From IMG/VR virus record IMGVR_UViG_3300042402_002641, positions 1 to 64,000 of that record: 64,000 nt of DNA, one strand, 5' to 3'. The position numbers were made by a program, and so were the translations under genes. The notes below the pieces were generated by a model. The model was given only the letters and a program-made list of their open reading frames with translations, did no database searches and was not told where the DNA came from. This document shows, in pieces, positions 1 to 64,000 of this stretch. Numbering within the stretch: position 1 is the stretch's first letter; every line of letters starts with the position of its first letter.

Positions 1-61
1 TATTGGTCGGCTTTGAATGGGCCTATCAACCTGTAATTACTGTGTTTAGGCCGTTGGTGGG

Positions 62-232
62 ATGATGTTTGAAGCATTTATGGTATTCTATTTGTTAGAA
101 TGCCTAGTATTAATCTCTGTGGCAGTTTGGTACTATCATGTGCCTAAAACCGCACCAAAGAAAATATGGAACCCCTGGGGTGAAGTTTGGAACGAAAAGG
201 AGATGACAAATGGACGTGGTAGAGCTGATTAA
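62..232 (+). CDS. small membrane protein (56 aa), not in ORF track
   Basis: ATG at 62 overlaps upstream TGA; MMFEAFMVFYLLECLVLISVAVWYYH.. has one TM segment; overlaps the next gene start. Confidence 0.55.
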   Translation: MMFEAFMVFYLLECLVLISVAVWYYHVPKTAPKKIWNPWGEVWNEKEMTNGRGRAD

Positions 233-539
233 CAAATACGGGTTTCCTATCGTTGCAGCAGGCGGTATGGGCTACATGATTTTCTATGTGTGGACTTGGG
301 CCACCAAAGAAGTCAAGCCTGTGCTTAGTGAGGCCAACACTGTATTGATAGCATTGATTGATCGAATCCGCATGTTGGACAACGATTTAATCAGACTGAA
401 TCAAAAGGTCAATACAGTTCTACATCTGCGTGGTAAGATCATCGAATCAGAGCGTGTGATAGAACAACAGAAAACTGAAGAAGAAGCCAACGCCAAGTTC
501 AAAGATGCATTGGTCGGCACTGAACAATCAAAGAAGTAA
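210..539 (+). CDS. membrane protein, TM plus coiled coil (holin-like/hypothetical)
   Basis: AAGGAG RBS; N-terminal YGFPIVAA TM helix followed by coiled coil. Confidence 0.6.
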   Translation: MDVVELINKYGFPIVAAGGMGYMIFYVWTWATKEVKPVLSEANTVLIALIDRIRMLDNDLIRLNQKVNTVLHLRGKIIESERVIEQQKTEEEANAKFKDALVGTEQSKK

Positions 540-543
540 CAAT

Positions 544-2595
544 CTATTTTGTCGAAGCGTGGAAAATTCCATCCCAATCTTCAGGCAATTTCTGTGTCGA
601 TTGGAACTCGCAACGTTCGATCCACATATCATAATAACCACTTAATCTGCCGTCGAACTGATCTCTCAGCTGTTTGCACATGCTGATTGCGGTACTGAAA
701 TTCTGTGATCTATATGCACCATGCATGGCATTGTGTATTTTCTTAGACACATGGTAGTCAGGAGTGACGTCGTCTAAGACTGTATAGATAGCGATACCTA
801 CTGTCTTGCCCTTGACTGCTAGATCGTCTATTTTTAGAAAGAAGAAATCATCACCACACTGGTCTACTGTGGCCCCACCGACTAATAGCACACACCCATA
901 TTCTTTGCATTTGCTTTCAATACGTGCCGCAGTACTGACAGCATCACCTAGGATATCATAGCTGTGCCTTGCAGTAGATCCCATCTCTCCAATGTAGCCT
1001 AGGCCCGTGTTGATACCTGCACCCATAGCAATAGCAGGACGGCCTTCTGCAACAATCTTATCATTAAATTGTTTTACTGCCTTCAACATGTTAAGTCCTG
1101 TACGAACTGCTGTTTTTGGATGGTTAGGATCTTCAATAGGAGCATTGTGTATGTGCATACTGGCATCACCGATATACTTGATGATCATACCATCAGCATC
1201 TAACACAGGTTGTGTAATAGCATCCATATACCCGTTCATGATACGTGTTAGTCCTTTAACGTCGTCACCGAAACTTTCACCTAATGGTGTAAACCCACGT
1301 AGATCACTAAAACATATTGAAACTTCACGCTTCATTCCATCCTTGATGAGTGCAGGATTCTCAGCAAGCATACGTACAACTGTTGGACTGGCATATCCGG
1401 CAAACTGTTTCTTTATGGCCTGTTTCTGTAGAAACTCACTTACAAACTTGACACCGTAGGCATGCAGAGCGACCAAGATTGTGCCAACAAGAATGGCAGT
1501 AGCGTCAAATAAGAATAGAAAATTAGAGAAAGCGTAGTGACTACCAAAGACCACACCAACACATATAATGATAACACTCGCAAGTCCCGCATATACCCAC
1601 CTCGTTAAAAATAACAATAGTATTCCCACTGCTAGAATCGCAATGATTTCTAAACCATCAGCATAGTCGGGACGCTGTATTACCACACCATTTATCATGG
1701 TGCCAATTGCGGCAGCTTGTGCATCTTGTGGAAATACTGCGCCTTTGGCCGTAGGCAATGGATTACTAATACCAGCGGCTGTTGGGCCTACAATAACTAT
1801 AGCACCATTAAAAGTTTTAGGTAAGTTCATTAGACTCACCTGTTGGTTTTCTTGACTCCAATCGATCCATACACGACCTAGGTTGTCTGTAGTAATAGGA
1901 CCAAACTTAGGTATGCGCATTTTCTCAACGCCACCTTCGTTGAGCTTAACCTGGAACGTAGAGTCGCCAGCAGCAACACGAAGTGTTTCCATAGCGATAC
2001 TAGGATACAGTTTACCGTCTACAGACACAATCAACGGCAGTCTACGATTCACGCCGTCAACTTCTGGTAGTGTGCCAACTATTCCAATGCCTGCTGCCGC
2101 ATTTTCTAATTGGGGTATGTTAGCAATCAGTCCCGGATATTGGACGATTTGGTCCTGCCACTCTGGGCCTAGCACTGCTGAACCTGGATTGCGTGGCGTA
2201 TTTTTTGTTCGTTGGCTAGGCACTGATCCTAGCACTACTGGATATTGTTTTAGAGCCGTTGCGAAAACAGCATCACCACCAGTGCGGTCAGGCTCAGCCA
2301 TGATAACATTGAGCACAACAAGGCCAGCACCACGATTATAGAGATCTTTAATAATTTTTGCATACTCTGCCCTCGGTAAAGGCCATTGACCATATTTGTC
2401 TAAGGCTGCTTCATCTATGTTTACTGCGTAGATGTTATTGGCTGTCGGTGCTTTGGCAGTGATTAAGGTATCGAAGTAGCGTAGTCTTACACTTTCTACA
2501 AAGACAGGATCAGCGATTCTTATACTTATAATAAGTGCTAATGTCAGCAGTGCAGTCCACGGACTAGTTAGGATTTTTTTGATTAGTTTTTGCAT
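544..2595 (-). CDS. CHASE2-domain class III adenylate/guanylate cyclase
   Basis: CHASE2 motif IDEAALDKYGQWPLPR, 3 TM helices, cyclase motifs FSDLRGFT, KYIGDA, GINTG, YDILGDAV; start chosen at MQKLIKK behind TAAATA. Confidence 0.93.
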   Translation of the reverse strand: MQKLIKKILTSPWTALLTLALIISIRIADPVFVESVRLRYFDTLITAKAPTANNIYAVNIDEAALDKYGQWPLPRAEYAKIIKDLYNRGAGLVVLNVIMAEPDRTGGDAVFATALKQYPVVLGSVPSQRTKNTPRNPGSAVLGPEWQDQIVQYPGLIANIPQLENAAAGIGIVGTLPEVDGVNRRLPLIVSVDGKLYPSIAMETLRVAAGDSTFQVKLNEGGVEKMRIPKFGPITTDNLGRVWIDWSQENQQVSLMNLPKTFNGAIVIVGPTAAGISNPLPTAKGAVFPQDAQAAAIGTMINGVVIQRPDYADGLEIIAILAVGILLLFLTRWVYAGLASVIIICVGVVFGSHYAFSNFLFLFDATAILVGTILVALHAYGVKFVSEFLQKQAIKKQFAGYASPTVVRMLAENPALIKDGMKREVSICFSDLRGFTPLGESFGDDVKGLTRIMNGYMDAITQPVLDADGMIIKYIGDASMHIHNAPIEDPNHPKTAVRTGLNMLKAVKQFNDKIVAEGRPAIAMGAGINTGLGYIGEMGSTARHSYDILGDAVSTAARIESKCKEYGCVLLVGGATVDQCGDDFFFLKIDDLAVKGKTVGIAIYTVLDDVTPDYHVSKKIHNAMHGAYRSQNFSTAISMCKQLRDQFDGRLSGYYDMWIERCEFQSTQKLPEDWDGIFHASTK

Positions 2596-2736
2596 GACTA
2601 TATTTATTTGAACCATTCGTTTTAGGTTTAGCAAAAATTCTATTAGTCAACTGTCCGTGATTTTTTTTATCTGCTTCTAGTTGTCGATGTAGGTGTCTTT
2701 TAAAATCGTCGTCTGTCATTGAGTTCCTTAGTTAAT

Positions 2737-3030
2737 TTATATAGGCGTACCAAAATTTGAAACGGAGTTAGAGCCTGTTCCCAATATGCACGTAGTGGTT
2801 GGAGTCATTTTAAGCAATGTCCAGTTTTGAGTTTTTTCATTGATCCAAAGAGAATATACAGATTTATCGTTGACGTGTGAACCTTTCCAGGATAATTTTT
2901 CTTCAAATTCTTTCTCTAGTACTGAGATAATTTTTTGAGTATCGTCACAGACGATAGGATAGTCATATCTGAATTGAGCGTTGGCCGGGCTGGATAAGCA
3001 GACAAGAAACGCCAGTAAAAGCATTCGCAT
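2737..3030 (-). CDS. secreted hypothetical protein
   Basis: AGGAG RBS, signal peptide ending ANA-Q, two Cys in mature part. Confidence 0.7.
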   Translation of the reverse strand: MRMLLLAFLVCLSSPANAQFRYDYPIVCDDTQKIISVLEKEFEEKLSWKGSHVNDKSVYSLWINEKTQNWTLLKMTPTTTCILGTGSNSVSNFGTPI

Positions 3031-3059
3031 TACCAGCTCCTTAAACTAATATTTACCAG

Positions 3060-3542
3060 TTATCTAGTTATCATTGCAAAAGTGAAAAGCACAGTAGGCA
3101 CGGCTATTGCCATAAAACTTGTACCTATAAGTAGTCTATCTATCATGTCGGACTGTGCTTGGATTCTGGCATTTTTTATGTCTGCTTCTAGTTTAGCACG
3201 TTCTTTGTACATTCTCACACGTTCGGCCATCATCTGATCCCACACATCACTGTTCCCGGAATATATCAATAATTCTTTCAGTTGTTTTTCTGCGTCTCTA
3301 AGTGCTTTGCTCTGCATGGCAATTTCTATTGACATGGCTCTAATCTGTCCGTCTGTGAGAATCTTTTTGCTGGTTTGTGCTGCTACATTAGCACTATGAA
3401 TCTTATCGCTGTTTTCAAAGAACTTGGCAAACTGTCCGTAAAGACTGTTGACATCCTTGCCCAGAGCAATGGCTTTTTTAATATAACCTACTGATTGTTG
3501 TGCGGCTGTGAAAGCAAGGCCAATTGTGATAGGATCGATCAT
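3060..3542 (-). CDS. hypothetical phage membrane protein
   Basis: MIDPIT start, coiled coil, C-terminal TM. Confidence 0.7.
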   Translation of the reverse strand: MIDPITIGLAFTAAQQSVGYIKKAIALGKDVNSLYGQFAKFFENSDKIHSANVAAQTSKKILTDGQIRAMSIEIAMQSKALRDAEKQLKELLIYSGNSDVWDQMMAERVRMYKERAKLEADIKNARIQAQSDMIDRLLIGTSFMAIAVPTVLFTFAMITR

Positions 3543-3694
3543 GTTTTCTTAGGATCCTTATCTTTGGGCTGCGGTTTTGACCATTCTACGCAGACGACTT
3601 TTCTACTATAAACATCACCAGTCCATGTCCATTTTACGCACCGAGGTTCGTTGGGGTTTAACCCTGCCAGAAATATGCTTAGAATTAGGTCCAT
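3539..3694 (-). CDS. small Cys/Trp protein (51 aa), not in ORF track
   Basis: GGAG RBS; MDLILSIFLAGLNPNEPRCVKWTWTGDVYSRKVVCVEWSK..; TGA overlaps next ATG (ATGA). Confidence 0.7.
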   Translation of the reverse strand: MDLILSIFLAGLNPNEPRCVKWTWTGDVYSRKVVCVEWSKPQPKDKDPKKT

Positions 3695-3727
3695 TGTCGC
3701 TCCGTACCTGTATGGTATTTAGCGGTA

Positions 3728-5401
3728 TTATTGGCCTTGCGTCACTGTGATTTTGGCACAGCCACCTGCTGTGGTGCAGTTATGTGTAATTGAGTAATAA
3801 TTCTGTGTGCTGCCGCTTTGCGTTAGACTTAGATCAGTAGGTGTGCCGCTTAGATTAACTTTGGCCATATGTCCAGCTGAACCCTGCTGTGTTATATCAA
3901 CATTCTTATTACCGCCACTTAGAGTAATTTCAGCATAATGGCTGCCGCTGTCTTTTTGTTGTACCAGCAAACTATTATTATTACCGCTGACATCAGCAAA
4001 TATTCCTTTAGTACCACCTGTGCTAGTTTGTTGTAAATCTACTGTGTTAAAATTACCCACAACTCTTAAGTCGACATAATTTGCTTGTGTTGCAGCATTT
4101 CCAGTTTGTGTAATATTAATATCATTGCTTAGACCATTGCCGTAGTATTCAACATAATTATTTCTAGTGCCGCTTTGATTTACTTCAACTACGTTCTGTG
4201 TGCCAATTTGTTCTATATGAACCTGACTATCTGCTGTTGTTCTATTGACAAATGTTAAAACTTTGGCTGTGTTAGTAGTCGTAGCGTTAAATGACGCTGC
4301 ACTGCCTCCGCAACATAGGGTATTTGCGGCCGCAGTTACAGGATCAACAATGGTATTGCTAGAAGCAGTTGATGTTGTTGTACTGTTGGCATCGTAGTAA
4401 TAGGTAATCTCAGCAATCTGCATACTGTCACAGTTTAAACCACACCCATCTCCCGCCTTTGTTGTCGGAAATAACATAAAGTAATAAGCATAAGCAGTAG
4501 TATTGCCAATATCTATAACGGCCGAAGTTGTATAGCGAGATTCACTTAAAGAAATTGAATCTTGTTTAATTAATGTCCATGTTGCGCCATCATTGCTTCC
4601 GTAAAGTTTATAACTAGTAGGATCTCGTCCACTAAAATCATTTGCTGTTGTGACTGTAAAATGTGTGACTACTCTACCAGAAGTTAGTTGTATTGTGACT
4701 CCAGCATTCTTTTTATCGAAGTTTAGATATTTTGTGTTAGGATTATTGTCAAAAGCGTTGTTAGGTCCTTCGCTACCAGGGCTGTTATTACTAGTTGGAA
4801 TTGCTCTTATAATATTTACAGTAGCGTTATTCATATAGATTGCCGTAGGAGCAGGCGGTGGCGGCCCGGCCGGCGCGGCAGTTTGACCTGCGGCTAAGGG
4901 AGTCGTTGATCCGTTAGTAGCATAATTATTAACCTGCGCTACTGTTGGGTTCAATGTACCAGTCCATGTAACACCACTTGTGTTGGCAAATCCTTGAGTC
5001 ATACTAAACAACTGTCCGGTGTTATTGTCATTGCCCACAAAGAAGAAATAGTCCGTGCCCATGTTGATAATGTGGCCAGTGCCCATTACTGCTTTTTGCG
5101 TGCCTGCCGATGTGTACTGAATAGCATTCCATGGATTTGTAGCATCTCCAGTGGTGGCAAATTTAACATAGTCGCCAGCGGCCCAACTTAATTGTCCGTT
5201 GTACCAGGGTATTTGATATGCTGTACCTGGGTTTTTACTGTAGATTTGACATGTAGTTGTGTACATACAAGCCTGAACGTTCCATTGACTGTCTGCTATT
5301 TGATATCGTCCAAACTTTAGATCAACAAGGCCTGTTGCTTGACTGTGTGCAGATAAACAGAATGTAATTAGGAATGAAAATATTAGTAAGAACCGTTTCA
5401 T
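3728..5401 (-). CDS. secreted protein: discoidin/F5-8-like carbohydrate-binding domain plus C-terminal curlin-type repeats
   Basis: Signal peptide; NAFDNNPNTKYL..RDPTSYKLYGSNDG..MQIAEI discoidin motif; N-x5-Q-x-G repeats (NVVEVNQSG, NDINITQTG). Confidence 0.8.
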   Translation of the reverse strand: MKRFLLIFSFLITFCLSAHSQATGLVDLKFGRYQIADSQWNVQACMYTTTCQIYSKNPGTAYQIPWYNGQLSWAAGDYVKFATTGDATNPWNAIQYTSAGTQKAVMGTGHIINMGTDYFFFVGNDNNTGQLFSMTQGFANTSGVTWTGTLNPTVAQVNNYATNGSTTPLAAGQTAAPAGPPPPAPTAIYMNNATVNIIRAIPTSNNSPGSEGPNNAFDNNPNTKYLNFDKKNAGVTIQLTSGRVVTHFTVTTANDFSGRDPTSYKLYGSNDGATWTLIKQDSISLSESRYTTSAVIDIGNTTAYAYYFMLFPTTKAGDGCGLNCDSMQIAEITYYYDANSTTTSTASSNTIVDPVTAAANTLCCGGSAASFNATTTNTAKVLTFVNRTTADSQVHIEQIGTQNVVEVNQSGTRNNYVEYYGNGLSNDINITQTGNAATQANYVDLRVVGNFNTVDLQQTSTGGTKGIFADVSGNNNSLLVQQKDSGSHYAEITLSGGNKNVDITQQGSAGHMAKVNLSGTPTDLSLTQSGSTQNYYSITHNCTTAGGCAKITVTQGQ

Positions 5402-6495
5402 GGACGTCTCAACACTCCAGTCTTCTGTACAATGTTTACAACGTTGCCACCCGGATCGCCACTGCCAACAATAGTGTAGGCATATTGATCATCATGACTG
5501 ATGGCGACAAATGTGTTGGAATTGTAGCCTGATGTTTTCACCTCAGCATAGTGATCAATGTTGGTACGATAGGCTATACCGCGTCCTCGACTTTCAATGT
5601 CCGGCGAATCTGACTTTTCCCAAGCCACACACACTGATGTGCTGGGATTGCAACCTGCTCGACCTAGATATTCTTCCAACAATAATAGTCTAGCACGTTC
5701 GATAGATTCGTCTGCTTCACGTGCTCGCTGTGCAATTTGTCGTTGTGCTTCTGCCTCAGCTTCATCGGCTTCTCGGTCTCGTTTGCTGCGTGCCTGTTCT
5801 CGGATGGCCTGTGTGATCTCAGGTGGTGCCAGCAAGATCAAATTGTTGCTGATTTTACTTTCTACAGTGTTGATCACAGTGGGTGCAGTGGGCATGTTGT
5901 TGGCACTGGCCACGAATGTGGCTTCAAATGCCTTATCTAATGTGACTGTACCTGCGTCCGTGGTGACCAAAATACTGCCTACTTTGCAACGGTTTTCCTC
6001 TAGCTCATAGGTCTTGATGTCGCGATCATCCTTGCAACTGGGCACCAACACAATGAGACTCTGTCCAGTTTCGTCCACAGTCATGGTAAAGTCAGTGCCG
6101 CGTACCGCCACAGTGGCAGTGGGGGTTTTGATGTTGACCTGTTGGGGATTGTTTTTGGCGATCTGCCCTGACGCATAACGCACAGTTCCCATGCCTACTT
6201 TCATAGCCAACTTGCCTGCGTCTGAGTTTTTTGGATCGTATACAAAATCGTCAATCACTAGTCTAGAATTCTCAGTGACCTTGACTTTGGTTTCATCACG
6301 AAACGTAATGCTGCTGACGCATGCACCAGTGGTATAAGTGTCCATGCTTTCAATGGCAGCGCCTTTGATGCCAGACAATTTTTTCTTGTTGCGTTCAACT
6401 TCGCAGGCAGTGCCCTTGTTTTCGCTCACCGTGCCAATGCCAGCCCATGCAGGACTCACTGCGGCCAACAACAGTGCCAGCATCAGCCACCGCAC
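5398..6495 (-). CDS. FecR-domain periplasmic protein
   Basis: Signal peptide; FecR signature IKTPTATVAVRGTDFTMTVD. Confidence 0.88.
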   Translation of the reverse strand: MRWLMLALLLAAVSPAWAGIGTVSENKGTACEVERNKKKLSGIKGAAIESMDTYTTGACVSSITFRDETKVKVTENSRLVIDDFVYDPKNSDAGKLAMKVGMGTVRYASGQIAKNNPQQVNIKTPTATVAVRGTDFTMTVDETGQSLIVLVPSCKDDRDIKTYELEENRCKVGSILVTTDAGTVTLDKAFEATFVASANNMPTAPTVINTVESKISNNLILLAPPEITQAIREQARSKRDREADEAEAEAQRQIAQRAREADESIERARLLLLEEYLGRAGCNPSTSVCVAWEKSDSPDIESRGRGIAYRTNIDHYAEVKTSGYNSNTFVAISHDDQYAYTIVGSGDPGGNVVNIVQKTGVLRRP

Positions 6496-6497
6496 TG

Positions 6498-7313
6498 TTA
6501 TCTCGCTATGGCTGACACAGGTGCCACAATGGCTGAACTGCTGGTTCTCACTGTGACAGTGTTGTTGCTGCCTTGTGTTTGAATATTCACAGTAGTGTCG
6601 TTGGTACCTTGTTGCTGTGTGGTAATGCTATTGAAATCGCCCACTGTGGCCATGGCCAATACATGACCGTTGGCGCCAGCTGCATCAATCTGCTGTATGT
6701 TAAACACATTGCTGTCGCCTGTAATAGCGTTGGTCACTGTGCCACGACTGCTGAGCAGGTCACTGGTAATTTGATTGCTGTTGCCAGTGATCGTGGTAGT
6801 AGTGACAATTTCGTTGCCCACTAGATTCTGTATGATCATGTTGCTGTTGCCAGTGATAGTTTCTGTGATCACATTGTCCTGATTGGCCGCTGCATTGACA
6901 TTGCCCACAGTCAATCTAGTTTGATTGCTGTTGCCTGTCACAGTGCTGTTGTAGGTGTTGAGATTGCCCATGATGTTGTACTGCGCAGAGTTAGCATTGC
7001 CGGTCTGCGTGATACCTACTATGTTGTTGCTGCCTGTAATGGTGCCATAGTTACTGGCACTAGGTGCGTCTGGAGTCAGTGTAGTGATACCTGTGCCAGC
7101 CACTACGGTGGCCGTGGTTGTGGTCACTCCGCCAACATTGTTGGTGCCACCAACTTGTTCAATGGTAATAACGTTACTGCTACCAACCTGCTCAATATAG
7201 ACCTTATTAGGTCCTGTAGCAGATTGTGCCCAGACTAAGCTGGTTCCTAGAACCATTACTGCTGCGAGTAATTTTCTCGACAACTCGCTATTGCCTGTCA
7301 TTCTTTTTTTCAT
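6498..7313 (-). CDS. curlin-repeat protein (CsgA/CsgB-like)
   Basis: Signal peptide; N/Q/G/T-rich repeats NKVYIEQVG, NVITIEQVG, NIVGITQTG; downstream of csgG/csgF. Confidence 0.8.
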   Translation of the reverse strand: MKKRMTGNSELSRKLLAAVMVLGTSLVWAQSATGPNKVYIEQVGSSNVITIEQVGGTNNVGGVTTTTATVVAGTGITTLTPDAPSASNYGTITGSNNIVGITQTGNANSAQYNIMGNLNTYNSTVTGNSNQTRLTVGNVNAAANQDNVITETITGNSNMIIQNLVGNEIVTTTTITGNSNQITSDLLSSRGTVTNAITGDSNVFNIQQIDAAGANGHVLAMATVGDFNSITTQQQGTNDTTVNIQTQGSNNTVTVRTSSSAIVAPVSAIAR

Positions 7314-7469
7314 CTTGTGTCTAATGTTGGTTTATTATTTGCCAACAAGTTCCTTGGTCTAAGACCGTTAATGTTCCTTGTAATTTATTTAATACTCACT
7401 GCACAAAAATTAAATGCCGCTGTTAAAATTCTTACATGTGTATTTTCCAACATGTAAAAATATCAACAC

Positions 7470-8774
7470 TTATGGCTTAATTGGACTCAACATACTAATT
7501 GGAACGAATCCTTTTTTGCCATCTCGAGTTTGTACCTTAACCCAATTATTATCAACTTCAATTACTTTTACTTCTGTGCCTTTTAAAAACAACCATTGCC
7601 TTGTGCTTGCTTCGATAGCTTTGGCTCTAACATAATACGGCTCTTTAAAAAATTTCACGTCACCAACTTTGACTTCTTCTTTTGGTGTTACTGTTGGTAC
7701 TGCTGCTGGCGCTGGTGGAACAACTGTTGTAATAGGTTTGACATCATTTTTAGGTTCCTCCTTCTTTACTTCTGGCTTGATTTCTGGCTTGATTTCTGGC
7801 TTGATTTCAGGTTTGACTTCTGGTGCGGGCTCGTTAGCTTTGCCTGTTCCATTGCCTTGTCCGCCATTGGACTGCTGTGGTGCGGGGTTAGGTGCACTTT
7901 TGGTGGGGGCGGATTCTTTGGGGGTTTGTGTTTGAACCAACTCATTCTTTTCCTCCTTGAAACTCCAATGTCCTTTACGGGCACCTTCATTAATAGTCTG
8001 GACCACTGCTGCCTGCACAGCTACGTCCACTGCTCGGTTGATACTTTCGTTAATGCTGCCGCCAATCTCACCTTCCACGGCATTGGCATTGGCTCCTAGT
8101 GTGGTGCCATCGCCCACGAAACGCAGCAAGGTCAATTTGTCCATGTAGCTCAACACAGTTTTGGTCACGGTCACAGTTGTGAGTATTTCACCAGTGGCCA
8201 CACTAACTGTTCTTAGAGTCACTGTCACTGTGTCGCTTTGATATTGTGTTGATGCACCAATACCAAAAATTCTCACACCCGAACCACCTGTGAGTGTATT
8301 CGAATCGTAGCCAACAATACCACCTTCCATAATGATACCAGCAAACATCATTGGCGGTAGCGATTTGGCATCCTTACCTTGATACTGTTCACGCATCTGA
8401 CGAATCATCTGTCGTTCTTTGATCAGATTGTCCAGTCCCCCACGTTCTAATACAGTGAACCAACGTTGATCACCTACGTCTTGCAGAGCTTTGATTAGAT
8501 AGTTTTCAGCGCCCTGTGTCACAGCTGAACTCAAACTAGCAATCAAGGGCTGGCTTTTACGTTGTCCTGTTAGATCACGGAACCCATAAACAGCCACAGC
8601 CACTGGCCCGCCTTGTGGTGGTCGTAGTTTGTTTTGTTCTTGCTTTAGAAACTTACTGGCTTCGACTCGAGGTGCATCAAATTGATTGCTGGTTATTTTT
8701 TCACGTACGGCTGAACTTGATGCGCAACCAGATAATACTGCCACTACTGCTAGAGATATCAATGTGTGTTTCAT
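7470..8774 (-). CDS. csgG: curli secretion channel CsgG with Pro-rich linker and C-terminal SH3-like domain
   Basis: Lipobox LSGC; VAVYGFRDLTGQRK, STAVTQG-like SSAVTQGA, FTVLERGGLDNLIKERQMIR; C-terminal WVKVQTRDGKKGFVP. Confidence 0.92.
   Translation of the reverse strand: MKHTLISLAVVAVLSGCASSSAVREKITSNQFDAPRVEASKFLKQEQNKLRPPQGGPVAVAVYGFRDLTGQRKSQPLIASLSSAVTQGAENYLIKALQDVGDQRWFTVLERGGLDNLIKERQMIRQMREQYQGKDAKSLPPMMFAGIIMEGGIVGYDSNTLTGGSGVRIFGIGASTQYQSDTVTVTLRTVSVATGEILTTVTVTKTVLSYMDKLTLLRFVGDGTTLGANANAVEGEIGGSINESINRAVDVAVQAAVVQTINEGARKGHWSFKEEKNELVQTQTPKESAPTKSAPNPAPQQSNGGQGNGTGKANEPAPEVKPEIKPEIKPEIKPEVKKEEPKNDVKPITTVVPPAPAAVPTVTPKEEVKVGDVKFFKEPYYVRAKAIEASTRQWLFLKGTEVKVIEVDNNWVKVQTRDGKKGFVPISMLSPIKP
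7770..7823 (-). repeat. 12-bp tandem repeat encoding (KPEI/V)n in the CsgG linker
   Basis: ttctggcttgat units on the plus strand; protein EVKPEIKPEIKPEIKPEVK. Confidence 0.85.
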
Positions 8775-8777
8775 TGC

Positions 8778-9260
8778 TTATCCCCCAAATCCAAACGTAC
8801 CACTTGGCACTGTAATTTCTGTAAACTGCCTAGGATCCAAGACGTTTTCAATTCTAACAACAATGTTAGTTCCTACTACTTTCCACGTGATGTTGTTGCC
8901 TGCAACTTCCATTTGTCCGCAATTTCCTGCACTATTGGCTGAACACACCGGCACTCCGTCGACTCCAAACAGACTATCTGTGATCTGTTTTGCCAACTGT
9001 GAATAGATACGGCTTTCCAAGTTGGCTTGAAACTTGGCCTGTGGAGTGTTTAATGCATCGCTTTCTGCTTTTGCTTTAAGTGCATCGGCGGCGTTTTTGT
9101 TTTTGTCTCTGGCCTGTGTTTCTAGTTGATGTATTGTGAGTACGTGTGAACTGTAGCCAATGCCTGAAAAGGATGGACTATTAAAACTGTGTTGTAATTC
9201 TGCTGCGCCGACCATTGATGATGCAATAATCAACACGGCGGTGGTTGTAGACTTAACCAT
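8778..9260 (-). CDS. csgF: curli assembly protein CsgF
   Basis: Signal peptide then ELQHSFNSPSFSG (CsgF F-x-N-P-x-F-G-G-like), F..NLESRIYSQLA; directly upstream of csgG. Confidence 0.85.
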   Translation of the reverse strand: MVKSTTTAVLIIASSMVGAAELQHSFNSPSFSGIGYSSHVLTIHQLETQARDKNKNAADALKAKAESDALNTPQAKFQANLESRIYSQLAKQITDSLFGVDGVPVCSANSAGNCGQMEVAGNNITWKVVGTNIVVRIENVLDPRQFTEITVPSGTFGFGG

Positions 9261-9350
9261 CGATTCGCTCCCGGTAGTTACTATTAGTATTTACACGGTG
9301 AGGATGAAGAATTATGTGACGAGTTTAATCTAGATTAAAAAGGTAATTAA

Positions 9351-10445
9351 TTACGGTACCTTAACCTGCATACCATTTTGAGCACCACCATTAAGCCCTA
9401 TTTTTTGTATGATCATCGTTTGTGCGAATTGTTCAGCAGTTTCGATATAGATAGTGGTTCCAGAACCTGTATTTATGAACAGTATGCCCTTGAATTCGTC
9501 ATGTTTTTTGTAGTAATCAAATGCGTATCTTTTTTGTGCGGCAATAAATGAATCGAATAAAACCATACCTTTATTATTAACAGGTGCTACTAACTGTTGA
9601 AGTTCTGCAGGAGTAGCATCAAGATAGATTGAATTAATAATGCCACTTAGAGAAGTTCTAATAAATTTCACTACCCCGGCGGCCGGTGCGCCTGCAGCGA
9701 TTAACGATGGTCCGAAATTGGTCCAAAAATCTGAAGTTTTTCCTACATTTACATTCGATGGTGCATTTATTGCTGTTTTCAATTTAAGTTTCTTAGGAAG
9801 TGCTGCTGCTGAAGTTTTTACCGCGGTTAGAGTAGAGGAACTGTTTCCATATCCTCTCACTCCCTTTATCCTTCCGCCATTGCCCTTCACCTCGATTAAT
9901 TTTCCATTTATTACTAAATCACCTGCATCTTTGCTTAACATAATATTAGGACTACAGATAGCCAAAAACATTTCGCCTGGACCTTTTTGTGTTTTTGTTT
10001 TACCTGTTTTAAATAGTCCTTGAATGGCAATCAGCTCTGGAGCAACTTGTTTATACACATTAGGAAATTGTGTTTGAATTATAGATTCGAGATTTAGTGA
10101 AACACCCGGGGATAACAATTTTTTAATATTGATAATTCCTTTTGTTGCCAGTTCCATAGCAAACCCTTCTTTTTCTTCGTAGGGTGCTTTGGCATCAATT
10201 ATTGCTCTGGATACAACCGTATGAACTTGTCGCAGATCTTCATCTTTTTGTAGAATGGTGTCTACACCACCACCAATATCAATTTTACGGACATAAGAAT
10301 AAATCTGATGTAGTTCGTCTATATCAGTTACTACATCAATTTTATTAATGATTGCTTGTTTAACATTTGTTAATGCACTAGAATCTCCAGCATTACTCGC
10401 CGATTTCGCACTAATTTTTTCTGCTATAAATTCATATTTTCTCAT
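9351..10445 (-). CDS. PD-(D/E)XK restriction-endonuclease-like protein
   Basis: GPGE..GDLVINGKLIEVKG motif; start MRKYEFIAE behind TAAATA. Confidence 0.6.
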   Translation of the reverse strand: MRKYEFIAEKISAKSASNAGDSSALTNVKQAIINKIDVVTDIDELHQIYSYVRKIDIGGGVDTILQKDEDLRQVHTVVSRAIIDAKAPYEEKEGFAMELATKGIINIKKLLSPGVSLNLESIIQTQFPNVYKQVAPELIAIQGLFKTGKTKTQKGPGEMFLAICSPNIMLSKDAGDLVINGKLIEVKGNGGRIKGVRGYGNSSSTLTAVKTSAAALPKKLKLKTAINAPSNVNVGKTSDFWTNFGPSLIAAGAPAAGVVKFIRTSLSGIINSIYLDATPAELQQLVAPVNNKGMVLFDSFIAAQKRYAFDYYKKHDEFKGILFINTGSGTTIYIETAEQFAQTMIIQKIGLNGGAQNGMQVKVP

Positions 10446-10453
10446 ACAATTAT

Positions 10454-11137
10454 TTAGCGGATTTCTGGAAACAGGCATTCCTGGATAAAATGCTGAACAT
10501 CATCCTCACTTAACCCTAAACTTACCATCACCCGTGGTGTATGCGGGTTACATTTTTGATTTTGTGCGTAGTAGTTCTGTGCTTCTGTGGTATTTTCAGC
10601 GGTATTATTAGTTTCCGCTACTGTGCTTAGATAGTGTTCTATGGTAGTTCGAGCTAGATCTGTGATCTGTTCTAATTCTTCTTCATCACTGACATTGCCC
10701 GCAGCTACCATGCTGCCACTGAATATATTAGTAGCCCATTCAGGTAATGCACGTTGTTTGCGCCATTCCAGTTTGGCCACTTCATCTGCAAACCATTGCA
10801 TCATAGGATGGTCAGCATCGCCTGCTTTTGAGTAATCGTGGAAACAGCCTGTGATCTTATTCTTGCCGGCAATAACATCAAAGCCGTAAATTGGAGCAGG
10901 ATTGTGCGTATGCGGGAAGATACAACAGTGCATCATCCACAAGCCTTTAGTTTCTCTAGCGTCTACTACATCAACGTGAGCACGACGATACCGATCACTA
11001 GTCCACACACGATTAACCCAGCCAGGCTGATTAAATCTTTCCATTCCAGGCTCATCAATCTCTTGACCCGTACGGCTGAAGTTATCTTCCAGTAGATGTT
11101 GGATCTCAATTAGTGTGTCCCAAACCTTACTCTCCAC
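10454..11137 (-). CDS. pcyX: ferredoxin-dependent bilin reductase, PcyX-type (PcyA family)
   Basis: RRAHVD..WMMHCCIFP..PIYGFD..NPHT; Asp56 at the PcyA Glu76 position, His70 and Asp87 retained; downstream of heme oxygenase. Confidence 0.85.
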   Translation of the reverse strand: MESKVWDTLIEIQHLLEDNFSRTGQEIDEPGMERFNQPGWVNRVWTSDRYRRAHVDVVDARETKGLWMMHCCIFPHTHNPAPIYGFDVIAGKNKITGCFHDYSKAGDADHPMMQWFADEVAKLEWRKQRALPEWATNIFSGSMVAAGNVSDEEELEQITDLARTTIEHYLSTVAETNNTAENTTEAQNYYAQNQKCNPHTPRVMVSLGLSEDDVQHFIQECLFPEIR

Positions 11138-11672
11138 GATATAGGTCCCGCATCATCTTAATAGCATATTCAAATGCTAAACGAGCTTCGTCTCCTAAAT
11201 CGTCAGTGAGCAATTCTCTGATAGCCATCTTCATAGAATCTGCGTTTTCGAACTCGTAGAACTTGCCGCTTGAAATATGTGCTACCTGTTTCTTAATGAT
11301 TTGACCACCGAACAAGTCGCCCATATGACGGCAGTATAAATGCGCCTTAATAAGATGTTTGCGTTCTTGATCATTGCCTAACCTGTGTAAGTATGCTTGG
11401 TATTCTAGTGTAGCAGGAGTTAGATAGTAGTATTCACATTCATCTAATTCTGTGAAGTCTGCATAGATGGCCTTAAGTCTTGGTAGATCATGCATGTTAG
11501 CAAAAAATCCTTGACGCTTGCTATACCATTCAATTGGATCATATATGGCCAAAAGATTATAGAGATAGTTTCTGTAGTCTTGTTTTTCAATCTTGCCGCT
11601 GAGTAATATCTTGGCAAACTTTGTTGTTTCTGCTTCGTGATGCAGATCTTTGGTAATTTCTCTCAGGCTCAT
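11127..11672 (-). CDS. hemO: heme oxygenase
   Basis: LREITKDLHHEAE proximal His; AHLYCRHMGDLFGGQII distal helix. Confidence 0.92.
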   Translation of the reverse strand: MSLREITKDLHHEAETTKFAKILLSGKIEKQDYRNYLYNLLAIYDPIEWYSKRQGFFANMHDLPRLKAIYADFTELDECEYYYLTPATLEYQAYLHRLGNDQERKHLIKAHLYCRHMGDLFGGQIIKKQVAHISSGKFYEFENADSMKMAIRELLTDDLGDEARLAFEYAIKMMRDLYRGE

Positions 11673-11968
11673 TCCTGCTCCACTGAGATTCGCAATGGCG
11701 AACCATTCTGTCTTGCTATTGTTGTGGCTTCGATGCCTTTTTGCTCTGCTATCTCAAAAGGATATATGCCTACTATAGAACTACCGGTTTCGTGTATCTC
11801 TAGAGTGATTTCTTTGGCTTTGGATTCTGTGTGTTTAAAAATACCTGTGAGTAGTTCTATGACTAGTTCCATAGGAGTTTTATCGTCATTGAGAAATATC
11901 ACCTTCCACAACCTCGGGGGAGCTAACTGAACTGTGGTTTTTTCTTTGACTTCAATTTCTGTAGACAT
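11669..11968 (-). CDS. clpS: Clp protease adaptor ClpS
   Basis: WKVIFLNDDKTPMELV..IHETG..YPFEIAEQK. Confidence 0.93.
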   Translation of the reverse strand: MSTEIEVKEKTTVQLAPPRLWKVIFLNDDKTPMELVIELLTGIFKHTESKAKEITLEIHETGSSIVGIYPFEIAEQKGIEATTIARQNGSPLRISVEQE

Positions 11969-11999
11969 TTACGATCCTGGGTTTATTGATGTATTTAAC

Positions 12000-12020
12000 A
12001 AGAGAGGTTTCCCTCTCTTG
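12000..12020 (-). terminator. hairpin after hsp20
   Basis: aagagagg-tttc-cctctctt inverted repeat. Confidence 0.55.
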
Positions 12021-12027
12021 TAGTATA

Positions 12028-12462
12028 CTACTTTACATCAACAATGTCAATGACCTTAGGCTTGGCTGATTCTGGAATGTTACGAATCAACTTCACGGTT
12101 AGCATGCCATTCTTGGTTTCCGCACCTACCACCTCGATGTGTTCTGCCAGAGGAAATTCTTTGACAAAATCACGAGTTGCGAGACCGCGATGCATGTACT
12201 GATCTGCTGCATAGTCTGTTGTTTGGCTTTCCCCTTTAACAACAAGAACGTTGCTTTCAACTGTTACTGAAATCTCGGTCTTATCAAAACCAGTCACAGC
12301 TAGTTGAATCGCATATTCGTTTTCGTCTAATTTTATTATATTATGTGGAGGATAGTTATTTGATACACTGTTGGCAAATCTGCGTTCCATTTGATCAAAC
12401 ATCGTGTCAAATCCCACAAGTGCTCTGTTTAGAGCATCTATTCTAGCTAATTGATTGTTCAT
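12028..12462 (-). CDS. small heat shock protein Hsp20 (IbpA-like)
   Basis: NYPPHNI..LAVTGF..HRGLATRDF..NGMLTVKL. Confidence 0.95.
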   Translation of the reverse strand: MNNQLARIDALNRALVGFDTMFDQMERRFANSVSNNYPPHNIIKLDENEYAIQLAVTGFDKTEISVTVESNVLVVKGESQTTDYAADQYMHRGLATRDFVKEFPLAEHIEVVGAETKNGMLTVKLIRNIPESAKPKVIDIVDVK

Positions 12463-12466
12463 AGTA

Positions 12467-12487
12467 GTCTCCTTTTAAAGTAAGAAC
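12467..12487 (-). promoter_or_regulatory. ROSE-like SD-sequestering hairpin (hsp20)
   Basis: GUUCUUACUUUAAAAGGAGAC; UCUU-A-CU pairs with AG-GAGA. Confidence 0.55.
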
Positions 12488-12519
12488 AATAAGGGCCTCG
12501 AAAGTACCCTTGTTTATGA

Positions 12520-14424
12520 TTAGTCTGCTTTCTTCTCTGTGAAGGTAGCATCAACTACATCATCTTGGTCGGGCATAGGTCCTGCTTCAGCTTGTGCTGT
12601 TGCCTGATCTTTAGCCTGCTTTTTTTCCAGCAATGTTTTCATTGCCGGGAAAACTTTATTAAGCTCTTCGGTGATCTTTTCAGTGTCATCGCCTTTGGCT
12701 GCTGTTTCAACTGCAGTGATCACTGTTTCAATTTCTGTGATTTCTGCTTCTGTGAGCTCTGCACGGAATTCTTCAAGATCTTTTTTAACTTCATGTACCT
12801 GCGCCTCTGCTGAATTTCTTGCATCAATCAATTCACGTGCTTTTTTATCTGCTTCTGCATTTAATTCGGCATCTTTGATCATGTCTTGAATTTCAGCTTC
12901 TGTTAGTCCGCTGTTAGATTTAATAGTGATCTTGTTTTCTTTGCCTGTGGCTTTGTCTTTGGCAGAGATATGCATGATACCGTTGGCATCAATGTCAAAG
13001 GTAACTTCAACCTGTGGCTGTCCTCTACGTGCAGGTGCAATGCCGTCAAGTTTGAATTCGCCCAATAGCTTGTTATATTGCACAAGCTCACGTTCCCCTT
13101 GGAATACTTTGATATCTACTGCGGGTTGATTGTCTTCTGCTGTGGAGAATGTCTGCTGTCCCTTGGTTGGGATAGTTGTATTCTTTTGAATGATCTTTGA
13201 CATCACGCCACCCATGGTTTCAATGCCCAAGGAGAGTGGAGTGACGTCTAACAACAGCACGTCATTACGATCGCCACCTAGCACAGCACCTTGAATAGCA
13301 GCACCAACTGCAACGGCTTCGTCTGGGTTGACATCTTTACGTGGTGCTTTACCAAACAGTTTTTCAACTTCTTCTTGCACCTTAGGCATGCGTGTTTGAC
13401 CACCAACAAGGATAACCTCGTCGATATCTGAGGCACTTACGCCTGCATCTTTGAGAGCAATACGGCATGGCTCTAATGAGCGTGTAATCAGTTCGGCAAC
13501 TAGTTGTTCTAGTTTGCTACGACTTAATTTTATCGCCAGATGTTTTGGACCGCTGGCATCTGCTGTGACATACGGAAGATTGACGTCTGTCTGAGCTGAG
13601 CTTGATAATTCAATCTTGGCTTTTTCAGCAGCATCTTTCAAACGTTGCAGAGCCAACATGTCTTTGCTGAGATCCACTCCTTGATCTTTCTTGAACTCAT
13701 CTACCAAGAAATCCATGATGCGTTGGTCAAAGTCTTCACCACCCAAGAATGTGTCACCGTTGGTGCTTAGTACTTCGATCTGCTTGTCGCCGTCAACGTT
13801 GGCTATCTCGATGATCGAAACATCGAATGTACCGCCACCAAGGTCGTAAACAGCAATTTTCCTATCTTTCTTATCAGCTTTATCAACACCATAAGCAAGA
13901 GCTGCCGCAGTAGGCTCGTTAATAATACGGAGTACCTCCAAGCCTGCGATCTGTCCAGCATCCTTAGTAGCTTGTCTTTGGCTGTCGTTAAAGTACGCAG
14001 GCACTGTAATAACTGCTTGTGTAACTGTTGTACCAAGATAATCCTCCGCGGTCTGTTTCATTTTGCGCAGAACTTCTGCTGAAATCTGCGGTGGTGCTAA
14101 TTCTTTACCCTGTGCTCTAACCCACGCATCACCATTAGAATTTTCATAGATCTCGTAGGGCATTAGATCGAGATCTTTTTGCACTGCCTGTTCTTTGAAC
14201 TTGCGACCAATCAATCGCTTGCTGGCATAGATTGTGTTTTTGGGATTTGTTACTGCCTGACGCTTGGCTGAAGCGCCAACGATGATTTCATCTTGTGTGT
14301 AGGCCACGATTGAGGGTGTAGTTCTTGCACCTTCTGAATTTTCAATAACTTTGGATTTTCCATTCTCGATAACAGCCACGCATGAGTTGGTGGTGCCGAG
14401 GTCAATACCGATGATCTTAGACAT
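12520..14424 (-). CDS. dnaK: chaperone DnaK (Hsp70)
   Basis: [27 protein letters not shown]; full length 634 aa. Confidence 0.98.
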
Positions 14425-14429
14425 GTTCT

Positions 14430-14448
14430 ATCTCCTTTAAAGTAAGAT
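14430..14448 (-). promoter_or_regulatory. ROSE-like SD-sequestering hairpin (dnaK)
   Basis: AUCUUACUUUAAAGGAGAU, near-identical to the hsp20 element. Confidence 0.55.
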
Positions 14449-14509
14449 CTATTTGAGCACTATGCTCTACAAATCGCCCTTGACGGTGCAGTTTGCAATT
14501 TTATTTATA

Positions 14510-14794
14510 TCAGATATTCTCTAGATTCTGAATATTTGACCATTTTTTCAATTTTTCAATTTTTGCTGCCTGTGCTTGCTCTATGTTAGTGTAACTAACA
14601 ATATCCATGCTCTGCAAGATATCAATCATAGCTAGCATATCGCCCAGCTCTTCTTCCAAGTGTTGCCTGTTAGTTTTAGGTTTACCTGGCTTGAAATTAT
14701 CCAAACCGAAGCGGCTGATTTTGCTTACTGCTTGAATTACTTCTGCACATTCTTCTTGTAGAATGTCCATTACTTCTTTTGTCTGACTGTCCAT
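14510..14794 (-). CDS. MazG-like NTP pyrophosphohydrolase
   Basis: LQEECAEVIQA..LEEELGD acidic motifs. Confidence 0.8.
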   Translation of the reverse strand: MDSQTKEVMDILQEECAEVIQAVSKISRFGLDNFKPGKPKTNRQHLEEELGDMLAMIDILQSMDIVSYTNIEQAQAAKIEKLKKWSNIQNLENI

Positions 14795-14797
14795 ATA

Positions 14798-15379
14798 TTA
14801 CCTTTGATTTGCAAATGGTGCAATATAATTACCGTTGCTCATTGTACTGGTACGCAGAGCTTTATAGACATTTTGTACACCCACTGCCTGATTCCATGCA
14901 TCTTCCAGTGCATGATGTTTTAGCACAGGAGGACGATTGGGATTGATACCTACATCAAAGATTGTGCGAGTATCTCGAACTTCCCAGAACTGCCAAGGAA
15001 TAGCTTTACCAATTTTACGGAAATACCATTCTAGAATAGTAACGTCAAAGCCAGCACCGTGACTCCATACACGCTTGGCTCCCCAACAGAATTTATATAG
15101 TTGGTCAAGAGCAATATGTACGTTAATCCTATCATCAGGATTAAACGCTTCTTCTTGTGCTTCTTTGCTTTGATTGGCCCACCAATCCAGTGTGCTTTGA
15201 CTAACTGTTGCTCCTATACTATCGCAACTGTCAATGTCTACACGGGTGTAGAATTTAATAGCAGAAGATTCATTAATTTCATCACCAAAGGGATCAAATT
15301 TAACTGCTCCGATTGATAAAATAGTTGCTGAGGGGAGTACGTCAAGCGTCTCTAAATCGATCATAATATCTGTGTTCAT
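14798..15379 (-). CDS. DEDD 3'-5' exo(ribo)nuclease
   Basis: IMIDLETL, FD, RDTRT, HHALEDA. Confidence 0.88.
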   Translation of the reverse strand: MNTDIMIDLETLDVLPSATILSIGAVKFDPFGDEINESSAIKFYTRVDIDSCDSIGATVSQSTLDWWANQSKEAQEEAFNPDDRINVHIALDQLYKFCWGAKRVWSHGAGFDVTILEWYFRKIGKAIPWQFWEVRDTRTIFDVGINPNRPPVLKHHALEDAWNQAVGVQNVYKALRTSTMSNGNYIAPFANQR

Positions 15380-15385
15380 ACAGTT

Positions 15386-15414
15386 ATTATACTACCTTTC
15401 TGACTCTAGGTCAA
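15386..15414 (-). promoter_or_regulatory. sigma70 promoter, leaderless geometry
   Basis: TTGACC-N17-TATAAT, 6 nt before ATG at 15379. Confidence 0.8.
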
Positions 15415-15417
15415 TGA

Positions 15418-15657
15418 TTAATAAAGTTTTGGTGGTAATTGTTGATCGCGGAGTTTTTTACGCCAACGTGCTTTGGCAGCACCTTTTTTGCGTTTGCGTT
15501 CAGTGGTTGGTTTTTCGTAAAATTCTTTCGTGCGTAGTGTATCCAGCATGCCAGATTCATCTACTTTCTTTTTGAATCTACGCAGAGCTTGATTTATGTT
15601 CTCATTTTCTTTGACAGTAACACTGTTGCCTTTGAGTGTATTGTAGATTTTAGCCAT
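15418..15657 (-). CDS. rpsU: ribosomal protein bS21
   Basis: VKENENINQALRRFKKKV..EFYEKPTTERKRKK; start at MAKIY. Confidence 0.93.
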   Translation of the reverse strand: MAKIYNTLKGNSVTVKENENINQALRRFKKKVDESGMLDTLRTKEFYEKPTTERKRKKGAAKARWRKKLRDQQLPPKLY

Positions 15658-16039
15658 GTGGTTTCGAAGTCTTCTCCAGTAGTTTTGAAATGTCATCACT
15701 ATTATATAGCACACGATCATTAACGATGTTTAAATCACGAAGATCGCCAAAATAATACGATCTCGGATCAGCACTTAGCCAACCAATTAACATTGAGGAT
15801 TCTATATCACACTCAGCATTAAACAGTATTAAATCTGTCTTTGTAATCTTATCAAACAACCACAGTTTAGAATCTCCCTGATTCCACACGTAGTTGATTA
15901 TGATATGTGGCAGTGTGCTCTGCATTAATGCCTGTGAAATTATCTGAGATTGTGGCTGAGAGAGATTAATGTGTGCAATTCTGATACCACTCTGCAGTAT
16001 GTCATCTGGAGCAGTTACTACCAGTATCTTATCTGTCAT
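15650..16039 (-). CDS. hypothetical protein
   Basis: Overlaps both neighbours in the operon. Confidence 0.7.
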   Translation of the reverse strand: MTDKILVVTAPDDILQSGIRIAHINLSQPQSQIISQALMQSTLPHIIINYVWNQGDSKLWLFDKITKTDLILFNAECDIESSMLIGWLSADPRSYYFGDLRDLNIVNDRVLYNSDDISKLLEKTSKPHG

Positions 16040-17520
16040 TTTTTAATTTCTTGTATTCTCTGCCAAAGAGTGCGCTCATTCTGTTCAGCGTTTTGTGTGT
16101 AGGTTTCTTTGATTTTTTTTATCTGATTGCCTTGTTCGTCGTGTTCCATCCAGCTTACAGACGTATCTGGATCAGCCTTTTCTTCAGCCCATTCTTTGGC
16201 CTTGGCCGATTCTTCGATATCTGGATTTTCTTCTGCCCATTTCTTGGCCTCTGAGACCGCGTCTTGAAAATCTGCCCGAGGTTTGAGATAGTCCTCCCAC
16301 GGCAGGTGATCAATTACTCCTTTTTCTAGAAGGCGTCTTTGTAATTTAAGACTCATGTCAGGATGATCATGTTTCCAGGCAGTCATGGCCTGCTTTTCAT
16401 TCTGAGGAGCAGATTCTAATAATTCTTGATCTTCAAGTTCACGTTCTTGATTCACAGCTTTTTCAGCTTCGGCAATCAGGGTGTTCCATTCTTCCAGCCT
16501 AGATTCCATACCAGCATCATCATCTTTCACCGCGATATCATGAGGAGCTTCTTGTGCCTTGTCTTGATATTTTGTGTTTTCAAACAGATCCATTTGGTCA
16601 GACCCAGCTTTGACTGGGAACGGCCAATATGGACTAGCCATTAGATGTGGGGGATCTATTCTTTCTGTCTCTTCAGTTGTGACAGTAGGTGTATCAACGG
16701 ACACACTGCTTATAGGGCTGTCACCCTCCGTGATTTCTTCCTGTTTGCGGAACCACTGGAATGAATATTGGCTAGCCAATAACAAAATAACAGCCAGTGG
16801 ATCAAACACCACGACAATGATAATGATCACCCAGGTAACTGCTTTTTCTAATACGTTGGCATCTGGATTATCGCCGTAGATGAAATTAGCGATATATTTG
16901 ATTGGACCTACTTCTGCTTCAACTTTACGTACCTCAGCGGCAATAGGCGCCCTTTCTTCAGATAATTGACTAATAATTTTCTGTTCGGCAGTGATCTCAG
17001 ATTGGAGACGAGTACGTTCTTTTTGTTGTCCTCTCCGAATTGCCACTGCTTTGTCAGCACCCTTTTCATCTTGGCTTCGGCCCATGACTTGGTCCACAGC
17101 CTCATCCATCTGTTTAAGCGCCTTACGGTTCGCATCTATATTATCCTTGGCTGTTCGAATTTTTTCATCGTAGATCGCGATCCTGCTCTGTACATCACCT
17201 GATACTAGACTTTGATCACTGTGTGCTTTTGATAGGAACCCAAAGATGCCCATGCTAGTGATCAACATCAGAATGGCAATGGCAGCTAACAGATAGGCTC
17301 GAATAAAATATGGTGCTCGAAACCAGTTTTGTTTGAGCCACACGGTGCCAGCCAGTTTGCTGATTTCTAGGGCCACACCCATCACGATAATAGGAATAAC
17401 TGCCGCCGAGAATATGGCCATTAGTCCTGCCACACTATACCAAATAGCCACTGCGGATACAGTTAATCCGCTGAGTAAGGCCGACCAGGCAATGAATTTG
17501 TCGCTTGTATGAATTCTCAT
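16036..17520 (-). CDS. multi-TM coiled-coil phage membrane protein
   Basis: 3 N-terminal TMs, GIFGFLSKAH, coiled coil, FDPLAV TM, acidic tail. Confidence 0.75.
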   Translation of the reverse strand: MRIHTSDKFIAWSALLSGLTVSAVAIWYSVAGLMAIFSAAVIPIIVMGVALEISKLAGTVWLKQNWFRAPYFIRAYLLAAIAILMLITSMGIFGFLSKAHSDQSLVSGDVQSRIAIYDEKIRTAKDNIDANRKALKQMDEAVDQVMGRSQDEKGADKAVAIRRGQQKERTRLQSEITAEQKIISQLSEERAPIAAEVRKVEAEVGPIKYIANFIYGDNPDANVLEKAVTWVIIIIVVVFDPLAVILLLASQYSFQWFRKQEEITEGDSPISSVSVDTPTVTTEETERIDPPHLMASPYWPFPVKAGSDQMDLFENTKYQDKAQEAPHDIAVKDDDAGMESRLEEWNTLIAEAEKAVNQERELEDQELLESAPQNEKQAMTAWKHDHPDMSLKLQRRLLEKGVIDHLPWEDYLKPRADFQDAVSEAKKWAEENPDIEESAKAKEWAEEKADPDTSVSWMEHDEQGNQIKKIKETYTQNAEQNERTLWQRIQEIKK

Positions 17521-17530
17521 GAACTAATAT

Positions 17531-17923
17531 TTAGTTGGACCACGTCCACCGATTATCTACGTCGTTAAAACACGCAGTAGCTCTCATGGTTTTTTCTACA
17601 TTGTAGGCAATGGCCTGTACGTGCAATCTACGACAGTAGCCTGCACCGCTGGGCCATGTAGCAGATGTCATAGCCATACCGCTGGCATCTTTCTTGTACC
17701 AACGCACTACTTCACCATTGTCTGCGTACATCACTGCATGATGTATGGCCTGATTATAAGCGGTCTTTTGTTCATCATCCAGAGTCTTGAACCAACCAAA
17801 AGTAAGGTCTGCCAATCTATTAGACCAAGCGGCAGAACTGTAGTTAAAGAATCTGGGATTCTCTAGATCATTGGCCAGTACCGAACTACTGGCCGTGAGT
17901 ATCAACAATTTCCCAACTACCAT
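17531..17923 (-). CDS. 17-kDa surface-antigen-like secreted protein
   Basis: Signal peptide; NGEVVRWY..YCRR..ATAC..W motif; start uncertain. Confidence 0.7.
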   Translation of the reverse strand: MVVGKLLILTASSSVLANDLENPRFFNYSSAAWSNRLADLTFGWFKTLDDEQKTAYNQAIHHAVMYADNGEVVRWYKKDASGMAMTSATWPSGAGYCRRLHVQAIAYNVEKTMRATACFNDVDNRWTWSN

Positions 17924-18212
17924 CAGGCAGCTGGCAACTGAGCGCACGGTATTGAACATCGGTTCCACCTTTCTTCATCCATCCATTAAAGTATCCACAG
18001 TTAGAACCTATTCCAACTCTGGCCACTGTGAGTCGCTTGACTTGATCGTCTGAGCATTCCACAGTGGTACGGCTGTTAACTCTCTCACCATTTTCTGTAA
18101 CAATGGTTTGATTGGTATAGCAGTACTGCGGCTTGTTGGCTGAAACCTTTGGTGAAGAACTACAGCCAACCAACGATACCGCAAGGATCGTTAGAGCTAG
18201 AATTTTCATCAC
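17886..18212 (-). CDS. lipoprotein
   Basis: Lipobox LVGC; ends CQLPDGSWEIV. Confidence 0.75.
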   Translation of the reverse strand: MMKILALTILAVSLVGCSSSPKVSANKPQYCYTNQTIVTENGERVNSRTTVECSDDQVKRLTVARVGIGSNCGYFNGWMKKGGTDVQYRALSCQLPDGSWEIVDTHGQ

Positions 18213-18688
18213 TGTGCCTTGGCTTGTTTAGCTTCAGCGATCAACTGATCGAACACAGGCTTTGGCATTTCAAGACGCACAAAGGTATAGTGACGACCTT
18301 GCATGGTAAAATGTGCAGTCTCAGTTTTCAAATGTTCGCGAATAGTAGTGCTCTTGACCACATACGAGATAGAAGTTTTTGTGTTCTTCTTATCATTGAC
18401 AAAATCAATCTTGGTTTCGCTGTTGACTTCTGAATTGATGCGTTTTGCAAAATTATTCATTGCAATAGCATACATCTGTTCTTCTGCGGCCTGTGCATGA
18501 ATGCTTTCGCCCCCACCACAGGCGTAGGCAAACTCTTTCTTCCACCAAAACCAACCCTTAACACCTGCTTGCTGGCATTCTTGATACCAGTCTGGCTGTG
18601 CATAAGTTTTACGATCGTCAATACTCTTCATTGACGAACAACCAGAAATGGCTGCTGCCATCAAACCAACTGCTAGTGCCTTTTTCAT
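18209..18688 (-). CDS. lipoprotein (LPP20-like)
   Basis: Lipobox ISGC; PDWY motif. Confidence 0.7.
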   Translation of the reverse strand: MKKALAVGLMAAAISGCSSMKSIDDRKTYAQPDWYQECQQAGVKGWFWWKKEFAYACGGGESIHAQAAEEQMYAIAMNNFAKRINSEVNSETKIDFVNDKKNTKTSISYVVKSTTIREHLKTETAHFTMQGRHYTFVRLEMPKPVFDQLIAEAKQAKAQ

Positions 18689-18722
18689 AAAAACCTTTCT
18701 GTGTGTGAATTAATACAGTACA

Positions 18723-18751
18723 AGTATAGCACCGTGGCCGATCAAAGTCAA
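18723..18751 (-). promoter_or_regulatory. sigma70 promoter of the lipoprotein operon
   Basis: TTGACT-N17-TATACT. Confidence 0.75.
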
Positions 18752-18768
18752 CCACGGTGTTTACCAAA

Positions 18769-19071
18769 TTACTTGAAGAAGATCAATGCCATTAACACTG
18801 CTTGAATAATGAATCCAAACCCAATTGTGACGATGTTTAACATGTCTTTCTGGATAGTGGCTTTGACAAACAACAAGGTTAATCCTGTCCAAACCAACAG
18901 CACCAAATCTACACCCGGTAATCTGTCTGTTAGTCCTGCCATCACTGCCAGTAGACTGGGTATTGTTGATGCATGCAATACTATTACTGCTAACCATCCA
19001 AATGTTTCTGCCGAAATCACAGAAATTTTAGTTTGGATAAATTCTTTCAGTTGATTGATATTTGTCATCAT
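18769..19071 (-). CDS. small membrane protein (3 TM)
   Basis: Hydrophobic; coupled to the hydrolase by ATGA overlap. Confidence 0.7.
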   Translation of the reverse strand: MMTNINQLKEFIQTKISVISAETFGWLAVIVLHASTIPSLLAVMAGLTDRLPGVDLVLLVWTGLTLLFVKATIQKDMLNIVTIGFGFIIQAVLMALIFFK

Positions 19072-19622
19072 ATTTTAGATTCCTTTGCTCGATAAAAAAC
19101 GTGTTGACCTATTTGTCCAATTTTTGGTAAATTCCATCTTGGGTTAACGTAGGTGGCATGATAATACAAAGCATCTTTGAGAACAGACAATCTAAATCCT
19201 TCCAAAAGAACTTTCTTAGCGACTTCATAGCTTTCATTGTAGGCTTCCTTGTTTATGGGACGATTTTTATGTGTAGAGTCGCAGTACCATGAGAACTGGC
19301 ATACAACTTTTTCCATAACAACATTTTTTTGGTACACAACTCCGCAGACATCCTTACCAAATACGCCGGCTTGTACACGGTTCAGTGTGACCTGAGCCAC
19401 TGCTACCTTACCTTCGAACGGCTCATAACCTGCTTCGCGATAAATGTTAATGGCTAAACAATCTAACTGTTGCTCTCGAGTTTTGATAGATATCACATCT
19501 TGACTATAATATCCATTTTTCTCTTTGAGACCTAAAAATTTAGTAGCGGTTAAAGTTTGAACCAGCACGACTACTAGAATAAATCCTACGATGTAGGATA
19601 TAATACGAATTGACTTTTCCAT
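19068..19622 (-). CDS. cell wall hydrolase (SleB/Hydrolase_2)
   Basis: CLAINIYREA..VAVAQVTLNRV..QFSW..YYHATYVNPRW..IGQHVFY; N-terminal TM; AGGAGG RBS. Confidence 0.92.
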   Translation of the reverse strand: MEKSIRIISYIVGFILVVVLVQTLTATKFLGLKEKNGYYSQDVISIKTREQQLDCLAINIYREAGYEPFEGKVAVAQVTLNRVQAGVFGKDVCGVVYQKNVVMEKVVCQFSWYCDSTHKNRPINKEAYNESYEVAKKVLLEGFRLSVLKDALYYHATYVNPRWNLPKIGQIGQHVFYRAKESKI

Positions 19623-19624
19623 AA

Positions 19625-19870
19625 GTCCTCCTTTCATTTAGTGTGCGATGTTTTGCACAATACATTAAGGGAGTTAACTTCACGAGGCTCTGAAAGAACC
19701 CTACTTTCGTGTAGTTGTCTCCATTGGACGCACAAGCTCATAACATTGTGTGCCTTTGGCGACCCTTGGCATCCCGAAAATACGGGTTTCTCATTGGCCA
19801 AGACCCGCGGAACCGTTTCAGCTTTTGACATACTTTGGTTCTACTATCTCAGTTTCTTTGCGAAACGTTT
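19625..19870 (-). ncRNA. candidate structured cis-regulatory leader RNA
   Basis: Six or more stems plus a possible pseudoknot in ~245 nt without a credible ORF. Confidence 0.5.
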
Positions 19871-19913
19871 AATATATAGTCGATATTTTGGATTCATAGT
19901 CTTATACTGGTGA

Positions 19914-20309
19914 TTATCGACGCATTTTGGAGATATCTTGTGCTTCTTCATCTGAAAACACAGGCACAGCATTGCTCTTGTGCATTGTAGCGATTCCTTT
20001 AACTTTGGTTCCGGTATAAACAGGACTGGGCTTCAACAGGGCGTTACCGCCAGTGTCGACACTTTTAATGTGTGCAGTAGTGTTTCTACCTTCGGGAATG
20101 GTAAGGCTGTAAGATCCCTTAAGGGGAGCCGCAGCCAATCCAGATCTACGTTTTTTATCTTCAGCCTCGACGGCCCAACGCTTCTGTAGTTCTTTCCACG
20201 ATTCGTCCAATTCTCTAGCCTTTCTAGCATGTTCAGCCGAGGCGAATTTCTTCTTGCCTTTACGCTTGCCTGTGGTTGAAAGCCACGGACCTTCTAAGTG
20301 CATACTCAA
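19914..20309 (-). CDS. conserved T4-like phage hypothetical protein
   Basis: YTGTKVKGIATMHKSNAVPVF motif; GGAGG RBS. Confidence 0.75.
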   Translation of the reverse strand: MSMHLEGPWLSTTGKRKGKKKFASAEHARKARELDESWKELQKRWAVEAEDKKRRSGLAAAPLKGSYSLTIPEGRNTTAHIKSVDTGGNALLKPSPVYTGTKVKGIATMHKSNAVPVFSDEEAQDISKMRR

Positions 20310-20342
20310 AAGAAACCTCCAAACTTGTTAAACTATACAACT

Positions 20343-20371
20343 AGTATAACAGAAGGTTTGGAAGTTGTCAA
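20343..20371 (-). promoter_or_regulatory. sigma70 promoter
   Basis: TTGACA-N17-TATACT. Confidence 0.8.
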
Positions 20372-20378
20372 GTTCAAA

Positions 20379-21275
20379 TTAGATTACAGGAGTATACTCA
20401 ATACCAGTTGTTGCTAACCCTACCAATCCAATTGTAGTTTCAAATGCTGTCAGCTCGCTAGCGGCAACTAAAACATCAGCTTGAGTTAGATTACTAGCAG
20501 TCATCCAATTGGTGTATTCGGCGACCTGTAGCAATGTAGCATCAGTACCAAAGACATTTTTGTAAACGTGTTTGATAAATGTTTCATTACTAACACCACC
20601 TGCGTCTGTTTTATAAACATCTGTAGCTAACAATGCTTCGGCTAATTGTTTGTTTGCCCAACCTGCGTCAGCAAGATGGATACCGACACCTGTATAGGCT
20701 TTGGTAACATCAGTGGTACCTAATGCGGCTGCTAACAAAGCATAGACATCGCCAGCACGACCTGCGGCATCAAACGCAATAGCTTTATCCGTAAACACTA
20801 CACGTTCATGGTCTGCTAGTGTATATGAAACATTAGTAGCTAGTGTGCTAGTGGCTGTGATCTCATCGGCAGCTTTAGCAACTGTGAATTCTGAGCTTGC
20901 GCCTCCGAATGTGTAGGTATCAATTCCGGTAGTACCAGTAACATCAACTTGAACGTCTACTGTTCCATCGCCAACACGGCCTGTACCTACTACACCAAAG
21001 GTAGCAACTTTACCAGCGGCGCCAACTGTGGCAACAGTGACTATTAGATTGTTAGCTGTTGTTCCGCCTAGTGCCGTACCGGCAAGGGTAATTGTATCGC
21101 CTGCAACATAACCTGTGCCTGCGCTGGCTACTAATGAGTCAAGAACAACAGAATATGTTCCGTTGGTTTTTGTAACATCAAATGTGGCACCGTCTCCTGA
21201 ACCGCCTGTTAGGCCTGTAACATTTTGATAGGTTGCGTTAATTGGTTTGTCTTTAATTGTGATTGTTGTTGTCAT
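20379..21275 (-). CDS. S-layer/surface-protein-like protein with DUF4214-like C-terminus
   Basis: T/G/A-rich beta region, ERVVFTDKAIAFD, SNETFIKHVYKNVFG. Confidence 0.7.
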   Translation of the reverse strand: MTTTITIKDKPINATYQNVTGLTGGSGDGATFDVTKTNGTYSVVLDSLVASAGTGYVAGDTITLAGTALGGTTANNLIVTVATVGAAGKVATFGVVGTGRVGDGTVDVQVDVTGTTGIDTYTFGGASSEFTVAKAADEITATSTLATNVSYTLADHERVVFTDKAIAFDAAGRAGDVYALLAAALGTTDVTKAYTGVGIHLADAGWANKQLAEALLATDVYKTDAGGVSNETFIKHVYKNVFGTDATLLQVAEYTNWMTASNLTQADVLVAASELTAFETTIGLVGLATTGIEYTPVI

Positions 21276-21382
21276 ACGTTTTCCTTTTAATGATATGATC
21301 CTACAATTATACGTGAACTATCAAACAGAACATGTGCGTGTACGCACAACTTCGACACAATAATTTAGAAATATTACCAAAA

Positions 21383-21406
21383 ATAAACCCGCCGGAGCGG
21401 GTTTAT
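21383..21406 (-). terminator. rho-independent terminator after ahpD
   Basis: ataaacccgc-cgga-gcgggtttat, U-rich tail on minus strand. Confidence 0.75.
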
Positions 21407-21423
21407 CTATTGTTGCAACTAAA

Positions 21424-21930
21424 TTAACTATTCAATACTTTGGCTACTGAATTCATAACTGCGGCAATGCGGCCAATATCACGTAGGTTCTCTACAGTAT
21501 AACCTTCTTGCTTCAATGTTTCGTAATGTGCTTTAACACAGAAATGACACTTGCCAACAATACTTGCGGCAAGACTAAATGCTTCAAAGTTTGCCTTGGT
21601 AGTTCCACCGTGGCTAGCAATAGCATTCATACGCAGTTGCGCTGGCAAGCCCTTAAGACTAGGATCGTCAGCCATTTCAACGAATGGATACCACACATTG
21701 TTCTGTGCCATAATACTTGCGGCAGTCATTGCTGACTCGGCATGTACTGGAGCATCTGCTAAAATTACTGATAGTATCTTTCCGTTGCCAGTTGCGGCTA
21801 ATGCAGCTACAGCACATCCCAAGGCAACATCAGCATCTAGTGTACTACGTACTAGTACAGCATCAAGATTTAACTTAGTGTCCTTTGCGTAATCTGGTAA
21901 TGCGCCTTTTACTGTGTCAATAAAACTCAT
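21424..21930 (-). CDS. ahpD: alkyl hydroperoxide reductase AhpD
   Basis: LPDYAKDTKLNL, MAQNNVWY, GKCHFCVKAH. Confidence 0.92.
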   Translation of the reverse strand: MSFIDTVKGALPDYAKDTKLNLDAVLVRSTLDADVALGCAVAALAATGNGKILSVILADAPVHAESAMTAASIMAQNNVWYPFVEMADDPSLKGLPAQLRMNAIASHGGTTKANFEAFSLAASIVGKCHFCVKAHYETLKQEGYTVENLRDIGRIAAVMNSVAKVLNS

Positions 21931-22340
21931 CGTGTCTGTTCTCCTAAAATCTTATAACCACGGCCTGTAGGATGAACGCCGTCGGCACTCATATGATTCT
22001 TTGGCCTAGGCAATATTGTATCGCCGTATTCCTTGGCAATGCGAACGATTGCATCGTGTGGAACGGGTTTACGATCTTGTCCAGGGTCAATCCAAAATAC
22101 TCGATCACCTTTAATGGCTTGTCGCATTTTACGAAGTTCCGCCTCTGTCTTGACACCTTTGTGGTCATTGGCGCCAAGACTAATGATTATAGTTCGAGCA
22201 GGTTGAGCAGAGGCTTTGGCCAAGTAGTCCTTGTTCCATTGCCACGAGTTCCAACCACCTTTTGCGTAAGCGACACATTCTGGACGAGCCATGGCGGTAC
22301 CTACTGCTATGCTATCTCCTACTATTAGGCAGTCTAACAT
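21927..22340 (-). CDS. SGNH/GDSL hydrolase
   Basis: GDSI, LGAND, DGVHP; TAATG overlap with ahpC stop. Confidence 0.85.
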   Translation of the reverse strand: MLDCLIVGDSIAVGTAMARPECVAYAKGGWNSWQWNKDYLAKASAQPARTIIISLGANDHKGVKTEAELRKMRQAIKGDRVFWIDPGQDRKPVPHDAIVRIAKEYGDTILPRPKNHMSADGVHPTGRGYKILGEQTR

Positions 22341-22879
22341 TACAATGTCTCGCCGCCGACTGTACGATTGCAAGCACATAGTTCGCCAGTTTGTAGCGCA
22401 TCTAATACACGAAGTGTCTCTTCTGGGCTACGGCCAACGTTCAAGTTGTTAACTGTCACGTGTTGAATAACGTTGTCTGGGTCAACGATGAATGTAGCAC
22501 GAAGGGCTGCACCTGCCGGAGCATAGAATACGCCCAACTGCTCGATCAAACTCATTTCACCACGTTGGGTGTCAGCGAATTGATTGTGTGTGATTTTCTT
22601 TAGATCAGCATGGGCGTTCTGCCAGCTAACTTTGCAGAACTCGTTGTCTGTGCTGCCTGTTAGCAATACTGCATCACGGTCGGCAAAGTCACCTGCTAGT
22701 TTGTCGTAGGCTACAATTTCTGTAGGGCATACGAATGTAAAATCTTTTGGATAGTAGACAATTACTTTCCACTTGCCTTCAAAACTTTGATCTGTAATTG
22801 TATAGAATGCGTCTTCTGGTTGTCCTGGGCGAACACCTGTTACTGCGAATGGGGCTAATTTATCACCAACTGTTTTCAT
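22340..22879 (-). CDS. ahpC: peroxiredoxin AhpC
   Basis: YPKDFTFVCPTE, GRSPEETLR, ELCAC. Confidence 0.95.
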   Translation of the reverse strand: MKTVGDKLAPFAVTGVRPGQPEDAFYTITDQSFEGKWKVIVYYPKDFTFVCPTEIVAYDKLAGDFADRDAVLLTGSTDNEFCKVSWQNAHADLKKITHNQFADTQRGEMSLIEQLGVFYAPAGAALRATFIVDPDNVIQHVTVNNLNVGRSPEETLRVLDALQTGELCACNRTVGGETL

Positions 22880-22933
22880 ATCTTCTCCTTGTGTGTGTTG
22901 AAAACTAATAACAATCTGTTATTGTATACGTAC

Positions 22934-23011
22934 ATTATATATCCTATTGATCTACAAAATCAATAGGTTTTGTCTAAATATTTTTTTATAGGGTCAATAG
23001 ATTTTTTCAAT
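22934..23011 (-). promoter_or_regulatory. ahpC promoter with OxyR-like boxes
   Basis: TTGATT-N18-TATAAT; ATAG-N7-CTAA (22963) and ATAG-N7-CAAT (22997). Confidence 0.5.
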
Positions 23012-23014
23012 ATC

Positions 23015-23035
23015 AAAAAAGGACCTTAGGTCCTT
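23015..23035 (-). terminator. rho-independent terminator
   Basis: aaggacc-tta-ggtcctt followed by T-run on minus strand. Confidence 0.7.
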
Positions 23036-23055
23036 CTGCATATTTGCGTTAGATT

Positions 23056-23676
23056 TCATATTACTTTCACTGCTATGTCGTTCGCTGAGTAATCCTGTAT
23101 GTATTCAATCGGAGGGCATTTAATTTTCAAAAGACTGGCCAACAATCTATTTGTTTGTGGCTCAATTCCACTGTAACTGTGCCATGCCTGCACTAAACCT
23201 TTGTTTTGTTGAGTAATTTGGTCGGCCATGTGATTGAAATCTCGATAATATCTATTGTAATCTGGATAGGTGATGTTAAATCCGCCACAGCGCACCCACC
23301 AACCCAGACAAGCGTCATCTCCACGATGCACCAATATAATCGGCGAATCTGGCCAGGTCTGTTTTAAAAATCCTATGTGATAAGTGAACATGTGACTTTT
23401 GATTATTCGTACGCCTGTACCACTGAAAGGGCGATCAAATTCGTCTTCGCATTGATCTTTGGTGTAGTGATCCAACCGATCAAACCACGAACCAAATTCC
23501 ATGCCAGGATCAAAATAGCTGCCCAGATGCATGGGCTGACCAGCATAGGCTCCTGGATGGGCGTAGCTTCGTTGGGAGCTGTCATCGGATCTATCAATGT
23601 CAGAACTATAATAAATGTTTTTAACTACCGAGCTCCACTTGGAACCCGGTGCTCCGGCTACGAAAATATATTTCAA
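23056..23676 (-). CDS. sulfotransferase-like/P-loop-fold protein
   Basis: IFVAGAPGSKWSS loop, IIKSH, IILVHR resemble the sulfotransferase fold. Confidence 0.5.
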   Translation of the reverse strand: MKYIFVAGAPGSKWSSVVKNIYYSSDIDRSDDSSQRSYAHPGAYAGQPMHLGSYFDPGMEFGSWFDRLDHYTKDQCEDEFDRPFSGTGVRIIKSHMFTYHIGFLKQTWPDSPIILVHRGDDACLGWWVRCGGFNITYPDYNRYYRDFNHMADQITQQNKGLVQAWHSYSGIEPQTNRLLASLLKIKCPPIEYIQDYSANDIAVKVI

Positions 23677-24648
23677 TTATTTCTCTATTTTGATGTTTTT
23701 AGCTATAGGTGCAAAGGCTGTACGCAATTCTTCGGCGTAGGCCATGACACCACGTGGGTTAAGTTCATCTCGATCTATAATTATATAGTTCTGTTCTGCC
23801 CAGTCTTGATATTCTTTGCTTAGTATTGCTTTACTGAACTTGTCCACATACCAGTCCACAATGGTGTTTGGGGTTTGTGGTGGTAATACAACTATCCAGC
23901 CAGCATAAACTTTGAGTCCTGGAATTATATCGCTGAGCAATGGTACATTTGGTAATGCTTTTAGTTTGGGACCACCAGTGAGACCAATGGGCTTGACTTT
24001 GCCAGCTTCGATCAAGGGTTTGGCAATGGCAACGGGCATGATGCCAAATTCTGTGCCGGATTTGCCATCATAACTGGCCACACTAATCACAGCCGGCAAT
24101 GGGCCATTGAAGGCCACGCTTTGTATCTGCCGAGGATCTGCCTTGGTGCGGTGTATGATGTATTCATAGGCCATTCTATGTGCGCCGCCACCTACAGCAA
24201 TGTTAATAGGACTCCCATTGGTGATATATTTCACAAACTCTTGTGGTGTGTTAACTGAGCTTTTACTAGATGCTACTAATACCAAGGGACTTTTACCCAA
24301 AGTCACAGCAGGCTTGAAGCTGTTGTATTCAAATTTCTTTGCGTCTCGCTGCCAGATATCATTGGTTACAAATAGACTCATATGACTGGGCACCAGGAGA
24401 TGCAAGCCATCGCTGGGCGCTGTCATGAAACCATTGCTGGCTATAGTAGCATCAGCACCAGGTCGTGTTTCCACAATGAACGTGATGCCAGGATTTTGTC
24501 GTGCAACTATATCGCTGGCCTTGCGGAAGCTGATTTCATTACCACTTCCAGAAGCAAATCCAATGGTGGTGGTTATGGACTTGTTAGGTGTCCATTGTGC
24601 CCAGGCCAAGGTGGGCATAATCAATAAGGCCAGCAATAATTTTTTCAT
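23677..24648 (-). CDS. Bug/TctC tripartite tricarboxylate transporter substrate-binding protein
   Basis: Signal peptide; IVETRPGADATIA, APSDG, GKVKPIG, LPNVP. Confidence 0.85.
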   Translation of the reverse strand: MKKLLLALLIMPTLAWAQWTPNKSITTTIGFASGSGNEISFRKASDIVARQNPGITFIVETRPGADATIASNGFMTAPSDGLHLLVPSHMSLFVTNDIWQRDAKKFEYNSFKPAVTLGKSPLVLVASSKSSVNTPQEFVKYITNGSPINIAVGGGAHRMAYEYIIHRTKADPRQIQSVAFNGPLPAVISVASYDGKSGTEFGIMPVAIAKPLIEAGKVKPIGLTGGPKLKALPNVPLLSDIIPGLKVYAGWIVVLPPQTPNTIVDWYVDKFSKAILSKEYQDWAEQNYIIIDRDELNPRGVMAYAEELRTAFAPIAKNIKIEK

Positions 24649-24735
24649 AAATGTTCCTTTGTATAAATATTTGTAGACATAGCAAAAATTTTTGCTATTT
24701 TTGTAAATTTATTTATCAATCTCGGAAAATTTCTA

Positions 24736-25476
24736 ATGAATACTAAAATTTTTGCACTAATTAAGAAAAATTTGGACACTGCTTTTGCCTTGCCCAAATA
24801 CAGCTCTGTGCGAGACAGCATTGGCCCAGATACCATAGTTGAGGATCTACCTTGGACTCCGGTACGATACCGAAAGTTCAAAGATACTGTAGAAGCTGAA
24901 CTAGGGTTACCTTGTGAATATCGTGGCACATTAGCACGTATAGTAGAAGACCTCAGCGAACGTTATATAAAACGATTTTTCTCAGAAATTTGGAAACCTC
25001 GTACAGGAGAATACGATCATTCAGGTTGGGCATTAGCAGAAGAAATTGCCAAACAGAATCCTAAAAATGTGCTAGACGTGGGTTGCGGTTATCATCCGTT
25101 TAAAGGACGTATTCCTAACCTAATTGGCATTGATCCGTATAATAACTGCGCAGATTATGAAGTCGATATTCTAGACTACAAAGTTCGACCTGAGACACAC
25201 GATCACATAATAGCATTAGGATCGATTAATTTCAACAGCAAAGATGACATAGAAAAACGGTTTTCTCACTGCGTAAATTTATTGGCTCCTAATGGTAAAT
25301 TCTATTTGCGAGCCAATCCGGGTATTCCGCATAAAACAGGACCGTATGTTGATATATTCCCATGGACATTTGAAATAGTCAATGAGTTCGCAGAACGCTA
25401 CAATCTTAAATTGATAGAATTCAAACGTGAACCTGCTGAACTAGGTCGACTGTTTTTTGTCTATCAAAAATCTTAA
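24736..25476 (+). CDS. class I SAM-dependent methyltransferase with N-terminal extra domain
   Basis: VLDVGCG, GIDP. Confidence 0.8.
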   Translation: MNTKIFALIKKNLDTAFALPKYSSVRDSIGPDTIVEDLPWTPVRYRKFKDTVEAELGLPCEYRGTLARIVEDLSERYIKRFFSEIWKPRTGEYDHSGWALAEEIAKQNPKNVLDVGCGYHPFKGRIPNLIGIDPYNNCADYEVDILDYKVRPETHDHIIALGSINFNSKDDIEKRFSHCVNLLAPNGKFYLRANPGIPHKTGPYVDIFPWTFEIVNEFAERYNLKLIEFKREPAELGRLFFVYQKS

Positions 25477-25685
25477 GGAAGGTCGCTGCGACCCCAACCA
25501 ATATTATTCCAAACTCTTTCATGAATAAAGTACAGGATTGTATTGCACACTAATTGTATTGCAGCGATAATACCGGAGACTGTAAAGTTACCCGATATGC
25601 TATAGGCAATTATAAATGTCGCACCGGATCCTGTGATTCTCCAAGATATAGTTTTTACAAGACTACGTCTAGCAGTATCACTCAA
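25473..25685 (-). CDS. DUF2061-type membrane protein
   Basis: RSLVKTISWR..LYFIHERVW. Confidence 0.85.
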   Translation of the reverse strand: MSDTARRSLVKTISWRITGSGATFIIAYSISGNFTVSGIIAAIQLVCNTILYFIHERVWNNIGWGRSDLP

Positions 25686-26538
25686 GTCCTAAATCCTTGC
25701 GAATTTTTGTAGCACTAATATCTGTTACTGTTTCGTCGAATGATTCTTCACCTGAAGTATATCCTACTCCACGACCCCATCCAATATGCACAATATTAGG
25801 AACTACTTGAATCTCATATTGTCCTTGATATATAGGATCTAAATCACGTTTGATAAATGATTTTACCTGTTCAATAGCAAATGGATTGCTACCTTGCCAG
25901 CCTTGCACATCTCGAACTTGAATGACTACTTGGCCGGTTTTTGCTATTAAGCGTTCGAACAATGCACGATGTCCATCATGCCAAGGTTGCCAGCGACCTA
26001 ACATCTGCACAGTTTCTTTTTGCCAATCAAATGCAGGACGTCTACGATTGGTCAATATGTGATCTCCGATAAATTCTGCCCACTTTTCTGCATTTTGTTC
26101 AGTAACTCGGAAATCATAAACTTCTGGTTCAACGAATGCTGCATTAGTATCAGCATATCGGCTTTCACGGATAGTATCCACCCAAATTGTCCAATCTGCT
26201 TTAAAGTTATTACGCATTTCAACCAATGGTGCGACAAAATCACAGATAACATATTCACCCGAACATTCTAAAGAAAACTGGAGCATGCGCAGACTCTGGC
26301 GAATTCTACCTTCTTTTGAAAAATCCCAATCGTTGAATTTTCTACGAACATCGTCGGCATTGAACCAATCTACTCCTATCTTGAAAAACTCAGGACCCGG
26401 AATACCTTCATAGTTAGATATTTTTTGGGGATTAATTTTCATTAAATCACCATTTGTTTCTAAATAATTTTTTAGAGCCTGTGCAAGATATGTTTTACCG
26501 CTGCCGGGCAATCCCATTATTAAAATCCTAGATGGCAT
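25678..26538 (-). CDS. APS-kinase-like domain fused to HxGH nucleotidyltransferase domain
   Basis: GLPGSGKT, NADDVRR, DFSKEGRIRQ; C-terminal GRWQPWHDGH and ISATKIR. Confidence 0.8.
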   Translation of the reverse strand: MPSRILIMGLPGSGKTYLAQALKNYLETNGDLMKINPQKISNYEGIPGPEFFKIGVDWFNADDVRRKFNDWDFSKEGRIRQSLRMLQFSLECSGEYVICDFVAPLVEMRNNFKADWTIWVDTIRESRYADTNAAFVEPEVYDFRVTEQNAEKWAEFIGDHILTNRRRPAFDWQKETVQMLGRWQPWHDGHRALFERLIAKTGQVVIQVRDVQGWQGSNPFAIEQVKSFIKRDLDPIYQGQYEIQVVPNIVHIGWGRGVGYTSGEESFDETVTDISATKIRKDLGLE

Positions 26539-26588
26539 AATATTTCCTTTAAACTTATAATATATAGCTAAAAATTTTAGGTAATCAT

Positions 26589-26617
26589 AAAAAAAGACTA
26601 CCGAAGTAGTCTTTTTT
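26589..26617 (-). terminator. terminator of the cspA-tmRNA transcript
   Basis: aaaaaagactac-cgaa-gtagtctttttt (UUCG loop on minus strand). Confidence 0.85.
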
Positions 26618-26998
26618 GGTTGTTTTGTTTACAAGGTATTTCCTACCCCGGACCTGCTGTTTTTTAGGCAGCTAGAGCAAATCTGCTTTCATTAGCAGCA
26701 CCGCGAACGGTGTTACCAGTGAAGCTCATTGCGCTAAAGTCGAATGTATCTGCGTTTGCATTTACGAGTTTTGCTTGATTTACGGTCATCGCCTACCGTG
26801 TTGCCGTCTCTATTATCTCACCCTGTCGAAACCATGGCAGGCCCATCATAAAAGGACTAGAGCAAATACTACAGTAACAATAATAAAGCCAACTAATGTG
26901 CTATATTCGTTATCCATACTAATCTCCTTATGGTGGACCTGGCGGGAGTCGAACCCGCGTCCAGAATGCCTTCACTTTGAAGGGATTACAACAATTTC
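26618..26998 (-). ncRNA. ssrA: tmRNA, circularly permuted two-piece form: acceptor piece ~26998-26931, coding piece 26844-~26618
   Basis: T-arm GCGGG-TTCGACT-CCCGC and CAGGTCC-A-CCA lie upstream of 5' GGGCCTG..TTCGAC; 7-bp acceptor stem with G3:U70; tag ORF 26759-26664 ends FALAA*. Confidence 0.92.
26846..26917 (-). CDS. 23-aa hydrophobic peptide inside the tmRNA intervening segment
   Basis: TAAGGAG RBS 6 nt upstream; MDNEYSTLVGFIIVTVVFALVLL*. Confidence 0.65.
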   Translation of the reverse strand: MDNEYSTLVGFIIVTVVFALVLL

Positions 26999-27202
26999 TT
27001 AGGCGGGCTGAATATTACTAGCCTGCTGTCCTTTCTGACCCTGAGTTACTTCAAACCTTACACTCTGTCCTTCTTGTAGGCTCTTGAAGCCACTCGAATT
27101 AATCTGTGAAAAGTGAGCAAATAAGTCTGCGCCACCATCGTCCGGAGTAATGAATCCAAAACCTTTGGCGTCGTTAAACCATTTTACTTTTCCTGTTACC
27201 AT
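26999..27202 (-). CDS. cspA: cold shock protein
   Basis: [19 protein letters not shown]. Confidence 0.96.
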
Positions 27203-27246
27203 TTTACTTAATTTCCTTGTTGTTAAAAAGATGCTGTCTCTGTGTG

Positions 27247-27657
27247 TTATTTAATCCAACCTATGCGTTTTCCCGCAGTTATTCGGCGATCATATTCCTC
27301 GACTGAACTAGGAAATCTCCATGCCCAAACTGCCACGCACAACATAAACAGTGCTGTATATATTATACCACGAACGGGCACTGAAGTCAACCACATGATC
27401 ACCAAACTGGTTGACATCATGAACAGCATGAAATATTTCATTTTCTGCGGGAACACTCTTTTGGTGTTCCAATTTGTGAGAAATGGTCCAAACAACCGGT
27501 GATTGTAGATCCAACGATGCATGCGTTCTGAACCCTTTGAGAAACAGTAGGCCGCGAACACCACAAATATGCTGTAGGGTATGCCAGGGGTAATGACTCC
27601 TATGTAGGCCATACCTAGACTTAGGAATCCCAACGCATTCCAGAATAATTTTTTCAT
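27247..27657 (-). CDS. DUF454/YbaN family membrane protein
   Basis: [27 protein letters not shown]. Confidence 0.85.
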
Positions 27658-28631
27658 TAGGCAGCCACCACTCTGTTAGGTACCGCAGCCACTATGATAT
27701 CTTTATGCAGATTTGGGGTGAATTTTCCCCCTGCCGCACCATTCAGCGTGGCCAATATGTTTTGCGGTTTGGCCTTTCTTATATTTGACCCACCGCTTGG
27801 CAATCCGGGAATTGCGTAGCTGATGTGTATCCAAACAGTTTTGCCTGGTAGATATTCCAACAGCAGTTGGTCATAGGGTATGTTCTTGTTGATCCATTGT
27901 GCTATTTCAAAATAGTCATGCGCTCCTACTCCTCGAAACTGCAGATCTGCAGCCTGGCCAGTGCCGTGCTGTCCGCCACCGATACTAGCACCGTGTCTAT
28001 AAGTGTTGGTAATCAGCATGCTGGGATATTTGGCCTTGATAGGTTCAATGACATTCAATGCCAATCCTGCGAGATTGTTGACCACTGCCTGCGGACCAGA
28101 TACCAAAGGTGAATGTTCTGCCAACTGTGCTATGGTTCTAGGAAAGGTTACATTTTTAATCATCTGGCCAAGAGTAGTACCATTCGGAGTAAGCACAGTA
28201 CCAAATGTAATATCACCCGAGACTGCGGCGGTAGGTCTATCTGCTGGTCTGTCTTTACTGGCTGCTACTCCTTCAGTTTTTGGAGTTGGTGTTGTAGTTA
28301 GTTCTTTGTGTTCAGCAGCAGTAATACGTCCTTCAGCGAGAAATCTATCAGCTTCTGCTTTACCTGCGGTATTGTCATCATCACCTTCTACGTTTTTGAT
28401 AGCTGCTGTTACTGTGACTTTTGGTACTGCTGCAGAGGCAAATGTTCCCGGAGTGGTTGCAGCGTTGTAAAGTGCAATTTCCACACCATTGGCAAACACA
28501 TTGTAGGGATTGTAAAGAGGTTCTTGACGATTTAAACTGCCTGGAGAATGTTGATGAGGTAGATTAGGAAAAGGCCCTATTCCGCCACTTGGGCCAACAC
28601 TAGTCGATTGTGGGGTTGGTGTAGTTGCCAT
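27657..28631 (-). CDS. peptidase M15-type peptidoglycan hydrolase
   Basis: ITNTYR, QHGTGQAADL, WIHISY zinc-ligand motifs. Confidence 0.8.
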   Translation of the reverse strand: MATTPTPQSTSVGPSGGIGPFPNLPHQHSPGSLNRQEPLYNPYNVFANGVEIALYNAATTPGTFASAAVPKVTVTAAIKNVEGDDDNTAGKAEADRFLAEGRITAAEHKELTTTPTPKTEGVAASKDRPADRPTAAVSGDITFGTVLTPNGTTLGQMIKNVTFPRTIAQLAEHSPLVSGPQAVVNNLAGLALNVIEPIKAKYPSMLITNTYRHGASIGGGQHGTGQAADLQFRGVGAHDYFEIAQWINKNIPYDQLLLEYLPGKTVWIHISYAIPGLPSGGSNIRKAKPQNILATLNGAAGGKFTPNLHKDIIVAAVPNRVVAA

Positions 28632-28638
28632 GAACTAT

Positions 28639-28929
28639 TTAAGCCAGTGCAATACCAGTGGTCTGCTGTATAAATTGATCTGCAAATGATTTATCAGTGG
28701 CTTCTGCCACAGCCACCACAGCTTTAGCTAGTCTAATTTCTTTGCTGGGATCCACAGTGAACAGATATGGCATGAGTGCAGGTCCTTTTGGACTCATAGC
28801 AATCACCATGGGATGGGCTAGTTTGTAGTGCATGATCTGATCATCAACCAGCTTGGCTACTAATTCTTCTCCACTAGTTAGTTTTAGAGTGATTACTTCA
28901 CCTACTGTTACGCCTTTATCAATTAACAT
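28639..28929 (-). CDS. Sm-like fold phage protein
   Basis: VITLKLTSGEELVAK motif. Confidence 0.6.
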   Translation of the reverse strand: MLIDKGVTVGEVITLKLTSGEELVAKLVDDQIMHYKLAHPMVIAMSPKGPALMPYLFTVDPSKEIRLAKAVVAVAEATDKSFADQFIQQTTGIALA

Positions 28930-29149
28930 TTTCTAACCTTTTCTTTAGTTCTGTAAATCCACCCACGAGTTCTTCACCTAGAAAAATCTGTGGTACTGTT
29001 CTTGCTGAGGGCACTGCCTCTAACAATTCTTCTTTGGTATATCCATCTCCGATTTTTTTTTCTTCAAATGGGATGCCTCGTTGTTTTAGCAGTGCCTTGG
29101 CCTGATCACAATAAGGACAATTATATTTGCTCCATATCACAGCTTTCAT
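28919..29149 (-). CDS. glutaredoxin
   Basis: CPYC, TVPQIF, GGF. Confidence 0.95.
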   Translation of the reverse strand: MKAVIWSKYNCPYCDQAKALLKQRGIPFEEKKIGDGYTKEELLEAVPSARTVPQIFLGEELVGGFTELKKRLENVN

Positions 29150-29598
29150 GTCATTTCCTTTGTATCATATGTCTGTTGGAAGATGTCTAGTTTAACCACA
29201 CCGTAGTCTCCCTCACCATGCCGAACAATAACATCGTTGCCCGAGGTATATTCTAGATCACCCCAACTAGCTTTTACTATACCGTCATGGTCTGCTAACT
29301 TGGCCAATTTTACAACACCACCTTTGGGAGTTCCTGTGCCGTCATTGTTATCGTCATATTTGTCATGGAAGTTATCTGGGTCAAGAGGCCAAAATTCTTT
29401 CTTAGGACCTGGCCCCATAATGTAATGACCGGCTTTATGTTCCACTGGCCCTTCTAAAGTGTTTGTTACACCGTCACTGTCAGCAATCTTGTATGGTACT
29501 GGAATAGGTTTTTTAAATGTTTTAAAACTGCCGTCCTTAAACCAACTGTCGTTGATTTTACCTTCGATAAGGTTTATGTATTCTCTTAGTGTTTTCAT
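29146..29598 (-). CDS. PGDYG-like protein with head-targeting N-terminus
   Basis: TLEG..GDYGVV..IFQQTY; N-terminus MKTLREYINLIE. Confidence 0.65.
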   Translation of the reverse strand: MKTLREYINLIEGKINDSWFKDGSFKTFKKPIPVPYKIADSDGVTNTLEGPVEHKAGHYIMGPGPKKEFWPLDPDNFHDKYDDNNDGTGTPKGGVVKLAKLADHDGIVKASWGDLEYTSGNDVIVRHGEGDYGVVKLDIFQQTYDTKEMT

Positions 29599-29600
29599 AA

Positions 29601-29768
29601 TTAACTTGAATATATCACAGCACCTTTTTTGTCAGTGACTCGAACCATTAGCATACCCTTGTTTTTATAGCTCAAGGCTGCAGATATGGCTGCTTGTTCG
29701 TTGCCATAACTACCAATCGTAGTCCATGACTCGTATGGGTTTGTTCTTTTGAATTGTGCTTTGTACAT
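29601..29768 (-). CDS. small hypothetical protein (55 aa), not in ORF track
   Basis: MYKAQFKRTNPYESWTTIGSYGNEQAA..; fills the gap between nrdB and the next gene. Confidence 0.7.
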   Translation of the reverse strand: MYKAQFKRTNPYESWTTIGSYGNEQAAISAALSYKNKGMLMVRVTDKKGAVIYSS

Positions 29769-29774
29769 GATTTA

Positions 29775-30875
29775 TTATATAGCCGGAAGAGCATCGTAGT
29801 CAAGATTTTCACCCATAACACCTATCACATAATTGGTACTTTCGGTTTCCTGTAGAGCACTCTGTTTCTTTGAAGTATCAGTGTGCTTGTTGAACCAAGG
29901 AATTGGAGTTGATCTTGGGGCAGTAGCTTGATATTTGATACCTATGTCTTTGAGCGCACCCACAGCGGTATAGTCTACGAAATCTTTGAGTATGGCTGCG
30001 TTAAGTCCAATCACCGGACCCAATTTAAACAGATGATCTGCCCAGGACTTTTCTTCAGCTATAACATCTAGATACAACTGATATACTTCTGCCTCACATT
30101 CTGCTTTGGCAGCTGCGAATCTTGGATCTTCCTTGACTACCTGATTGATCAACCATGCGGTCCACCCTTTGTGTAGCAGTTCGTCCTGTAGGATTAGGCT
30201 GATGATGTTGCCGTTACCAATGAATATGCGATTCTCTACCATGGCCAATGATGTGGCAAACGATACCATGAAGCGGAATGCTTCTAGAGCATATGAAGCA
30301 TGCAGGGCCATGTATATGGCTCGCACATGATCTTTTTCAGATATCTTTTCACCTATCTCTTTTCTGCAGTTGATTTCATGCAGTTGATCATAGTATCTAC
30401 CCACGCTGGCAGCCATGTCTACAATCTCTTTGGTGTCATGGATTGTGTTGAACACATCCTTGGGCACATTGTAGATGTTGCGGATAATATGACTGTATGA
30501 ACGACTGTGAATGTTGGTTTCAAAGAAGGTCCAATTGTAGATCAATGCTTCTAGTTCTGGCAGGCTGATCACCGGCATAAACACCTGACTAGGGGCTCGG
30601 CCCTGCAGGCTGTCTAGAGCAGTTTGACGCAGGAGATTGGATGTAAAAATATGTTTGACCGCGGCACTAGCATCTTTGAAATCGTTGGCATCTTTTGAAA
30701 GATTGATTTCTTCAGGTACCCAAAAAAATCCTCGTGCTGTTTTTTCATAGTCAGCGATCTTGTTGTATTTGACTTCTTCGAATCTCTGAATGGTTACTGG
30801 ACCTGCAGGATCTAAAAACATTTTGCGATTCGCATAATCCGTTTTGTTAGATAGGTTGTATTGTCTTTTGCTCAT
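29775..30875 (-). CDS. nrdB: ribonucleotide reductase class Ia beta subunit
   Basis: FWVPEE, DSLQGRAP, ETNIHSRSY, EAFRF, DELLH. Confidence 0.96.
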   Translation of the reverse strand: MSKRQYNLSNKTDYANRKMFLDPAGPVTIQRFEEVKYNKIADYEKTARGFFWVPEEINLSKDANDFKDASAAVKHIFTSNLLRQTALDSLQGRAPSQVFMPVISLPELEALIYNWTFFETNIHSRSYSHIIRNIYNVPKDVFNTIHDTKEIVDMAASVGRYYDQLHEINCRKEIGEKISEKDHVRAIYMALHASYALEAFRFMVSFATSLAMVENRIFIGNGNIISLILQDELLHKGWTAWLINQVVKEDPRFAAAKAECEAEVYQLYLDVIAEEKSWADHLFKLGPVIGLNAAILKDFVDYTAVGALKDIGIKYQATAPRSTPIPWFNKHTDTSKKQSALQETESTNYVIGVMGENLDYDALPAI

Positions 30876-30877
30876 TA

Positions 30878-31717
30878 TTATTCCCTGGTTTGTATTCCTG
30901 CCAACAGCCAGCCACCTTGTGATTTTGATTTAGTCATATTCCATACTTCTTCAAATGGTTCAGCTTGTTCGCCTACTGTTTCTTGTATTACACCTGTGAA
31001 CTCTACGCTGGCGATATAATCTGCTTCAGTTTCTTCTATTCCCAACAGTTTTGCTGATAAAGATATCACTGCGGTTCTGTGCAGTTCGTTGGCATCACGT
31101 TGTGCCAACTGTTCTTTGATTTCTTTCAACATTGTGTCTGTCATCATGTTGCTGAGTGTGCTGATGTCTGCACCGTCCCAGGCACCTTGTAGCAAGGTAA
31201 AGTTTTGTTTGGCTGCTGTCTCAAATCCTATCACATCAAAGTCTGCGGGTATACTCCATGTAGTTGTTGTCAATGCTGATCCAATCATTGATCCGCCTGA
31301 GAATCTTGTGGGTTGTGTTGCTTGAGGACTTGCTTGTGGTCCTTGATAGGCAAGGTTGTCGTTACTGGTCATTATACGCTTACGCATGAACCAACCTATC
31401 ACTGCCATAACTGCTACACCAATCAACAGAGCCATTAAGATATTGCCGAACATTTCACCCATGCCTAAACTGCTGGCCAACCATGCCAAGCCCAGGCCTG
31501 CTGCCAAGCCGCCTAACATGGCTCCCCATGGACGACTAGGTGCTGGTGCAGGTGCCGCTGTTGGGGATGTTGGTTGTGCAGGAGGTGCCGCTTGTTTCTT
31601 GCTCACGTTACTACTTTGTTGCCCCATGCTTTTGCCACCGCCCATGCGTTTGGCTTCTGCACTCGCACTGGCAAACGCCATCATACTGACCAATAATATT
31701 GTGATTAATTTTTTCAT
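30878..31717 (-). CDS. Tim44-domain protein
   Basis: Signal AEAKRMGGGKSMG, Gly-rich TM, LQGAWD..FEEVWNM..GWLLAGIQ. Confidence 0.88.
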   Translation of the reverse strand: MKKLITILLVSMMAFASASAEAKRMGGGKSMGQQSSNVSKKQAAPPAQPTSPTAAPAPAPSRPWGAMLGGLAAGLGLAWLASSLGMGEMFGNILMALLIGVAVMAVIGWFMRKRIMTSNDNLAYQGPQASPQATQPTRFSGGSMIGSALTTTTWSIPADFDVIGFETAAKQNFTLLQGAWDGADISTLSNMMTDTMLKEIKEQLAQRDANELHRTAVISLSAKLLGIEETEADYIASVEFTGVIQETVGEQAEPFEEVWNMTKSKSQGGWLLAGIQTRE

Positions 31718-32358
31718 GTAAGCTCCTTGAATTTTCCTGATGCAAGAACTATCTTGCATATATGTTCTAATCGTTCTATGTGCTCGTAGGCACGCCACGG
31801 AGTCACATCAATGGCCACAACCCCGTGCCCTTTAATTCCAACTATGTCATAGGCAATATTGCCCTCGTTATCTAATTGTAACATCTTATGACACTGGTCA
31901 GCTAGAGCTTGGCTAATGGGAGGTACATCACCTACATTGGGTGCTACCTTGGTGTAGCGATTAAGTTCTGGAAACTCATTGCTAATGGTATTTAAATCAA
32001 TTCCGGCATGCATGGCTGCAATACAATAGGTGGGATGCACATGCACTACCACACGAACTTCATTGTTGTGCTGTCCCATCCGTTTTTGCAGACCAAAGTG
32101 CAAGGGAATTTCTCCACTGGGTTTGAGGTTAGCACTGATATCAGTATAAAACTCTTCTCTCCAAAGAGAGACTGGTCCGTTTTCGAGGATCTTTATCTTC
32201 TTAAACTGATCGGGCTGCAGAGTCTGCTTACGCACTCCCGATGGTGTGATGTAAAAATGATCACGATCGTGATGTCGTATAGAAATATTACCATCTCTGC
32301 TGGTAATCCAATTCCGTTTGTAAGCATCTACTAGTATATCACAACAGGTTTCTAGCAT
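31714..32358 (-). CDS. class II aldolase/adducin family protein
   Basis: DGNISIR, ITPSG, PSGEIPLH, HVHP, GHGVV. Confidence 0.9.
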   Translation of the reverse strand: MLETCCDILVDAYKRNWITSRDGNISIRHHDRDHFYITPSGVRKQTLQPDQFKKIKILENGPVSLWREEFYTDISANLKPSGEIPLHFGLQKRMGQHNNEVRVVVHVHPTYCIAAMHAGIDLNTISNEFPELNRYTKVAPNVGDVPPISQALADQCHKMLQLDNEGNIAYDIVGIKGHGVVAIDVTPWRAYEHIERLEHICKIVLASGKFKELT

Positions 32359-32890
32359 TGATGAAGTCCCAGTTTATTATTTTCCATTGATTTTCTAGAT
32401 ATTTTGATTTATCTGATTGATAGTCTAAGGCCCATGCATGTTCCCACCAATCTATCAATAGCACAATATCTTTTTTAATTTCATGATTCACAATAGTCTT
32501 TATCTTGCCGTCTTTGGCCAAATAGACCCAACCACTGCCCTGTATCGCCATGGCTGCTTTCTCAAATTGTTGCTTGAACTGATCAAAGGTTTTATAATGT
32601 TCTTCAATGGAACTCAGTATAGGTCCGGATGGCTTGTTGTTTCTACTAGGTGCTTGATATTGTTGAAACAGTGTATTGTGTAGAAATGCGCCTGCTTCAT
32701 TAAATCCAGCATCGCCTTCATTGGCATTATAGCGTCGAGCATAGCCCTGTGCCAGTTCGCCGTAGTGATAGTCGATAGTGGCTTCGCTGACACTAGGATC
32801 GAGTTCATTGCGCTCATAGGGCAATGGCAGTATTTCTAATCGATGAGGTCTACCTTCATTGAGCACGTTGCGTATGAAACTATAGGTCAT
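32339..32890 (-). CDS. Fe/Mn superoxide dismutase
   Basis: LPY..YHY, FLHN, QGSGW, DWWEHAW. Confidence 0.92.
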   Translation of the reverse strand: MTYSFIRNVLNEGRPHRLEILPLPYERNELDPSVSEATIDYHYGELAQGYARRYNANEGDAGFNEAGAFLHNTLFQQYQAPSRNNKPSGPILSSIEEHYKTFDQFKQQFEKAAMAIQGSGWVYLAKDGKIKTIVNHEIKKDIVLLIDWWEHAWALDYQSDKSKYLENQWKIINWDFINARNLL

Positions 32891-32893
32891 TGT

Positions 32894-33217
32894 TTACACT
32901 CTAAAACTTTCACCGCAGCCGCAGCGGTCTCGTTCATTGGGATTGACAAAGTCGAATCCTTCGTTGAGTCCTTTCTTAACCCAATCCATGGTTAGACCCT
33001 GCAAATACACACTATCCTTGATACTAACTTTGATAACAAAATCTGGGTAGACAATGTTGTTATCGTAAGAATCAAATTTATCTTCTCTTAGATATTCCAA
33101 TACATAAGCAAGACCACTGCACCCTGTAGTTTTTACACCTATTCGAATGCCCTTACATGCTTTTTTATGTAAGAATTCTTTGACCTTTTTAACTGCGTTA
33201 TCAGTTAATGTAATCAT
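32894..33217 (-). CDS. iscA: Fe-S cluster assembly A-type carrier IscA
   Basis: TTGCSGLAY, CGCGESF. Confidence 0.93.
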   Translation of the reverse strand: MITLTDNAVKKVKEFLHKKACKGIRIGVKTTGCSGLAYVLEYLREDKFDSYDNNIVYPDFVIKVSIKDSVYLQGLTMDWVKKGLNEGFDFVNPNERDRCGCGESFRV

Positions 33218-33593
33218 GTTTACTCTTATAGTCAGCTACTGCTGCCTTAATAGCGTCCTCGGCCAATATACTGCAATGTATCTTGACCGGAGGTAAGGCT
33301 AACTCTTCGGCAATTTCGGAGTTTTTAATTTCTCCGGCTTTGTTGATGTGCATACCTTTGACCCACTCTGTGACAAGGCTCGAGCTTGCAATAGCCGATC
33401 CGCAGCCATACGTTTTAAATTTTGCATCTGTAATAATACCTGTATCATCGTCCACCTTTATCTGTAATTTCATTACATCGCCACAAGCAGGGGCACCAAC
33501 CATACCAGTACCAATATCAGTATCACTCTTGTCAAAAGATCCGACATTCCGGGGATTTTCATAATGATCAATCACTTTATCGCTGTATGCCAT
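33201..33593 (-). CDS. iscU: Fe-S scaffold IscU
   Basis: YSDKVIDHYENPRNVG, ACGD, LPPVKIHC. Confidence 0.96.
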   Translation of the reverse strand: MAYSDKVIDHYENPRNVGSFDKSDTDIGTGMVGAPACGDVMKLQIKVDDDTGIITDAKFKTYGCGSAIASSSLVTEWVKGMHINKAGEIKNSEIAEELALPPVKIHCSILAEDAIKAAVADYKSKHDYIN

Positions 33594-33602
33594 TCTATTT
33601 CC

Positions 33603-33926
33603 TTATACGCTGAAACTGCTGCCACAGCCACAGGTGCTTTGAGCGTTGGGATTACTTATCACAAATTGACTTCCTGTCAAATCGTCTTTGTAGTCTATGC
33701 TGGCACCTTCAAGGTACTGCATACTCATAGCGTCTACCAACACTTTGAATTTTTCTAATGGGATCTCAAAATCGTCCTCATTGGTTATTTCATCAAATGT
33801 AAAGCCATAGCTAAATCCACTACACCCGCCACCTTGTACAAAGGTTCTCAGTGATAGATTAGGATTGCCTTCTTCTAAAAGTAGATCCAGGATTTTGATC
33901 TTAGCTGATTCTGTTATTGTCATCAT
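33603..33926 (-). CDS. erpA: Fe-S insertion protein ErpA
   Basis: [18 protein letters not shown]. Confidence 0.92.
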
Positions 33927-36265
33927 AGTTTACATGCCTCACAGTCTTCTTCTTCAATACTGGTTTCAACTTCACGTTCGTTGTAGAAACCGTTGTAATG
34001 TACTTCTGGTGTTGCTTCGTTGGTTGCTTTTGAACCTGCTTTGTTAATCAGGCTGTAGTAGAATGTCTTGAGTCCCCACATATGTGCCTGCATGAGATTC
34101 TTGGCGATCAGGGTTGTAGGCACTTTGCGATCTGGAAAGTGTGCTGGATTGTAGAATGTGTTGGTAGAGATTGATTGATCCACATAGGCAGCTAATACGG
34201 CTGCGGTTTTTAGATAGCCGTCACAGTCTTGTTGATCCCACATTAGTTGATACTTGTTCTTCAACCTATTGAATTCAGGAACTACCTGTGTTAATGAACC
34301 TGCCTTGGATTCTTTGGTAGATATCAAGCTCATAGGCATTTCTATTCCGTTAGTGGAATTAATAACCACCGAGCTCGACTCCACGGGAGCGATGGCCATC
34401 AGGGTGGCATTACGGACTCCGTGCTGTTTCATTTCTTGTCTAAGACTCTCCCAGTCGAGCTCAGGGGCAAAATCGGTGAGTTGGTTGACTCCTGCTGCTC
34501 GTCTTTCCCAGGGGAACTCACCTTGTCCGTATCTTGTTCTGTCTGAATCTTTGCATCTGCCTCTTTCTTTGGCCAATTCAACTGTGGATTCTGTAAGGTA
34601 AAAGGCTTGATGCTCCATCCAAACTTTAACTTCTGCCAATGCGTCGTTGTCGCCATATCTGTAGCTCCTTTTTGCATGCCAATAGGCAAGATTAGTAACA
34701 CCTATGCCCAATGGTTGGAGTTCATCATTGCTGAGTTTGCTTTGAATACTCAGGAAGTCTTGATAATCCAATATGTTACATAGGCTGCGTTGTAATATGC
34801 GACAGGCTCTACGCATGTCTTCTGGGTTACGGAACGCACCCCAGTTGATGGATCCCAGTGTGCATAACGCTATGCGTCCTTCCTCGTCGTCAAGTCTTTT
34901 AAATGAACGAGTTGGCAATAAGATCTCACAGCACAGGTTACTTTGGTAAATGGTATGATACTCCGGATCAAACGGTCCTTGATTCATAACATTATCAATA
35001 AACACCAAATAGATGCGACCCGTGTCTGTGCGCTCCTTGAGAATGCCTGATTTGAATACTTCTTCGGCACTCATTGTTTTTTTGCGTAAATCCTTACGCT
35101 TTTCATATTTTACATACAGTTGTTCAAACAGCTCTGTGTTTCTGTAAAACGCTTCATAAAGATCCGGTACTTCGTTAGGATCAAAGAAAGTTATGTTTTC
35201 TTTGTTTTTAAATCGTCTCCAGAAGAAAGCACTAAGCACAACCCCATAATCCATATGACGGACTCGGGTTTCTTCTGTTCCTTGATTGTTTTTAAGAACA
35301 ATAAGATCATCAAACTGAAGATGCCAAATAGGATAGAATACAGTAGCACTTGCATTGCGGATACCTCCTTGTGAACAACTACGTAAGTCACCAAACCATT
35401 TCTTAAGGAATGGTATCATTCCAGTATGTTGAATCTCACCGCCACGTATTGGAGCACCTAGTGAACGCAGACGACCAATTTCTAAACCAATGCCAGCACG
35501 TTTGCTGGCATACTTGGCCATCATCTCACCACTAGCAAATATACTATCCAAATTGTCGTCACTGCGGATAAGCACACAACTAGAAAACTGTTTAGTTTGA
35601 GTGCCAAGACCAGCCAGCACAGGTGTAGCAAGAGTAAATAGGCCATCTGACGCACAGTTGTAGTACTCTTTGATGTAACGCATACGGGACGATTGAGGTT
35701 CTTCCTTATGAAAGACCGTAGCGGCCGCGACCATATACCTAACCTGTGGCGTCTCATAGATCTCTTTCGTAGCGCGATTGCGTACAAGATACTTCTCAAT
35801 AAGTTGTTCAATGGCTGCATATGAGTATTGTTCATCCTTTTCGTGATCAATGAAATCATTCATGCGATTCCATTCTTCTTCGGTGTACCATTCTAATAGT
35901 TCCGCGGTGTACAGGCCCACTGAAACATTTTTCTTTACAATGTCATAGAGGTGGGGAGGATCATATTGGCCATAGACGTCTTTTCTCAACATACTGAGTC
36001 TCTGCTTGCCTGCTACAAACTGATAATTTGTATGTCCTACATCTGGATTATGTTCTATGTCTATGAGATTCACTATGGCTCTAAGGGTAGTGCCGTCGAT
36101 TTCTTCTGTGGTGATACCATCATAGAAATGCGGTTGTGCTTTGATTTCTATCATTGATTGGCTTACATCTGCTATACCTTTACAGACTTTTGCCACCTGC
36201 GCCTGCCATTTTTCTACTGCTAGTGGTTCTCTACTACCGTTTCTTTTGATAACCGTGATGCTCAT
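33923..36265 (-). CDS. nrdA: ribonucleotide reductase class Ia alpha subunit
   Basis: ATP cone, QFSSC, SNLCCEI, C-terminal CEAC. Confidence 0.97.
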
Positions 36266-36305
36266 ATTCTTTCTCTGTTAGTATTTTACGTATTTATTAC
36301 TAGGG

Positions 36306-36719
36306 TCATTGCTGCCATATCATGTTGGTATCAAGATGTTCGATTTCTTCAATGGCACTGACCGTTCTGCAGGCATGATTCAACACATGTGTGTCGTCCA
36401 CTATCAGTATGTATGCTGCTTCGCTTTTACCTGGAATCATTAACTTATGTATCTCGCATTTGGTTTTGATAAACCGCTGTGTTAATTTAATAGTATACAG
36501 CATTCCCAAAGCGATTGCAAGATCGTCTAGTCTAAGATCTAGGATCAATCGCCAAGGATCGGGCCATTGTTGGGGTGAGTCGGGATCGAGGTATGCACTT
36601 ACAAACGGAGCATGACTCCAAAGTTCAGCAACATCTTCCAGTGGGTTATCACTGGTTTCTAGTGTGTCTCTAAACTGTTTCCAAGCTGCAATTCGATCTG
36701 TGCCGTATCGGTCAAACAC
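36306..36719 (-). CDS. hypothetical phage protein
   Basis: Overlaps upstream gene stop; WPDPW motif. Confidence 0.7.
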   Translation of the reverse strand: MFDRYGTDRIAAWKQFRDTLETSDNPLEDVAELWSHAPFVSAYLDPDSPQQWPDPWRLILDLRLDDLAIALGMLYTIKLTQRFIKTKCEIHKLMIPGKSEAAYILIVDDTHVLNHACRTVSAIEEIEHLDTNMIWQQ

Positions 36720-38304
36720 CGTAGGCTACATCGAAAGAGATGCTGCCTGTTTGCCCTGTGGCCAGAGGATTCTTGTATGATAACAACACTGTGGAAAGAC
36801 TACTGTCTCCCCCTGGAGGGTTTGTGAGTGTGGTATTAAATTCAAAATTAGTCATAGTAGGTCCTCCTAGAGCTGTGACAAGGTTCGGTGAATATGTATA
36901 ATTATCAGTAAAACCGATATTAGTGACATCATCTACACCTGCGAGGTCATCACCTATGGCCATTTGCAGGGTGCCAAATCTAGTGTGTCCGCCTAGTCGT
37001 AGACAATAATTTATCACTGTAAATTTGTTGAGAGATGAAAACACTGCCAGCGGTCTAAAACTGTCGCTGAGATCAATCAGTGCGTAGTTTCTGTCTACGA
37101 AATTAACATTAGCCGCGTTGAAAACTTCTACAAAACTGCCTTTGGTATCTACCGAAGTCATGCCTGCAGCCTGTTGGCGATTGCTAGTGCAGTCCACAAT
37201 CACATTTCCTATCTGTTCTCCAAAGTAAACCATAACATCATCTGGATTGGCTGCGGTAGCGGTGCCGTTGGCTACGTTTTTAAATTTTGATCTGTTAATT
37301 ACTGTACCTTGACCATTGGTAGATCTAAATGCCTGACGGTCGATCTCTTCGAACACACAATCATAAATCGTCCAATTATTACCTTGAGTAGCTACACCGT
37401 CGATGTATATAGCCGTGTCATTCACAAAAAATCGAGAATTTTCAAATTTAATTTCTGTATCATATACCGCAGTTTGAAGACATTTCACTGCTACGCTTAC
37501 TCCTTCAAACGCACAGTCCCTAAATAAAATATTGTCCGTCTTGGTGCCTGCTAGTGTATTTTCCCAGAACACCGAAGCAGGTTCTGTGGCCAGTGAAGCT
37601 ACTGCTGTGCCTAACACATAGGTTCCTTGAAAGTTTAATTTTGATAACGAGGAATTAGCGACTCCTGACAACACAATCTGTCCTGTAGTTCTCGATATTG
37701 TAAGGTTCGATATGTCTATGTTCTGTGGTCTATTAGTGCTGTTAAATTCTACAAGTTCCAATCCTGTGCTGGTGATGAAACGAATATTATTTGCGCCTAT
37801 GTTCAGAATTACACTGTGTCTTGTTTCTCCCTGTAGTATTATTCCAGAGGGCAGTGCAAGGTCGCTAGTAAACAGATATTCACCATTAGGAATCACTAGA
37901 ACTTTTTTATAATTGGTATTAGCGTTGCGGAACAGCTGGGTGGCTGCTGTTTCAAAGGCTGTGACGCAGTCGGTGGAACCATCACCTATGGCTCCGAAAT
38001 CTCTAACACTGACGTGGGTTTCATCTATTTTGTTCTGTAGAGATCTAGGAATGCTTAGGGTTATTGATGTGTCATCGTTAGCAAATCTATAGCTGGCTGC
38101 AAGATCTAAGATGTTGTCGTGTTCTGTGAGTATTTTTGTGTTGCCTACATAGGGTGCACCTTCTAGTACACTGCCGTTACCTATGAATAATTCTTGGGAA
38201 TCTACGGCCCATGCAAATTCAGCAGAGCTTAATTGTGGTACGCCACTGTTGGAGTTTTTTTGGCCTCTTCTGACCTGGATTTTTGAGATTTGGACCACTG
38301 CCAC
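36712..38304 (-). CDS. virion protein with pectate-lyase-like beta-helix (tail/baseplate-associated)
   Basis: VVQISKIQVRRG N-terminus, SVRDFGAIGDG, beta-helix repeats; late promoter. Confidence 0.75.
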   Translation of the reverse strand: MAVVQISKIQVRRGQKNSNSGVPQLSSAEFAWAVDSQELFIGNGSVLEGAPYVGNTKILTEHDNILDLAASYRFANDDTSITLSIPRSLQNKIDETHVSVRDFGAIGDGSTDCVTAFETAATQLFRNANTNYKKVLVIPNGEYLFTSDLALPSGIILQGETRHSVILNIGANNIRFITSTGLELVEFNSTNRPQNIDISNLTISRTTGQIVLSGVANSSLSKLNFQGTYVLGTAVASLATEPASVFWENTLAGTKTDNILFRDCAFEGVSVAVKCLQTAVYDTEIKFENSRFFVNDTAIYIDGVATQGNNWTIYDCVFEEIDRQAFRSTNGQGTVINRSKFKNVANGTATAANPDDVMVYFGEQIGNVIVDCTSNRQQAAGMTSVDTKGSFVEVFNAANVNFVDRNYALIDLSDSFRPLAVFSSLNKFTVINYCLRLGGHTRFGTLQMAIGDDLAGVDDVTNIGFTDNYTYSPNLVTALGGPTMTNFEFNTTLTNPPGGDSSLSTVLLSYKNPLATGQTGSISFDVAYGV

Positions 38305-38342
38305 GATAGTTCTCCTAGAAACTTCTATTTCTAGTATTTAGC

Positions 38343-39041
38343 TTATCGCAGTGAGTAATACTCTTCCACTTTAGCCAACCAGGCATCCTGCCACTTGTTA
38401 AAGTCTTTGGGTTCTAGTGTAAACTGTTGATATTGGAAGTCCCGCGAACACATGAAAATAACACCTTTACGAATGTCTGTGCCATAGACTTCATTATGTG
38501 CTAATATATAGGCCATTAACTGTAAGTAGTAATCTTCTACCCATTCTGCTTTCTTAGGCTTGTTGGTCTGTTTGTGATCCATGACCGCAGGTTCACCTTC
38601 ATGTACACCTACCAAGTCTGTGGTGCCTGAGAACAGACCCGGAAAATATAGGCTCTGTTCCATGGCCCAAACTTCGTTGACTTTGCTGAGACCATTCTCG
38701 ATGATAACATCGGCCATTTTATTAGCCTGAACATGCACAGGTGCGTTGCCAGGTTGTCTCTGCTCACCAACAATAAACCGTTCTAGGTTGGCATGCATGG
38801 CTGTGCCTACTCCAGCAGCTTCTGTGGTAATCTGCTGTGCTTTGGCATGTCCGATTCTATCTCGCCATTCATTCAAATGTGTCATGTCTTTGGTGGCTGA
38901 CAGAATAGTTGTTACACTTGGGAGGCTTTCGCCGTCGGGTGTTAGATATACTCGTTTGCGTGTAACAGGATCGTTGATCTGTTTGCAGTTTTTATATTGA
39001 TACCGTTCGACGAACGGTGGTGGTGTGTGAGATGTAGTCAT
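38343..39041 (-). CDS. PD-(D/E)XK exonuclease
   Basis: PSVTTIL, GTAMH, GTTDL, DHK, QLMAY. Confidence 0.88.
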   Translation of the reverse strand: MTTSHTPPPFVERYQYKNCKQINDPVTRKRVYLTPDGESLPSVTTILSATKDMTHLNEWRDRIGHAKAQQITTEAAGVGTAMHANLERFIVGEQRQPGNAPVHVQANKMADVIIENGLSKVNEVWAMEQSLYFPGLFSGTTDLVGVHEGEPAVMDHKQTNKPKKAEWVEDYYLQLMAYILAHNEVYGTDIRKGVIFMCSRDFQYQQFTLEPKDFNKWQDAWLAKVEEYYSLR

Positions 39042-39070
39042 ATTCTGTATATATTAACAGAATACGTTGA

Positions 39071-39442
39071 TTATGTCAAACTTGGCGTTAAGTTTTGAGC
39101 AGCCGCACCTGCTGCGATTTTATCCACAGCATCTTGACTGGTCTGTCCTTGACTTACTGGAGTTTCGGTATCCTTGTCGGTGCCTGGTACATTGAGTTCG
39201 ATACCGTCAGCGTTGAAGTTTTTGACCAAGGCCTTTATCACTGGGCTGGAATCATACATGCTTTTAAAAGTTTCGTAGTCTGCACCCATTTCAAATCCGC
39301 TGTCTGTGGCGATCTTTTGCAGAGCAGACCAATTCAGTTTGGCAGCTTGTTTTTTACTGGCTGCACGACCAATAAAGTTTTTAAGGATCATGACGAATTT
39401 GTCAAGTCCTAGGTCGGTATCTACGAATTCAAAAAATCTCAT
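39071..39442 (-). CDS. hypothetical phage protein
   Basis: MRFFEF start; within late operon. Confidence 0.7.
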   Translation of the reverse strand: MRFFEFVDTDLGLDKFVMILKNFIGRAASKKQAAKLNWSALQKIATDSGFEMGADYETFKSMYDSSPVIKALVKNFNADGIELNVPGTDKDTETPVSQGQTSQDAVDKIAAGAAAQNLTPSLT

Positions 39443-39786
39443 CCTAGTTGTGCCAGTTGTTTTTGTAGATCAGATAATTGGGTCTGTGTTTGTTTTATTT
39501 GATCTTGAATCTGTTTTTTCTGATCCTGCCTTTCTTTGGCAGCCATAGCTGCTTGTGCAGGATCCATACCGCCACCAGCAAGTCCGCTGGCAGCTTGACC
39601 AACTGCCTGAGCACCTTTAGCAACTGCTCCGCCAACTGCTCCGCCAACTGCCTTAGCGCCTTTAAGGGCCGCACTTCCCATAGCAGCAGCACCTCGTGCA
39701 ATACCGCCCGCAACTGCGCCTATCGCAGGTAGTATTTCATCTAACTTCTGTTGTTCTTGCTCAGAAGTAATTTCATCAAGTTTCAT
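39439..39786 (-). CDS. Gly/Ala-rich hypothetical (probable internal head protein)
   Basis: MKLDEITSE..LDEILP; C-terminal coiled coil. Confidence 0.65.
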   Translation of the reverse strand: MKLDEITSEQEQQKLDEILPAIGAVAGGIARGAAAMGSAALKGAKAVGGAVGGAVAKGAQAVGQAASGLAGGGMDPAQAAMAAKERQDQKKQIQDQIKQTQTQLSDLQKQLAQLG

Positions 39787-41117
39787 TAGCCTGCTAGTAC
39801 TCTTAGTAAATTGCTGCTACGGTCAATGCTTTCACGCTGTTCGCGTCCTGCGTCACCCATACCAGCTGCTGGTTCTGCGGCAGCAAACTCATCATCACCA
39901 CCTAGTTCTTCACCACCTGCATTCATTGCATCCGGTTCAACTGGTCCCATTTCTTCTTCGCCACCCATACCTGCTGGCTCGCCGCCTAACATTTCTGCAC
40001 CCTGCTCTTCACCGGTGAGCATGCGCACACCTGTGGCTAGAGTTTCGCGTGTGGTCTTGAGATTTTCAAGAGCCTGTTGAATGGCAGGTGCTACTGAACT
40101 GATAAAGGTCTTGGCCTGTTCTTGACTCATCTCATCACGGATTGAATCACCTAATTGCAGTAGTGTGTCATTTTCCATGCCTGATAGTTCTTCAATCCAA
40201 CGGCTGACTCTGTCAACCATTGTTTTTGCTGTTACGATAGCGGAAGCCTGTTGGACTTCGCCTTCTTGTAGTCTTGTCATATCTTCTCCTGTTGTGACTG
40301 ATTCGTCTTTCTTAGCAGGTAAATTTTTGTGTTTGGTGCCTGCAAATTTTTCTAGTTCTTTGGTGCTCATCTTGGCCATTTCCGCAGCGGCACCTTTGCC
40401 TGAAGGTGTGTCACCTTTGCGTTTCGCTGCAAGAGCTATTCCAGCAGCCTGTTGTTGTGCTTTGCTCACTGCTTTTTCAGAAACTTGATCTTCATACTGA
40501 ACGCTTTCGTAGTCTTCGTCCGAACCAAATCCTGCTGATGATAGAGCATAGGCATCGTCTGTTTCGCCACCTTCATCCTCGTCGCCACCTTGGGCCAGCT
40601 CGTTGAACTCATCTTCTAGGCTTTCCATATAACGATCCATGTTGCGGAGTTCACCCCCGTCTTGATCTGCATAGGAACCATACACGTAATCTAATGCACC
40701 TTCTACATCGCCTTGACGTAATAGTTCAACGATCTTGTCCTCATCTAGCATACCGTATCCGCCGATCTCGTTCATGTCTTCGTCGAACTGTTTCATTATT
40801 TTTGCGACTTCTTCTTCAATTGATCCGGATCCTTCTGGTACAGTGGTATCAACGATATGCTCTTGACGATCCATAAGTTCTGCAACAATAGCATCGTGCA
40901 TGAACTGTGCCTTAGTCAGGGTTTCGTTTTCGATGGTTTCATTAAATCCGCTTTCTTGTCGGGCTGTGTGTATTTGGGTACGCAGTTTGTTACGTGCATC
41001 CTCTAGCTTGGGAGTATCAAAACTCTCTAGGTCTAGTTTAGTTCCGAATGTCTTGGCCAAAGATTCGTTGATGCGTTGGGCCGATCTATTGAATCTAAAA
41101 AGGTCTGTGGTTTTCAT
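39786..41117 (-). CDS. acidic prohead core/scaffold-like protein with DUF3008-like insert
   Basis: Very acidic, repeated [IL]xE sites, ends LLRVLAG; AVSKAQQQAAGIALAAKR..ELEKFAGTKHK insert. Confidence 0.55.
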   Translation of the reverse strand: MKTTDLFRFNRSAQRINESLAKTFGTKLDLESFDTPKLEDARNKLRTQIHTARQESGFNETIENETLTKAQFMHDAIVAELMDRQEHIVDTTVPEGSGSIEEEVAKIMKQFDEDMNEIGGYGMLDEDKIVELLRQGDVEGALDYVYGSYADQDGGELRNMDRYMESLEDEFNELAQGGDEDEGGETDDAYALSSAGFGSDEDYESVQYEDQVSEKAVSKAQQQAAGIALAAKRKGDTPSGKGAAAEMAKMSTKELEKFAGTKHKNLPAKKDESVTTGEDMTRLQEGEVQQASAIVTAKTMVDRVSRWIEELSGMENDTLLQLGDSIRDEMSQEQAKTFISSVAPAIQQALENLKTTRETLATGVRMLTGEEQGAEMLGGEPAGMGGEEEMGPVEPDAMNAGGEELGGDDEFAAAEPAAGMGDAGREQRESIDRSSNLLRVLAG

Positions 41118-41151
41118 AGTTTTAAGGGTCCAGATTTTATAGTATATTTAT

Positions 41152-41577
41152 TCAGGATTTGGTCAAAGAGTCTGCTAGATTTTTAGCAGCAACAGTTCGA
41201 TCTCGGCTTTCTGTGTATCGAGCCCACAATATGTCTGCACGGTCATGATCTCCCGAATCTTTGGCCTTTTGATATTGATTGCGCAGCAGTTGGCTATCAG
41301 TGAACCAGCGACCATAGTCTTGGTCTGCAGCATAGATGCGATCTATGATCAACGAGCTTTGTCGTAGGCACATGAGATTTGCTATTTTGATAGCCACTGC
41401 ATTGAGATGTATTTCTCTGTAGATGATCTCTCCATCACGCAGAAGATTTTTAATATGACCCTGGCTCTGTATCAGTATATCACCTACAAGGATGCCTTCC
41501 GTGGTTCGAACTGGTATGGGATTTTGCAGCAGCTCTTTGCGGACTATGTGTTCTAGCCGCTGGCTTATTCTTGTCAT
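41152..41577 (-). CDS. hypothetical protein
   Basis: ORF fits operon. Confidence 0.65.
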   Translation of the reverse strand: MTRISQRLEHIVRKELLQNPIPVRTTEGILVGDILIQSQGHIKNLLRDGEIIYREIHLNAVAIKIANLMCLRQSSLIIDRIYAADQDYGRWFTDSQLLRNQYQKAKDSGDHDRADILWARYTESRDRTVAAKNLADSLTKS

Positions 41578-41600
41578 AAAAAAAGGACCTCTGGTCCTTT
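41578..41600 (-). terminator. terminator hairpin
   Basis: aaaaggacc-tct-ggtcctttt. Confidence 0.7.
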
Positions 41601-41617
41601 ATTTAAGTGCTGTTATT

Positions 41618-41938
41618 TCATGCTCCAAAGAACTTGAATATGGTCTGTAGATTCAGCTGTCCGGTCCAACCTAGTCCAGCCACAAATGCCATGCCTACCA
41701 TACCGTACATCATCATCTTGTTCTTGCTTTGTTCTAGTTCGTTGAGTTTTTTGCCTAGTTCTGCATGCTGTGTGCAGGAGGCGTCGTACATGTGATTCAA
41801 TTTCTCAGTGAGTCCATCGCGGGTTTTATCCAGGCAATCGTGGAGATCTTTGACATCAACTTTTAGTTCATCTAGTTTTTCGTCAAGATTTGCAACCTGC
41901 GTTTCTACTATTCCAACACGTTCTGCTACTGTAGGCAT
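41618..41938 (-). CDS. coiled-coil protein with C-terminal TM
   Basis: Heptad pattern then hydrophobic helix; start uncertain. Confidence 0.65.
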   Translation of the reverse strand: MPTVAERVGIVETQVANLDEKLDELKVDVKDLHDCLDKTRDGLTEKLNHMYDASCTQHAELGKKLNELEQSKNKMMMYGMVGMAFVAGLGWTGQLNLQTIFKFFGA

Positions 41939-42046
41939 TAGGGCCGTCTCCAATGTAATAAGTCAAGTGCTCGCTCCGAGCCATGTGCCTATGATATGAT
42001 TGAATGCCTAATGGTTACTACTGTGCCTTTGGTATATTATTTATCG

Positions 42047-42442
42047 TCACTGACTGATTTTACTACACCAAATGTTGGTGTTATCGCCTCGGCTTCTAAA
42101 CACCGCAGGAGTCAGTTCCACTGTGTTATTTAGTCGGTCAACTATGGGCACACCATCCAGGTCATCGACCAACAGTGCCACAGCATCACCTTGCTTCAGA
42201 AACACGTCTTCACGTTCTGCATCAAACTCCCAGATCCAGTGTGTGGCCTTGCCTGTACCTATGGGCAGTCTGCCTGTGTGCGACTCGGGGTCTCGGATCC
42301 AAGTGACATTAGAGCGCATGCCTATGGCCTGCACAAGGCTGTTGAAATTGGCCTGTTGACCTAGCTTGACTCGATCAGTTTCATCTCGCACCGGATTGGT
42401 TCGAGTGATGTCGACCACTGTGATGATTTGATATCTAGCCAT
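42047..42442 (-). CDS. hypothetical phage protein
   Basis: TVVDIT..QQANFNSLVQAIGMRSN; late promoter. Confidence 0.7.
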   Translation of the reverse strand: MARYQIITVVDITRTNPVRDETDRVKLGQQANFNSLVQAIGMRSNVTWIRDPESHTGRLPIGTGKATHWIWEFDAEREDVFLKQGDAVALLVDDLDGVPIVDRLNNTVELTPAVFRSRGDNTNIWCSKISQ

Positions 42443-42479
42443 AATATGCTAGTATTTACATTATAAATCTCCAGCCAAC

Positions 42480-42502
42480 AAAAAAGGACCTTTCGGTCCT
42501 TT
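42480..42502 (-). terminator. terminator hairpin
   Basis: aaaggacc-tttc-ggtccttt (GAAA loop on minus strand) plus T-run. Confidence 0.75.
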
Positions 42503-42531
42503 AATGCTTCCCATCCCTGAGAATTAACTAA

Positions 42532-42951
42532 TTACAGTGCTGGTGCAAAGATTGCTTCAGTAGTCACTGTGAAAGTGGTACCGTTAGCATCTGCAGCTTC
42601 GGCTGCTGCCTTGATATCAGCAACTGTTAGAGAGCCAGTTCCTTGGCAACGTAGGAATACAACCTGTGTTGTACCTGCTACGAATGCTGCGCCTGCAGCT
42701 GTTCCTACTGCTGCTACTGTGAATGCAGAGTCACCTGAACCTGCTGAACCTTGGCTTCTTGTGATTTCGCTGATAGCTGCGGTTAGCTCAGTGTCCAAAA
42801 TTCCTGCGTCTGCTGAAATTTTAACAATCAGCTCACGACCTGCATCAGATTGGCTGATTCTGTGTTTACGTGCGTTCACACCTAAAACACCACCAGCAAT
42901 TGCTGTACCAGCGTTGTTGAATGTTTCTTCTCTTGAATATACGTCTGCCAT
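42532..42951 (-). CDS. probable virion structural/decoration protein
   Basis: Ala/Thr/Gly-rich; AAGGAG RBS, own late promoter and terminator. Confidence 0.55.
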   Translation of the reverse strand: MADVYSREETFNNAGTAIAGGVLGVNARKHRISQSDAGRELIVKISADAGILDTELTAAISEITRSQGSAGSGDSAFTVAAVGTAAGAAFVAGTTQVVFLRCQGTGSLTVADIKAAAEAADANGTTFTVTTEAIFAPAL

Positions 42952-43051
42952 GATAATTTCTCCTTAATCAATGACCTCGCTCAGAGGCCGGCAATAATAA
43001 AGAATCACCTGATTCTTGTCTAGTATTTAGTCATTTTGGTTAAAACCGTGG

Positions 43052-44149
43052 TTAATCGGCTCTAAACGGAGTCCAACGATCTCTAGGCACTAGTTTTGAA
43101 CCACCTGCCACATAGCCTTCGCCGCCTGGCTTGCCGCCTGTTGTGGCTGTGATTTCACCTTCGGCTGCGTCCAGCTCACGGATCACTTCATCTTTGGCTG
43201 ACATGATTTCTCTTACCAGCTCAAATAGCAGATCCATGACTCCGGGGTGCCGTTCACTGTGTGCTGCGATCTTCTGAGCTTTAGCAGGAGTTTTCCCCAC
43301 AAAGTTCATGAACGCTTCTGTGTTGATGTTGTCTAACTGTTTAGCCTTGCTCTGAGTATTAACGAAAGTGTAGATCTCTGACTGTAGATAGCCCATGCCT
43401 GCCACAGGAGCTAGAAGGCTGTTGATCTTTGGTTGGTTCTTGGTCAAAGCTTCTATCTTGGCTAGATTAGCTGCACCCACAGCTGGTCTATGGCTGACTG
43501 CTGTGAGTCCAAACACCTGCAGTGCAGGAGTGTTATTAAACAGTTCTGCATCATCGAAGTCTTCACCACTCTTGTCTCCGAAATAACTGAATACCTTGTG
43601 AGCTGCCACAGCTACCTTAGCATCTGCCAGTGCTCTACCTGTGACACTGTTCACCATCACTGAATAAGTGGTTTGATTGGGAGTAAACGAAATACGGCCA
43701 TCTGCACCTGTGTAGGACTTGCCTGGATGGAACAGGATGTCTCCGTAGACGTAGCCACGAAAATCTGCAGGAGTAGCTGCTTCAAATATGGGCCACAGTG
43801 CGGCCATATCGCCGGCAAACTTGGGACGCCATTCTTCATCCTTGCCACGACTCATGATAAACTGTTTGAGTTCTTCTGGACTAGATGATTTGCCTTCTTC
43901 ACGACCCCAATTGTTTTTACCTACCAATCTAAATTCACCATTGTCTTCTCGACCCCAATACACTGTGGGATTACCATCCCATTTGATAGTGATGCTGGTT
44001 TCAGGTTTGGCTAGATCTTTCAGTATCTGTATGGCCTTGACTGCGCCATCGGATTCAGTGAACACTAGATCCTCTAGGTGGTTGAATTCTCTGCCCACCT
44101 TTTTAGGAGCAGGTGCTTCATCTTCTAATAAAAGTTCCCAGAATCTCAT
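43052..44149 (-). CDS. ATP-dependent RNA-ligase-like nucleotidyltransferase (DUF6267-like)
   Basis: HLEDL; motif I KWDG, motif III GDILF, motif IV EGYV, motif V KLV. Confidence 0.65.
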   Translation of the reverse strand: MRFWELLLEDEAPAPKKVGREFNHLEDLVFTESDGAVKAIQILKDLAKPETSITIKWDGNPTVYWGREDNGEFRLVGKNNWGREEGKSSSPEELKQFIMSRGKDEEWRPKFAGDMAALWPIFEAATPADFRGYVYGDILFHPGKSYTGADGRISFTPNQTTYSVMVNSVTGRALADAKVAVAAHKVFSYFGDKSGEDFDDAELFNNTPALQVFGLTAVSHRPAVGAANLAKIEALTKNQPKINSLLAPVAGMGYLQSEIYTFVNTQSKAKQLDNINTEAFMNFVGKTPAKAQKIAAHSERHPGVMDLLFELVREIMSAKDEVIRELDAAEGEITATTGGKPGGEGYVAGGSKLVPRDRWTPFRAD

Positions 44150-44955
44150 CGTACTATGTCAATCATTCTGCGCATCCAACCAATTGTTCCTGGTTGATAG
44201 CTTTCTACCGCGGCTTTGGCAGGTAGCTCAATGCCCTGTTTGCCCAAGGTTTCTCTTGCACCCGAGACCAGTTCATCGTAGTTGGGTAGTTTGATTATGT
44301 AGTCTAGAATGTTGTCTACACTGCGTATATCTTTAACTGTGGCTGTCTGTCCCAGCAACTGTTTGGCTATGGTATTCCAATCGTCTCCGCCTGGCAGAGG
44401 TTCGTTGGTGTCTGCGTGTAAAAGACCAAACTTAGGTGAGTATTTTAGATCTCTGGCTCGGGCGATAGAACTCAACACGATATGGCGATGCTCACCCTTA
44501 TACTGCCCGCGACCGCCTATCAACGATCCCTGTTGAAACTTGGGATTTACTGAAAACATAAAGTCTGACTGCACGAAGCCGTTGACTTGATCCCCTGCGA
44601 TAGGAGTTTTTAAATGCACACTGTCTCCGCTGAGTTTGACATTTTCTTTGCCGAACTGTGCTATCAATTTAGCTGCGAATTCTTTCTTGTCTACTTCATT
44701 GGCATCCACTGACAGATCCAGATCACCCGAACTGTTCAGCTCGAATGTACCGTCTGGATCTTCTTTGCGTCCTGTGGTTCCCAGCCATTTTACAGGTTTT
44801 TTGTCATCTGGATCTAGTTCTTTGGTGAAGTCTAATCCAGTGATCTTTTCTATATAGTCTATGGTAGCAGGCACATCTTTGGTAGCGATACGCTGGGTCA
44901 GTGATTGTTTGTCGGCATCTTTGAATACGTTGCCACCTTCAAATAGTTTATTCAT
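44146..44955 (-). CDS. Pol-beta superfamily nucleotidyltransferase
   Basis: LGTTG..SGDLDL (GS/DxD) and VQSDFM third Asp. Confidence 0.7.
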   Translation of the reverse strand: MNKLFEGGNVFKDADKQSLTQRIATKDVPATIDYIEKITGLDFTKELDPDDKKPVKWLGTTGRKEDPDGTFELNSSGDLDLSVDANEVDKKEFAAKLIAQFGKENVKLSGDSVHLKTPIAGDQVNGFVQSDFMFSVNPKFQQGSLIGGRGQYKGEHRHIVLSSIARARDLKYSPKFGLLHADTNEPLPGGDDWNTIAKQLLGQTATVKDIRSVDNILDYIIKLPNYDELVSGARETLGKQGIELPAKAAVESYQPGTIGWMRRMIDIVR

Positions 44956-45223
44956 CGTTGATAATTCTCTGAGATTTACGAGATTCTGTTATTTTACGGA
45001 TACCGCGTGTGAATTTAGCAGGATCTTGCCCGCGGATAGCATTTACAAATCTGCGCTCAAGCTCATCTGCCTGTTCTGGCGTATACTGCTTGTGCAGGCT
45101 TTCCAGTAGATTTATGGCTGAATTGATGATATTAGTGGCTCTGCTTTCAAACAGCGCATCCTTGTTGCGTACTTCGGCTATTTCATTCAGCTCTTGCAGT
45201 ATTGAACGAGTTCTAAGTTTCAT
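44948..45223 (-). CDS. hypothetical phage protein
   Basis: TRSILQEL..KFTRGI; first gene of the late operon. Confidence 0.7.
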   Translation of the reverse strand: MKLRTRSILQELNEIAEVRNKDALFESRATNIINSAINLLESLHKQYTPEQADELERRFVNAIRGQDPAKFTRGIRKITESRKSQRIINDE

Positions 45224-45364
45224 GAGTGGTTCCGTTGATATTATATTTAACCTAAACCCAAGATTGTTAAAATGATATTATTCAGCAGAAATTGTGCGGT
45301 TGCACATAAGTAGACTAAATACTCAGTAGAAATACTGAGTCTACACTAACACACAGGGAACACA

Positions 45365-45541
45365 ATGAAATTTTTATCAAACAGGATGCTGGCTATTATG
45401 GAACGCTTATCGGAGATGTTCCCAGGTAGTTCGTATCAAACCCGCTTAGATGCGTATCTAAGCACCAAAGGCATTACCGATGCCGCTCAGTTGGAAACCT
45501 ATATCCGACAATTCAATTCTCAAAAGGAATCTTATCTATGA
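45365..45541 (+). CDS. small protein (58 aa), DUF3563-like, not in ORF track
   Basis: MKFLSNRML..RLDAYLSTKGITDAAQLETYIRQF; RBS and TAAATA upstream. Confidence 0.65.
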   Translation: MKFLSNRMLAIMERLSEMFPGSSYQTRLDAYLSTKGITDAAQLETYIRQFNSQKESYL

Positions 45542-45660
45542 AACGTTTTTTAAACGCACTATACGAAATTTTTGAAAGCCTTGGCAGAGCCAAAGCAGCT
45601 TCTCATTTAGCTCGTTGCGGAATGCATAAAGAAGCTAGAGATTTAATGTTGGCAAAATAA
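45538..45660 (+). CDS. small protein (40 aa), not in ORF track
   Basis: AAGGA RBS, ATGA overlap; MKRFLNALYEIFESLGRAKAASHLAR.. Confidence 0.65.
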   Translation: MKRFLNALYEIFESLGRAKAASHLARCGMHKEARDLMLAK

Positions 45661-45689
45661 ATTGTTACACCGCAAAAGATATATACACT

Positions 45690-46265
45690 ATGAACTTGGT
45701 TTATATACACGGTGCCAATGCCACCAGCGAAAGTTTTAATTATATCCGTAGCAAATTAGGCAACGGTATCGATATCAATTACGACAGTCGCAATGGGTTT
45801 GAAAACAATCTAGCAGACATGCAGTCAACACTACAGGGTCATAAGGATCTGGTGTTTGTTGCGCATAGTCTAGGTGGTATCTATAGCCTGCATTTGGCCA
45901 ATAGTATGCCTGAGTCTGTTAAGGGTGCTGTTACTCTAAGCACACCTTATGGTGGCGCAGAAGTTGCTGACTATGCTCAATACTTTTTGCCCTTTAGCCG
46001 TCTAATGCGCGATATTGGTCCTAGTTCGTGGGTAATGAAGCAAGCTAGCCGCATTAAGATACAGCATCCGTGGACTAACATTGTAACAGTCAAAGGACAA
46101 AGTCCGTTTATGCATGAGCCTAATGACGGTGTGGTGACTATTGCCAGTCAAAAGCATCATGAGAATATGGAATTAGTGGAGGTTGAATACAACCACTATG
46201 AAGTAGTGCTCAGTGACGAAGTGGTTGGACTTATCAAAGAACGAATAAAAAAGTTCAGAAAATAA
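45690..46265 (+). CDS. alpha/beta hydrolase (lipase/esterase)
   Basis: IHG, AHSLGG, STPYGG, NDGVV, NH. Confidence 0.88.
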   Translation: MNLVYIHGANATSESFNYIRSKLGNGIDINYDSRNGFENNLADMQSTLQGHKDLVFVAHSLGGIYSLHLANSMPESVKGAVTLSTPYGGAEVADYAQYFLPFSRLMRDIGPSSWVMKQASRIKIQHPWTNIVTVKGQSPFMHEPNDGVVTIASQKHHENMELVEVEYNHYEVVLSDEVVGLIKERIKKFRK

Positions 46266-46355
46266 GTTGCTTTTCAGTCACAGAGCATATATAATAAACT
46301 AACAGCGAAAAAGAAGTAGTTGTTAGACACAGACATTACACACAGGAGATACAAA

Positions 46356-46628
46356 ATGTCAGAAATTTTTACAGCACCAAAACTACCAGAAGTTAAATTC
46401 AACAAGAACGGCTACGAAATCCGTACAGACATCTTGGGCATGGCCAAGAGCCTAGTACAAGACGACTTCCAAGCCAAGTTCCAAGGTTGGGAAATGACTG
46501 CTACTCGCGATGAGAAGACTGGTCAAATCGTTAGTACAGTTGCAATGCCAACTTTTCCAGGTCTAGATAAAGTACTAGAAACCGCCGAAAAAATGTATAG
46601 CTTTGTAAACGCCGGCGTGAAGAAATAA
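46356..46628 (+). CDS. conserved phage hypothetical protein
   Basis: AGGAG RBS; YEIRTDIL..AEKMYSFV. Confidence 0.75.
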   Translation: MSEIFTAPKLPEVKFNKNGYEIRTDILGMAKSLVQDDFQAKFQGWEMTATRDEKTGQIVSTVAMPTFPGLDKVLETAEKMYSFVNAGVKK

Positions 46629-46660
46629 TTACGCTCGTAGAGCAATATATAGTGGTAAAA

Positions 46661-46687
46661 GAAAAGCAGCCTCCGGGCTGCTTTTTC
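46661..46687. terminator. bidirectional terminator
   Basis: aaaagcagcc-tccg-ggctgctttt between convergent genes. Confidence 0.85.
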
Positions 46688-46688
46688 T

Positions 46689-47390
46689 TTATCTAACTGT
46701 GGCTAACTTAAAGAATCGCAGTATTGAAATATACATCCAACCTATATCAAACTCCCACCAACGTTGGCTGAATTTCGCCGATGCTCCGTCGTCGTGGTGA
46801 TTGGCATGCAATTCCTCACCGCCGATCCAGATGGCCCACGGAATTAAATTGCGGCTGGTATCCTCAGCAGATCTGTTGCGGTAACCCCACCAATGACATA
46901 GACCGTTAATGACTCCTGCGGCAAAAAATGGTATCCAAAGCATCTGTACACCCCATACCAGCAGTCCCCACGGGCCAAAAAGCCAAAGGTCTATGACCAA
47001 CAATATGAGAATCCCCAAGCGACTGTGCGGGGTATACAGATTTTCTTCTATCCAATCGTTAGGGGTGCCTTGACCCAGCTGTTCTACCATCAGTTTGTTC
47101 TTGCTGGCAGTGTTATATAACAATGCGCCTCCGAACAGCACACGCCAAATGCCATAGACTTTGGGACTGTGTGGGTCTGCGGCTTTGTCAGCAGCTTGAT
47201 GATGTTTGCGATGTATTGCCACCCACTGTTTAGTAACCATTCCTGTGGTCATCCACAACCAAAATCTCATAAAATGATTGATCACAGGATGAAACGACAC
47301 GGCTCTGTGTGTTTGGCTTCTATGTAAGTAAAGAGTCACACAGGCTATAGTGATTTGTACCATCACCAAGGTATAGATTATTATGTTCAT
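46689..47390 (-). CDS. membrane fatty acid (delta-9-type) desaturase
   Basis: His boxes HRSQTH, HRKHH, HANHH. Confidence 0.93.
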   Translation of the reverse strand: MNIIIYTLVMVQITIACVTLYLHRSQTHRAVSFHPVINHFMRFWLWMTTGMVTKQWVAIHRKHHQAADKAADPHSPKVYGIWRVLFGGALLYNTASKNKLMVEQLGQGTPNDWIEENLYTPHSRLGILILLVIDLWLFGPWGLLVWGVQMLWIPFFAAGVINGLCHWWGYRNRSAEDTSRNLIPWAIWIGGEELHANHHDDGASAKFSQRWWEFDIGWMYISILRFFKLATVR

Positions 47391-47405
47391 ATTTTACTTA
47401 TCTGC

Positions 47406-47434
47406 TTGACAGCATATCAAAATAATGCTATAAT
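47406..47434 (+). promoter_or_regulatory. sigma70 promoter, leaderless geometry
   Basis: TTGACA-N17-TATAAT, 5 nt before ATG at 47440. Confidence 0.85.
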
Positions 47435-47439
47435 ATAGC

Positions 47440-48021
47440 ATGAAAAACAAACTTATACTCACAGACGCTGACGGTGTTCTACTAGATTGGGAATGGGCAT
47501 TCTCAGTTTGGATGCAAGAACGTGGTTATACACTCACAGCAGATAATAAGAAAAGCTATTATCTGCATCATCACTACAATGAGCTAGAAGAAAAAGATGC
47601 CAAAAAAGTTGTTAAGACTTTTAACGAATCGGCAGCAATTGGATTCTTACCAGCACTGCGGGATAGTGCTCACTATGTCAAACGCCTACATGAAGAACAT
47701 GGCTGTATGTTCCGTGTTATCACAAGCCTAAGTCTAGACAAGAATGCACAGAAACTGCGTGAAATGAACCTACGCAAGATATTTGGCAATGCCATCGAAA
47801 CGGTTATCTGTTTAGATACAGGCGCAAACAAAGATTCAGCATTAGAACCATATCGTGATAGCGGCCTGTGGTGGATTGAAGATAAACCAGCTAATGCTGA
47901 TGTTGGTTACACTTTAGGACTTAAATCAATTCTCATTGAACACGGACATAACATGCATCACAAATGTTCTTACCCTGTAGTCAAAAACTGGCGTGAACTC
48001 TACGATATTATTGTAGACTAA
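47440..48021 (+). CDS. HAD-family 5'-nucleotidase-like phosphatase
   Basis: DADGVLLDW, ITS, K, WIEDK. Confidence 0.85.
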   Translation: MKNKLILTDADGVLLDWEWAFSVWMQERGYTLTADNKKSYYLHHHYNELEEKDAKKVVKTFNESAAIGFLPALRDSAHYVKRLHEEHGCMFRVITSLSLDKNAQKLREMNLRKIFGNAIETVICLDTGANKDSALEPYRDSGLWWIEDKPANADVGYTLGLKSILIEHGHNMHHKCSYPVVKNWRELYDIIVD

Positions 48022-48239
48022 AGTTTCTCGCCACAATGAGGACAAGTTTGTTTGTGTTCTTCTCTACCTTGCTTTATCACTTTTTTTAACTTTCGAGCAT
48101 CACGCAAGCTACTCTTTATAGTTGATCTACATCGTTCGGATTTTGTTTTTTCTAATTCAATTTTTAGATTGTTTCTCAGTTTATGAAGTCTACCTTCAAA
48201 AATATCCAAGAAACCTGAAAGAGTTTTATTAGTAGACAT
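48018..48239 (-). CDS. small protein with C-terminal CPHC zinc knuckle
   Basis: AGGA RBS; TCPHCGEKL. Confidence 0.65.
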   Translation of the reverse strand: MSTNKTLSGFLDIFEGRLHKLRNNLKIELEKTKSERCRSTIKSSLRDARKLKKVIKQGREEHKQTCPHCGEKL

Positions 48240-48344
48240 CTGCTATTCCTTATTGAGATAAGTTTATTAGCAATATTTAAGTGATATTTGATTACACTAA
48301 GATTACAAATTCGTTAATTTTGTTAGAAAAATTAGCCAAAATAA

Positions 48345-48445
48345 AATGCTCACTTCAGGATGCCATTCCGGGGCACGACTCCCATAACATCCACGCCAGC
48401 AGCCGGCGACACCTATAGTAACGCAAACGTCCTAAGGTAGGTGTT
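48345..48445 (-). ncRNA. candidate structured ncRNA (possibly manA-like motif)
   Basis: GC-rich intergenic island with three consecutive stem domains. Confidence 0.5.
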
Positions 48446-49558
48446 CTATTCTTCCTGTTTCTCTAAGCGATAATCAGCTTCTGTGGAGTCTGGGTATCGT
48501 TGTAATACTTTGTTAAGTACATCTTGTTTGCTTTCGCCGGCGATACGAGCTGTTTTACCCGATGCTATCTGAGTAACTGCCCATGTGCCAGGAGTGGTGT
48601 CTGGGTCTGCATCAGGTTCAGCTTCTTCTTCCTCACCACTGTTGTAGCTCAAAGGAAACTTGTTCTTTAGATCTGCGACTGCTTTGGCAGGGTCGTATCC
48701 GCCACTGACAATTTCTGTAGAATTGGTTTTTAACTCCTCACCTTTGCGTTGGATAGCATCAGCGATACGTTTCATCAGGCCTGGAAACAGCTCAGCAAAC
48801 TTTTCGTCTCGGCGATTGCTTTGATTACCGTTGTTGATCTGATTGGTAGGCGCATGTATCTGCCATTTGCCCATGACATCATCTGCGTTCTGTTTGTCAA
48901 ATACTGAAATGATAGGGCCATCATCGGCATAGCGGTTAAACCAAGAAGCACCCGAACTTGATCCTGTGCAGAACGATGCATTAAATCCGTGTGCATTGTT
49001 GAAATTATAACAGGCACCGTAGTTGTAGGGCACAGTGACCAGAAAACGTTCATCGTCTATCAGCGTGGTTTCTTTCTTTTCACGTTTGTGTTTTTCAATA
49101 ACTTCTGAGTCTTTGATCCTATTCAACTCGTCACGGTACACACGATTCTGTATGATAGCCTGTATCTGGCGTAGATTTTTGAACTTGTTGAAGTCTTGGT
49201 GTGGTTCTTGCAGCTTGCCACGTATACTCAAAGCCTTCCAAGCACCCAGTGCGTCACCGCCTTCACCGTTGATGTCTTCATAGTCAGCGATGCCATTGAT
49301 GTACATGCGTGTGAGCCATTCATCAAATTTGCCATCCTGTGATATATCGCCATAGTCTGTGCTGGCCAAAGAAGCATCTAACAGCTCGCTCCAGAGCTGT
49401 AAGATCTTTTCATCGTCGGGCTTTGGTCCTAGTGCAGCTACTTTTGCCTTAGGCAGTGTACCATCGTGCCGCATGGCAATGCCCAACATCTTAATGGTCT
49501 TGGGATCTTTTAACTTAGCTGCCACATTGGCTTCGTGTATTATGTGTTTGAGTTTCAT
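48446..49558 (-). CDS. hypothetical protein (PcfJ-like WCT-type domain), probable internal head protein
   Basis: MKLKHIIHEA start; DFNKFK..SFCTG..FNRY..KWQIH. Confidence 0.6.
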   Translation of the reverse strand: MKLKHIIHEANVAAKLKDPKTIKMLGIAMRHDGTLPKAKVAALGPKPDDEKILQLWSELLDASLASTDYGDISQDGKFDEWLTRMYINGIADYEDINGEGGDALGAWKALSIRGKLQEPHQDFNKFKNLRQIQAIIQNRVYRDELNRIKDSEVIEKHKREKKETTLIDDERFLVTVPYNYGACYNFNNAHGFNASFCTGSSSGASWFNRYADDGPIISVFDKQNADDVMGKWQIHAPTNQINNGNQSNRRDEKFAELFPGLMKRIADAIQRKGEELKTNSTEIVSGGYDPAKAVADLKNKFPLSYNSGEEEEAEPDADPDTTPGTWAVTQIASGKTARIAGESKQDVLNKVLQRYPDSTEADYRLEKQEE

Positions 49559-50424
49559 CCTGATATCAAGCTCCTTTTAAAGAAGCTCAGCACGGTGCCT
49601 AGTTTAGCTGTGTCTCCGTTGGAAATGTCCTGTAATAGCTGTCTAGGACCTTCGGGAAACTGTGCAGCTACTCCGCCGCCGCCATATCGACTGCGCTCAA
49701 GGTTGCCAGTCTTGTCTGGATAGTAATGGCTGGCTGCCATCAGTACTGCTGAGTTGATAGCACTGTTAAGGAATCCTGGAATATCCTCAGAACCTGCCTC
49801 AAGGGATTCAAGGCCGTTCTGTAACATCTCAATGTGATTTAGTTTCTTCTTGGCCTTTTCAAAGGCATCGTTCTTGATCTGGTTAGCGATGTGCCCTTTG
49901 ATGTCTGCTATGCTGGCTGTGATAGCACGAGACCACAGAGGCTTGAATTTTTTCACCAGTGTTTGTTGTGTGACTTCTGGTGAGCCTTTATCTTTGTTGA
50001 GTTCACTGCGTTTTCTACGCTTGTCTCGGACATCGTTGGAGTTCCTAGCCACATAGAATTTCTGCAGTTTTCCTATCTCGCCTTTGAGGAAATCTAGAAT
50101 ATTGCCACCTCGACCGTCGGAGGCTTTTTTGACTTCTCCGCCTGAACTAGCCACTGCATCATAACCTGAACCACCTGATTTGATAGCACCTATGCCATTG
50201 GCGCCTTTGATGATGACCCAAGAAGCTCGGTCTTTGATTTCACTCCAGGATATCTTATCTATCTGCGAGTAGCCTAGATCGTGTGCCAACTGCATGTCTT
50301 TGTGCAGAGCCAGTACCACTTCTTTACCCCCTGGCGATCCTGCTATGAGATTCATAGAAGTACTATCTTCGTTGATATAGCCTTCCAGCAGTTCAGCAAA
50401 TATTTTATAGCTTTCTGTACGCAT
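49555..50424 (-). CDS. hypothetical phage protein
   Basis: Start MRTESYKIFAELLE. Confidence 0.7.
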   Translation of the reverse strand: MRTESYKIFAELLEGYINEDSTSMNLIAGSPGGKEVVLALHKDMQLAHDLGYSQIDKISWSEIKDRASWVIIKGANGIGAIKSGGSGYDAVASSGGEVKKASDGRGGNILDFLKGEIGKLQKFYVARNSNDVRDKRRKRSELNKDKGSPEVTQQTLVKKFKPLWSRAITASIADIKGHIANQIKNDAFEKAKKKLNHIEMLQNGLESLEAGSEDIPGFLNSAINSAVLMAASHYYPDKTGNLERSRYGGGGVAAQFPEGPRQLLQDISNGDTAKLGTVLSFFKRSLISG

Positions 50425-50425
50425 G

Positions 50426-50872
50426 TTAATTACACCAAGATTGTTTAGCCTCACCATAGTATTCACGAGCAAAGCCGTTGGCAATTAGAGCAGCTCTAAG
50501 ACTCTGTCCGTTGACTAGAATGTCACCGAGAACACGACCACCAAACTTGTCCCACCCGTATAGAGTTGCTTGAAACTTTCCACCTTGAGCGGCTGCGGTT
50601 GCAATTGCATTTTTAGTGAAAGCAGAGGCAGCTTCTCCTCTTTGGGCTTCCTGAGGGCATTGTGCTCTATGTCCTTTTTCCGGAGTATCGACTCCATAGA
50701 CTCGTACCGCAAGTTCTGGCTTGAGTGGCGCAGGTAGAAAGGGTGCAGCGATCACAACTGTGTCGCCGTCCGTTATTCTTAATATCTGTGCGTCATAGGT
50801 GACGCCTTTAGGAGTTTTCTGTGCAAATGCCAGTAAAGGCACTGTCAATAATAATAGTAGTAGTTTTTTCAT
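50426..50872 (-). CDS. secreted thermonuclease (SNase)
   Basis: Signal peptide; DGDT, RVYGVDTPE, DKFGGRVLG. Confidence 0.92.
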   Translation of the reverse strand: MKKLLLLLLTVPLLAFAQKTPKGVTYDAQILRITDGDTVVIAAPFLPAPLKPELAVRVYGVDTPEKGHRAQCPQEAQRGEAASAFTKNAIATAAAQGGKFQATLYGWDKFGGRVLGDILVNGQSLRAALIANGFAREYYGEAKQSWCN

Positions 50873-50893
50873 GTTGGGTCCTAGTGATTGTAT

Positions 50894-51529
50894 TTATTCG
50901 TATGTAACAGTGTCTGAGTCGCCTAGGCGCCACTTAGGATTAGTTTCTACCACCCATTTCTTTGTGGCTACCTTGAAGTCCGGATGCAGCATCTCTTGGG
51001 GATTTGAGGCAGCATCAAAGAATCTACAGCGATTGTTGGGCTGTGCAGCATACTGTCCGTTGTCTAGTTCGATAAAGTTAAAACTCTTGTGATCTTCGGG
51101 CCACTCTGAATAAGTGGTGTCTATGATGTTCATGTCAGGTGCGGCATTGTCCACTGTGAACAAGTAGTTGCCCTTGTGTAGCTGACGATCCTTGGCATAG
51201 AACTCACAGCTGAGATTGCGTAGGAATGCTTTCTGGATCACAGCAATGTCATAGCTGAAGCAGTCCCAGATCTGTAAGGTGTCAAGGCTTAGGAACTTGT
51301 CTGATTCTAGGTCAGTGTTTCTACTCACATAAGCGTGTAGGGGCAGCTTGTCATAGAGAGCACCGTATCTGGGCAAATAACTTTCTATACGAAATGCTTG
51401 ACTGCGTAGGCTTTTGATTGAAACCCAGATGCAGGGTTCATACTCACCGTGTCCTGATTTAAAATCGTATAAGAACTCTCGTCTTACAAAACAATGTATT
51501 GGAGGAAGGTTCGCTACTAAGAAGCTCAT
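50894..51529 (-). CDS. conserved phage hypothetical protein
   Basis: NLPP..WDCFS..GQYAAQPNNR. Confidence 0.75.
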   Translation of the reverse strand: MSFLVANLPPIHCFVRREFLYDFKSGHGEYEPCIWVSIKSLRSQAFRIESYLPRYGALYDKLPLHAYVSRNTDLESDKFLSLDTLQIWDCFSYDIAVIQKAFLRNLSCEFYAKDRQLHKGNYLFTVDNAAPDMNIIDTTYSEWPEDHKSFNFIELDNGQYAAQPNNRCRFFDAASNPQEMLHPDFKVATKKWVVETNPKWRLGDSDTVTYE

Positions 51530-51687
51530 CAGTTATAACCACGGTTGACATTCTTGTCCACACAATCTGCACAGTGGCAGTCTGGGCAGTCACAGTCATC
51601 TGTCATACAGCTAAATCCGCAGTGTGCGGTACACCAACAGATGCATTTGGGTTTTAGTCGTTGATATGTTGTGTCATTGTCTTCCAT
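51529..51687 (-). CDS. Cys-rich small protein (metallothionein-like)
   Basis: 10 Cys and 2 His in 52 aa; AAGGA RBS. Confidence 0.6.
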   Translation of the reverse strand: MEDNDTTYQRLKPKCICWCTAHCGFSCMTDDCDCPDCHCADCVDKNVNRGYN

Positions 51688-51728
51688 TGTTCGATCCTTA
51701 TACAATGTTGATATATTTTCTATACATT

Positions 51729-52445
51729 TCAATTCTCTACCAATAATAAATCAAAGGCTGCGGTGTATCTACCGTTGTTGGTTCTGCCTGTCACTCGCAC
51801 ATCAATATCCGACTTTTCTGGAACGGGAGGTGGAAATGCAAAGTCATAGGTGTATTGTCCACCAGTACCGCCCACTTCAAAGGTATGCTGTGTTCTAAAA
51901 CTTTCTTCACCAAAATATCTCACAAACATATTGCCTGTGGCATCAGAACCAACTTGTGCTGAAGCAGTGCCTTTGTAAAGATAACCAGTGTATCCAGCAG
52001 GCACAGTATACACAGCCATCAGTGTCTGACCTTTGGTAGCAGTGATGCGAGCCACTGTGGTAGACTCTCGCTGTATGTCAATGTTGCCTACATTTGTAGT
52101 GCCGTCTGCTACGAACGCTCTGAACACTCGCTTGAACACCACAGTACCAGTGTTATTGCTGGCGTTGGTTAAAGTGATAGTTTCTTGTGTTTGATTGTAG
52201 TCAGCATCTAGTCCTATAACTGTGACGACCTTGTTGGCATCATCGGTACTGGCTCTATCTAGATTAACAACTCCTGCTGTGTCAAACGCTGACCAAGGAT
52301 ACACAGTGTCGTTGATATCCCATACACTGCCTGTGCTGTTTGTGCTCATTGCTGGCACAGCACCAAACTTGTGTACAAAGGAATGATCAGTGATGTTGCC
52401 TTCGGCAACCATTTGATTAAAAGGATGTTGCTTGCGATTGGCCAT
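51729..52445 (-). CDS. probable virion structural protein
   Basis: Beta-rich, HKFG motif, late operon. Confidence 0.55.
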   Translation of the reverse strand: MANRKQHPFNQMVAEGNITDHSFVHKFGAVPAMSTNSTGSVWDINDTVYPWSAFDTAGVVNLDRASTDDANKVVTVIGLDADYNQTQETITLTNASNNTGTVVFKRVFRAFVADGTTNVGNIDIQRESTTVARITATKGQTLMAVYTVPAGYTGYLYKGTASAQVGSDATGNMFVRYFGEESFRTQHTFEVGGTGGQYTYDFAFPPPVPEKSDIDVRVTGRTNNGRYTAAFDLLLVEN

Positions 52446-52448
52446 CTG

Positions 52449-53207
52449 TTAGAAACCGTTGGTTGCTGAGTTATGAAATATTCTACCTGTCCATGTGGAT
52501 GTTTTGGTAATAGTAGGTGTAGAGTAACTCACAACCATTGTGCCAGGTCCAGTGTTATTACCGAACATGATCCTAATTGGATAATAGACATTTTGTGTTA
52601 GGCTGATAGTGCCACTTTGTTCAGTGGTACCATGTAGGCCTCCGTTTTGCACCACAGCGTTGGTATGAGTATATCCTTCAATGGCATTGGGACCTATCCA
52701 CATGTAACTAGCATCGTCTGTGTTAGTGAAAAAGGTGTATGTTTCTGTTGTTGGCGCAAGGAAATAACCTATCAACAGAATAGAATTGTATTGAGGCTGT
52801 GAGGTGATATTCAATGTGACCAACGTGCCTTGTGTTTCAGTCACAGGTGCAACCACAGGATTGTCGAAGAACTCTAGATCATCATTTGTTGGCGTGAAGT
52901 CGAGGCCAAAATACCCATTGGCATTGGTAGTTCCTACTCTATTGTAGAAGTAAATGTCAGGATCGAATGTGATGCCGGCAATGTTGATCCAGGGGCGCCC
53001 TTGAACTAATCCGCCAGTGTTGGTATTATTCAAAATTGCGTTGTTTGAATATTTTGTGGGTAGGGCATTTATATCGTAGGTATTATTTTGTCGATATCTG
53101 ATTGCTGTAGTGTCGCCGCCTGCCTGACGTTGAGTTTGAGCTAAATCAAGTTTTGCCTCTTGTCTTTCTTGTTTAGTTGCCAGTGTTGATATTCCGTTAG
53201 CTGCCAT
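52449..53207 (-). CDS. PA14-domain protein
   Basis: GYFLAPTTETYTF..DDASYMWIG..NGGLHG..YYPIRI. Confidence 0.85.
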   Translation of the reverse strand: MAANGISTLATKQERQEAKLDLAQTQRQAGGDTTAIRYRQNNTYDINALPTKYSNNAILNNTNTGGLVQGRPWINIAGITFDPDIYFYNRVGTTNANGYFGLDFTPTNDDLEFFDNPVVAPVTETQGTLVTLNITSQPQYNSILLIGYFLAPTTETYTFFTNTDDASYMWIGPNAIEGYTHTNAVVQNGGLHGTTEQSGTISLTQNVYYPIRIMFGNNTGPGTMVVSYSTPTITKTSTWTGRIFHNSATNGF

Positions 53208-53524
53208 TATCTTGCTCCGTATACTTTACCAGGGTAGATGCTGGGCTGTTCACCGCGTATGTCTGCTGGATGTTTAGGGGTCTGCATGCCGCCGCCTGCT
53301 GCGGTAGTAACTGAGTCCATGGCTGCGTATTCTTCTTTTGGTGTGTTTGAATATTCTGTCTGCTCGCCGTTGTCTGCTAGATCTACAATCTGCTTAAATC
53401 TGCGGACATCGTCATTGTAGAACTCGTCGTTGGGCACTGTTTGGTCAGGCTGTGCAGTATCAGTTGACTTTTCAGCACTGTCGATCATGTCTAATATACC
53501 ACGAATAATTTCTTGCACTCTCAT
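53207..53524 (-). CDS. hypothetical phage protein
   Basis: [12 protein letters not shown]; [16 protein letters not shown]. Confidence 0.7.
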
Positions 53525-53567
53525 TGGTTGTCTCCGATTGAATATTTATCGGTTAAATATGTTTACT

Positions 53568-54770
53568 ATGATAAACAAAGAACCTTTTAAACAGCTGATC
53601 AAAGACATGAAACACTCGGGCAAATACCGTGTTTTCAACGACATCATCCGCGAACGCGGCGATTTCCCTAGAGCCATATGGTACGGCCCCTACAACATCA
53701 AAACCATAGTAAATTGGTGCTCAAATGATTATCTAGGCATGGGTCAGCACAAGGTGGTTCTAGATGCCATGCACACAGCTTTAGATCAAACAGGTTCAGG
53801 ATCTGGAGGCACTAGAAACATAGGTGGCACTAGCCATTATCATGTAGCCCTAGAACATGAACTGGCGCTGTTGCACAACAAGGCTCAAGCATTACTGTTT
53901 TCAAGTGCCTATGTGGCTAATGAATGGACACTAATAGCTCTAAGCAAGATAATACCCGACATACATTTTGTGTCAGATGCCAACAATCACAACAGTCTAA
54001 TCATAGGTATGTCACACAGTCGAGCACCTAAAACTGTGTTTCGACACAACGATCTCAATCATCTTGAAGACATACTGTGTGCAGTAAAACTTGCAGGCCA
54101 GACCGCCTGTATAGTATTTGAATCAGTCTACAGCATGGACGGCGATGTTGGAGACATACGAGGAATATGTGACCTAGCGGACAAGTACGGTGCTATCACT
54201 TATATCGACGAAGTACATGCGGTAGGACTCTATGGAACCCACGGTGGTGGGAAGGTTGAAGAGCTGGGGCTAGAATCCCGTATTGACATAGTCAATGGTA
54301 CATTAGGGAAAGCCTATGGAGTCCAAGGTGGCTATATCGCTGCCGATGCAGATGTCGTAGATGCGATACGCAGTGTAGCCGCTGGGTTCATATTCACAAC
54401 GTCAATGAGCCCAGTGACCTGCGCAGGCGCATTGGCAGCTGTGAAGTATTTGAAAGATCACAACGAAATCAGAGACAAACATCAAGAACGTGCCCGCAAG
54501 CTCAAACACAGATTGCGTGCCAACGGTATCACAGTAATGGAATGTTCAACCACCCACATAGTGCCGGTACTAGTAGGAGAAGCTAAGAAGTGCAAAGCCA
54601 TAAGCGATGACTTACTTAATGAACATAACATCTACATACAACCCATCAACAGTCCAACGGTCGCAGTGGGCACAGAACGGCTGCGTATTGCACCTACTCC
54701 ATTTCACGATGATGGCATGATTGAAGATTTGATCGTTGCACTTAAAGATGTGTTTAATAAAAACTGTTAG
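53568..54770 (+). CDS. hemA: 5-aminolevulinate synthase (C4/Shemin pathway)
   Basis: [33 protein letters not shown] (PLP Lys), FIFTTS. Confidence 0.94.
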
Positions 54771-55629
54771 TCTTTAGATACCTGCAGTATTCTTGAATGC
54801 CCTGCCAAGGCTCGTAGAACAAATCGGTGCGTACTTCTGCAAGTTCTAATGCTGAAATATCGGCCTTTGTTTCTAATTGATACTGTGCCTTGAGATCCTC
54901 AGGCATAACAATAGAACACTTTGTTCCAGCGCCGCATTCGTTGATCACAATGTTGGCAATGCTGTCAAAGTCCACGCTGGCGCCTGTACCTAGATCATAC
55001 ACACCGGGCTTATAGTTTTTCACAAAATGATGTATGGTACTGACAACATCTTCTACCCAAATAAAGTCTCTTCGATAGTTATTACTGTTTTCAAAGATGT
55101 TGATCTTGCGGTCTGTCTGTATTTGGTTATACCAATGCATTATAGTACTGGCCATACGACCTTTGTGATATTCGTTGGGACCGTAGACATTAAACAGTCT
55201 TAGTACTACTCCTGTGATTTCTTGTTCGCTGACCTGTTTGCTAAAAGCATACTGATTAAGTGGGCCGTTGCCATTACCATACACTGCTGCTGAACTGGTA
55301 AAGATAAAAGGTATTGTATGTTCTAGACAAAAGGCATTCCACATGCGAGTTGACAATACATTGGTCTTGTAGATAGATGGCCAATTGCGTTCCAACGTGC
55401 TGGAGTTGGCGCCTATGTGTATGACTGCTTGAATGTCTTTGGGATTGAATGTGGTCTTTTCAAATGTAGAGTGCGGATGAATGCTCCTGAACCGTTTGCC
55501 CACAAGATTACGATACTGTGTTTCGTTTAGCAAATCATCAAACAGTACTACATCAGAGATACCTTTCTTGTTTAGATAGCCCAACATCACGCTGCCAATG
55601 AAGCCGCCTGCTCCTGTTAGTATAATCAT
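54754..55629 (-). CDS. hldD: ADP-L-glycero-D-manno-heptose 6-epimerase
   Basis: [37 protein letters not shown]. Confidence 0.88.
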
Positions 55630-56387
55630 AGTATCTCTTCCATACTAGGAGCATAACAGCCAACGTGCTGAACTGTGATAGCAGCAGCTTGGTTGGCAAA
55701 GTCCATGGCTCTTTTTATATCTTTGGTATGTAGATAGTTGTAGACGAGAGCAGCAAGGAATGTATCTCCTGCGCCTGTAACATCTACAACTTCTACTTTT
55801 GGTACTTTAGAACTATACTCGTGGTGGACTGCATCCGCACCTTTGCTACCACGTGTAACAATCAATCCACTACATTCGCTTTTGATCTTGGTGTACTCTA
55901 ACTCGTTGATCTTTACCCATGCACCTTGCATACGTTCTAGATCTGTTTTCTTAGTATCAATAAAGATAGGAATACTCAGTGCTATCAGTTCTTCTATAAG
56001 TTCGTAGCTAACTGTTCCTTTATTGTAGTCACTGACCACAACAGCATCATACACATCAGGAATATCAGTTTCAAAGGTCAACGGATCAGATGCAACATCA
56101 TTGTCGATGCGCACAATCTGTTGTCGACTACGCTCATCAATCAATCTAGTCTTGGTACTGGTCTCACCAAACAGATAGTTTACTTCGCAGCCTAACGCTT
56201 CTAGATTATTGTAGACATTACCAGCCATACCATCACGTTCTTCTTTACGTGTAGGTACAAATACAGGAACAGGAGCCTCTGGACTCAAGCGATCAATTGT
56301 GCCGTATTGATAAATGTCTTTACAGTTATCACCGATTAGTAATATCCTGAATGGTTTTTGTTGTTGAGTAGGGTTCAATTCGATCAT
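55626..56387 (-). CDS. heptose-7-phosphate kinase (RfaE domain I, PfkB family)
   Basis: RLSPEAPVPV, SDYNKG, DVTGAGDTF. Confidence 0.9.
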   Translation of the reverse strand: MIELNPTQQQKPFRILLIGDNCKDIYQYGTIDRLSPEAPVPVFVPTRKEERDGMAGNVYNNLEALGCEVNYLFGETSTKTRLIDERSRQQIVRIDNDVASDPLTFETDIPDVYDAVVVSDYNKGTVSYELIEELIALSIPIFIDTKKTDLERMQGAWVKINELEYTKIKSECSGLIVTRGSKGADAVHHEYSSKVPKVEVVDVTGAGDTFLAALVYNYLHTKDIKRAMDFANQAAAITVQHVGCYAPSMEEIL

Positions 56388-56730
56388 AGTATATTACTTT
56401 ATTACAATATTGATGTGCTGTGGACTCTGTATCATGTTTCCAATCACTGCCTTTAACATAAACATCCGGCTTGTATCGTTCCATTAACTTAACTAGTTCT
56501 TCCTTGCTGTCAAAGAACTCCACAATATCTACAGCCTTAAGATTACTCAACATGATTCTGCGATCGTTCTGATTGTTAATAGGGCGGCTTTCGCCTTTGA
56601 GTTCCTTGACACGTCGGTCAGTGTCAATAGCTACAACGAGATGATCACCGTAACTGCGAGCTGTGTTTAACAAGGCAACGTGCCCTGGATGTAGCACATC
56701 AAACGTGCCATTAACCATTACTGTGGTCAT
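56329..56730 (-). CDS. heptose-1-phosphate nucleotidyltransferase (RfaE domain II)
   Basis: NGTFDVLHPGH, KGESRPIN, VKGSDW, STT. Confidence 0.9.
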   Translation of the reverse strand: MTTVMVNGTFDVLHPGHVALLNTARSYGDHLVVAIDTDRRVKELKGESRPINNQNDRRIMLSNLKAVDIVEFFDSKEELVKLMERYKPDVYVKGSDWKHDTESTAHQYCNKVIYYDRIEPYSTTKTIQDITNR

Positions 56731-57098
56731 TTTGATTGACTATCACCTGGTATAATTCTGTAGTTGTCCTCAACTGAGTCTGCTGTGCTGACTTCAAAGA
56801 TCATCGAGTTTGGTTTTAAGGCCACAAGCTGATGTGGCAGCATTGGAGGATTATGCCATGTGTCACCTTCTTGAAGTATCTTTTCGTGATAGGTTGCTGT
56901 CTTGGTATCACACCAAACTAATTTAAATTGGCCTGCATTTACAAACCAGGTTTCGTCTTTTTCTTTGTGAAGATGCATACTAAATTTTGCACCGACCTTT
57001 TCAAATACCATAATCTTACCACAGTATCTGTCATTGGTAGCCCAAATGATTTCATAGCCCCAACCTTTCGCCACTCGTCCGTCTAGTCTTTGTTGCAT
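56727..57098 (-). CDS. cupin-fold sugar isomerase-like protein
   Basis: KGWGYE, SMHLHKEKDETW, PH, EVST. Confidence 0.85.
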   Translation of the reverse strand: MQQRLDGRVAKGWGYEIIWATNDRYCGKIMVFEKVGAKFSMHLHKEKDETWFVNAGQFKLVWCDTKTATYHEKILQEGDTWHNPPMLPHQLVALKPNSMIFEVSTADSVEDNYRIIPGDSQSK

Positions 57099-57110
57099 AT
57101 ATAAATCACC

Positions 57111-57497
57111 TTACATCTGTGTTGCAGCCGTTGCCTGTGTATCACCGGGTGCCAGCCTGAATCGATCTTCTACATAGTCTGCAGTTCCTACCTCAAAGAT
57201 GATTGAGTTAGCCACCAATGCTTCTATTTGGTGAGGACCTAGAGCTGCAAAATCCACAGTCTTGCCTTCTTCTAGCTCAGCATGTTTGGTTTCACCTGTG
57301 GCAATGTCTATAAAAGTAAGTTTAAAACGACCAGCATTAATAAACCAACTCTTAGATTTATCTTTGTGAAACACTAGACTGGTTTTAGCACCAACCCGTT
57401 CAAACACAAGCAGTTTGCCACAGTACTTGTCGCAATTAGCAAATATTATTTCAAATCCCCAACCCTTGTCTATTTTTCCTGGTGTCTGTAGGTTCAT
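57111..57497 (-). CDS. cupin paralog with degenerate metal site
   Basis: KGWGFE, SLVFHKDKSKSW (first His and Glu lost). Confidence 0.8.
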   Translation of the reverse strand: MNLQTPGKIDKGWGFEIIFANCDKYCGKLLVFERVGAKTSLVFHKDKSKSWFINAGRFKLTFIDIATGETKHAELEEGKTVDFAALGPHQIEALVANSIIFEVGTADYVEDRFRLAPGDTQATAATQM

Positions 57498-57590
57498 CTT
57501 TATCTCCGTATCATGTATTATATACAAAAAATCATTGTGTTGTCAATGATCTGAGTGTATAATCAGTTAAATACGTGAAACAATTTCATC

Positions 57591-58106
57591 ATGCACACAC
57601 TATTATTAAACGCAGACATGCAGCCCGTGAGCCTATTACCGTTGTCAACAGTGGATTGGCAGGAGGCCGTACGATATATGGTTTTGGACAAATGCACCGT
57701 GCTGGAATGGTACGACGACTGGATCGTCCGCTCTGCTCGCTGGGAAACTCGGGTGCCTGCAGTCTTGATGCTGAAAGAGTATCAGCGTCCAAAACATACC
57801 ATGCGTCTCAGCAAGCGTAACATATTTCTACGTGACTCATTCACTTGCCAATACTGTGACATCTCTGTCACCGAAGCCACTGCCACACTAGACCATGTGC
57901 TGCCTGTGAGCAAGGGTGGTAAGACCACTTGGGAAAATTCAACCACTGCCTGCAGAAGCTGTAACTATCGCAAGGCCGCACATGTGGGCAAGATGAAACC
58001 AAAACTCACTCCCTATAAGCCACACTTTTGGGATCTAGTTGCCAAACGTCGACAGCGTGGCTATCACATGAGTCATCCTAGTTGGTCTAACTATCTGAAC
58101 ATGTGA
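57591..58106 (+). CDS. HNH endonuclease
   Basis: RD..CQYC, TLDHVLP..GG..WEN..AC..CN. Confidence 0.93.
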   Translation: MHTLLLNADMQPVSLLPLSTVDWQEAVRYMVLDKCTVLEWYDDWIVRSARWETRVPAVLMLKEYQRPKHTMRLSKRNIFLRDSFTCQYCDISVTEATATLDHVLPVSKGGKTTWENSTTACRSCNYRKAAHVGKMKPKLTPYKPHFWDLVAKRRQRGYHMSHPSWSNYLNM

Positions 58107-58154
58107 TTGATTTATTTTCTTCTCTAGTGTAATGTTATTAAATAAAGATAGCAG

Positions 58155-58282
58155 ACATTGATTAGAGGAGAACTAGTATGATGCTATCAAGGGCTCAGCG
58201 CCAACTCAAACGACAGATTTTTAATAATCTGTTTAGCATACAAAAAACATTGCGAACATTGATTAGAAGGAGAACTAGTATG
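58155..58282 (+). repeat. direct repeat of RBS plus start codon
   Basis: ACATTGATTAGA(A)GGAGAACTAGTATG at 58155-58180 and 58256-58282. Confidence 0.9.
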
Positions 58283-59332
58283 CCGCAACTATTAACAGCT
58301 ACTATAACGGCTGCAGAATTTAAACAACTATTTGGATTTGATGAACCTAGCGGTCTGTTTAACGATCCGAAATTTAGATTGGTGATAAACAAGTTTGGTA
58401 GATGTTACTGGCTTCTAGCCTGTGATAATCTACAGGGTCCACGATTCAGTGGAGTGAATGTTTACTATCAAGGTAACAACAGTAGGTTGATTCGTACTAT
58501 CTATCCTGCAGCGAAACGCATAATTGATGTAGGATCTAATGTGGGTAACAACACCATTGCCTACGGAGAATGGGCCGAGAACGTCGAGTCTTTTGAACCC
58601 ACTCCCACCACGTTGACTATGCTGAAAGCAAACATAGCCATTGCTGAACAAAGCAATCTACAAGGAATATATTGGCAGGGAGATCAAAATCGTGGTGCTT
58701 TGCACAGAGACCCTACGCCCGTTGTGGGATGGTACACCTGGAAAGGTGTCGCACAGAGCATGAACATACGAGCCAATATCACAGTTCATGAAGTTGCGCT
58801 GTCCAATTCAAACACAGGCAACATTGATATTTTAGATCATACCGACCACGGCGGGCATAATCATGTGGTTATAGATTCTACAGATCTTAAACTAAGGCCA
58901 AGCCAACAATTGGTCAAGGTCCCTGTAAGGACCATAGACAGCTACAATTTTGAATCTGTTGACGCCATTAAAATTGATGTAGAAGGATCTGAACTGTTGG
59001 TAATCCAAGGAGCCAAAGACACCATAGACCGCTGTCGCCCTAGTGTGCAGGTTGAGATAGTGCCCAAACAGTGCAGATTGTTTGGTTATGATCCACAGGC
59101 CTTGTATGATTTCTTTGCTGAAAGAGACTATGTATGTGTCAGTGCTGTGCGCAAACCTGCGAACAAAGAACAAGAAGGTCTGTTCTTTGGTGCAAATATT
59201 GGCATGACTCATCAACAGATTCCAAAATACATGGATCGGTTGTTTGTGCCTAGAGAAGTGCATGAGCGTACAGACTATGGTGCTATGGCCCAAAGTCAAA
59301 ATGAGTTTAATACACTGTTTGATTTTGGTTAA
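58178..59332 (+). CDS. FkbM-family methyltransferase
   Basis: IDVGSNVG, SFEP, IKIDVEGSE. Confidence 0.88.
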   Translation: MMLSRAQRQLKRQIFNNLFSIQKTLRTLIRRRTSMPQLLTATITAAEFKQLFGFDEPSGLFNDPKFRLVINKFGRCYWLLACDNLQGPRFSGVNVYYQGNNSRLIRTIYPAAKRIIDVGSNVGNNTIAYGEWAENVESFEPTPTTLTMLKANIAIAEQSNLQGIYWQGDQNRGALHRDPTPVVGWYTWKGVAQSMNIRANITVHEVALSNSNTGNIDILDHTDHGGHNHVVIDSTDLKLRPSQQLVKVPVRTIDSYNFESVDAIKIDVEGSELLVIQGAKDTIDRCRPSVQVEIVPKQCRLFGYDPQALYDFFAERDYVCVSAVRKPANKEQEGLFFGANIGMTHQQIPKYMDRLFVPREVHERTDYGAMAQSQNEFNTLFDFG

Positions 59333-59340
59333 TTAAATGA

Positions 59341-59369
59341 TTGACATCTGACCCTAGCTGTATTATACT
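59341..59369 (+). promoter_or_regulatory. sigma70 promoter embedded in an inverted repeat
   Basis: TTGACA-N17-TATACT; accctagctgta/tatagctagggt arms. Confidence 0.75.
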
Positions 59370-59409
59370 ATAGCTAGGGTTTATTTTTAAGGCAACGAAA
59401 GGCAATCAA

Positions 59410-60786
59410 ATGGCAACAACAAACACATTCAATCCTGTAGAGAAAGAACATCACTTCCGTAGTTTTGGTACTTGGTTAAGTGATGTAACTAAAGTTATTC
59501 CTACAGACAAATCAACTATCAAACGTCGACTACAAGATTTCAGCGAAGCAGAACTTGATGCGCATATGGATAAGCACAAGGTTCTAGCTGAATTACCAAT
59601 CAACAAAGAAAACGAAAATCTTCAGCGTGTAGTTGAAGAAGTTCTCACACACTACAAATCAACAGGAGTCCTTGACGGAATAATGTTACCGTTCGAGGAA
59701 CGTAAGAGTCGATTGAAGGGCGTAGAAAAACTCCCCATCCGAGACATTTGGTTGAACTACGGTGAAGACGGACAAGGGGGACAACGTAATCCTAAACCCC
59801 GTCACATTCTACAAATGCTGCGTCGATGGGACGTAGATGGTCTCACCTGTGGTAATGCTCGATTGGATCCTACAGATAATCGAGTGTTTGTTAATGAGGG
59901 GCAACAACGTAGTATTGCAGGATGTATCGTAAGTCGAACAGAATTCGCATATGAAGTATTACCTAGCTCAGACGACATTGACGACCTTCGTCAGTTCAAA
60001 CGTGAGAATCAAGGCAAGCTTCGTGCTACTGAAGTAGAACTTGCACTCAGTGATGCATTGGTTGTTAAGAAAAGTCTTGAAGATTATTGTATTAAAAAGA
60101 AAATTGACATCACTGAAATCAGTTACGCAGAAGTTTGCAAACAGATGCAACTCAGCAAAAGTGATGACGAGTTTGTTAACTTTAAGATTTTCAATGAGCT
60201 CAGTCTAAAGAGAAACTTCCGTATGGTCAATGACGAGAACAAGGAAGAAAAGAATCTCAAAGGAGCTTGTTCTAATATCAGTCAGCTTAAAGCAATCTTC
60301 GAAACTACAGCATACAGCGATGATGTTCTAACTCTTGCTCTTGATTGGTATGAATACATTTGGCCGCTGAAGCGATTAGAGACTGCCGACCTGATCGGGT
60401 TAGTTGAAACAATTTATTTTAACAAGGATTGGATCTTTGAAAAAGATTTTGACAAAGACCTGTTCCAGGTTAAATTAATGAATGCTCTGCGCGAACAATG
60501 GCCTAACAAGACCAGTGGCAAGGGTTCTACTCCTGCTTGGCGTCAGATACAAGATGAGATGAGTGAACAGTTTCCTTATAAGACCAAGGAAGACAAAGAA
60601 AAGAATGTTAAGTTTTATTCTGTAGATTCTACACGTATTGCAAAACACATGTGGATCGCTCAAGGGTTCTACTCTGTTCTTAGTCAGCGTCTGCCCAAAG
60701 AATATGCAACACAATTGGTGCAGCCTTATTCCGTTGAAACCAAAATGGTATTTCCATTAACGATGCCTGTGATTAAAAATGCTTAA
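59410..60786 (+). CDS. ParB/DUF262(DGQxR)-like protein
   Basis: GGQRNP, FVNEGQQRS, FKRENQG motifs. Confidence 0.6.
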   Translation: MATTNTFNPVEKEHHFRSFGTWLSDVTKVIPTDKSTIKRRLQDFSEAELDAHMDKHKVLAELPINKENENLQRVVEEVLTHYKSTGVLDGIMLPFEERKSRLKGVEKLPIRDIWLNYGEDGQGGQRNPKPRHILQMLRRWDVDGLTCGNARLDPTDNRVFVNEGQQRSIAGCIVSRTEFAYEVLPSSDDIDDLRQFKRENQGKLRATEVELALSDALVVKKSLEDYCIKKKIDITEISYAEVCKQMQLSKSDDEFVNFKIFNELSLKRNFRMVNDENKEEKNLKGACSNISQLKAIFETTAYSDDVLTLALDWYEYIWPLKRLETADLIGLVETIYFNKDWIFEKDFDKDLFQVKLMNALREQWPNKTSGKGSTPAWRQIQDEMSEQFPYKTKEDKEKNVKFYSVDSTRIAKHMWIAQGFYSVLSQRLPKEYATQLVQPYSVETKMVFPLTMPVIKNA

Positions 60787-61273
60787 ACACACAGAGTTAA
60801 TCAATAGATTGATTCAACAGCGCCAGCTTCAAACTGGTGCTGTGTTTGATCGAAAGACCTATTGGTGTGCAGCCAGTTACAGAAAGGTTGCAGAAACCAG
60901 TGACCTACGCTATGATTATGCTTATTCTATTATGAAGAAATGGTCAGGGGGCTCTCCTGAACAATGGGTTGAAAAAATGCCGGTGAGCTTTAGAGGACAT
61001 CTGTTAGATTACGGTCGAGGTGCTAACAAAATGATTAATCAATTTAGAGATCTTGATCCAGAGATCGTCTATGAATATGATTACTTTCATACTGTTAACG
61101 CTGACCACATAAAGCCAAAAAGTTATGGCGGAGAATGGACATTTGATAACTGCATCATTCGTCCAAAAGTAGCAAATATCATACGTCAAAACTTCAATGA
61201 CGAAACCCTGAAAGAAGCCCTGCTGATTACTGCAGATAGTTATAATATTTCTCTTGACAATCCAACTGTTTGA
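60779..61273 (+). CDS. HNH nuclease-domain protein
   Basis: ADHIKPKSYGGEWTFDNC..AN; 8-bp overlap with upstream gene. Confidence 0.7.
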   Translation: MLKHTELINRLIQQRQLQTGAVFDRKTYWCAASYRKVAETSDLRYDYAYSIMKKWSGGSPEQWVEKMPVSFRGHLLDYGRGANKMINQFRDLDPEIVYEYDYFHTVNADHIKPKSYGGEWTFDNCIIRPKVANIIRQNFNDETLKEALLITADSYNISLDNPTV

Positions 61274-61282
61274 TGCTATAAT
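61254..61282 (+). promoter_or_regulatory. sigma70 promoter
   Basis: TTGACA-N17-TATAAT. Confidence 0.8.
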
Positions 61283-61305
61283 ATTAGCATTGTAACAGAT
61301 TAGGA

Positions 61306-61665
61306 GTGATTGTGCGTTATATTTTGGCATCGTGGGATCGAGAAGGGTTTGAATGTCTGCAAGACATTACTAACAAACATCCAGACTCTTGGGACAAAGG
61401 ACAACTCATAGAAGCTCTTCGAGGCCATACACCACAGAGGAATCCGTTAGCTGAACAGATCGGAGCAATGAAACTTCGTGCTCGTTACAACAGTCAACGC
61501 TGTTATGAAATCTATGTGTTTACCACACAAGATGACATTGAATTTAAAGATGTAGAGGATTGGATGATCGCCGATCCTCAGAGTTTGGTAGACTGGGTGC
61601 GTGTTAATCACTATGCCCAAGTCTACTCAGACTATGAACCCAATCGTAAATCTGTAATCGTTTAA
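61306..61665 (+). CDS. hypothetical phage protein
   Basis: WDREGFE..LRARYNSQRCYEIY. Confidence 0.7.
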   Translation: MIVRYILASWDREGFECLQDITNKHPDSWDKGQLIEALRGHTPQRNPLAEQIGAMKLRARYNSQRCYEIYVFTTQDDIEFKDVEDWMIADPQSLVDWVRVNHYAQVYSDYEPNRKSVIV

Positions 61666-61673
61666 GGACTAAA

Positions 61674-62993
61674 ATGCGTACACAACCAGAAACAATCATC
61701 CAGCGTCTTGAAGCAGATAACTCACGACTGGCCAAAGAGCAGATCCTAGCAGAAGCAATGTCAGAAGGTCTGGATGAGTTTTTTGAAGGAGTTAAGATGG
61801 GCTTAGACAAGCTCTACACATTTGGCATCAAACAGGTTCCCGTCAGTGAACAAGATGGGCAAGGACTTTCTTGGACCAACTTTGTGGAATTGGCCGAAGC
61901 TCTGTATCGCAGAGAACTCACTGGCCATGCCGCACGTGATGCAGTCAAACTGGCCATGGATGTGGCCACTAAGTCGCAGTGGAATGATTGGTATCGTAGG
62001 ATTCTGATCAAAGACATGCGAGCTGGATTCGGTGAAAAGTCAGTGAACTCTGTGGCCAAGAAAGCCAAGAAGCCCGAATACGCTGTGCCTGTGTTTGAAG
62101 TCATGTTGGCACATGATGGTGCTAATCATGAAGGCAAGATCACAGGAAAAAAATTGGTAGAACCCAAGCTAGACGGAGTTCGTGTGGTCACTGTGGTTGA
62201 CTTTGAAAGCCGCACAGTTGTGATGTATACCCGCAACGGCAAAGAACTTGTGAACTTTCCGCATATTGTTAAGGCATTTGAAGACAACCTAGATAACTTT
62301 GCTCGTAGCTATGTTTTCGACGGTGAAGTGGTATCTACATCGTTCCAGGCCTTGATGAAAGAAGTACATCGCAAAGAAAATGCGCAGGCACAGGATGCCC
62401 GACTGATGCTGTTTGATGTGATCCCTTTGTCGGAGTTCAAACTGGGTGAGAGTGCTATGGGGCAACGGCGGCGCAGTGCATTCTTGCGTGAAAACTTTTC
62501 CAAGATATTTGCAGACTCAGGCTGCATCGACATCATCGCACAACGTGAATTTGATCTAGATGTGTTCACTGATGAGATCGAGTTCCGTGACTACAACAAG
62601 CAGATGGTCACAGAGGGCTTTGAGGGTATCATGATCAAAGATCCCAACGGCAAATGGGAAGGCAAACGCAGCGTGGCCTGGCTCAAACAAAAGCCCTTTA
62701 TTGAAGTCAGCCTTGAAATCACAGCAGTAGAAGAAGGCACAGGCCGGAATGAGGGCAGGCTAGGTGCTGTAATCTGTGCAGGGCGAGATGATGGCAAAGA
62801 CATTCGAGTTAATGTGGGTTCGGGTTTCACAGATAGCGATCGAAAGGAATACTGGGAAGCTCGAGACAGCCTTCCGGGTCAGGTCATAGAAGTACGTGCA
62901 GATGCTGTGACACAGAATCAAGACGGCACCTACAGCCTACGCTTTCCACGCTTTATGCGATTCCGTGGATTCAAGACCGGTGAAAAGATCTAA
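61674..62993 (+). CDS. ATP-dependent DNA ligase
   Basis: KLDGVR, FDGE, FD, EGIMIK, KQK, GSGF, LRFPRF. Confidence 0.95.
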   Translation: MRTQPETIIQRLEADNSRLAKEQILAEAMSEGLDEFFEGVKMGLDKLYTFGIKQVPVSEQDGQGLSWTNFVELAEALYRRELTGHAARDAVKLAMDVATKSQWNDWYRRILIKDMRAGFGEKSVNSVAKKAKKPEYAVPVFEVMLAHDGANHEGKITGKKLVEPKLDGVRVVTVVDFESRTVVMYTRNGKELVNFPHIVKAFEDNLDNFARSYVFDGEVVSTSFQALMKEVHRKENAQAQDARLMLFDVIPLSEFKLGESAMGQRRRSAFLRENFSKIFADSGCIDIIAQREFDLDVFTDEIEFRDYNKQMVTEGFEGIMIKDPNGKWEGKRSVAWLKQKPFIEVSLEITAVEEGTGRNEGRLGAVICAGRDDGKDIRVNVGSGFTDSDRKEYWEARDSLPGQVIEVRADAVTQNQDGTYSLRFPRFMRFRGFKTGEKI

Positions 62994-63008
62994 TAATTAA
63001 ATAAGCAA

Positions 63009-63590
63009 ATGAAAATAGCCATAACAGGACACACCAAGGGTATAGGCAAGGCCTTGGCTGATGCATACCAACGTCGCGGCCATGAAATTGTTGGTCTGAG
63101 CCGAACCAAAGGATATAATATCTATAGTATACTTAAATGTGCCGATCTAATCGAGTCCTGCGATATGTTTATAAACAATGCACAAGCAGGTTTTGCACAA
63201 ACAGAACTTCTGTTTGAAATTGCCAAAAGGTGGCAAGATACTCACAAACATATTGTGAATATATCGTCTGTAATAACACAACGATATTCAAGTAATTATG
63301 CAGGCTTTGAAGAGGTGCCTCTGTATGAAGTAGAGTTGTACCGTGTGCAGAAAGTTGCACTGGAAGAGGCTGTTATCCGAATCCGTAATACTAGGACCAA
63401 CCTTAAGTTAACCTTGGTAAGGCCAAGCAAGACGATAGCGGGGGGTGAGCCCGCCGCATCGTGGGCTGCGGAGATTAATAATTGGGCAGAAACTCTCGTG
63501 AAAATTTTTGAGACAGCAGCAGCATGTGATCTCATGATTCCAGAAATTTCGCTGACATCAACAATCAAGATAGATGTTGCCCCGATCTAG
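63009..63590 (+). CDS. short-chain dehydrogenase/reductase
   Basis: TGHTKGIG, INNA, NISS, YRVQK. Confidence 0.85.
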   Translation: MKIAITGHTKGIGKALADAYQRRGHEIVGLSRTKGYNIYSILKCADLIESCDMFINNAQAGFAQTELLFEIAKRWQDTHKHIVNISSVITQRYSSNYAGFEEVPLYEVELYRVQKVALEEAVIRIRNTRTNLKLTLVRPSKTIAGGEPAASWAAEINNWAETLVKIFETAAACDLMIPEISLTSTIKIDVAPI

Positions 63591-63620
63591 AAATTTTTTA
63601 TTATGTTGAAAAGGATTTAA

Positions 63621-63899
63621 ATGCAGAACAATCTACCCCCGATCGCAAACAATGAAGAAGAAGCAGAGATCGCTCAGATACAGACTCTGTTAAACAATCA
63701 AAACGCTGTGAGTGCTGTGCAACAGCGGCTGGCCCTACAGCGGCAGCAGCCTTCCGCAGAGTTCTGTGAAGAATGTGGTGAATCTATTCCTCAAGCTAGA
63801 CGCGAATTGGTGCCGGGAGTTCAGATGTGTGTGCCCTGCCAGACCCTGTCAGAAAGATTCAAAGCCAACTATCGACAGCCTGGTGCGAGCACAGAGTAG
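63621..63899 (+). CDS. TraR/DksA C4 zinc-finger protein
   Basis: CEECGESIPQARR..CVPCQ. Confidence 0.88.
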   Translation: MQNNLPPIANNEEEAEIAQIQTLLNNQNAVSAVQQRLALQRQQPSAEFCEECGESIPQARRELVPGVQMCVPCQTLSERFKANYRQPGASTE

Positions 63900-64000
63900 T
63901 AGCTGAGCTCCACAGATTTTCCGGGTCTTGTTCTAATAGCCATTCAGGACCTAGGTTCTGTGCTACCAACCATGAATGCTGTTTCTGCCAGGGGCCATTA

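What the first reader, a model, noticed from the sequence alone, without database searches (positions are those of the whole stretch)
26664..26759. Unusually long, apparently tandem proteolysis tag
Seen: after UAAAU the resume codon gives ANADTFDFSAMSFTGNTVRGAANESRFALAA (31 aa, versus ~10 in most proteobacteria), with a tag-like start (ANADTF) and a complete internal AANESRFALAA. Inference: two adaptor-binding sites or altered protease routing, alongside the phage ClpS.
Basis: partly seen in the sequence, partly recalled or inferred. Interest (0 to 1): 0.6.

Follow-up and report, generated by a model that had tools for sequence, protein, structure and literature searches.

The report
Phage tmRNA with long two-part tag
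A giant phage carries its own split ribosome-rescue RNA (tmRNA) whose degradation tag is three times the usual length; the extra part is really translated, is conserved in a whole clade of related phages, and those phages also carry their own ClpA, ClpP and ClpS protease genes.

Summary
Window 26573-27023 (minus strand) is a circularly permuted, two-piece tmRNA gene in a 280-kb virus record. Its reading frame (26759-26664) encodes 31 residues, starting from the canonical resume codon.

The long tag is not a one-off. In IMG/VR contigs I found 99 loci (54 distinct peptides, 22-31 aa) built the same way:
- an N-terminal module A[NKT]A[DNS]TF[DEK][FY];
- a variable middle;
- usually a complete canonical (A)N[DE]xxF[AE]LAA end.

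Several results show the whole frame is translated:
- The frame stays open across about 10 length classes.
- dN/dS is about 0.19 in the tag frame, against more than 2 in the other two frames.
- The resume codon sits about 85 nt from the coding-piece 5' end in both long- and short-tag relatives.

Internal resumption is therefore very unlikely. A covarying long-range helix (codon 7 with the bases 3' of helix 5) loops out the extra codons.

This tmRNA sequence type is almost absent from 185,579 bacterial species genomes. Long-tag phages, but none of 12 short-tag phages, carry ClpS, ClpA, a true ClpP and DnaK.

The function of the N-terminal module (second degron or altered routing) remains an inference. 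Verdict: a new variant of a known kind, of moderate to high interest.

The parts
26931..26993 (-). Acceptor piece of the two-piece tmRNA: 3' strands of helix 2, T-arm, acceptor 3' strand CAGGUCC (26941-26935), discriminator A and encoded CCA (26933-26931)
   Evidence: Rfam RF04321 alignment starts at 26993. Sequence read. The acceptor stem pairs with GGGCCUG and has G3:U70, as in 88 of 90 relatives.
26845..26930 (-). Intervening segment (86 nt) between the CCA end and the 5' end of the coding piece; presumably removed on maturation
   Evidence: Insert in the acceptor-stem loop of both Rfam models. Its length varies from 28 to 200 nt among relatives, and it always ends in ..TGAT.
26846..26917 (-). 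Small ORF inside the intervening segment: 23-aa hydrophobic peptide (MDNEYSTLVGFIIVTVVFALVLL). The Shine-Dalgarno UAAGGAG directly follows the CCA, and the stop TGA lies 1 nt before the coding piece
   Evidence: A conserved family of 10 distinct peptides in relatives has dN/dS 0.33 in frame against 0.63 and 1.79.
26760..26844 (-). 5' part of the coding piece: acceptor 5' strand GGGCCUG (26844-26838), helix-2 5' strands, a hairpin in place of pseudoknot 1, and the resume context ..CGUAAAU
   Evidence: Rfam alignments. It is 85 nt long in 28 of 32 long-tag and 37 of 58 short-tag relatives.
26664..26759 (-). Tag reading frame: 31 codons plus TAA. N-module ANADTFDFSA is 26759-26730, middle MSFTGNTVRG is 26729-26700, canonical-like AANESRFALAA is 26699-26667, and the stop is 26666-26664
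   Evidence: Purifying selection in this frame only. Family alignment.
26737..26741 (-). 5' strand of a long-range helix (GACUU, codon 7 plus 2 nt), pairing with 26655-26651
   Evidence: RNAalifold. The count of structure pairs at col 39/134 gives CG 20, GC 15, GU 11, AU 3. A register-free test finds 33 of 38 distinct combinations with at least 4 bp, exceeded by 0 of 5000 shuffles.
26651..26655 (-). 3' strand of the long-range helix (AGGUC), immediately 3' of helix 5
26656..26672 (-). Helix 5: GCUG (26672-26669) pairs with CAGC (26659-26656), with the stop codon in the loop
   Evidence: 100% paired in 52 distinct sequences; the middle pair is AU 24, UA 24, GC 3. A stop codon in the helix-5 loop is the tmRNA norm (PMC1168896).
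26632..26650 (-). Tail hairpin (7 bp) after the long-range helix; its loop may form a small pseudoknot with downstream bases in many relatives
   Evidence: 97.5% paired with compensatory changes. The pseudoknot was seen by eye only.
26583..26617 (-). Intrinsic terminator ending the tmRNA transcript
   Evidence: The stem scores on both strands at 26590-26617. The run of T on the minus strand is visible. A hairpin plus T-run is present in all long-tag relatives.
26999..27202 (-). Cold-shock protein gene ending 5 nt upstream of the tmRNA; syntenic in several relatives
   Evidence: Pfam CSD, 106 bits. The same gene lies upstream in L039, L070 and L103.
11669..11968 (-). Phage ClpS (99 aa)
   Evidence: Pfam ClpS, 90.9 bits; NCBIfam ClpS models. 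Predicted to dock on the phage ClpA N-domain: score 0.90 against a best control of 0.00.
12028..14424 (-). Hsp20 (12028-12462) and DnaK (12520-14424), next to ClpS
   Evidence: Pfam HSP20, 64 bits; HSP70, 852 bits.

Best explanation
This is a functional, phage-encoded, two-piece (circularly permuted) tmRNA.

Inferred from homology: it is transcribed as one precursor with or after the cold-shock gene. It is cut into an acceptor piece ending in CCA and a coding piece, charged with Ala (G3:U70), and brought to stalled ribosomes by the host's SmpB and EF-Tu.

Shown by comparison: translation resumes at the canonical GCA (26759) and runs through all 31 codons. The extra codons are an insertion inside an extended helix 5. 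A covarying 4-5 bp helix between codon 7 and the bases just 3' of helix 5 loops them out, which would keep the resume codon and the stop-codon hairpin close together, as in 10-codon tmRNAs.

The product is a two-part tag. The C-terminal (A)ANESRFALAA is an ordinary proteobacterial ssrA-type Clp degron. It is preceded by a conserved, aromatic, strand-like module (ANADTFDF...FTGNTV).

Inferred: tagged fragments are fed to Clp proteases, and the added module tunes recognition or engagement. It would act as a second recognition site or an extended handle for the ClpA-ClpP-ClpS set (and perhaps DnaK/J) that this phage clade itself encodes.
For: tmRNA identity: (12 long-tag relatives all pass both Rfam models). 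G3:U70 and an encoded CCA.

Resume site: Rfam alignment and a constant spacing of about 85 nt.

Full-length translation: 66 of 67 tmRNAs found with a pattern covering only the resume context and codons 1-6 keep the frame open to an x[LIV]AA-type end over 22-31 codons. Tag lengths are bimodal (10-14 or 22-31, none of 15-21). Variable sites fall 13:7:22 by codon position. dN/dS is 0.19 (codons 1-18) and 0.18 (codons 9-18), against 2.0-2.5 out of frame.

RNA architecture.

Phage-only lineage: the helix-2 sequence type is in 71 of 90 viral loci but in only 2 contigs among 185,579 species genomes. Both are MAG contigs, one with a long tag and one with a 10-aa tag.

Clp link, among 14 records with a confirmed long tag: ClpS in 11, ClpA-like in 5, ClpP at 200 bits or more in 6. 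The only complete genome (G001, 383 kb) has all three. All three counts are 0 of 12 in short-tag phage records, 7 of which are at least 90% complete. DnaK is in 6 of 7 long-tag against 0 of 7 short-tag records.

The window's own genome has a ClpA (TIGR02639, 884 bits, full length, IGF loop) next to a DnaJ. The ClpS/ClpA-N model scores 0.90 against a best control of 0.00; that mark is reached by 51 of 78 solved complexes and 2 of 108 mismatched pairs. The three runs agree in at least 87% of their contacts and the partner's pLDDT is at least 85.
Against: No ClpP was found in this particular record, which is only 79% complete.

The Clp and DnaK co-occurrence is confounded by shared ancestry, because all long-tag phages appear to be one clade of about 380-kb phages.

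Part of the conservation near codon 7 is RNA-level rather than peptide-level. The internal 'complete tag' is not universal; sister variants end in GKSKVALAA or GLVAA.

Nothing here shows that any protease or adaptor reads the N-terminal module. The ClpS-ClpA pass may simply reflect the solved E. coli complex. The host, and hence the host's own tag, was not identified.
Confidence: 0.6

Rival explanations
1. The extension is a tolerated spacer, a relic of an in-frame tandem duplication or insertion in the tag frame. Only the C-terminal canonical module acts as a degron. The N-module is constrained merely to stay harmless, soluble and translatable, and to keep the RNA helix.
For: The layout is 10 + spacer + 10, and both halves share A-N-x-x-x-F. 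No tags of 15-21 aa were seen, which suggests a jump in length rather than gradual growth. The middle segment varies a lot in length and sequence. Codon 7 is under RNA constraint. mRNA-like-domain cassettes recombine between tmRNA backbones.
Against: dN/dS of about 0.18 holds in codons 9-18, outside the RNA helix, and FTGN is invariant despite synonymous changes. The motif TF[DEK][FY] is kept across 54 distinct peptides. A pure spacer would be expected to drift or be lost, yet only 1 of 67 has a broken frame.
Confidence: 0.25
2. The N-module gives tagged fragments a different fate from plain degradation. Examples are capture by the phage DnaK/DnaJ/Hsp20 chaperones, sequestration through strand-strand association, or protection from host ClpXP/SspB so that only the phage machinery handles them.
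For: The module has an alternating aromatic/polar, strand-like pattern (reading of the sequence). DnaK, DnaJ and Hsp20 are encoded by the same phages.
Against: The extreme C-terminus stays a canonical LAA-type Clp degron in nearly all variants. There is no evidence of binding to any chaperone. This is inference only.
Confidence: 0.1
3. Translation resumes at the internal GCU GCU AAU, giving a normal 11-residue tag. The upstream 20 codons are untranslated RNA.
For: The internal sequence would make a perfect canonical tag.
Against: The internal site lacks the conserved UAAAU context and the spacing of about 85 nt. The upstream codons show frame-specific purifying selection and in-frame indels only. 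Many relatives have no internal GCN-AAY at that place.
Confidence: 0.03
4. The gene is an inactive or decoy tmRNA that only titrates host SmpB, like the TLD-only tmRNA-like RNA of mycobacteriophage DS6A, so the tag frame is irrelevant.
For: No phage SmpB was found. A decoy precedent exists (PMC4131195).
Against: A complete mRNA-like domain is conserved and under coding selection. Helix 5 holds the stop in its loop, and covariation runs throughout.
Confidence: 0.02

Closest known systems
Betaproteobacterial-type two-piece (circularly permuted) tmRNA (Rfam RF01850 and RF04321; Sharkady & Williams 2004, as cited in PMC9004378)
   Same: Same gene order (acceptor piece, intervening segment, coding piece), T-arm, G3:U70 acceptor stem, a hairpin in place of pseudoknot 1, the UAAAU-GCA resume context, an ANDxxFALAA-like C-terminus, and the stop in the helix-5 loop. 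It passes both gathering scores.
   Different: The frame has 31 codons instead of about 10, from an insertion of about 54 nt. There is an extra covarying helix from codon 7 to the bases 3' of helix 5. The tail is reduced to one hairpin plus a terminator. The AT-rich helix-2 sequence type occurs on viral contigs and almost never in bacterial genomes.
Phage-encoded tmRNAs, including two-piece ones in aquatic phages (Melnitz and pelagimyophages, PMC9004378; huge phages, PMC7162821; mycobacteriophages and Bacillus phage G, PMC4131195)
   Same: A tmRNA carried by large lytic phages of aquatic bacteria, with no SmpB of its own here, and placed among translation and stress genes.
   Different: Melnitz's tmRNA is alpha-type and sits under a glutamine riboswitch. 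None of these papers reports extended two-part tags or a link to phage Clp genes. No isolate phage in the phages collection matched beyond the T-arm.
E. coli ssrA tag AANDENYALAA, with its overlapping SspB, ClpX and ClpA determinants (from my own knowledge of Flynn et al. 2001 and related work; not re-read here)
   Same: The last 11 residues, AANESRFALAA, keep the pattern AAN-acidic-x-x-aromatic-ALAA.
   Different: About 20 further conserved residues precede it. Whether they bind anything is unknown.
Long ssrA tags of Mycoplasma/Mesoplasma (about 27 aa) read by Lon (from my own knowledge of Gur & Sauer 2008; related work PMC8403727 was listed but not read)
   Same: They are the precedent that a long tag with several determinants can redirect tagged proteins to a different AAA+ protease.
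   Different: There is no sequence similarity. Those tags lost the LAA-type ClpX end in organisms lacking ClpXP, whereas here the Clp-type end is kept. No Lon gene was found in the phages.
Jumbo-phage ClpA and ClpS genes (Pseudomonas phage PA5oct group, Sinorhizobium phage Phosso; ClpS noted in jumbo phages, PMC6102473 and PMC7824862, listed)
   Same: The phage ClpA is 42-44% identical to those of isolates. It has an IGF loop and two AAA+ modules.
   Different: Here ClpA, ClpS and ClpP travel together with a tmRNA whose tag is extended. I did not check whether those isolates carry a tmRNA.

Membership tests
tmRNA, permuted/two-piece form (RF04321, RF01850) | Covariance-model score above the curated gathering threshold | tested here: met
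   143.7 bits (cut-off 47) and 135.7 bits (cut-off 84), both full-length. 12 long-tag relatives also pass.
tmRNA, permuted/two-piece form (RF04321, RF01850) | tRNA-like domain: 7-bp acceptor stem with G3:U70, T-arm, discriminator A and CCA | tested here: met
   GGGCCUG pairs with CAGGUCC, followed by ACCA. G3:U70 is present in 88 of 90 relatives.
tmRNA, permuted/two-piece form (RF04321, RF01850) | Permuted gene order: the acceptor (3') piece lies upstream of the coding (5') piece | tested here: met
   ARAGORN 'tmRNA*' call; Rfam permuted model matched over positions 1-213.
tmRNA, permuted/two-piece form (RF04321, RF01850) | Tag frame starting at a conserved resume codon and ending with a stop in the helix-5 loop | tested here: met
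   Helix 5 is 100% paired with compensatory changes.
tmRNA, permuted/two-piece form (RF04321, RF01850) | Maturation into two base-paired RNA pieces; SmpB-dependent tagging | not testable with these tools
No SmpB was found in the phage records, so the host's must be used.
ssrA-type Clp degron | C-terminal hydrophobic ..ALAA-COOH preceded by an (A)AN[DE]xx[FY] motif | tested here: met
   AANESRFALAA at the C-terminus. Most relatives keep N[DE]xxF[AE][LI]AA.
ssrA-type Clp degron | Degradation of tagged proteins by ClpXP or ClpAP, with enhancement by SspB | not testable with these tools
   This is a biochemical property. No SspB gene was found in 7 long-tag phage records.
Tandem (duplicated) tag | Two units with significant similarity to each other at the DNA or peptide level | tested here: inconclusive
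   Both halves share the positions A1, N2, F6 and A10, in a 10 + spacer + 10 layout. A1 and N2 are constrained anyway at a resume site. No statistical test of unit similarity was made. Some relatives lack the second unit's ANDxxF.
Lon-directed long tags (Mycoplasma type) | Loss of the ClpX-type LAA end; Lon as the cognate protease | tested here: not met
   The LAA end is kept. No Lon_C match in 5 long-tag records.
ClpA (ClpP-docking double-ring unfoldase), for the phage protein at G000:272582-274936 | Clp_N domain, two AAA+ modules, IG[FL] loop, no ClpB middle domain | tested here: met
   TIGR02639 at 884 bits in one stretch over positions 2-733 of 734 (below the 993-bit equivalog cut-off), whereas ClpB models match in two stretches. 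Pfam domains. Walker motifs and IGF at 620-622.
ClpS adaptor | ClpS fold and family score; docking on the ClpA N-domain | tested here: met
   Pfam 90.9 bits against a cut-off of 23. The complex model scores 0.90 against a best control of 0.00; this shows likeness, not proof of binding.

The most novel reading that the evidence does not exclude
The clade runs a semi-orthogonal quality-control pathway. The phage tmRNA marks stalled products in infected cells with a tag whose conserved N-terminal module is read specifically by the phage's own ClpA-ClpP (gated by phage ClpS), or escapes ClpS inhibition of it. This would separate phage-directed turnover from the host's ClpXP/SspB route. In addition, the tmRNA precursor would double as an mRNA, since its excised spacer encodes a conserved 23-aa membrane peptide.
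Probability: 0.2. Interest if true: 0.8.

Novelty: new variant of a known kind. Interest (0 to 1): 0.6.

Why it matters
Why phages carry tmRNAs is an open question. The proposals are keeping ribosomes free, recycling host protein and sensing host state.

Here a whole clade of roughly 380-kb freshwater phages has remodelled the part of tmRNA that decides the fate of the tagged protein. The same phages carry the matching protease hardware (ClpA, ClpP, ClpS) and chaperones.

That turns a vague idea, that phages rewire host proteolysis through trans-translation, into a defined and testable system:
- one RNA;
- a two-module peptide with natural variants (31-, 28- and 23-aa forms, with or without the internal canonical motif);
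- three phage proteins.

It also gives natural examples of how a tmRNA fold accommodates a threefold longer frame, through a covarying helix that loops the insert out. The two-module tags could also become tunable degradation tags, but only if the N-terminal module proves to change which protease reads the tag.

Tried and rejected
- **Host identification.** The single genome-contig scan, run with the phage-type helix-2 pattern, returned only two MAG contigs that look like phage DNA. A class-level Rfam search around one of them was uninformative: 1 of 151 genomes was above cut-off, and that was the MAG itself.
- **Tree of the conserved tmRNA core (about 150 nt).** It was unresolved, with long and short tags interleaved. 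Comparison of L095 with L025 shows that mRNA-like-domain cassettes recombine onto different 5' halves, so I draw no conclusion about monophyly of long tags from the RNA tree.
- **False pattern hits.** The matches in L136 (G012) and L152 (G016) lie in protein genes, not tmRNAs. I excluded both records from the co-occurrence counts.
- **ARAGORN resume-codon calls.** It sometimes picks a resume codon two codons upstream (VNAN...) or downstream (L123). I corrected these by alignment.
- **Pseudoknot in the tail hairpin loop.** It is convincing by eye for the GUUAU/AUAGC-type variants but not for the window's own GGAAAU variant. I do not claim it.
- **Model of the tag with a partner.** I did not model the tag against ClpS, DnaK or SspB. 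I have no specific binding claim, and the ClpA pore cannot be modelled within the size limit.
- **Not found.** Lon, SspB and SmpB in the long-tag phage records searched; ClpP in this record.
Full report
**What is there**

The window is the first 64 kb of a 280,019-bp IMG/VR virus record that CheckV estimates at 79% complete. Rfam agrees with two full-length matches. They are tmRNA_permuted RF04321 (143.7 bits, cut-off 47, 26993-26664) and beta_tmRNA RF01850 (135.7 bits, cut-off 84, 27050-26692).

Reading the minus strand gives the gene layout:
- A cold-shock gene ends at 26999 (Pfam CSD).
- The acceptor piece runs 26993-26931, with the T-arm, CAGGUCC and ACCA.
- An 86-nt intervening segment follows.
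- The coding piece starts with GGGCCUG at 26844. This pairs with the acceptor 3' strand and gives G3:U70.
- 85 nt later the sequence CGUAAAU precedes GCA at 26759.
- The frame then runs 31 codons to TAA at 26666-26664.
- A small hairpin and a strong intrinsic terminator (26617-26583) close the gene.

The finding's coordinates and peptide are therefore exact. Because the charged Ala is added first, the appended peptide would be 32 residues.

**Is the long frame real or an accident?**

Both Rfam alignments put GCA 26759 on the consensus resume codon with high posterior probability. They treat about 54 nt inside the frame as insertion relative to the model.

To get relatives I scanned IMG/VR for a pattern in helix 2 of the coding piece. 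This gave 120 loci and 105 permuted tmRNAs. Their tag lengths are bimodal: 10 aa in 53, 12-14 aa in 19, 23-31 aa in 33, and none of 15-22. Two of the long ones were called as 33 aa from a resume codon two codons upstream.

A second scan used only the resume context plus codons 1-6 of the long form, and so did not depend on what follows. It gave 67 further permuted tmRNAs. Of these, 66 keep the frame open for 22-31 codons and end in a hydrophobic-Ala-Ala type C-terminus. One is truncated.

Together there are 99 long-tag loci, 67 distinct DNA sequences, 54 distinct peptides and about ten length classes. All length changes are in frame. The distance from the coding-piece 5' end to the resume codon is 85 nt in 28 of 32 long-tag genes, and 84-85 nt in 51 of 58 short-tag genes. 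The same resume site is therefore used in both.

In the window's own subfamily (41 distinct DNA sequences), variable sites in codons 1-18 fall 13:7:22 over codon positions 1, 2 and 3. Counting changes along a minimum spanning tree gives dN/dS of 0.19 in the tag frame, against 2.0 and 2.5 in the other two frames. For codons 9-18 alone the values are 0.18 against 2.3 and 2.3. The FTGN motif is invariant although each of its codons has synonymous variants.

The stretch upstream of the internal GCU-GCU-AAU is therefore translated and selected as peptide.

**Architecture of the tag**

The aligned peptides show three parts:
1. An N-module, A-[NKT]-A-[DNS]-T-F-[DEK]-[FY]-x-x.
2. A variable middle of about 3-11 residues. 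It is often hydrophobic/polar alternating, and in the window's subfamily it is MSFTGNTV.
3. A C-module that in most lineages is a complete canonical tag, (A)N[DE]xxF[AE][LI]AA. In some it is reduced to GKSKVALAA or GLVAA.

The window's 31-codon form is the longest common variant. Its 28-codon sisters differ by a 9-nt indel plus substitutions in the C-module.

The N-module has the A-N-x-x-x-F skeleton of a canonical tag, and in L038 the tag reads ANDNAF...ANDSKFALAA. The absence of intermediate lengths also fits. But the similarity rests on three or four positions, two of which are constrained at any resume site. I rate a duplication origin as plausible, not shown.

**RNA structure**

On 52 distinct long-tag sequences (alignment A2; counts) I tested three helices:
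- **Helix 5.** GCNG pairs with CNGC, with the stop in the loop. It is paired in 100% of cells, and the middle pair is AU 24, UA 24, GC 3.
- **Tail hairpin.** It is paired in 97.5% of cells, with compensatory changes.
- **A helix I had not expected.** RNAalifold pairs codon 7 and the next base or two (window 26741-26737) with the bases immediately 3' of helix 5 (26655-26651). At its central pair the counts are CG 20, GC 15, GU 11, AU 3.

Some lineages use a register shifted by one base. In a register-free test, 33 of 38 distinct 5'/3' combinations form at least 4 contiguous pairs. Cognate pairs score a mean of 4.32 against 3.53 for shuffled partners, and 0 of 5000 shuffles reach the observed value. 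The pair types include GACU/GGUC, GAGU/ACUC, GAAG/CUUC, CAAG/CUUG, CGAG/CUCG, GACG/CGUC and GUUC/GAAC.

So residue 7 (D, E or K) changes together with its RNA partner. Codons 8 to about 28 sit as a large loop inside an extended helix 5. My inference is that this keeps the resume codon near the stop-codon hairpin, preserving the geometry of a 10-codon tmRNA.

**A phage-only lineage**

The AT-rich helix-2 sequence type is present in 71 of 90 analysed viral loci. It was found in only 2 contigs among one genome each of 185,579 prokaryote species. Both are short MAG contigs. One carries a long tag and an amber-suppressor-like tRNA, as some viral loci do, and the other a 10-aa tag.

No isolate phage in the 50,697-record collection matches beyond the T-arm. 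The papers I could search describe phage tmRNAs, including 53 two-piece ones that are mostly aquatic. They do not mention extended tags.

mRNA-like-domain cassettes recombine. L095 and L028 (10-aa tag) share the acceptor piece, spacer ORF and helix 2 with long-tag L025, but differ from the next hairpin onward. This explains why a tree of the conserved core does not separate long from short tags.

**Context: proteostasis genes**

The window encodes ClpS (11669-11968), Hsp20 and DnaK side by side.

Elsewhere in the same record (272.6-275.8 kb) lie a ClpA and a DnaJ. The ClpA has these features:
- 784 aa;
- TIGR02639 at 884 bits in a single full-length stretch, below that model's 993-bit equivalog cut-off;
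- a Clp_N domain and two Walker A/B pairs;
- an IGF loop at 620-622.

A model of phage ClpS with the phage ClpA N-domain scores 0.90, and the best control scores 0.00. That mark is reached by 51 of 78 solved complexes and 2 of 108 mismatched pairs. The three runs agree in at least 87% of contacts, and partner pLDDT is at least 85. Since the E. coli complex is solved, this shows likeness, not proof of binding.

I then compared 14 virus records with a confirmed long tag against 12 records with 10-13-aa tags, 7 of which are at least 90% complete:

| Gene | Long-tag records | Short-tag records |
|---|---|---|
| ClpS | 11 of 14 | 0 of 12 |
| ClpA-like (over 170 bits) | 5 of 14 | 0 of 12 |
| ClpP at 200 bits or more | 6 of 14 | 0 of 12 (at most 106 bits, a weaker ClpP-family match) |
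| DnaK | 6 of 7 | 0 of 7 |

The one complete long-tag genome (G001, 383 kb) has all three Clp genes. In the long-tag records searched I did not find SmpB, SspB or Lon.

The caveat is important. Most long-tag records are fragments (16-79% complete). All appear to belong to one clade of phages of about 380 kb, so the association may be inheritance rather than functional coupling.

**Mechanism, with what is shown and what is inferred**

- **Shown by sequence comparison:** a bona fide permuted tmRNA; the canonical resume site; the whole 31-codon frame under peptide-level selection; the stop in the helix-5 loop; a covarying helix that loops out the insert; restriction of this RNA type to phages; and co-occurrence with phage ClpS, ClpA, ClpP, DnaK, DnaJ and Hsp20.
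- **Inferred from established tmRNA biology:** processing into two pieces, charging by AlaRS, delivery by host SmpB and EF-Tu, and degradation through the C-terminal LAA-type degron.
- **Inferred, weakly:** the N-module is a second recognition or engagement element tuned to the phage's ClpAP(S) system. The main rival is that it is a selected but functionally passive spacer left by a duplication.

**Novelty and verdict**

The following are all known: tmRNAs in phages, two-piece tmRNAs, long tags in Mycoplasma and plastids, and ClpA and ClpS in jumbo phages.

As far as the searched literature goes, the following are new:
- a phage-specific tmRNA lineage with conserved two-module tags of 22-31 codons;
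- the RNA solution that accommodates them;
- their coupling to a phage-encoded Clp set.

I file it as a new variant of a known kind, interest 0.6.

A separate by-product may be more unusual. The spacer of the permuted gene carries a conserved small ORF for a hydrophobic peptide of about 23 aa. Its Shine-Dalgarno sequence abuts the CCA end, and its stop lies 1 nt before the coding piece.

Noticed in passing
window 26846-26917 (-); also L016, L025, L028, L053, L069, L095, L123, L131, L139, L153 (intervening segments): The spacer between the two tmRNA pieces holds a small ORF for a hydrophobic peptide of about 23 aa (family M[DN]D..L..G.[IV]VV.VVFALVLL). The Shine-Dalgarno UAAGGAG directly follows the CCA end, and the stop TGA lies in the conserved ..TGAT before the coding piece. 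25 of 96 distinct spacers hold an ATG ORF of at least 15 aa. The family has dN/dS 0.33 in frame against 0.63 and 1.79. A second family (MIMN...WC.VYGLLY) is in L038, L061 and L182. In L039 and L103 a similar hydrophobic ORF sits between the csp gene and the tmRNA instead. A protein-coding tmRNA spacer is not something I know to be described.
   Followed up: partly
window 11127-14424 (-) and G000:272582-275800 (L222): The phage has a proteostasis set. Heme oxygenase, ClpS, Hsp20 and DnaK lie in a row in the window. ClpA and DnaJ lie together near the other end of the record.
   Followed up: yes
L031 4617-4690, L074 2853-2926, L123 2944-3018: ARAGORN calls a tRNA with anticodon CUA (labelled Pyl, that is, an amber-suppressor-like tRNA) near the tmRNA in several related contigs. 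Some ClpP-family matches in related records contain single in-frame TAA or TAG codons. This may hint at stop-codon recoding in part of this phage group. I saw no sign of it in the window.
   Followed up: no
window 7470-8774 (-) and 544-2634 (-): The window encodes a CsgG-like curli secretion channel fused to SH3 domains, and a CHASE2-adenylate/guanylate cyclase. CsgG genes were also reported in pelagimyophages and Melnitz, which likewise carry two-piece tmRNAs (PMC9004378).
   Followed up: no
window 23677-24648 (-): There is a TctC/Bug-family periplasmic receptor gene (Pfam, 47.9 bits). From my own knowledge, this family is greatly expanded in Burkholderiales. That would be a weak hint of a betaproteobacterial host, consistent with the beta-type tmRNA.
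   Followed up: no
L095/L028 versus L025: The tmRNA genes are mosaics. Nearly identical acceptor piece, spacer ORF and helix 2 are joined to different mRNA-like domains and tails (10-aa tag against 28-aa tag). This implies recombination within the gene.
   Followed up: partly
L007 and L033 intervening segments: In some relatives the spacer has no ORF but holds two direct repeats of about 18 nt (UAAAUUUACUUUGGUAUU). In others it forms a long hairpin, and the CCA is only partly encoded (ACC then U).
   Followed up: no

What the first reader, a model, noticed from the sequence alone, without database searches (positions are those of the whole stretch)
26618..26998. Circularly permuted (two-piece) tmRNA in a phage
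Seen: the T-arm and CCA end (26931) precede the 5' GGGCCUG (26844) on the minus strand; acceptor stem is perfect with G3:U70; the tag ORF and a terminator follow; the gene sits directly behind cspA. Established: permuted tmRNAs occur in alphaproteobacteria, some picocyanobacteria and a few betaproteobacteria. Phage examples are easily missed or miscalled.
Basis: seen in the sequence. Interest (0 to 1): 0.75.

Follow-up and report, generated by a model that had tools for sequence, protein, structure and literature searches.

The report
Phage two-piece tmRNA carrying mini-gene
A 280-kb lake-water phage carries a genuine circularly permuted (two-piece) ribosome-rescue RNA gene, a kind already known from phages, but the spacer that is cut out between its two pieces holds a small protein-coding gene, an arrangement I could not find described.

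Summary
ARAGORN calls a permuted tmRNA, and Rfam tmRNA_permuted (143.7 bits, cut-off 47) and beta_tmRNA (135.7, cut-off 84) match. The CCA end at 26931 precedes the GGGCCUG at 26844 on the minus strand. The acceptor stem pairs 7/7 with G3·U70. A 31-aa tag frame (…RFALAA) and an intrinsic terminator follow, and cspA lies directly upstream. The genome is a 280-kb IMG/VR phage with a terminase and no integrase or SmpB.

An independent DNA contig spans the permuted junction. Lake metatranscriptome contigs cover both pieces but not the spacer.

Phage two-piece tmRNAs are already published, so the core finding is a new member of a known kind. Three features go beyond that:
- The type is phage-specific. 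Its 24-nt 5' end occurs in at least 119 viral contigs and in none of 185,579 species genomes.
- The long tag is under peptide-level selection.
- The 86-nt spacer is a Shine-Dalgarno plus a 23-codon hydrophobic ORF that fills the gap. In relatives the same slot holds a plain hairpin or one of more than 20 unrelated ORFs, including a thioredoxin.

Translation of the spacer ORF and processing into two pieces are inferred, not shown.

The parts
27362..27390 (-). Candidate sigma-70-type promoter (TTGACT-17-TATAAT, TG-extended) upstream of cspA. It is the possible start of a cspA-tmRNA transcript.
   Evidence: This is a consensus match only (11/12), and the number of promoter-like sites in the region is no higher than in shuffles. 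Inferred.
26999..27202 (-). cspA-like cold-shock protein gene (67 aa). Its stop codon lies 6 nt before the acceptor piece.
   Evidence: PHROG 729, E 5.6e-23. A CspA gene lies directly upstream of the tmRNA in 46 related viral loci.
27002..27027 (-). Hairpin at the very end of the cspA coding region. It may form a protective 3' end for cspA mRNA once the tmRNA is cut off.
   Evidence: An inverted repeat of 9 pairs was reported, listed on the + strand. The role is inferred.
26931..26993 (-). Acceptor piece (about 62-63 nt): 5' strands of helices P2c/P2b/P2a, the T-arm (26958-26942), the 3' acceptor strand (26941-26935), discriminator A and an encoded CCA (26933-26931).
   Evidence: Rfam alignment, sequence and covariation. 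A 62-nt metatranscriptome contig matches 26931-26992 exactly at depth 104.
26845..26930 (-). Intervening sequence (IVS, 86 nt), absent from the mature RNA. Its ends pair to form a stem that stacks on the acceptor stem.
   Evidence: Fold at -33.5 kcal/mol, z -3.2. Depth is zero at 26855-26891 in three RNA runs, against 18.5 in a DNA run. In near-identical relatives this is the only segment replaced.
26924..26929 (-). Shine-Dalgarno AAGGAG, starting 1 nt after the CCA end and lying 6 nt before the ATG.
   Evidence: AAGGAG with a 6-7 nt spacer is the strongest RBS type in this genome.
26846..26917 (-). IVS ORF of 23 codons plus TGA, encoding MDNEYSTLVGFIIVTVVFALVLL, a predicted single-pass membrane peptide. 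The stop codon ends 1 nt before G1 of the coding piece.
   Evidence: The family has 19 unique variants (21-24 aa) in 26 loci, all in frame to the same stop. Variable columns by codon position are 27/11/41.
26590..26844 (-). Coding piece (about 255 nt): 5' acceptor strand GGGCCUG (26844-26838), D-loop analogue UGGUUUCGAC, 3' strands of P2a/P2b/P2c, the PK1 hairpin (26798-26783), the tag frame, a hairpin and the terminator.
   Evidence: RNA-run depth reaches hundreds to thousands over 26744-26854.
26664..26759 (-). Tag reading frame: resume codon GCA, tag ANADTFDFSAMSFTGNTVRGAANESRFALAA, stop UAA.
   Evidence: ARAGORN. Twelve unique 96-nt variants differ 52/82/350 at codon positions 1/2/3, which indicates peptide-level selection.
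26590..26617 (-). Intrinsic terminator (12-bp stem, UUCG loop, U-run). Homology with related phages ends here.

Best explanation
This is a functional ssrA gene of a lytic jumbo phage, in the circularly permuted (two-piece) form and of the beta-proteobacterial structural type.

The minus strand is probably transcribed together with cspA and ends at the terminator at 26617-26590. In the precursor the 3' acceptor strand (26941-26935) pairs with GGGCCUG (26844-26838), and the 86-nt spacer closes into a stem-loop.

Host RNase P would cut 5' of G26844, and host tRNA 3'-end maturation would trim to the encoded CCA at 26931. That yields a roughly 62-nt acceptor piece and a roughly 255-nt coding piece, held together by the acceptor stem and helices P2a-c.

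Host AlaRS would charge the RNA through G3·U70 and A73. Host SmpB and EF-Tu would deliver it to ribosomes stalled on broken mRNAs, since the phage encodes no SmpB. Translation would resume at GCA 26759 and add a 31-aa tag ending ALAA, which marks the product for host ClpXP-type proteolysis.

For the phage, this most likely keeps ribosomes available while host RNA is degraded and host ssrA supply falls. It sits next to an RNA chaperone gene, so the two may act as a translation-maintenance module.

The excised spacer is not junk. It is a compact SD-ORF-stop unit encoding a 23-aa membrane peptide, and it sits in a slot that holds different small genes in related phages.

Shown here: sequence and structure membership, covariation, peptide-level selection on the tag and the spacer ORF, the DNA arrangement, and the presence of both pieces but not the spacer in community RNA.

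Inferred: processing enzymes, charging, SmpB use, translation of the spacer ORF, and the benefit to the phage.
For: - Identity: ARAGORN permuted call and Rfam scores far above cut-offs.
- Structure: perfect acceptor stem with G3·U70, A73 and encoded CCA. Nine covarying acceptor-stem versions. P2a, P2a' and the T-arm are about 100% canonical with compensatory changes.
- Tag: third-position-biased variation of 52/82/350, with length variants all multiples of 3.
- Arrangement and expression: the DNA contig spans the junction, and RNA contigs cover both pieces at high depth with zero depth on the spacer.
- Phage identity. No integrase.
- Not a recent host capture: the 24-nt 5' end occurs in at least 119 viral contigs and in 0 of 185,579 species genomes, and bacterial relatives form a separate clade.
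- Spacer ORF statistics: 26 of 83 unique spacers carry a sense-strand SD plus an ORF filling the gap, against 0 antisense and a mean of 0.39 in shuffles.
- Real genes in the slot: a thioredoxin (PF00085, 75.4 bits) occupies the slot of a near-identical tmRNA. A 68-aa family is always found in the same CCA|SD-ORF-stop|G1 context. Fourteen more families of up to 133 aa were found.
- The window's own peptide family shows a coding signature.
Against: - There is no direct evidence of aminoacylation, SmpB binding or tagging.
- The RNA evidence comes from assembled contigs of lake metatranscriptomes. Conserved tmRNA segments are shared by many phages there, so contig ends may be graph branch points rather than RNA ends, and the window's own phage may be rare in those samples.
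- No dedicated promoter was found. The one upstream of cspA is only a consensus match.
- The host is unknown, so compatibility with host SmpB and AlaRS is assumed.
- The second stem of pseudoknot PK1 and helices P2b and P2c could not be verified by covariation.
- The predicted fold buries the spacer's SD in a stem, which could limit translation.
- A 23-aa ORF cannot be confirmed by homology to any characterised protein.
Confidence: 0.85

Rival explanations
1. The RNA is made but acts mainly as a decoy that titrates host SmpB or blocks host trans-translation, rather than rescuing ribosomes and tagging proteins. This is the role proposed for the tRNA-like-domain-only molecule of mycobacteriophage DS6A.
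For: The phage has no SmpB of its own. A TLD-only phage form is reported to inhibit tmRNA (PMC4131195; PMC11915505).
Against: The complete tag frame is retained and evolves under peptide-level constraint: 52/82/350 by codon position, in-frame length variants, and an ALAA terminus kept throughout. That is hard to explain unless the frame is translated.
Confidence: 0.07
2. It is a non-functional remnant of host ssrA, either picked up by imprecise excision or serving as an attachment-site duplicate.
For: tmRNA genes are frequent integration sites, and ssrA fragments occur in prophages (PMC9004378; PMC4383910, listed).
Against: The gene is complete, there is no integrase in the genome, and the exact 5' 24-mer is absent from 185,579 species genomes. 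The gene is conserved with covariation in more than 150 viral contigs, and bacterial relatives form a separate clade at 68-76% identity.
Confidence: 0.03
3. The tmRNA is real, but the spacer ORF is not expressed as protein. The SD-like sequence and the open frame would then be by-products of the processing stem and of AT-rich sequence.
For: - The first bases after CCA (UAAGG) pair with the last bases before G1 in the predicted fold, so part of the 'SD' is structurally required.
- Hairpin-only spacers begin with a similar UAAAG.
- The spacer has zero depth in RNA contigs.
- A 23-codon frame is short.
Against: - Spacer-filling ORFs with an SD are 26/83 on the sense strand, 0 antisense, and 0.39 in shuffles.
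- The slot holds a bona fide thioredoxin in a near-identical tmRNA and proteins of up to 133 aa.
- The window's peptide family keeps its frame across four length classes (66, 69, 72 and 75 nt) and varies least at codon position 2.
- AAGGAG-6 nt-ATG is the genome's strongest RBS type, and the hexamer is under-represented overall.
Confidence: 0.22
4. The permuted order is an assembly artefact, or the contig is bacterial contamination.
For: None found. The record is a single metagenomic contig with a CheckV completeness estimate of 79%.
Against: An independent DNA run yields a contig across 26814-26972 with no differences. More than 150 other viral contigs and five cultured phages show the same order. 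Terminase and other phage genes are present.
Confidence: 0.01

Closest known systems
Beta-type two-piece tmRNA of Rhodocyclales (Dechloromonas, Azonexus, Thauera, Accumulibacter; Rfam RF01850; lineage of Sharkady & Williams 2004 as cited in PMC9004378)
   Same: It is the best Rfam clan match. Gene order, T-arm, G3·U70 acceptor stem, P2 helices and resume context UAAAUGCAAAC are the same. The last ten residues of the tag, ANESRFALAA, resemble the bacterial ANDERFALAA.
   Different: - Bacterial genes form a separate clade at 68-76% identity.
- Their spacer is a 23-42 nt hairpin without an ORF.
- Their CCA is usually not fully encoded (ACCC).
- Their tag is 10 aa.
- Here the CCA is encoded, the spacer is 86 nt with an SD and an ORF, and the tag is 31 aa.
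Two-piece tmRNAs of marine myophages (Methylophilales phage Melnitz, Pelagibacter phage Mosig; PMC9004378)
   Same: A phage-borne permuted ssrA in a lytic phage without SmpB. An extra element is embedded in the gene: there a glutamine riboswitch, here an ORF.
   Different: Those are alpha-type and marine, and the embedded element is a riboswitch in the 3' domain. No protein-coding spacer is described.
One-piece phage tmRNAs (mycobacteriophage Bxz1 group, Bacillus phage G) and the TLD-only form of phage DS6A (PMC4131195)
   Same: Phage-encoded ssrA that presumably relies on host SmpB.
   Different: Those have the standard gene order or lack a tag frame. Here the gene is permuted and has a long tag.
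Intron-form tmRNA genes whose T-loop group I intron may carry a homing-endonuclease gene, and a permuted tmRNA with a tRNA-Ala gene in its intervening sequence (PMC11915505)
   Same: A second gene is nested in the part of a tmRNA gene that is removed from the mature RNA.
   Different: There is no group I intron here (no Rfam intron match). Removal is by tRNA-type end processing, not splicing. The cargo is small proteins of many unrelated kinds, not an endonuclease or a tRNA.
tRNA-punctuated transcripts, in which mRNAs are released by RNase P and RNase Z cuts at flanking tRNAs, as in animal mitochondria (from my own knowledge)
   Same: The ORF is bounded on both sides by tRNA-type processing sites, with almost no untranslated sequence.
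   Different: Here both flanking 'tRNA ends' belong to one permuted RNA. Release of the mRNA by this route has not been shown.
Small hydrophobic peptides of type I toxin-antitoxin systems (Ibs, ShoB, TisB class; from my own knowledge)
   Same: The peptide is about 20-30 aa with a single hydrophobic helix, and its SD is predicted to be sequestered by long-range pairing in the primary transcript.
   Different: No antisense RNA was identified, no sequence similarity could be tested at this length, and no toxicity data exist.

Membership tests
tmRNA, circularly permuted form (Rfam RF04321; beta type RF01850) | Covariance-model score above the curated gathering threshold over the full model | tested here: met
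   RF04321 scores 143.7 bits against 47 over model positions 1-213. RF01850 scores 135.7 against 84 over positions 1-331.
tmRNA, circularly permuted form | In gene order, the T-arm, 3' acceptor strand and CCA lie upstream of the 5' acceptor strand | tested here: met
   The CCA ends at 26931 and G1 is at 26844 on the minus strand. The order is confirmed in an independent DNA contig.
tmRNA (any form) | A 7-bp acceptor stem with G3·U70 and discriminator A73 (AlaRS identity) | tested here: met
   GGGCCUG pairs with CAGGUCC, followed by A. Nine covarying stem versions keep G3·U70 invariant.
tmRNA (any form) | T-arm with a GUUCGAnUC-type T-loop and the D-loop analogue UGGUUUCGAC | tested here: met
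   T-arm pairs are 101/101 canonical with compensatory changes.
tmRNA, two-piece | Helices between the acceptor piece and the coding piece (P2 series) hold the pieces together | tested here: met
   P2a and P2a' are 100-101/101 canonical with several pair types. P2b and P2c pair in the window (one mismatch in P2b), but covariation across the MAFFT alignment was inconclusive.
tmRNA (any form) | A tag reading frame with an alanine resume codon, a hydrophobic C-terminus (..LAA) and an in-frame stop | tested here: met
   GCA at 26759, 31 aa ending FALAA, UAA stop. Codon-position bias is 52/82/350.
tmRNA (any form) | Pseudoknot PK1 upstream of the resume codon | tested here: inconclusive
   The hairpin at 26798-26783 fits the model. 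A 4-bp second stem (GCGA with UCGU) can be drawn by eye, but covariation was not resolved.
tmRNA, two-piece | The precursor is processed into two RNAs lacking the intervening sequence | tested here: inconclusive
   RNA contigs cover both pieces, including a 62-nt contig at exactly 26931-26992, and give zero depth at 26855-26891, while DNA depth there is 18.5. These are assembled community data, not mapped ends.
tmRNA (any form) | Alanylation, SmpB and EF-Tu binding, and trans-translation activity | not testable with these tools
   This needs biochemistry or genetics.
trans-translation system | The partner protein SmpB is encoded in the same genome | tested here: not met
   No PF01668 match in the 280-kb record. 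This is expected for phages, which would use the host's SmpB, and the record is estimated to be 79% complete.
Rhodocyclales (beta) two-piece lineage in the strict sense | Nested within the bacterial clade, with a short hairpin spacer and a 10-aa tag | tested here: not met
   The bacterial sequences form their own clade (support 0.90) with no phage sequence inside. Their spacer is 23-42 nt and their tag 10 aa, against 86 nt and 31 aa here.
Intron-form tmRNA | A group I intron in the T-loop | tested here: not met
   The T-loop is uninterrupted and no intron family matched.
Type I toxin-like small membrane peptide (for the spacer ORF) | A short hydrophobic peptide, a sequestered SD, a cis or trans antisense RNA, and toxicity | not tested
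   Only the first two features are seen. No antisense RNA was searched for and toxicity is unknown.

The most novel reading that the evidence does not exclude
In a large, phage-specific clade of permuted tmRNA genes, the intervening sequence has become an expression slot for small proteins.

The same RNase P cut and CCA-end maturation that create the two tmRNA pieces would release a minimal mRNA running from the base after CCA to the base before G1, consisting only of SD, ORF and stop. The slot is hypervariable between otherwise near-identical phages. It holds a hairpin only, membrane peptides such as the window's 23-mer, a thioredoxin, or proteins of up to 133 aa.

This would be a protein gene nested in, and processed out of, a ribosome-rescue RNA gene. 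Its expression could be coupled to tmRNA maturation. In the variants whose ORF lacks a stop before G1, the released mRNA could even be a built-in substrate for tagging.
Probability: 0.4. Interest if true: 0.8.

Novelty: new variant of a known kind. Interest (0 to 1): 0.62.

Why it matters
Why phages carry their own ribosome-rescue RNA is unresolved. This locus belongs to an abundant freshwater phage clade in which three features depart from the cellular relatives: an encoded CCA, a 22-32 aa tag under peptide selection, and a spacer that carries genes.

If the spacer ORFs are translated, they would be a new way of packaging and expressing small proteins, delimited by tRNA-processing sites inside an RNA gene. 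They would also be a class of small proteins that annotation pipelines treat inconsistently. JGI and ENA call some of them 'hypothetical protein' without recognising the surrounding tmRNA.

On the practical side, unannotated permuted tmRNAs were found in cultured phages of Pseudomonas aeruginosa, Xanthomonas, Acinetobacter and Alcaligenes. As far as I know, the gammaproteobacterial hosts among these have the standard one-piece tmRNA. These phages give laboratory systems in which the role of a phage tmRNA can be tested by deletion.

Tried and rejected
- Literature searches for 'two-piece tmRNA' or 'permuted tmRNA' with phage, for tmRNA with intervening sequence and ORF, for huge or jumbo phages with tmRNA, and for 'phage/viral tmRNA'. 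These established that phage two-piece tmRNAs are known. They found no description of protein ORFs in the spacer. Two hits (PMC5746245, PMC8541194) concerned unrelated introns.
- The original paper on the beta lineage (PMC516066) is not held.
- My first regular expressions mis-parsed the bacterial spacers, giving 3-4 nt artefacts, and missed four cultured phages. I replaced them with complement-based parsing.
- Covariation for P2b, P2c and the PK1 hairpin was inconclusive on a structure-blind MAFFT alignment. I did not hand-type a long structure string for the pair-counting tool.
- Host inference was not possible.
- A search for phage-encoded partners (SmpB, ClpP, SspB, RF-1/ArfB, Lon) found none.
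- A 290-aa gene preceded by 'ACCA-AAAGGAGATTAGTATG' turned out to have no tRNA-like element upstream, so it is an ordinary RBS.
- An 8-nt direct repeat, ACAGCAGG, flanks the gene at about 27031 and 26659. I judged it too short to interpret.
- Pfam and PHROG gave no function for most spacer proteins apart from the thioredoxin.
Full report
**Observation**

ARAGORN finds one tmRNA in the window, flagged as permuted, at 26573-27023 on the minus strand, with the tag ANADTFDFSAMSFTGNTVRGAANESRFALAA. Rfam gives two matches above curated thresholds. tmRNA_permuted (RF04321) scores 143.7 bits against 47 over the whole model. beta_tmRNA (RF01850) scores 135.7 bits against 84 and is the best member of the tRNA/tmRNA clan.

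Reading the minus strand gives this layout:
- The acceptor piece starts at about 26993.
- The T-arm is GCGGG-UUCGACU-CCCGC (26958-26942).
- The 3' acceptor strand CAGGUCC (26941-26935) is followed by A and an encoded CCA ending at 26931.
- After 86 nt, the coding piece begins with GGGCCUG (26844-26838). It pairs 7/7 with the 3' strand and has G3·U70.
- The tag frame runs from GCA 26759 to UAA 26664.
- A 12-bp terminator hairpin with a U-run lies at 26617-26590.
- A 67-aa cold-shock protein gene (27202-26999; PHROG 729, E 5.6e-23) ends 6 nt before the acceptor piece.

**Is it a phage, and is the order real?**

The window is the first 64 kb of a single 280,019-bp IMG/VR virus record with 41.8% G+C and a CheckV completeness estimate of 79%. 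The record contains:
- ribonucleotide reductase subunits, a DNA ligase, tail-like proteins and several phage-only PHROG families;
- a large terminase at 124.4 kb;
- no integrase;
- two tRNAs besides the tmRNA, Met-cat and Arg-tct at 69.5 kb.

Sequencing-run look-up places the phage in lake-water metagenomes. In an independent DNA run, one contig covers 26814-26972 without a single difference. That stretch takes in the start of the coding piece, the entire spacer and the end of the acceptor piece. The same order recurs in more than 150 other viral contigs. Misassembly is excluded.

**Structure support from relatives**

The exact 24-nt start of the coding piece occurs in at least 119 IMG/VR contigs of 4-383 kb. 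ARAGORN calls a permuted tmRNA in 109 of the 124 loci scanned at that point, 119 from this scan plus five cultured-phage loci.

Across 155 loci, including bacterial and cultured-phage examples, the acceptor stem exists in nine versions: GGGCCUG, GGGGGUG, GGGCCAG, GGGCCCG, GGGGCUG, GGGCGAG, GGGCGUG, GGGGAUG and one GGGGGUG/CAUCUCC variant. Each pairs 7/7 with its own 3' strand. G1-C, G2-C, G3·U and G7-C never change.

In 101 unique sequences, the two helices that join acceptor piece to coding piece next to the tRNA-like core (P2a, P2a') and the T-arm are 100-101/101 canonical with several pair types per position. One position, for example, shows A-U 42, G-C 42, C-G 9 and G-U 7. The outer helices P2b and P2c and the PK1 hairpin pair in the window, with one mismatch in P2b. 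They could not be assessed on a structure-blind alignment.

**Expression evidence**

Three lake metatranscriptome runs, kept as assembled contigs, were laid on 26300-27400:
- Summed contig depth is hundreds to thousands over 26744-26854 and up to 379 over 26929-26965.
- Depth is zero over 26855-26891 in all three RNA runs. The DNA run is even across that stretch (18.5, against 15.5-20 in the flanks).
- One RNA contig is 62 nt long, has depth 104 and matches 26931-26992 exactly, which is the predicted acceptor piece.
- Contigs specific to the long tag region (26656-26763) are present at depth 10-23.
- A contig bridging cspA and the acceptor piece exists at depth 3.8.

This is what processing into two pieces with loss of the spacer would give. 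However, the conserved segments are shared by many phages in these samples, contig ends can be graph branch points, and DNA carry-over cannot be excluded. I rate it as supportive, not decisive.

**What is already known**

Permuted tmRNAs are established in Alphaproteobacteria, a betaproteobacterial group and Cyanobacteria. Phage examples are on record. Buchholz et al. 2022 found tmRNA genes in 402 of 18,146 phage genomes, with 133 unique structures, of which ARAGORN called 53 two-piece, mostly marine. They describe an alpha-type two-piece tmRNA with a glutamine riboswitch in phage Melnitz (PMC9004378).

The 2025 tmRNA database paper built RF04321. It mentions a tRNA-Ala gene and a repetitive element inside intervening sequences, but no protein genes (PMC11915505). 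Earlier surveys listed only one-piece phage forms and the TLD-only DS6A molecule (PMC4131195).

**Relation to cellular tmRNAs**

The exact 24-mer is absent from one genome each of 185,579 bacterial and archaeal species. A degenerate pattern retrieves the beta two-piece lineage, including Azonexus, Dechloromonas, Thauera, Accumulibacter and Rhodocyclaceae MAGs, with 10-aa tags of the form ANDE[QR]FA[ILV]AA. Their spacers are 23-42 nt simple hairpins, and the CCA is usually not fully encoded, reading ACCC.

On the tRNA-like domain plus 75 nt, the window is 68-76% identical to them. In a FastTree tree, which is unrooted, the 16 bacterial sequences group together with no phage sequence among them (support 0.90). 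The phage genes are structurally beta-type but are not a recent capture from any sampled species.

**Unannotated examples in cultured phages**

A distant BLAST search matched only the acceptor piece in several GenBank phages. ARAGORN and Rfam (111-124 bits) show complete permuted tmRNAs in five of them:
- Xanthomonas phage XacN1
- Pseudomonas phage UF_RH6 (Samunavirus; PaMx31, SM1 and others match too)
- Alcaligenes phage vB_Af_QDWS595
- Acinetobacter phage BUCT628
- Xanthomonas phage JGB6

None of them is annotated in its record. As far as I know, the gammaproteobacterial hosts among these have one-piece tmRNAs.

**The tag**

Tag lengths in the phage clade are bimodal. There are 37 tags of 10 aa (for example ANDEQFALAA) and about 60 of 22-32 aa. 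The window's 31-aa tag is shared exactly by five other loci that differ at the nucleotide level (L017, L039, L045, L103 and L116).

Twelve unique 96-nt variants differ at codon positions 1/2/3 by 52/82/350 in pairwise counts. Related length classes are 81, 84, 87 and 96 nt, all multiples of three. The counts are not phylogenetically independent, but the third-position excess is large. The long frame is evidently translated and constrained as a peptide, including its N-terminal ANADTFDFSAMSFTGNTV part.

The first 12 residues resemble the complete 12-aa tag of XacN1 (ANANTFDYALAA). The last ten (ANESRFALAA) resemble the bacterial ANDERFALAA. I infer that an ancestral stop was lost and a second tag-like unit now supplies the ALAA degron. 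What the conserved N-terminal part binds is unknown.

**The intervening sequence**

In the window the 86 nt between CCA and G1 read:
- U, then AAGGAG (26929-26924);
- six bases, then ATG (26917);
- 23 codons, then TGA (ending 26846);
- one U, then G1.

The product, MDNEYSTLVGFIIVTVVFALVLL, is a short acidic head followed by a 17-residue hydrophobic stretch. AAGGAG with a 6-7 nt spacer is the strongest RBS type in this genome. The hexamer is otherwise under-represented, with 100 copies on both strands, at least 13 of them in front of long ORFs.

The arrangement is not peculiar to the window. Among 83 unique spacers of the GGGCCUG class, 26 have an SD and a start within 30 nt of CCA and an ORF of at least 15 codons whose stop lies within 15 nt of G1. 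None does on the antisense strand, and 500 shuffles give a mean of 0.39 and a maximum of 5.

The window's peptide family has 19 unique nucleotide variants (21-24 aa) in 26 loci, attached to tmRNAs with different acceptor stems. ORF lengths of 66, 69, 72 and 75 nt all stay in frame with the same TGA. Variable alignment columns fall 27/11/41 on codon positions 1/2/3.

Other spacers encode unrelated products:
- four further families of 19-26 aa hydrophobic peptides;
- proteins of 38-84 aa;
- with a second SD context (TAAGGAAGUUU-AUG), 52 complete ORFs, of which 38 are followed at +1 nt (31) or +13 nt (7) by the 5' acceptor strand that matches their own 3' strand. These give 29 unique proteins in 14 families of 45-133 aa.

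One cargo is an unmistakable thioredoxin (PF00085, 75.4 bits, WCGPC motif). It sits in a tmRNA whose two pieces and 31-aa tag are nearly identical to the window's (RF04321 136 bits). A tmRNA with a 133-aa ORF still scores 119 bits.

A 68-aa cargo protein has five homologue clusters in the public protein collection at 78-88% identity, called 'hypothetical protein' by JGI and ENA. The three contexts I fetched place it again between CCACCA|UAAGGAA… and …UGAU|GGGCCUG. One carries an in-frame one-codon insertion.

**The slot is hypervariable**

A CspA gene lies directly upstream of the tmRNA in 46 related loci. Among the 30 loci whose CspA is at least 94% identical to the window's, the spacer is either a 53-61 nt hairpin or one of at least nine unrelated ORFs.

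Pairwise comparison with the closest relatives shows 92-99% identity through cspA, the acceptor piece and the coding piece. Non-homology is confined to about 26926-26847, and homology ends at the terminator at 26587.

Hairpin-only spacers begin UAAAG… and end …CUUUAUAAU. ORF-bearing ones begin UAAGGAG… and end …CUUUUAUGAU. The conserved stem that flanks the processing sites is therefore retained, and the cargo sits in its loop. In the window the predicted fold pairs the SD region with the last bases of the ORF, stacked on the acceptor stem (-33.5 kcal/mol, z -3.2).

**Mechanism**

Established knowledge of two-piece tmRNA maturation (Keiler et al. [quoted passage not shown] On that basis I propose, as an inference:
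1. The gene is co-transcribed with cspA. The only promoter-like site is at 27390-27362 and is a consensus match only.
2. RNase P cleaves at G26844.
3. 3' maturation trims to the encoded CCA at 26931.
4. Host AlaRS charges the RNA, and host SmpB is used. The phage has no SmpB, ClpP, SspB, ArfB-type or Lon gene.
5. Trans-translation adds the 31-aa tag.

The likely benefit is to keep ribosomes free during infection. The conserved pairing with an RNA-chaperone gene in cold lakes fits a translation-maintenance module, but this is conjecture.

For the spacer ORF there are two routes. It could be translated on the precursor, or from the excised spacer. In the second case the mRNA would consist only of SD, ORF and stop. 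I cannot distinguish the two. The zero RNA depth over the spacer argues that, if released, it is short-lived.

**Verdict**

The bare finding is a new member of a known kind. The gene-bearing spacer, the long selected tag and the phage-specific clade make it a new variant of a known kind. I found no prior description of the spacer ORFs in the library available to me, which does not cover subscription journals.

Noticed in passing
L002 (XacN1 AP018399.1 ~36.9-37.4 kb), L003 (UF_RH6), L004 (QDWS595), L005 (BUCT628), L006 (JGB6): Five cultured phages carry complete permuted tmRNA genes (ARAGORN tmRNA*, RF04321 111-124 bits) that their GenBank records do not annotate. In two of them a 'hypothetical protein' CDS is drawn over part of the gene. 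Their spacers are 26 to about 115 nt with no obvious ORF.
   Followed up: partly
L004:1177-1253 (Alcaligenes phage QDWS595) and L002:2589-2747 (XacN1): Suppressor-type tRNAs sit beside the phage tmRNAs. In QDWS595 a tRNA with anticodon UUA (Rfam tRNA 41.6 bits) overlaps the 3' end of ARAGORN's tmRNA call. In XacN1 there are two tRNAs with anticodon CUA.
   Followed up: no
L008, L018, L023, L024, L068, L098, L120, L121, L123, L125 (101-nt spacer class): The commonest single spacer encodes MKYTALCP[SN]CF…HKCFSD, with Cys/His spacing like a zinc ribbon. It has no stop before G1, so the frame runs 8 or more codons into the coding piece. If RNase P cuts at G1, the released mRNA would lack a stop codon and would itself be a trans-translation substrate.
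   Followed up: no
L034, L048, L052 (79-nt spacers); L041, L050, L079, L118: Some ORF-less spacers contain T-arm-like segments (GGTTCGAGTCC, GGGTTCGATTCC), suggesting small tRNA-like structures inside the spacer. PMC11915505 reports a full tRNA-Ala in one spacer.
   Followed up: no
L280:6370-6477 and downstream to the coding piece: A 36-aa hydrophobic ORF directly after CCA is followed by more sequence containing another ATG before the coding piece. This spacer may hold two ORFs. The tmRNA there scores 115 bits.
   Followed up: no
L280:10928-11336 (IMG/VR contig of 286 kb): A GOLLD RNA (RF02032, 160 bits, cut off at the locus end) with embedded and neighbouring tRNAs lies about 4 kb from a permuted tmRNA in another lake jumbo-phage contig.
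   Followed up: no
L300:159-203: There is a COG2908 RNA motif match (RF02939, 70.9 bits) about 2 kb upstream of a tmRNA whose spacer encodes a 133-aa protein.
   Followed up: no
window 26587 (and 26999-27001): Homology with the closest relatives (L103, L039) stops exactly at the end of the tmRNA terminator, and the downstream kinase-like gene (25678-26538) is not shared. Several relatives also have an extra 70-90 nt between cspA and the acceptor piece. The tmRNA gene therefore sits at a mosaic boundary.
   Followed up: partly
window 27024-27031 and 26652-26659: An 8-nt direct repeat, ACAGCAGG, flanks the tmRNA gene, once inside the cspA 3' end and once just after the tag stop. It is too short to interpret.
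   Followed up: no
L289, L283, L293, L295, L313, L315, L316, L318, L324: The most frequent long cargo is a 122-aa protein family containing a …GKGLGKILI… motif that recalls acetyl-CoA-binding motif A of GNAT enzymes. Pfam gave no significant match (only HTH_45 at E 0.009), and L289 gave no RF04321 hit at gathering threshold despite having both flanking acceptor strands.
   Followed up: partly
genome G000:C1:69473-69646: The 280-kb phage carries only two tRNAs, Met-CAU and Arg-UCU, adjacent to each other and far from the tmRNA.
   Followed up: no

What the first reader, a model, noticed from the sequence alone, without database searches (positions are those of the whole stretch)
43052..45223. 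Coupled Pol-beta nucleotidyltransferase and RNA-ligase-like enzyme, both with packaging signals
Seen: three overlapping late genes (small helical protein, GS/DxD NTase, KxDG ligase-fold protein). Established: phages repair tRNAs cut by host anticodon nucleases, and Pol-beta NTases also include CCA-adding enzymes and cyclic-nucleotide synthases. Inference: an injected RNA end-extension and sealing anti-defence module, or a signal-nucleotide-making pair.
Basis: partly seen in the sequence, partly recalled or inferred. Interest (0 to 1): 0.68.

Follow-up and report, generated by a model that had tools for sequence, protein, structure and literature searches.

The report
Phage polymerase-X-like plus ligase-like repair pair
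Two overlapping genes of a large aquatic phage encode a small DNA-polymerase-beta-like enzyme and a previously unrecognised ligase-like enzyme (DUF6267); in many related phages they are fused into one protein, so they most likely extend and seal broken nucleic acid together.

Summary
The three overlapping minus-strand genes exist as described: 91, 269 and 365 aa, overlapping by 8 and 4 nt.

The 269-aa protein is a Pol-beta-superfamily nucleotidyltransferase. Its predicted fold matches family X DNA polymerases over palm plus thumb. Its three carboxylates are invariant.

The 365-aa protein belongs to Pfam DUF6267. Its confident model matches only RNA and DNA ligases, and KxDG plus candidate motifs III, IV and V are invariant. 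It lacks an OB domain and carries a helical insert.

The coupling is real. About 35 of 149 distant DUF6267 representatives are single-chain fusions with the 269-aa domain, in both orders. The two genes are adjacent or fused in 17 of 21 dereplicated phage lineages. The family appears to be restricted to phages.

The 91-aa gene is a backbone gene that follows the replicative helicase in related jumbo phages, some of which lack the pair.

A T4-like N-terminal capsid-targeting leader is conserved on DUF6267 proteins. The supposed signal on the 269-aa protein is part of its fold.

Best reading: a fill-and-seal polynucleotide repair module, possibly carried in the virion. I lean towards nicked or gapped DNA as substrate. 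tRNA repair stays open and signal-nucleotide synthesis is unlikely. No biochemistry exists for any member.

The parts
44948..45223 (-). p91, a 91-aa protein. It is a conserved backbone gene rather than a specific partner of the enzyme pair.
   Evidence: It matches phrog_11854 at E 7e-17. An HMM of the neighbour cluster c2 hits it at E 1e-35. A homologue lies upstream of DUF6267 in 67 of 82 loci. Homologues also lie directly after the gp41-like helicase in phage 121Q, where neither the NT nor the DUF6267 HMM matched within the 10-kb stretch examined, and in Paride/PA5oct. The label 'virion structural protein' comes from database annotation. The PA5oct copy, EST35_0225, is not flagged as detected by mass spectrometry.
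44146..44955 (-). p269, a Pol-beta-superfamily nucleotidyltransferase with a family-X-polymerase-like palm and thumb.
   Evidence: AF2 model: pLDDT 79. Foldseek against PDB: top hits are T. thermophilus PolX, Pol beta and Pol lambda, E about 1e-4. VIA-align: the top 10 are all family X polymerases, Z 6.5-8.4 with 149-179 residues aligned (Pol beta 8.4; ASFV PolX 7.1 with 158 of 176). Other NTases align over only ~88 residues. There is no Pfam, PHROG, NCBIfam or PDB sequence match.
44716..44781 (-). p269 catalytic segment: G59-T-T-G62 ... S76-G-D78-L-D80.
   Evidence: These residues are invariant in alignment A5. SSGDLDL resembles the SSGDMDV that I recall from Pol beta; that comparison rests on memory and was not tested. 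This clade has a 9-residue insert between the glycine motif and the DxD.
44563..44565 (-). p269 third carboxylate, D131 (Q-x-D-F-M).
   Evidence: Q129, D131 and M133 are invariant in A5.
43052..44149 (-). p365, a DUF6267 protein: a divergent covalent (ligase/capping-type) nucleotidyltransferase with a helical insert at about residues 215-330 and no OB domain.
   Evidence: Pfam PF19782: 60.9 bits against a cut-off of 27. AF2 model: pLDDT 94, pTM 0.89. VIA-align: the top 17 rows are all RNA or DNA ligases, Z 5.0-6.8 with 156-190 residues aligned across residues 15-365. Foldseek against PDB gives only ligases at the top, but weakly, E about 1e-2. BFVD: family members come first, then mostly RNA ligases.
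43973..43984 (-). p365 motif I, K56-W-D-G59, with the putative nucleotidylated lysine.
   Evidence: K56, D58 and G59 are invariant in 66 diverse sequences. G66 is invariant and R67 nearly so.
43082..43120 (-). p365 candidate motifs IV and V: G-G-E344-G345-Y-V ... K352-L-V-P-R356.
   Evidence: E344, G345 and K352 are invariant; V354 and R356 nearly so. Both lie on short beta strands of the model, residues 346-348 and 351-353. The motif assignment is inferred from order and conservation, not from a residue-level superposition.
44123..44149 (-). p365 N-terminal leader MRFWELLLE, which resembles a T4 capsid-targeting sequence.
   Evidence: The strict pattern M[RK]xx[ED][FLIVM] occurs in 35 of 88 representatives whose DUF6267 domain is N-terminal, and looser forms occur in more. 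It occurs in 5.6% of the other ORFs in related loci. It is absent from S-PM2d138 and from the Vibrio 2.275.O copy. In the model it forms a separate low-confidence helix (residues 3-10) followed by a linker. Cleavage and targeting are not shown.
42483..42502 (-). Terminator-like hairpin that may end the transcription unit after the 139-aa ORF at 42532-42951.
   Evidence: The stem has 8 pairs and is followed by a T run. This is a consensus match only.

Best explanation
p269 and p365 form a two-enzyme 'fill-and-seal' module for broken polynucleotides. p269 is a minimal enzyme like a family X polymerase. It uses the D78/D80/D131 two-metal site to add one or a few nucleotides to a 3'-OH. p365 is a new clade (DUF6267) of the lysine-nucleotidylating ligase superfamily. 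It would charge K56 with AMP, transfer the AMP to a 5'-phosphate and seal the nick.

I judge the substrate to be more likely nicked or gapped duplex DNA of the phage itself. That would mean repair of the incoming or replicating genome, as done by ASFV PolX plus ligase or by the PgV PolX-ligase fusion. Broken tRNA is the less likely substrate.

The ligase-like protein carries a T4-type N-terminal targeting leader, so the pair may be loaded into the capsid and delivered with the DNA.

What is shown: the gene structure, the folds, the invariant catalytic residues, the adjacency and fusion, the restriction to phages, and the conservation of the leader.

What is inferred: catalysis, the order of the reaction steps, the substrate and the packaging.
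For: Folds and motifs: searches show p269 is PolX-like over palm and thumb. Searches show p365 matches only ligases. Searches show the catalytic residues are invariant.

Coupling:
- About 35 of 149 representatives that share at most 50% identity are NT+DUF6267 fusions. 32 have NT first and 3 have DUF6267 first.
- NT lies immediately upstream or is fused in most of 160 fetched loci.
- This holds in 17 of 21 clusters dereplicated at 70% identity.
- The gene order is the same in 342-352 kb relatives.

Lean towards DNA:
- Non-PolX NTases match only the ~88-residue core.
- In marine T4-like phages the module follows primase and DnaB-like helicase. In S-PM2 it follows gp43, UvsX, gp41 and MazG.
- In the window and in PA5oct-like phages it lies in a syntenic block ending in a PD-(D/E)XK exonuclease and RNR.
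- A PolX-ligase fusion has been shown biochemically to fill and seal base-excision-repair gaps (PMC5537341).

Packaging:
- The leader is conserved.
- T4 CTS rules are described in PMC9026906.
- The PA5oct NT homologue EST35_0231 and its neighbours are annotated as 'structural protein, ESI-MS/MS'.
Against: - No member of either family has been assayed.
- Structural Z-scores for p365 are middling (at most 6.8). No sequence profile links either protein to any solved structure.
- p365 has no OB domain, and its nearest structural neighbours are RNA ligases (Rnl5, REL1, Rnl2), tied within 1 Z unit with DNA ligases. That architecture is more typical of RNA ligases.
- The window already encodes a canonical ATP-dependent DNA ligase at 61674-62993.
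- One relative has a P-loop kinase and a HAD_SAK_2 phosphatase about 3-4 kb downstream, which hints at RNA repair.
- Four of 21 lineages have DUF6267 without a detectable NT partner.
- The synteny with replication genes is shared ancestry, not independent evidence.
- The PA5oct mass spectrometry also detected RNR subunits, so detection does not prove packaging (PMC7318152).
- The complex prediction gave no verdict.
Confidence: 0.45

Rival explanations
1. RNA repair. p269 restores nucleotides lost from the 3' end of a tRNA cut by a host anticodon nuclease, as RlaP does. p365 acts as an RNA ligase that reseals the tRNA. The pair would be delivered or made early as a counter-defence.
For: - p365 has an NTase domain plus a helical domain and no OB fold, which is the general architecture of RNA ligases. 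Its best structural matches are NgrRnl, TbREL1 and T4 Rnl2, and BFVD non-family hits are mostly RNA ligases.
- RlaP, a Pol-beta NTase linked to RNA ligases, adds 1-2 NMPs to damaged RNA before ligation (PMC12776372; PMC7824862).
- Contig L005 has DUF6267, a 282-aa gene and an NMNAT-like gene, followed by an AAA_33/Zeta-type kinase and a HAD_SAK_2 phosphatase.
- Cyanomyophages also lack rnlA and pseT (PMC1079782).
- The window has its own DNA ligase, which leaves an RNA role free.
Against: - p269 does not match RlaP (PF10127) or any Pfam NTase at E<=1. Structurally it aligns with PolX over palm and thumb, which terminal RNA NTases do not.
- No Pnkp, RtcB, Rnl1/2 or tRNA genes were found near it in the window. 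The window contains no tRNA genes at all.
- The neighbours conserved across lineages are DNA replication and recombination genes.
- The kinase/HAD context was seen in one contig only.
Confidence: 0.25
2. The pair does not join polynucleotides. It makes or transfers a nucleotide-containing small molecule: a signal, a cofactor such as NAD+ or a related dinucleotide, or an adenylylated metabolite or protein. The ligase-like protein would act as an adenylyl carrier.
For: - In many relatives DUF6267 is fused or adjacent to a third nucleotidyltransferase of the HIGH/NMNAT-PPAT type. This makes a three-NTase assembly that suggests nucleotide-cofactor chemistry.
- The window has a separate kinase plus NMNAT-like gene at 25678-26538.
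- Pol-beta NTases include cyclic-nucleotide synthases.
Against: - CD-NTases and OAS-like enzymes match p269 only over the common core, at lower Z than PolX.
- No effector, receptor or degrading enzyme is linked.
- An NMNAT-like partner is equally well explained as a supplier of NAD+ to a NAD+-using ligase.
- The retained motifs I, III, IV and V are those used for nucleic-acid 5'-phosphate adenylylation.
Confidence: 0.12
3. DUF6267 is mainly the replicative, Okazaki-fragment-sealing ligase of these phages, and p269 is an accessory gap filler. It is not packaged, and the leader is simply an N-terminal helix of the enzyme.
For: - DUF6267 sits in the replisome gene block.
- Cyanomyophages have no gp30 or rnh homologue (PMC2984593; PMC1079782).
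- The P0327 fusion query (residues ~289-649, its DUF6267 part) matches 147 cyanophage records.
- The S-PM2 and Vibrio 2.275.O copies lack the leader.
- An RNaseH_like gene precedes DUF6267 in L005.
Against: - The window phage also has a gp30-like ATP-dependent ligase.
- The leader is optional across the family and sits on a flexible linker, which is how an add-on signal behaves.
- The PA5oct block is detected in virions.
Confidence: 0.13

Closest known systems
PgVPolX of Phaeocystis globosa virus 16T (PolX core fused to a NAD+-dependent DNA ligase; PMC5537341)
   Same: A family-X-type polymerase and a ligase are joined in one viral polypeptide. They were shown to fill a one-nucleotide gap and seal it. 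Here the same two kinds of domain are adjacent and, in relatives, fused.
   Different: The PgV ligase domain is a recognisable NAD+-dependent LigA-type ligase, and its PolX has dRP-lyase activity. Here the ligase-like domain is DUF6267, which has no sequence similarity to any ligase. The polymerase-like domain lacks the 8-kDa lyase and HhH subdomains. The host viruses are phages, not NCLDVs. No activity has been measured.
ASFV Pol X (174 aa) working with the ASFV DNA ligase
   Same: It is a minimal palm-plus-thumb PolX. 158 of its 176 residues align to p269 at Z 7.1. It is paired with a virus-encoded ligase for repair of the viral genome.
   Different: The ASFV ligase is a canonical ATP-dependent ligase with an OB domain. 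p269 has a 55-residue helical C-terminal extension and a different N-terminal strand (E-G-G-N-V-F-K).
RlaP (PF10127) plus RNA ligase repair systems
   Same: A Pol-beta NTase is genetically linked to a ligase. The proposed order is extension of the 3' end followed by sealing.
   Different: p269 gives no Pfam match to RlaP. Its fold match is to PolX. The partner ligases of RlaP are the Rnl and RtcB families, not DUF6267.
Rnl2/Rnl5-type nick-sealing RNA ligases (T4 Rnl2, TbREL1, NgrRnl/DraRnl)
   Same: These are the best structural neighbours of p365, Z 5.9-6.8. They have an adenylyltransferase domain without an OB fold, joined to an accessory domain.
   Different: There is no sequence similarity. 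The accessory helical domain of p365 is inserted between candidate motifs IIIa and IV rather than appended. An invariant H-x-E-D motif lies upstream of motif I.
T4 internal proteins and Alt (CTS-targeted, gp21-processed, injected proteins)
   Same: They carry a short N-terminal leader with hydrophobic or aromatic residues at positions 4 and 7 and a Glu at the end. The cargoes behind the shared leader are diverse. They are delivered with the DNA (PMC9026906, PMC3012670).
   Different: Targeting and cleavage are untested here. The cargo would be a repair enzyme rather than a restriction inhibitor or an ADP-ribosyltransferase. The prohead protease of this phage was not identified in the window.

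Membership tests
Pfam DUF6267 (PF19782) | A match to the family HMM above the gathering score. | tested here: met
   p365 scores 60.9 bits against a cut-off of 27, E 1.9e-16, in two stretches. Full-length matches are seen in relatives. 523 representatives have E<=1e-3.
Covalent nucleotidyltransferase superfamily (DNA/RNA ligases, capping enzymes) | Motif I KxDG with an invariant lysine. | tested here: met
   K56-W-D58-G59; K, D and G are invariant in 66 sequences.
Covalent nucleotidyltransferase superfamily (DNA/RNA ligases, capping enzymes) | Motifs III, IIIa, IV and V in order on beta strands of the nucleotide-binding domain. | tested here: inconclusive
   Conserved candidates are G132..D137 (III), P157-N158..Y162 (IIIa), E344-G345 (IV) and K352 (V). 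All lie on predicted strands. No residue-level superposition was available.
Covalent nucleotidyltransferase superfamily (DNA/RNA ligases, capping enzymes) | The adenylyltransferase fold. | tested here: met
   The 17 best of 48,161 chains are all ligases, Z 5.0-6.8 with 156-190 residues aligned. The Z-scores are moderate, so this is support rather than proof.
Covalent nucleotidyltransferase superfamily (DNA/RNA ligases, capping enzymes) | Formation of a lysyl-NMP intermediate. | not testable with these tools
   This needs a label-transfer assay with alpha-32P ATP, NAD+ or GTP.
ATP-dependent DNA ligase (gp30 / Chlorella virus type) | A C-terminal OB domain with motif VI. | tested here: not met
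   The model ends 9 residues after candidate motif V. The only extra domain is helical, residues ~215-330. There is no Pfam DNA_ligase hit.
RNA ligase families Rnl1/Rnl2/Rnl3/Rnl5 | Sequence membership, by Pfam, NCBIfam or PDB profile. | tested here: not met
   No hit at E<=1 in Pfam, none in NCBIfam, and none in PDB with a single sequence or a profile.
Pol-beta nucleotidyltransferase superfamily | hG[GS] ... DxD ... a third carboxylate, on the alpha-beta-alpha-beta-alpha-beta core. | tested here: met
   G59-T-T-G62, D78-x-D80 and D131 are invariant. The core aligns to TUTases, CD-NTases and MenT at Z 4-6.
Family X DNA polymerase | Palm plus thumb (nucleotide-selection) subdomain. | tested here: met
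   The top 10 VIA rows are all PolX, with 149-179 residues aligned at Z 6.5-8.4. Foldseek gives E 1e-4 and TM 0.35-0.43. The TM-scores are moderate.
Family X DNA polymerase | The 8-kDa dRP-lyase and HhH DNA-binding subdomains, plus sequence membership. | tested here: not met
   p269 is 269 aa and the match begins at the palm. There is no Pfam DNA_pol_B_palm or thumb hit and no PDB profile hit. The comparable known case is the minimal ASFV PolX.
RlaP (PF10127) | A match to the family HMM. | tested here: not met
   No Pfam family matches p269 at E<=1.
CD-NTase / cGAS-like signal synthases | The CD-NTase fold beyond the core, and a linked effector. | tested here: not met
   Only ~88 core residues align, Z 4.4-5.2. 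No effector-like neighbour appears in 82 loci.
T4-type capsid-targeting sequence cargo | An N-terminal leader of ~10 residues, hydrophobic at positions 4 and 7, ending in Glu, removed by the prohead protease. | tested here: inconclusive
   The pattern is present in p365 (W4, L7, E9) and enriched in the family: 35 of 88 against a 5.6% background. Cleavage and packaging are not testable here. The PA5oct mass spectrometry is indirect.

The most novel reading that the evidence does not exclude
DUF6267 is the long-sought 'missing' DNA ligase of T4-like marine cyanophages and related aquatic myophages, which have no gp30 homologue. In jumbo relatives such as this one, DUF6267 and its PolX-like partner are loaded into the capsid through a T4-type targeting leader and injected with the genome. 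That would be a phage counterpart of the virion-borne DNA repair kits I recall from giant eukaryotic viruses. Its role would be to mend sunlight or nuclease damage in the incoming DNA before any phage gene is expressed.
Probability: 0.2. Interest if true: 0.85.

Novelty: new variant of a known kind. Interest (0 to 1): 0.7.

Why it matters
DUF6267 is one of the widespread unknown genes of aquatic phages. It has hundreds of 50%-identity clusters. A fusion-protein query matched 147 cyanophage records through its DUF6267 part. It is found on 340-350 kb jumbo genomes and essentially never in cellular genomes.

Recognising it as a divergent lysine-nucleotidyltransferase that is habitually fused to a PolX-like enzyme turns two 'hypothetical proteins' into a testable repair pathway.

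If it seals DNA, it would answer a question left open since the first cyanomyophage genomes: how these phages join Okazaki fragments without gp30. It would also add a ligase architecture with a helical insert and no OB domain.

If it seals RNA, it would be a new RNA ligase family with its own tailing enzyme.

If it is packaged, it would be, to my knowledge, the first nucleic-acid repair enzyme delivered from a phage head. A compact natural polymerase-ligase fusion may also be useful as a reagent.

Tried and rejected
- No close phage relatives. Megablast and tblastn of the locus against 50,697 phage records found nothing. The exception is p269, at 29% identity to Atu_ph07 and Phosso.
- No sequence link to solved structures. 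Searches of PDB with single sequences and with family profiles gave only chance-level hits.
- hhalign of the DUF6267 profile against the window's own DNA ligase gave probability 0.5%, which is uninformative.
- Complex prediction on p365 plus p269 gave no verdict (runs 0.59, 0.00, 0.00). It is evidence neither for nor against binding.
- The search for related loci with the 66-sequence alignment failed because no stretch was conserved enough. With P0246 alone it returned one locus. Two sub-alignments then worked.
- The T4 late promoter TATAAATA is not enriched in the window: 2 copies against 2.96 expected. Sigma-70-like sites are at shuffle level. The timing of expression therefore remains unknown.
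- Cluster c1, a ~265-aa gene downstream of DUF6267 in 73 of 82 loci, is unrelated to NT, CT or DUF6267 by hhalign. It has no Pfam match and is absent from the window.
- 'p91 is a virion structural protein' is rejected as established. The label traces to database annotations of 121Q-like phages and to PHROGs. The PA5oct copy is not among the proteins detected by mass spectrometry.
- Literature searches for DUF6267 and PF19782 returned nothing.
- No supplementary tables of the PA5oct paper were available for per-gene expression timing.
Full report
**The observation**

Three ORFs lie head to tail on the minus strand:
- 44948-45223 (91 aa, 'p91')
- 44146-44955 (269 aa, 'p269')
- 43052-44149 (365 aa, 'p365')

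They overlap by 8 nt and 4 nt. A terminator-like hairpin follows the next small ORF at 42483-42502.

The window is a large phage genome fragment:
- It carries RNR subunits, an exonuclease, a tail-spike-like protein and an ATP-dependent DNA ligase, among others.
- It has no close cultured relative.
- It is 100% identical over this locus to a 280-kb IMG/VR contig.
- It is 81% identical to proteins on 342-352 kb metagenomic contigs that have the same gene order.

**p269**

No Pfam, PHROG, NCBIfam or PDB sequence match exists.

An AlphaFold model (pLDDT 79) matches family X DNA polymerases first in two independent searches.
- Foldseek gives T. thermophilus PolX, Pol beta and Pol lambda at E about 1e-4.
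- In the all-against-representatives VIA search the ten best chains are all family X enzymes: Pol beta Z 8.4 with 166 residues aligned, Pol lambda, TdT, Pol mu, and ASFV Pol X at Z 7.1 with 158 of 176 residues.
- TUTases, CD-NTases, MenT and alarmone synthetases align only over the ~88-residue common core, at Z 4-6.

Thirty-three family members share 29-79% identity with p269. Among them G59, G62, S76, D78, D80, Q129, D131 and M133 are invariant. The segment S-S-G-D-L-D-L resembles the Pol beta S-S-G-D-M-D-V segment; that last comparison is from memory.

p269 is therefore an apparently active Pol-beta-superfamily transferase with the palm-plus-thumb layout of a minimal PolX. It lacks the 8-kDa and HhH subdomains.

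**p365**

It is a member of Pfam DUF6267 (60.9 bits). I found no publication on this family.

A confident model (pLDDT 94, pTM 0.89) gives only weak Foldseek hits, but the top of the list is all ligases. In the VIA search the 17 best of 48,161 chains are all covalent nucleotidyltransferases:
- NgrRnl 6.8
- TbREL1 6.3
- a minimal bacterial DNA ligase 6.0
- T4 Rnl2 5.9
- Trl1 5.7
- T4 DNA ligase 5.6
- T7 ligase 5.4

The alignments span residues 15-365.

In 66 sequences with 28% mean column identity the invariant residues are H24, D27, K56, D58, G59, G66, K319, E344, G345 and K352. K56-W-D-G is motif I. G132...D137, E344-G-Y-V and K352-L-V are positioned, on predicted strands, as motifs III, IV and V. 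A helical module (about residues 215-330) is inserted before motif IV, and there is no OB domain.

I conclude that DUF6267 is a deeply divergent clade of the ligase/capping-enzyme superfamily. The Z-scores are moderate and the motif III-V assignments are inferred, so this is well supported but not proven.

**Coupling**

This is the strongest result.
- phmmer of p269 against the 149 best DUF6267 representatives (each standing for a 50%-identity cluster) shows that about 35 are single polypeptides carrying both domains.
- Thirty-two have the NTase first and three have it last. They occur within proteins of 544-1259 aa.
- In 160 fetched viral loci the NTase gene is immediately upstream of DUF6267, or fused to it, in most cases.
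- After dereplication at 70% identity, 15 of 21 lineages have it adjacent, 2 have it fused and 4 lack it.

A scan of one genome for each of 185,579 prokaryotic species found only six matches. All are on MAG contigs, including a 335-kb contig that is probably a mis-binned phage. The family is in effect phage-specific.

**A third recurrent partner**

Many relatives add a HIGH-motif adenylyltransferase domain. Pfam calls it CTP_transf_like. Its best NCBIfam matches, all below threshold, are NMN/NaMN adenylyltransferases and PPAT.

This domain is either fused to DUF6267, as in S-PM2d138, or encoded next to it.

The window has no such domain at this locus. It does encode a P-loop kinase plus NMNAT-like protein at 25678-26538.

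One reading is that this partner supplies NAD+ to a NAD+-using ligase. That is speculation.

**p91 and the neighbourhood**

p91 homologues precede the pair in 67 of 82 diverse loci. They also sit directly after the gp41-like helicase in 121Q, where neither the NT nor the DUF6267 HMM matched in the 10-kb stretch examined, and in PA5oct-like phages. p91 is thus a backbone gene rather than a dedicated third subunit.

The whole stretch 36.7-45.2 kb is syntenic with those phages and with marine T4-like phages. The shared order is:

primase - helicase - p91 - [NTase - DUF6267] - c3 - c7 - c6 - c22 - PD-(D/E)XK exonuclease - ... - RNR

.

In S-PM2 the DUF6267-adenylyltransferase fusion follows gp43, UvsX, gp41 and MazG.

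**Packaging**

For p269: the L-F-E is the start of the near-invariant E-G-G-N-V-F-K strand. That strand is also present when the domain is internal to fusions, so it is not an add-on signal.

For p365:
- The first nine residues (MRFWELLLE) form a separate helix on a flexible linker.
- They belong to a leader conserved across very distant DUF6267 proteins (MRAFEFLVE, MKFMDLVLE, MRFRDLITE, MRLTELLVE and others).
- The strict pattern occurs in 35 of 88 representatives with an N-terminal DUF6267 domain, against 5.6% of the other ORFs in the same loci.
- It is missing from the S-PM2 and Vibrio 2.275.O copies.
- The pattern matches published rules for the T4 capsid-targeting sequence. The first ten residues suffice; positions 4 and 7 direct targeting; processing occurs at a Glu (PMC9026906; PMC3012670).

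Two further observations bear on this:
- Within the window, [LI]xE in the first 20 residues occurs in 6 of 10 ORFs between 39.4 and 45.2 kb, against 16 of 80 overall.
- In PA5oct the NTase homologue EST35_0231 and most of its neighbours are annotated 'structural protein, ESI-MS/MS'. A divergent DUF6267 homologue, EST35_0228, lies three genes upstream but is not so annotated. The same mass spectrometry also detected RNR subunits, and the authors list 'virion-unrelated enzymes' among their 93 products.

Packaging is therefore plausible but unproven.

**DNA or RNA?**

For DNA:
- The PolX-specific fold of p269.
- The replication/recombination neighbourhood. This is shared ancestry, so it is weak evidence.
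- The biochemical precedent of the PgV PolX-ligase fusion (PMC5537341).
- The documented absence of gp30 and rnh homologues from cyanomyophages (PMC2984593, PMC1079782), nearly all of which seem to carry DUF6267. The P0327 fusion query matched 147 cyanophage records through its DUF6267 half. Cyanophage names are absent from the ten commonest organism names among gp30-like ligase matches.

For RNA:
- The architecture without an OB domain.
- The slightly better matches to Rnl2/Rnl5-type ligases.
- The RlaP precedent (PMC12776372).
- One contig with kinase and HAD_SAK_2 neighbours.
- The presence of a canonical DNA ligase in this window.

Rnl5-type enzymes seal duplex nicks that have a 3'-ribonucleotide. 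A PolX-like enzyme that inserts ribonucleotides would reconcile the two views.

My estimates:

| Reading | Probability |
|---|---|
| Fill-and-seal on duplex DNA, possibly delivered from the capsid | 0.45 |
| RNA repair | 0.25 |
| Purely replicative, non-packaged ligase | 0.13 |
| Small-molecule nucleotide chemistry | 0.12 |

**Novelty**

Extension-plus-sealing pairs are known (LigD, PgVPolX, RlaP plus Rnl). The components here are new variants:
- an unrecognised ligase clade with an inserted helical domain;
- a minimal PolX-like partner;
- a frequent NMNAT-like third domain;
- a capsid-targeting-like leader.

No biochemical data exist for any member.

Noticed in passing
window 26664-27050 (-): The phage encodes a tmRNA. 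Rfam beta_tmRNA scores 135.7 bits (gathering score 84) and tmRNA_permuted scores 143.7 bits. ARAGORN calls a permuted tmRNA with the tag peptide ANADTFDFSAMSFTGNTVRGAANESRFALAA. The betaproteobacterial type may hint at the host.
   Followed up: partly
window 25678-26538 (-): This 286-aa protein has an N-terminal P-loop kinase, and its residues ~176-247 weakly match archaeal-type NMN adenylyltransferase (E 5e-5, below the cut-off). It may be a NadR-like NAD+ salvage enzyme. It lies next to the tmRNA gene.
   Followed up: partly
window 61674-62993 (+): This is a canonical ATP-dependent DNA ligase (phrog_114, E 4e-88; 30-36% identity to the ligases of SPO1 and KVP40). The phage therefore has a conventional ligase in addition to DUF6267.
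   Followed up: partly
window 36712-45223 (-): This block is syntenic with the PA5oct-like phages PA5oct and Paride, with the Rak2-like phage 121Q, and with marine T4-like phages. The shared genes run from p91 through c3, c7, c6, c22 and the exonuclease towards RNR. In PA5oct most homologues in this block were detected in virion preparations.
   Followed up: partly
window 39071-41117 (-): Several neighbouring small proteins start with leaders like that of p365: MRFFEFVDTD, MKLDEITSE and MKTTDLFRF. The very acidic 443-aa protein (39786-41117) is homologous to PA5oct EST35_0237, which is annotated as a structural protein. This may be a cluster of capsid-internal proteins.
   Followed up: partly
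window 45690-48021: Auxiliary genes lie beside the locus: an alpha/beta hydrolase (45690-46265), a DesA-family fatty acid desaturase (46689-47390; NCBIfam 400.2 bits, at the cut-off of 400) and a HAD/NT5C-like nucleotidase (47440-48021).
   Followed up: no
window 45293-45340 (-): Two hairpins lie in the divergent intergenic region upstream of p91. One of them is ACTCAGTATTTCTACTGAGT. Their function is unknown.
   Followed up: no
L176 (PBPT01000016.1, 335,231 bp): This contig is binned as a 'Candidatus Neomarinimicrobiota' MAG. It carries a DUF6267 gene and has the size of the related jumbo phage genomes. It is probably a mis-binned phage genome.
   Followed up: no
L005 1402-7620: One metagenomic contig has, in order with several unannotated ORFs in between: an RNaseH_like gene, DUF6267, a 282-aa gene, an NMNAT-like gene, then an AAA_33/Zeta-type kinase and a HAD_SAK_2 phosphatase. 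This is the only context with a look of end-healing enzymes.
   Followed up: partly
L026 9284-10081 and 72 other loci (cluster c1): A ~265-aa protein with no Pfam match follows DUF6267 in 73 of 82 marine loci. It is absent from the window. Its function is unknown, and it may be another partner.
   Followed up: partly
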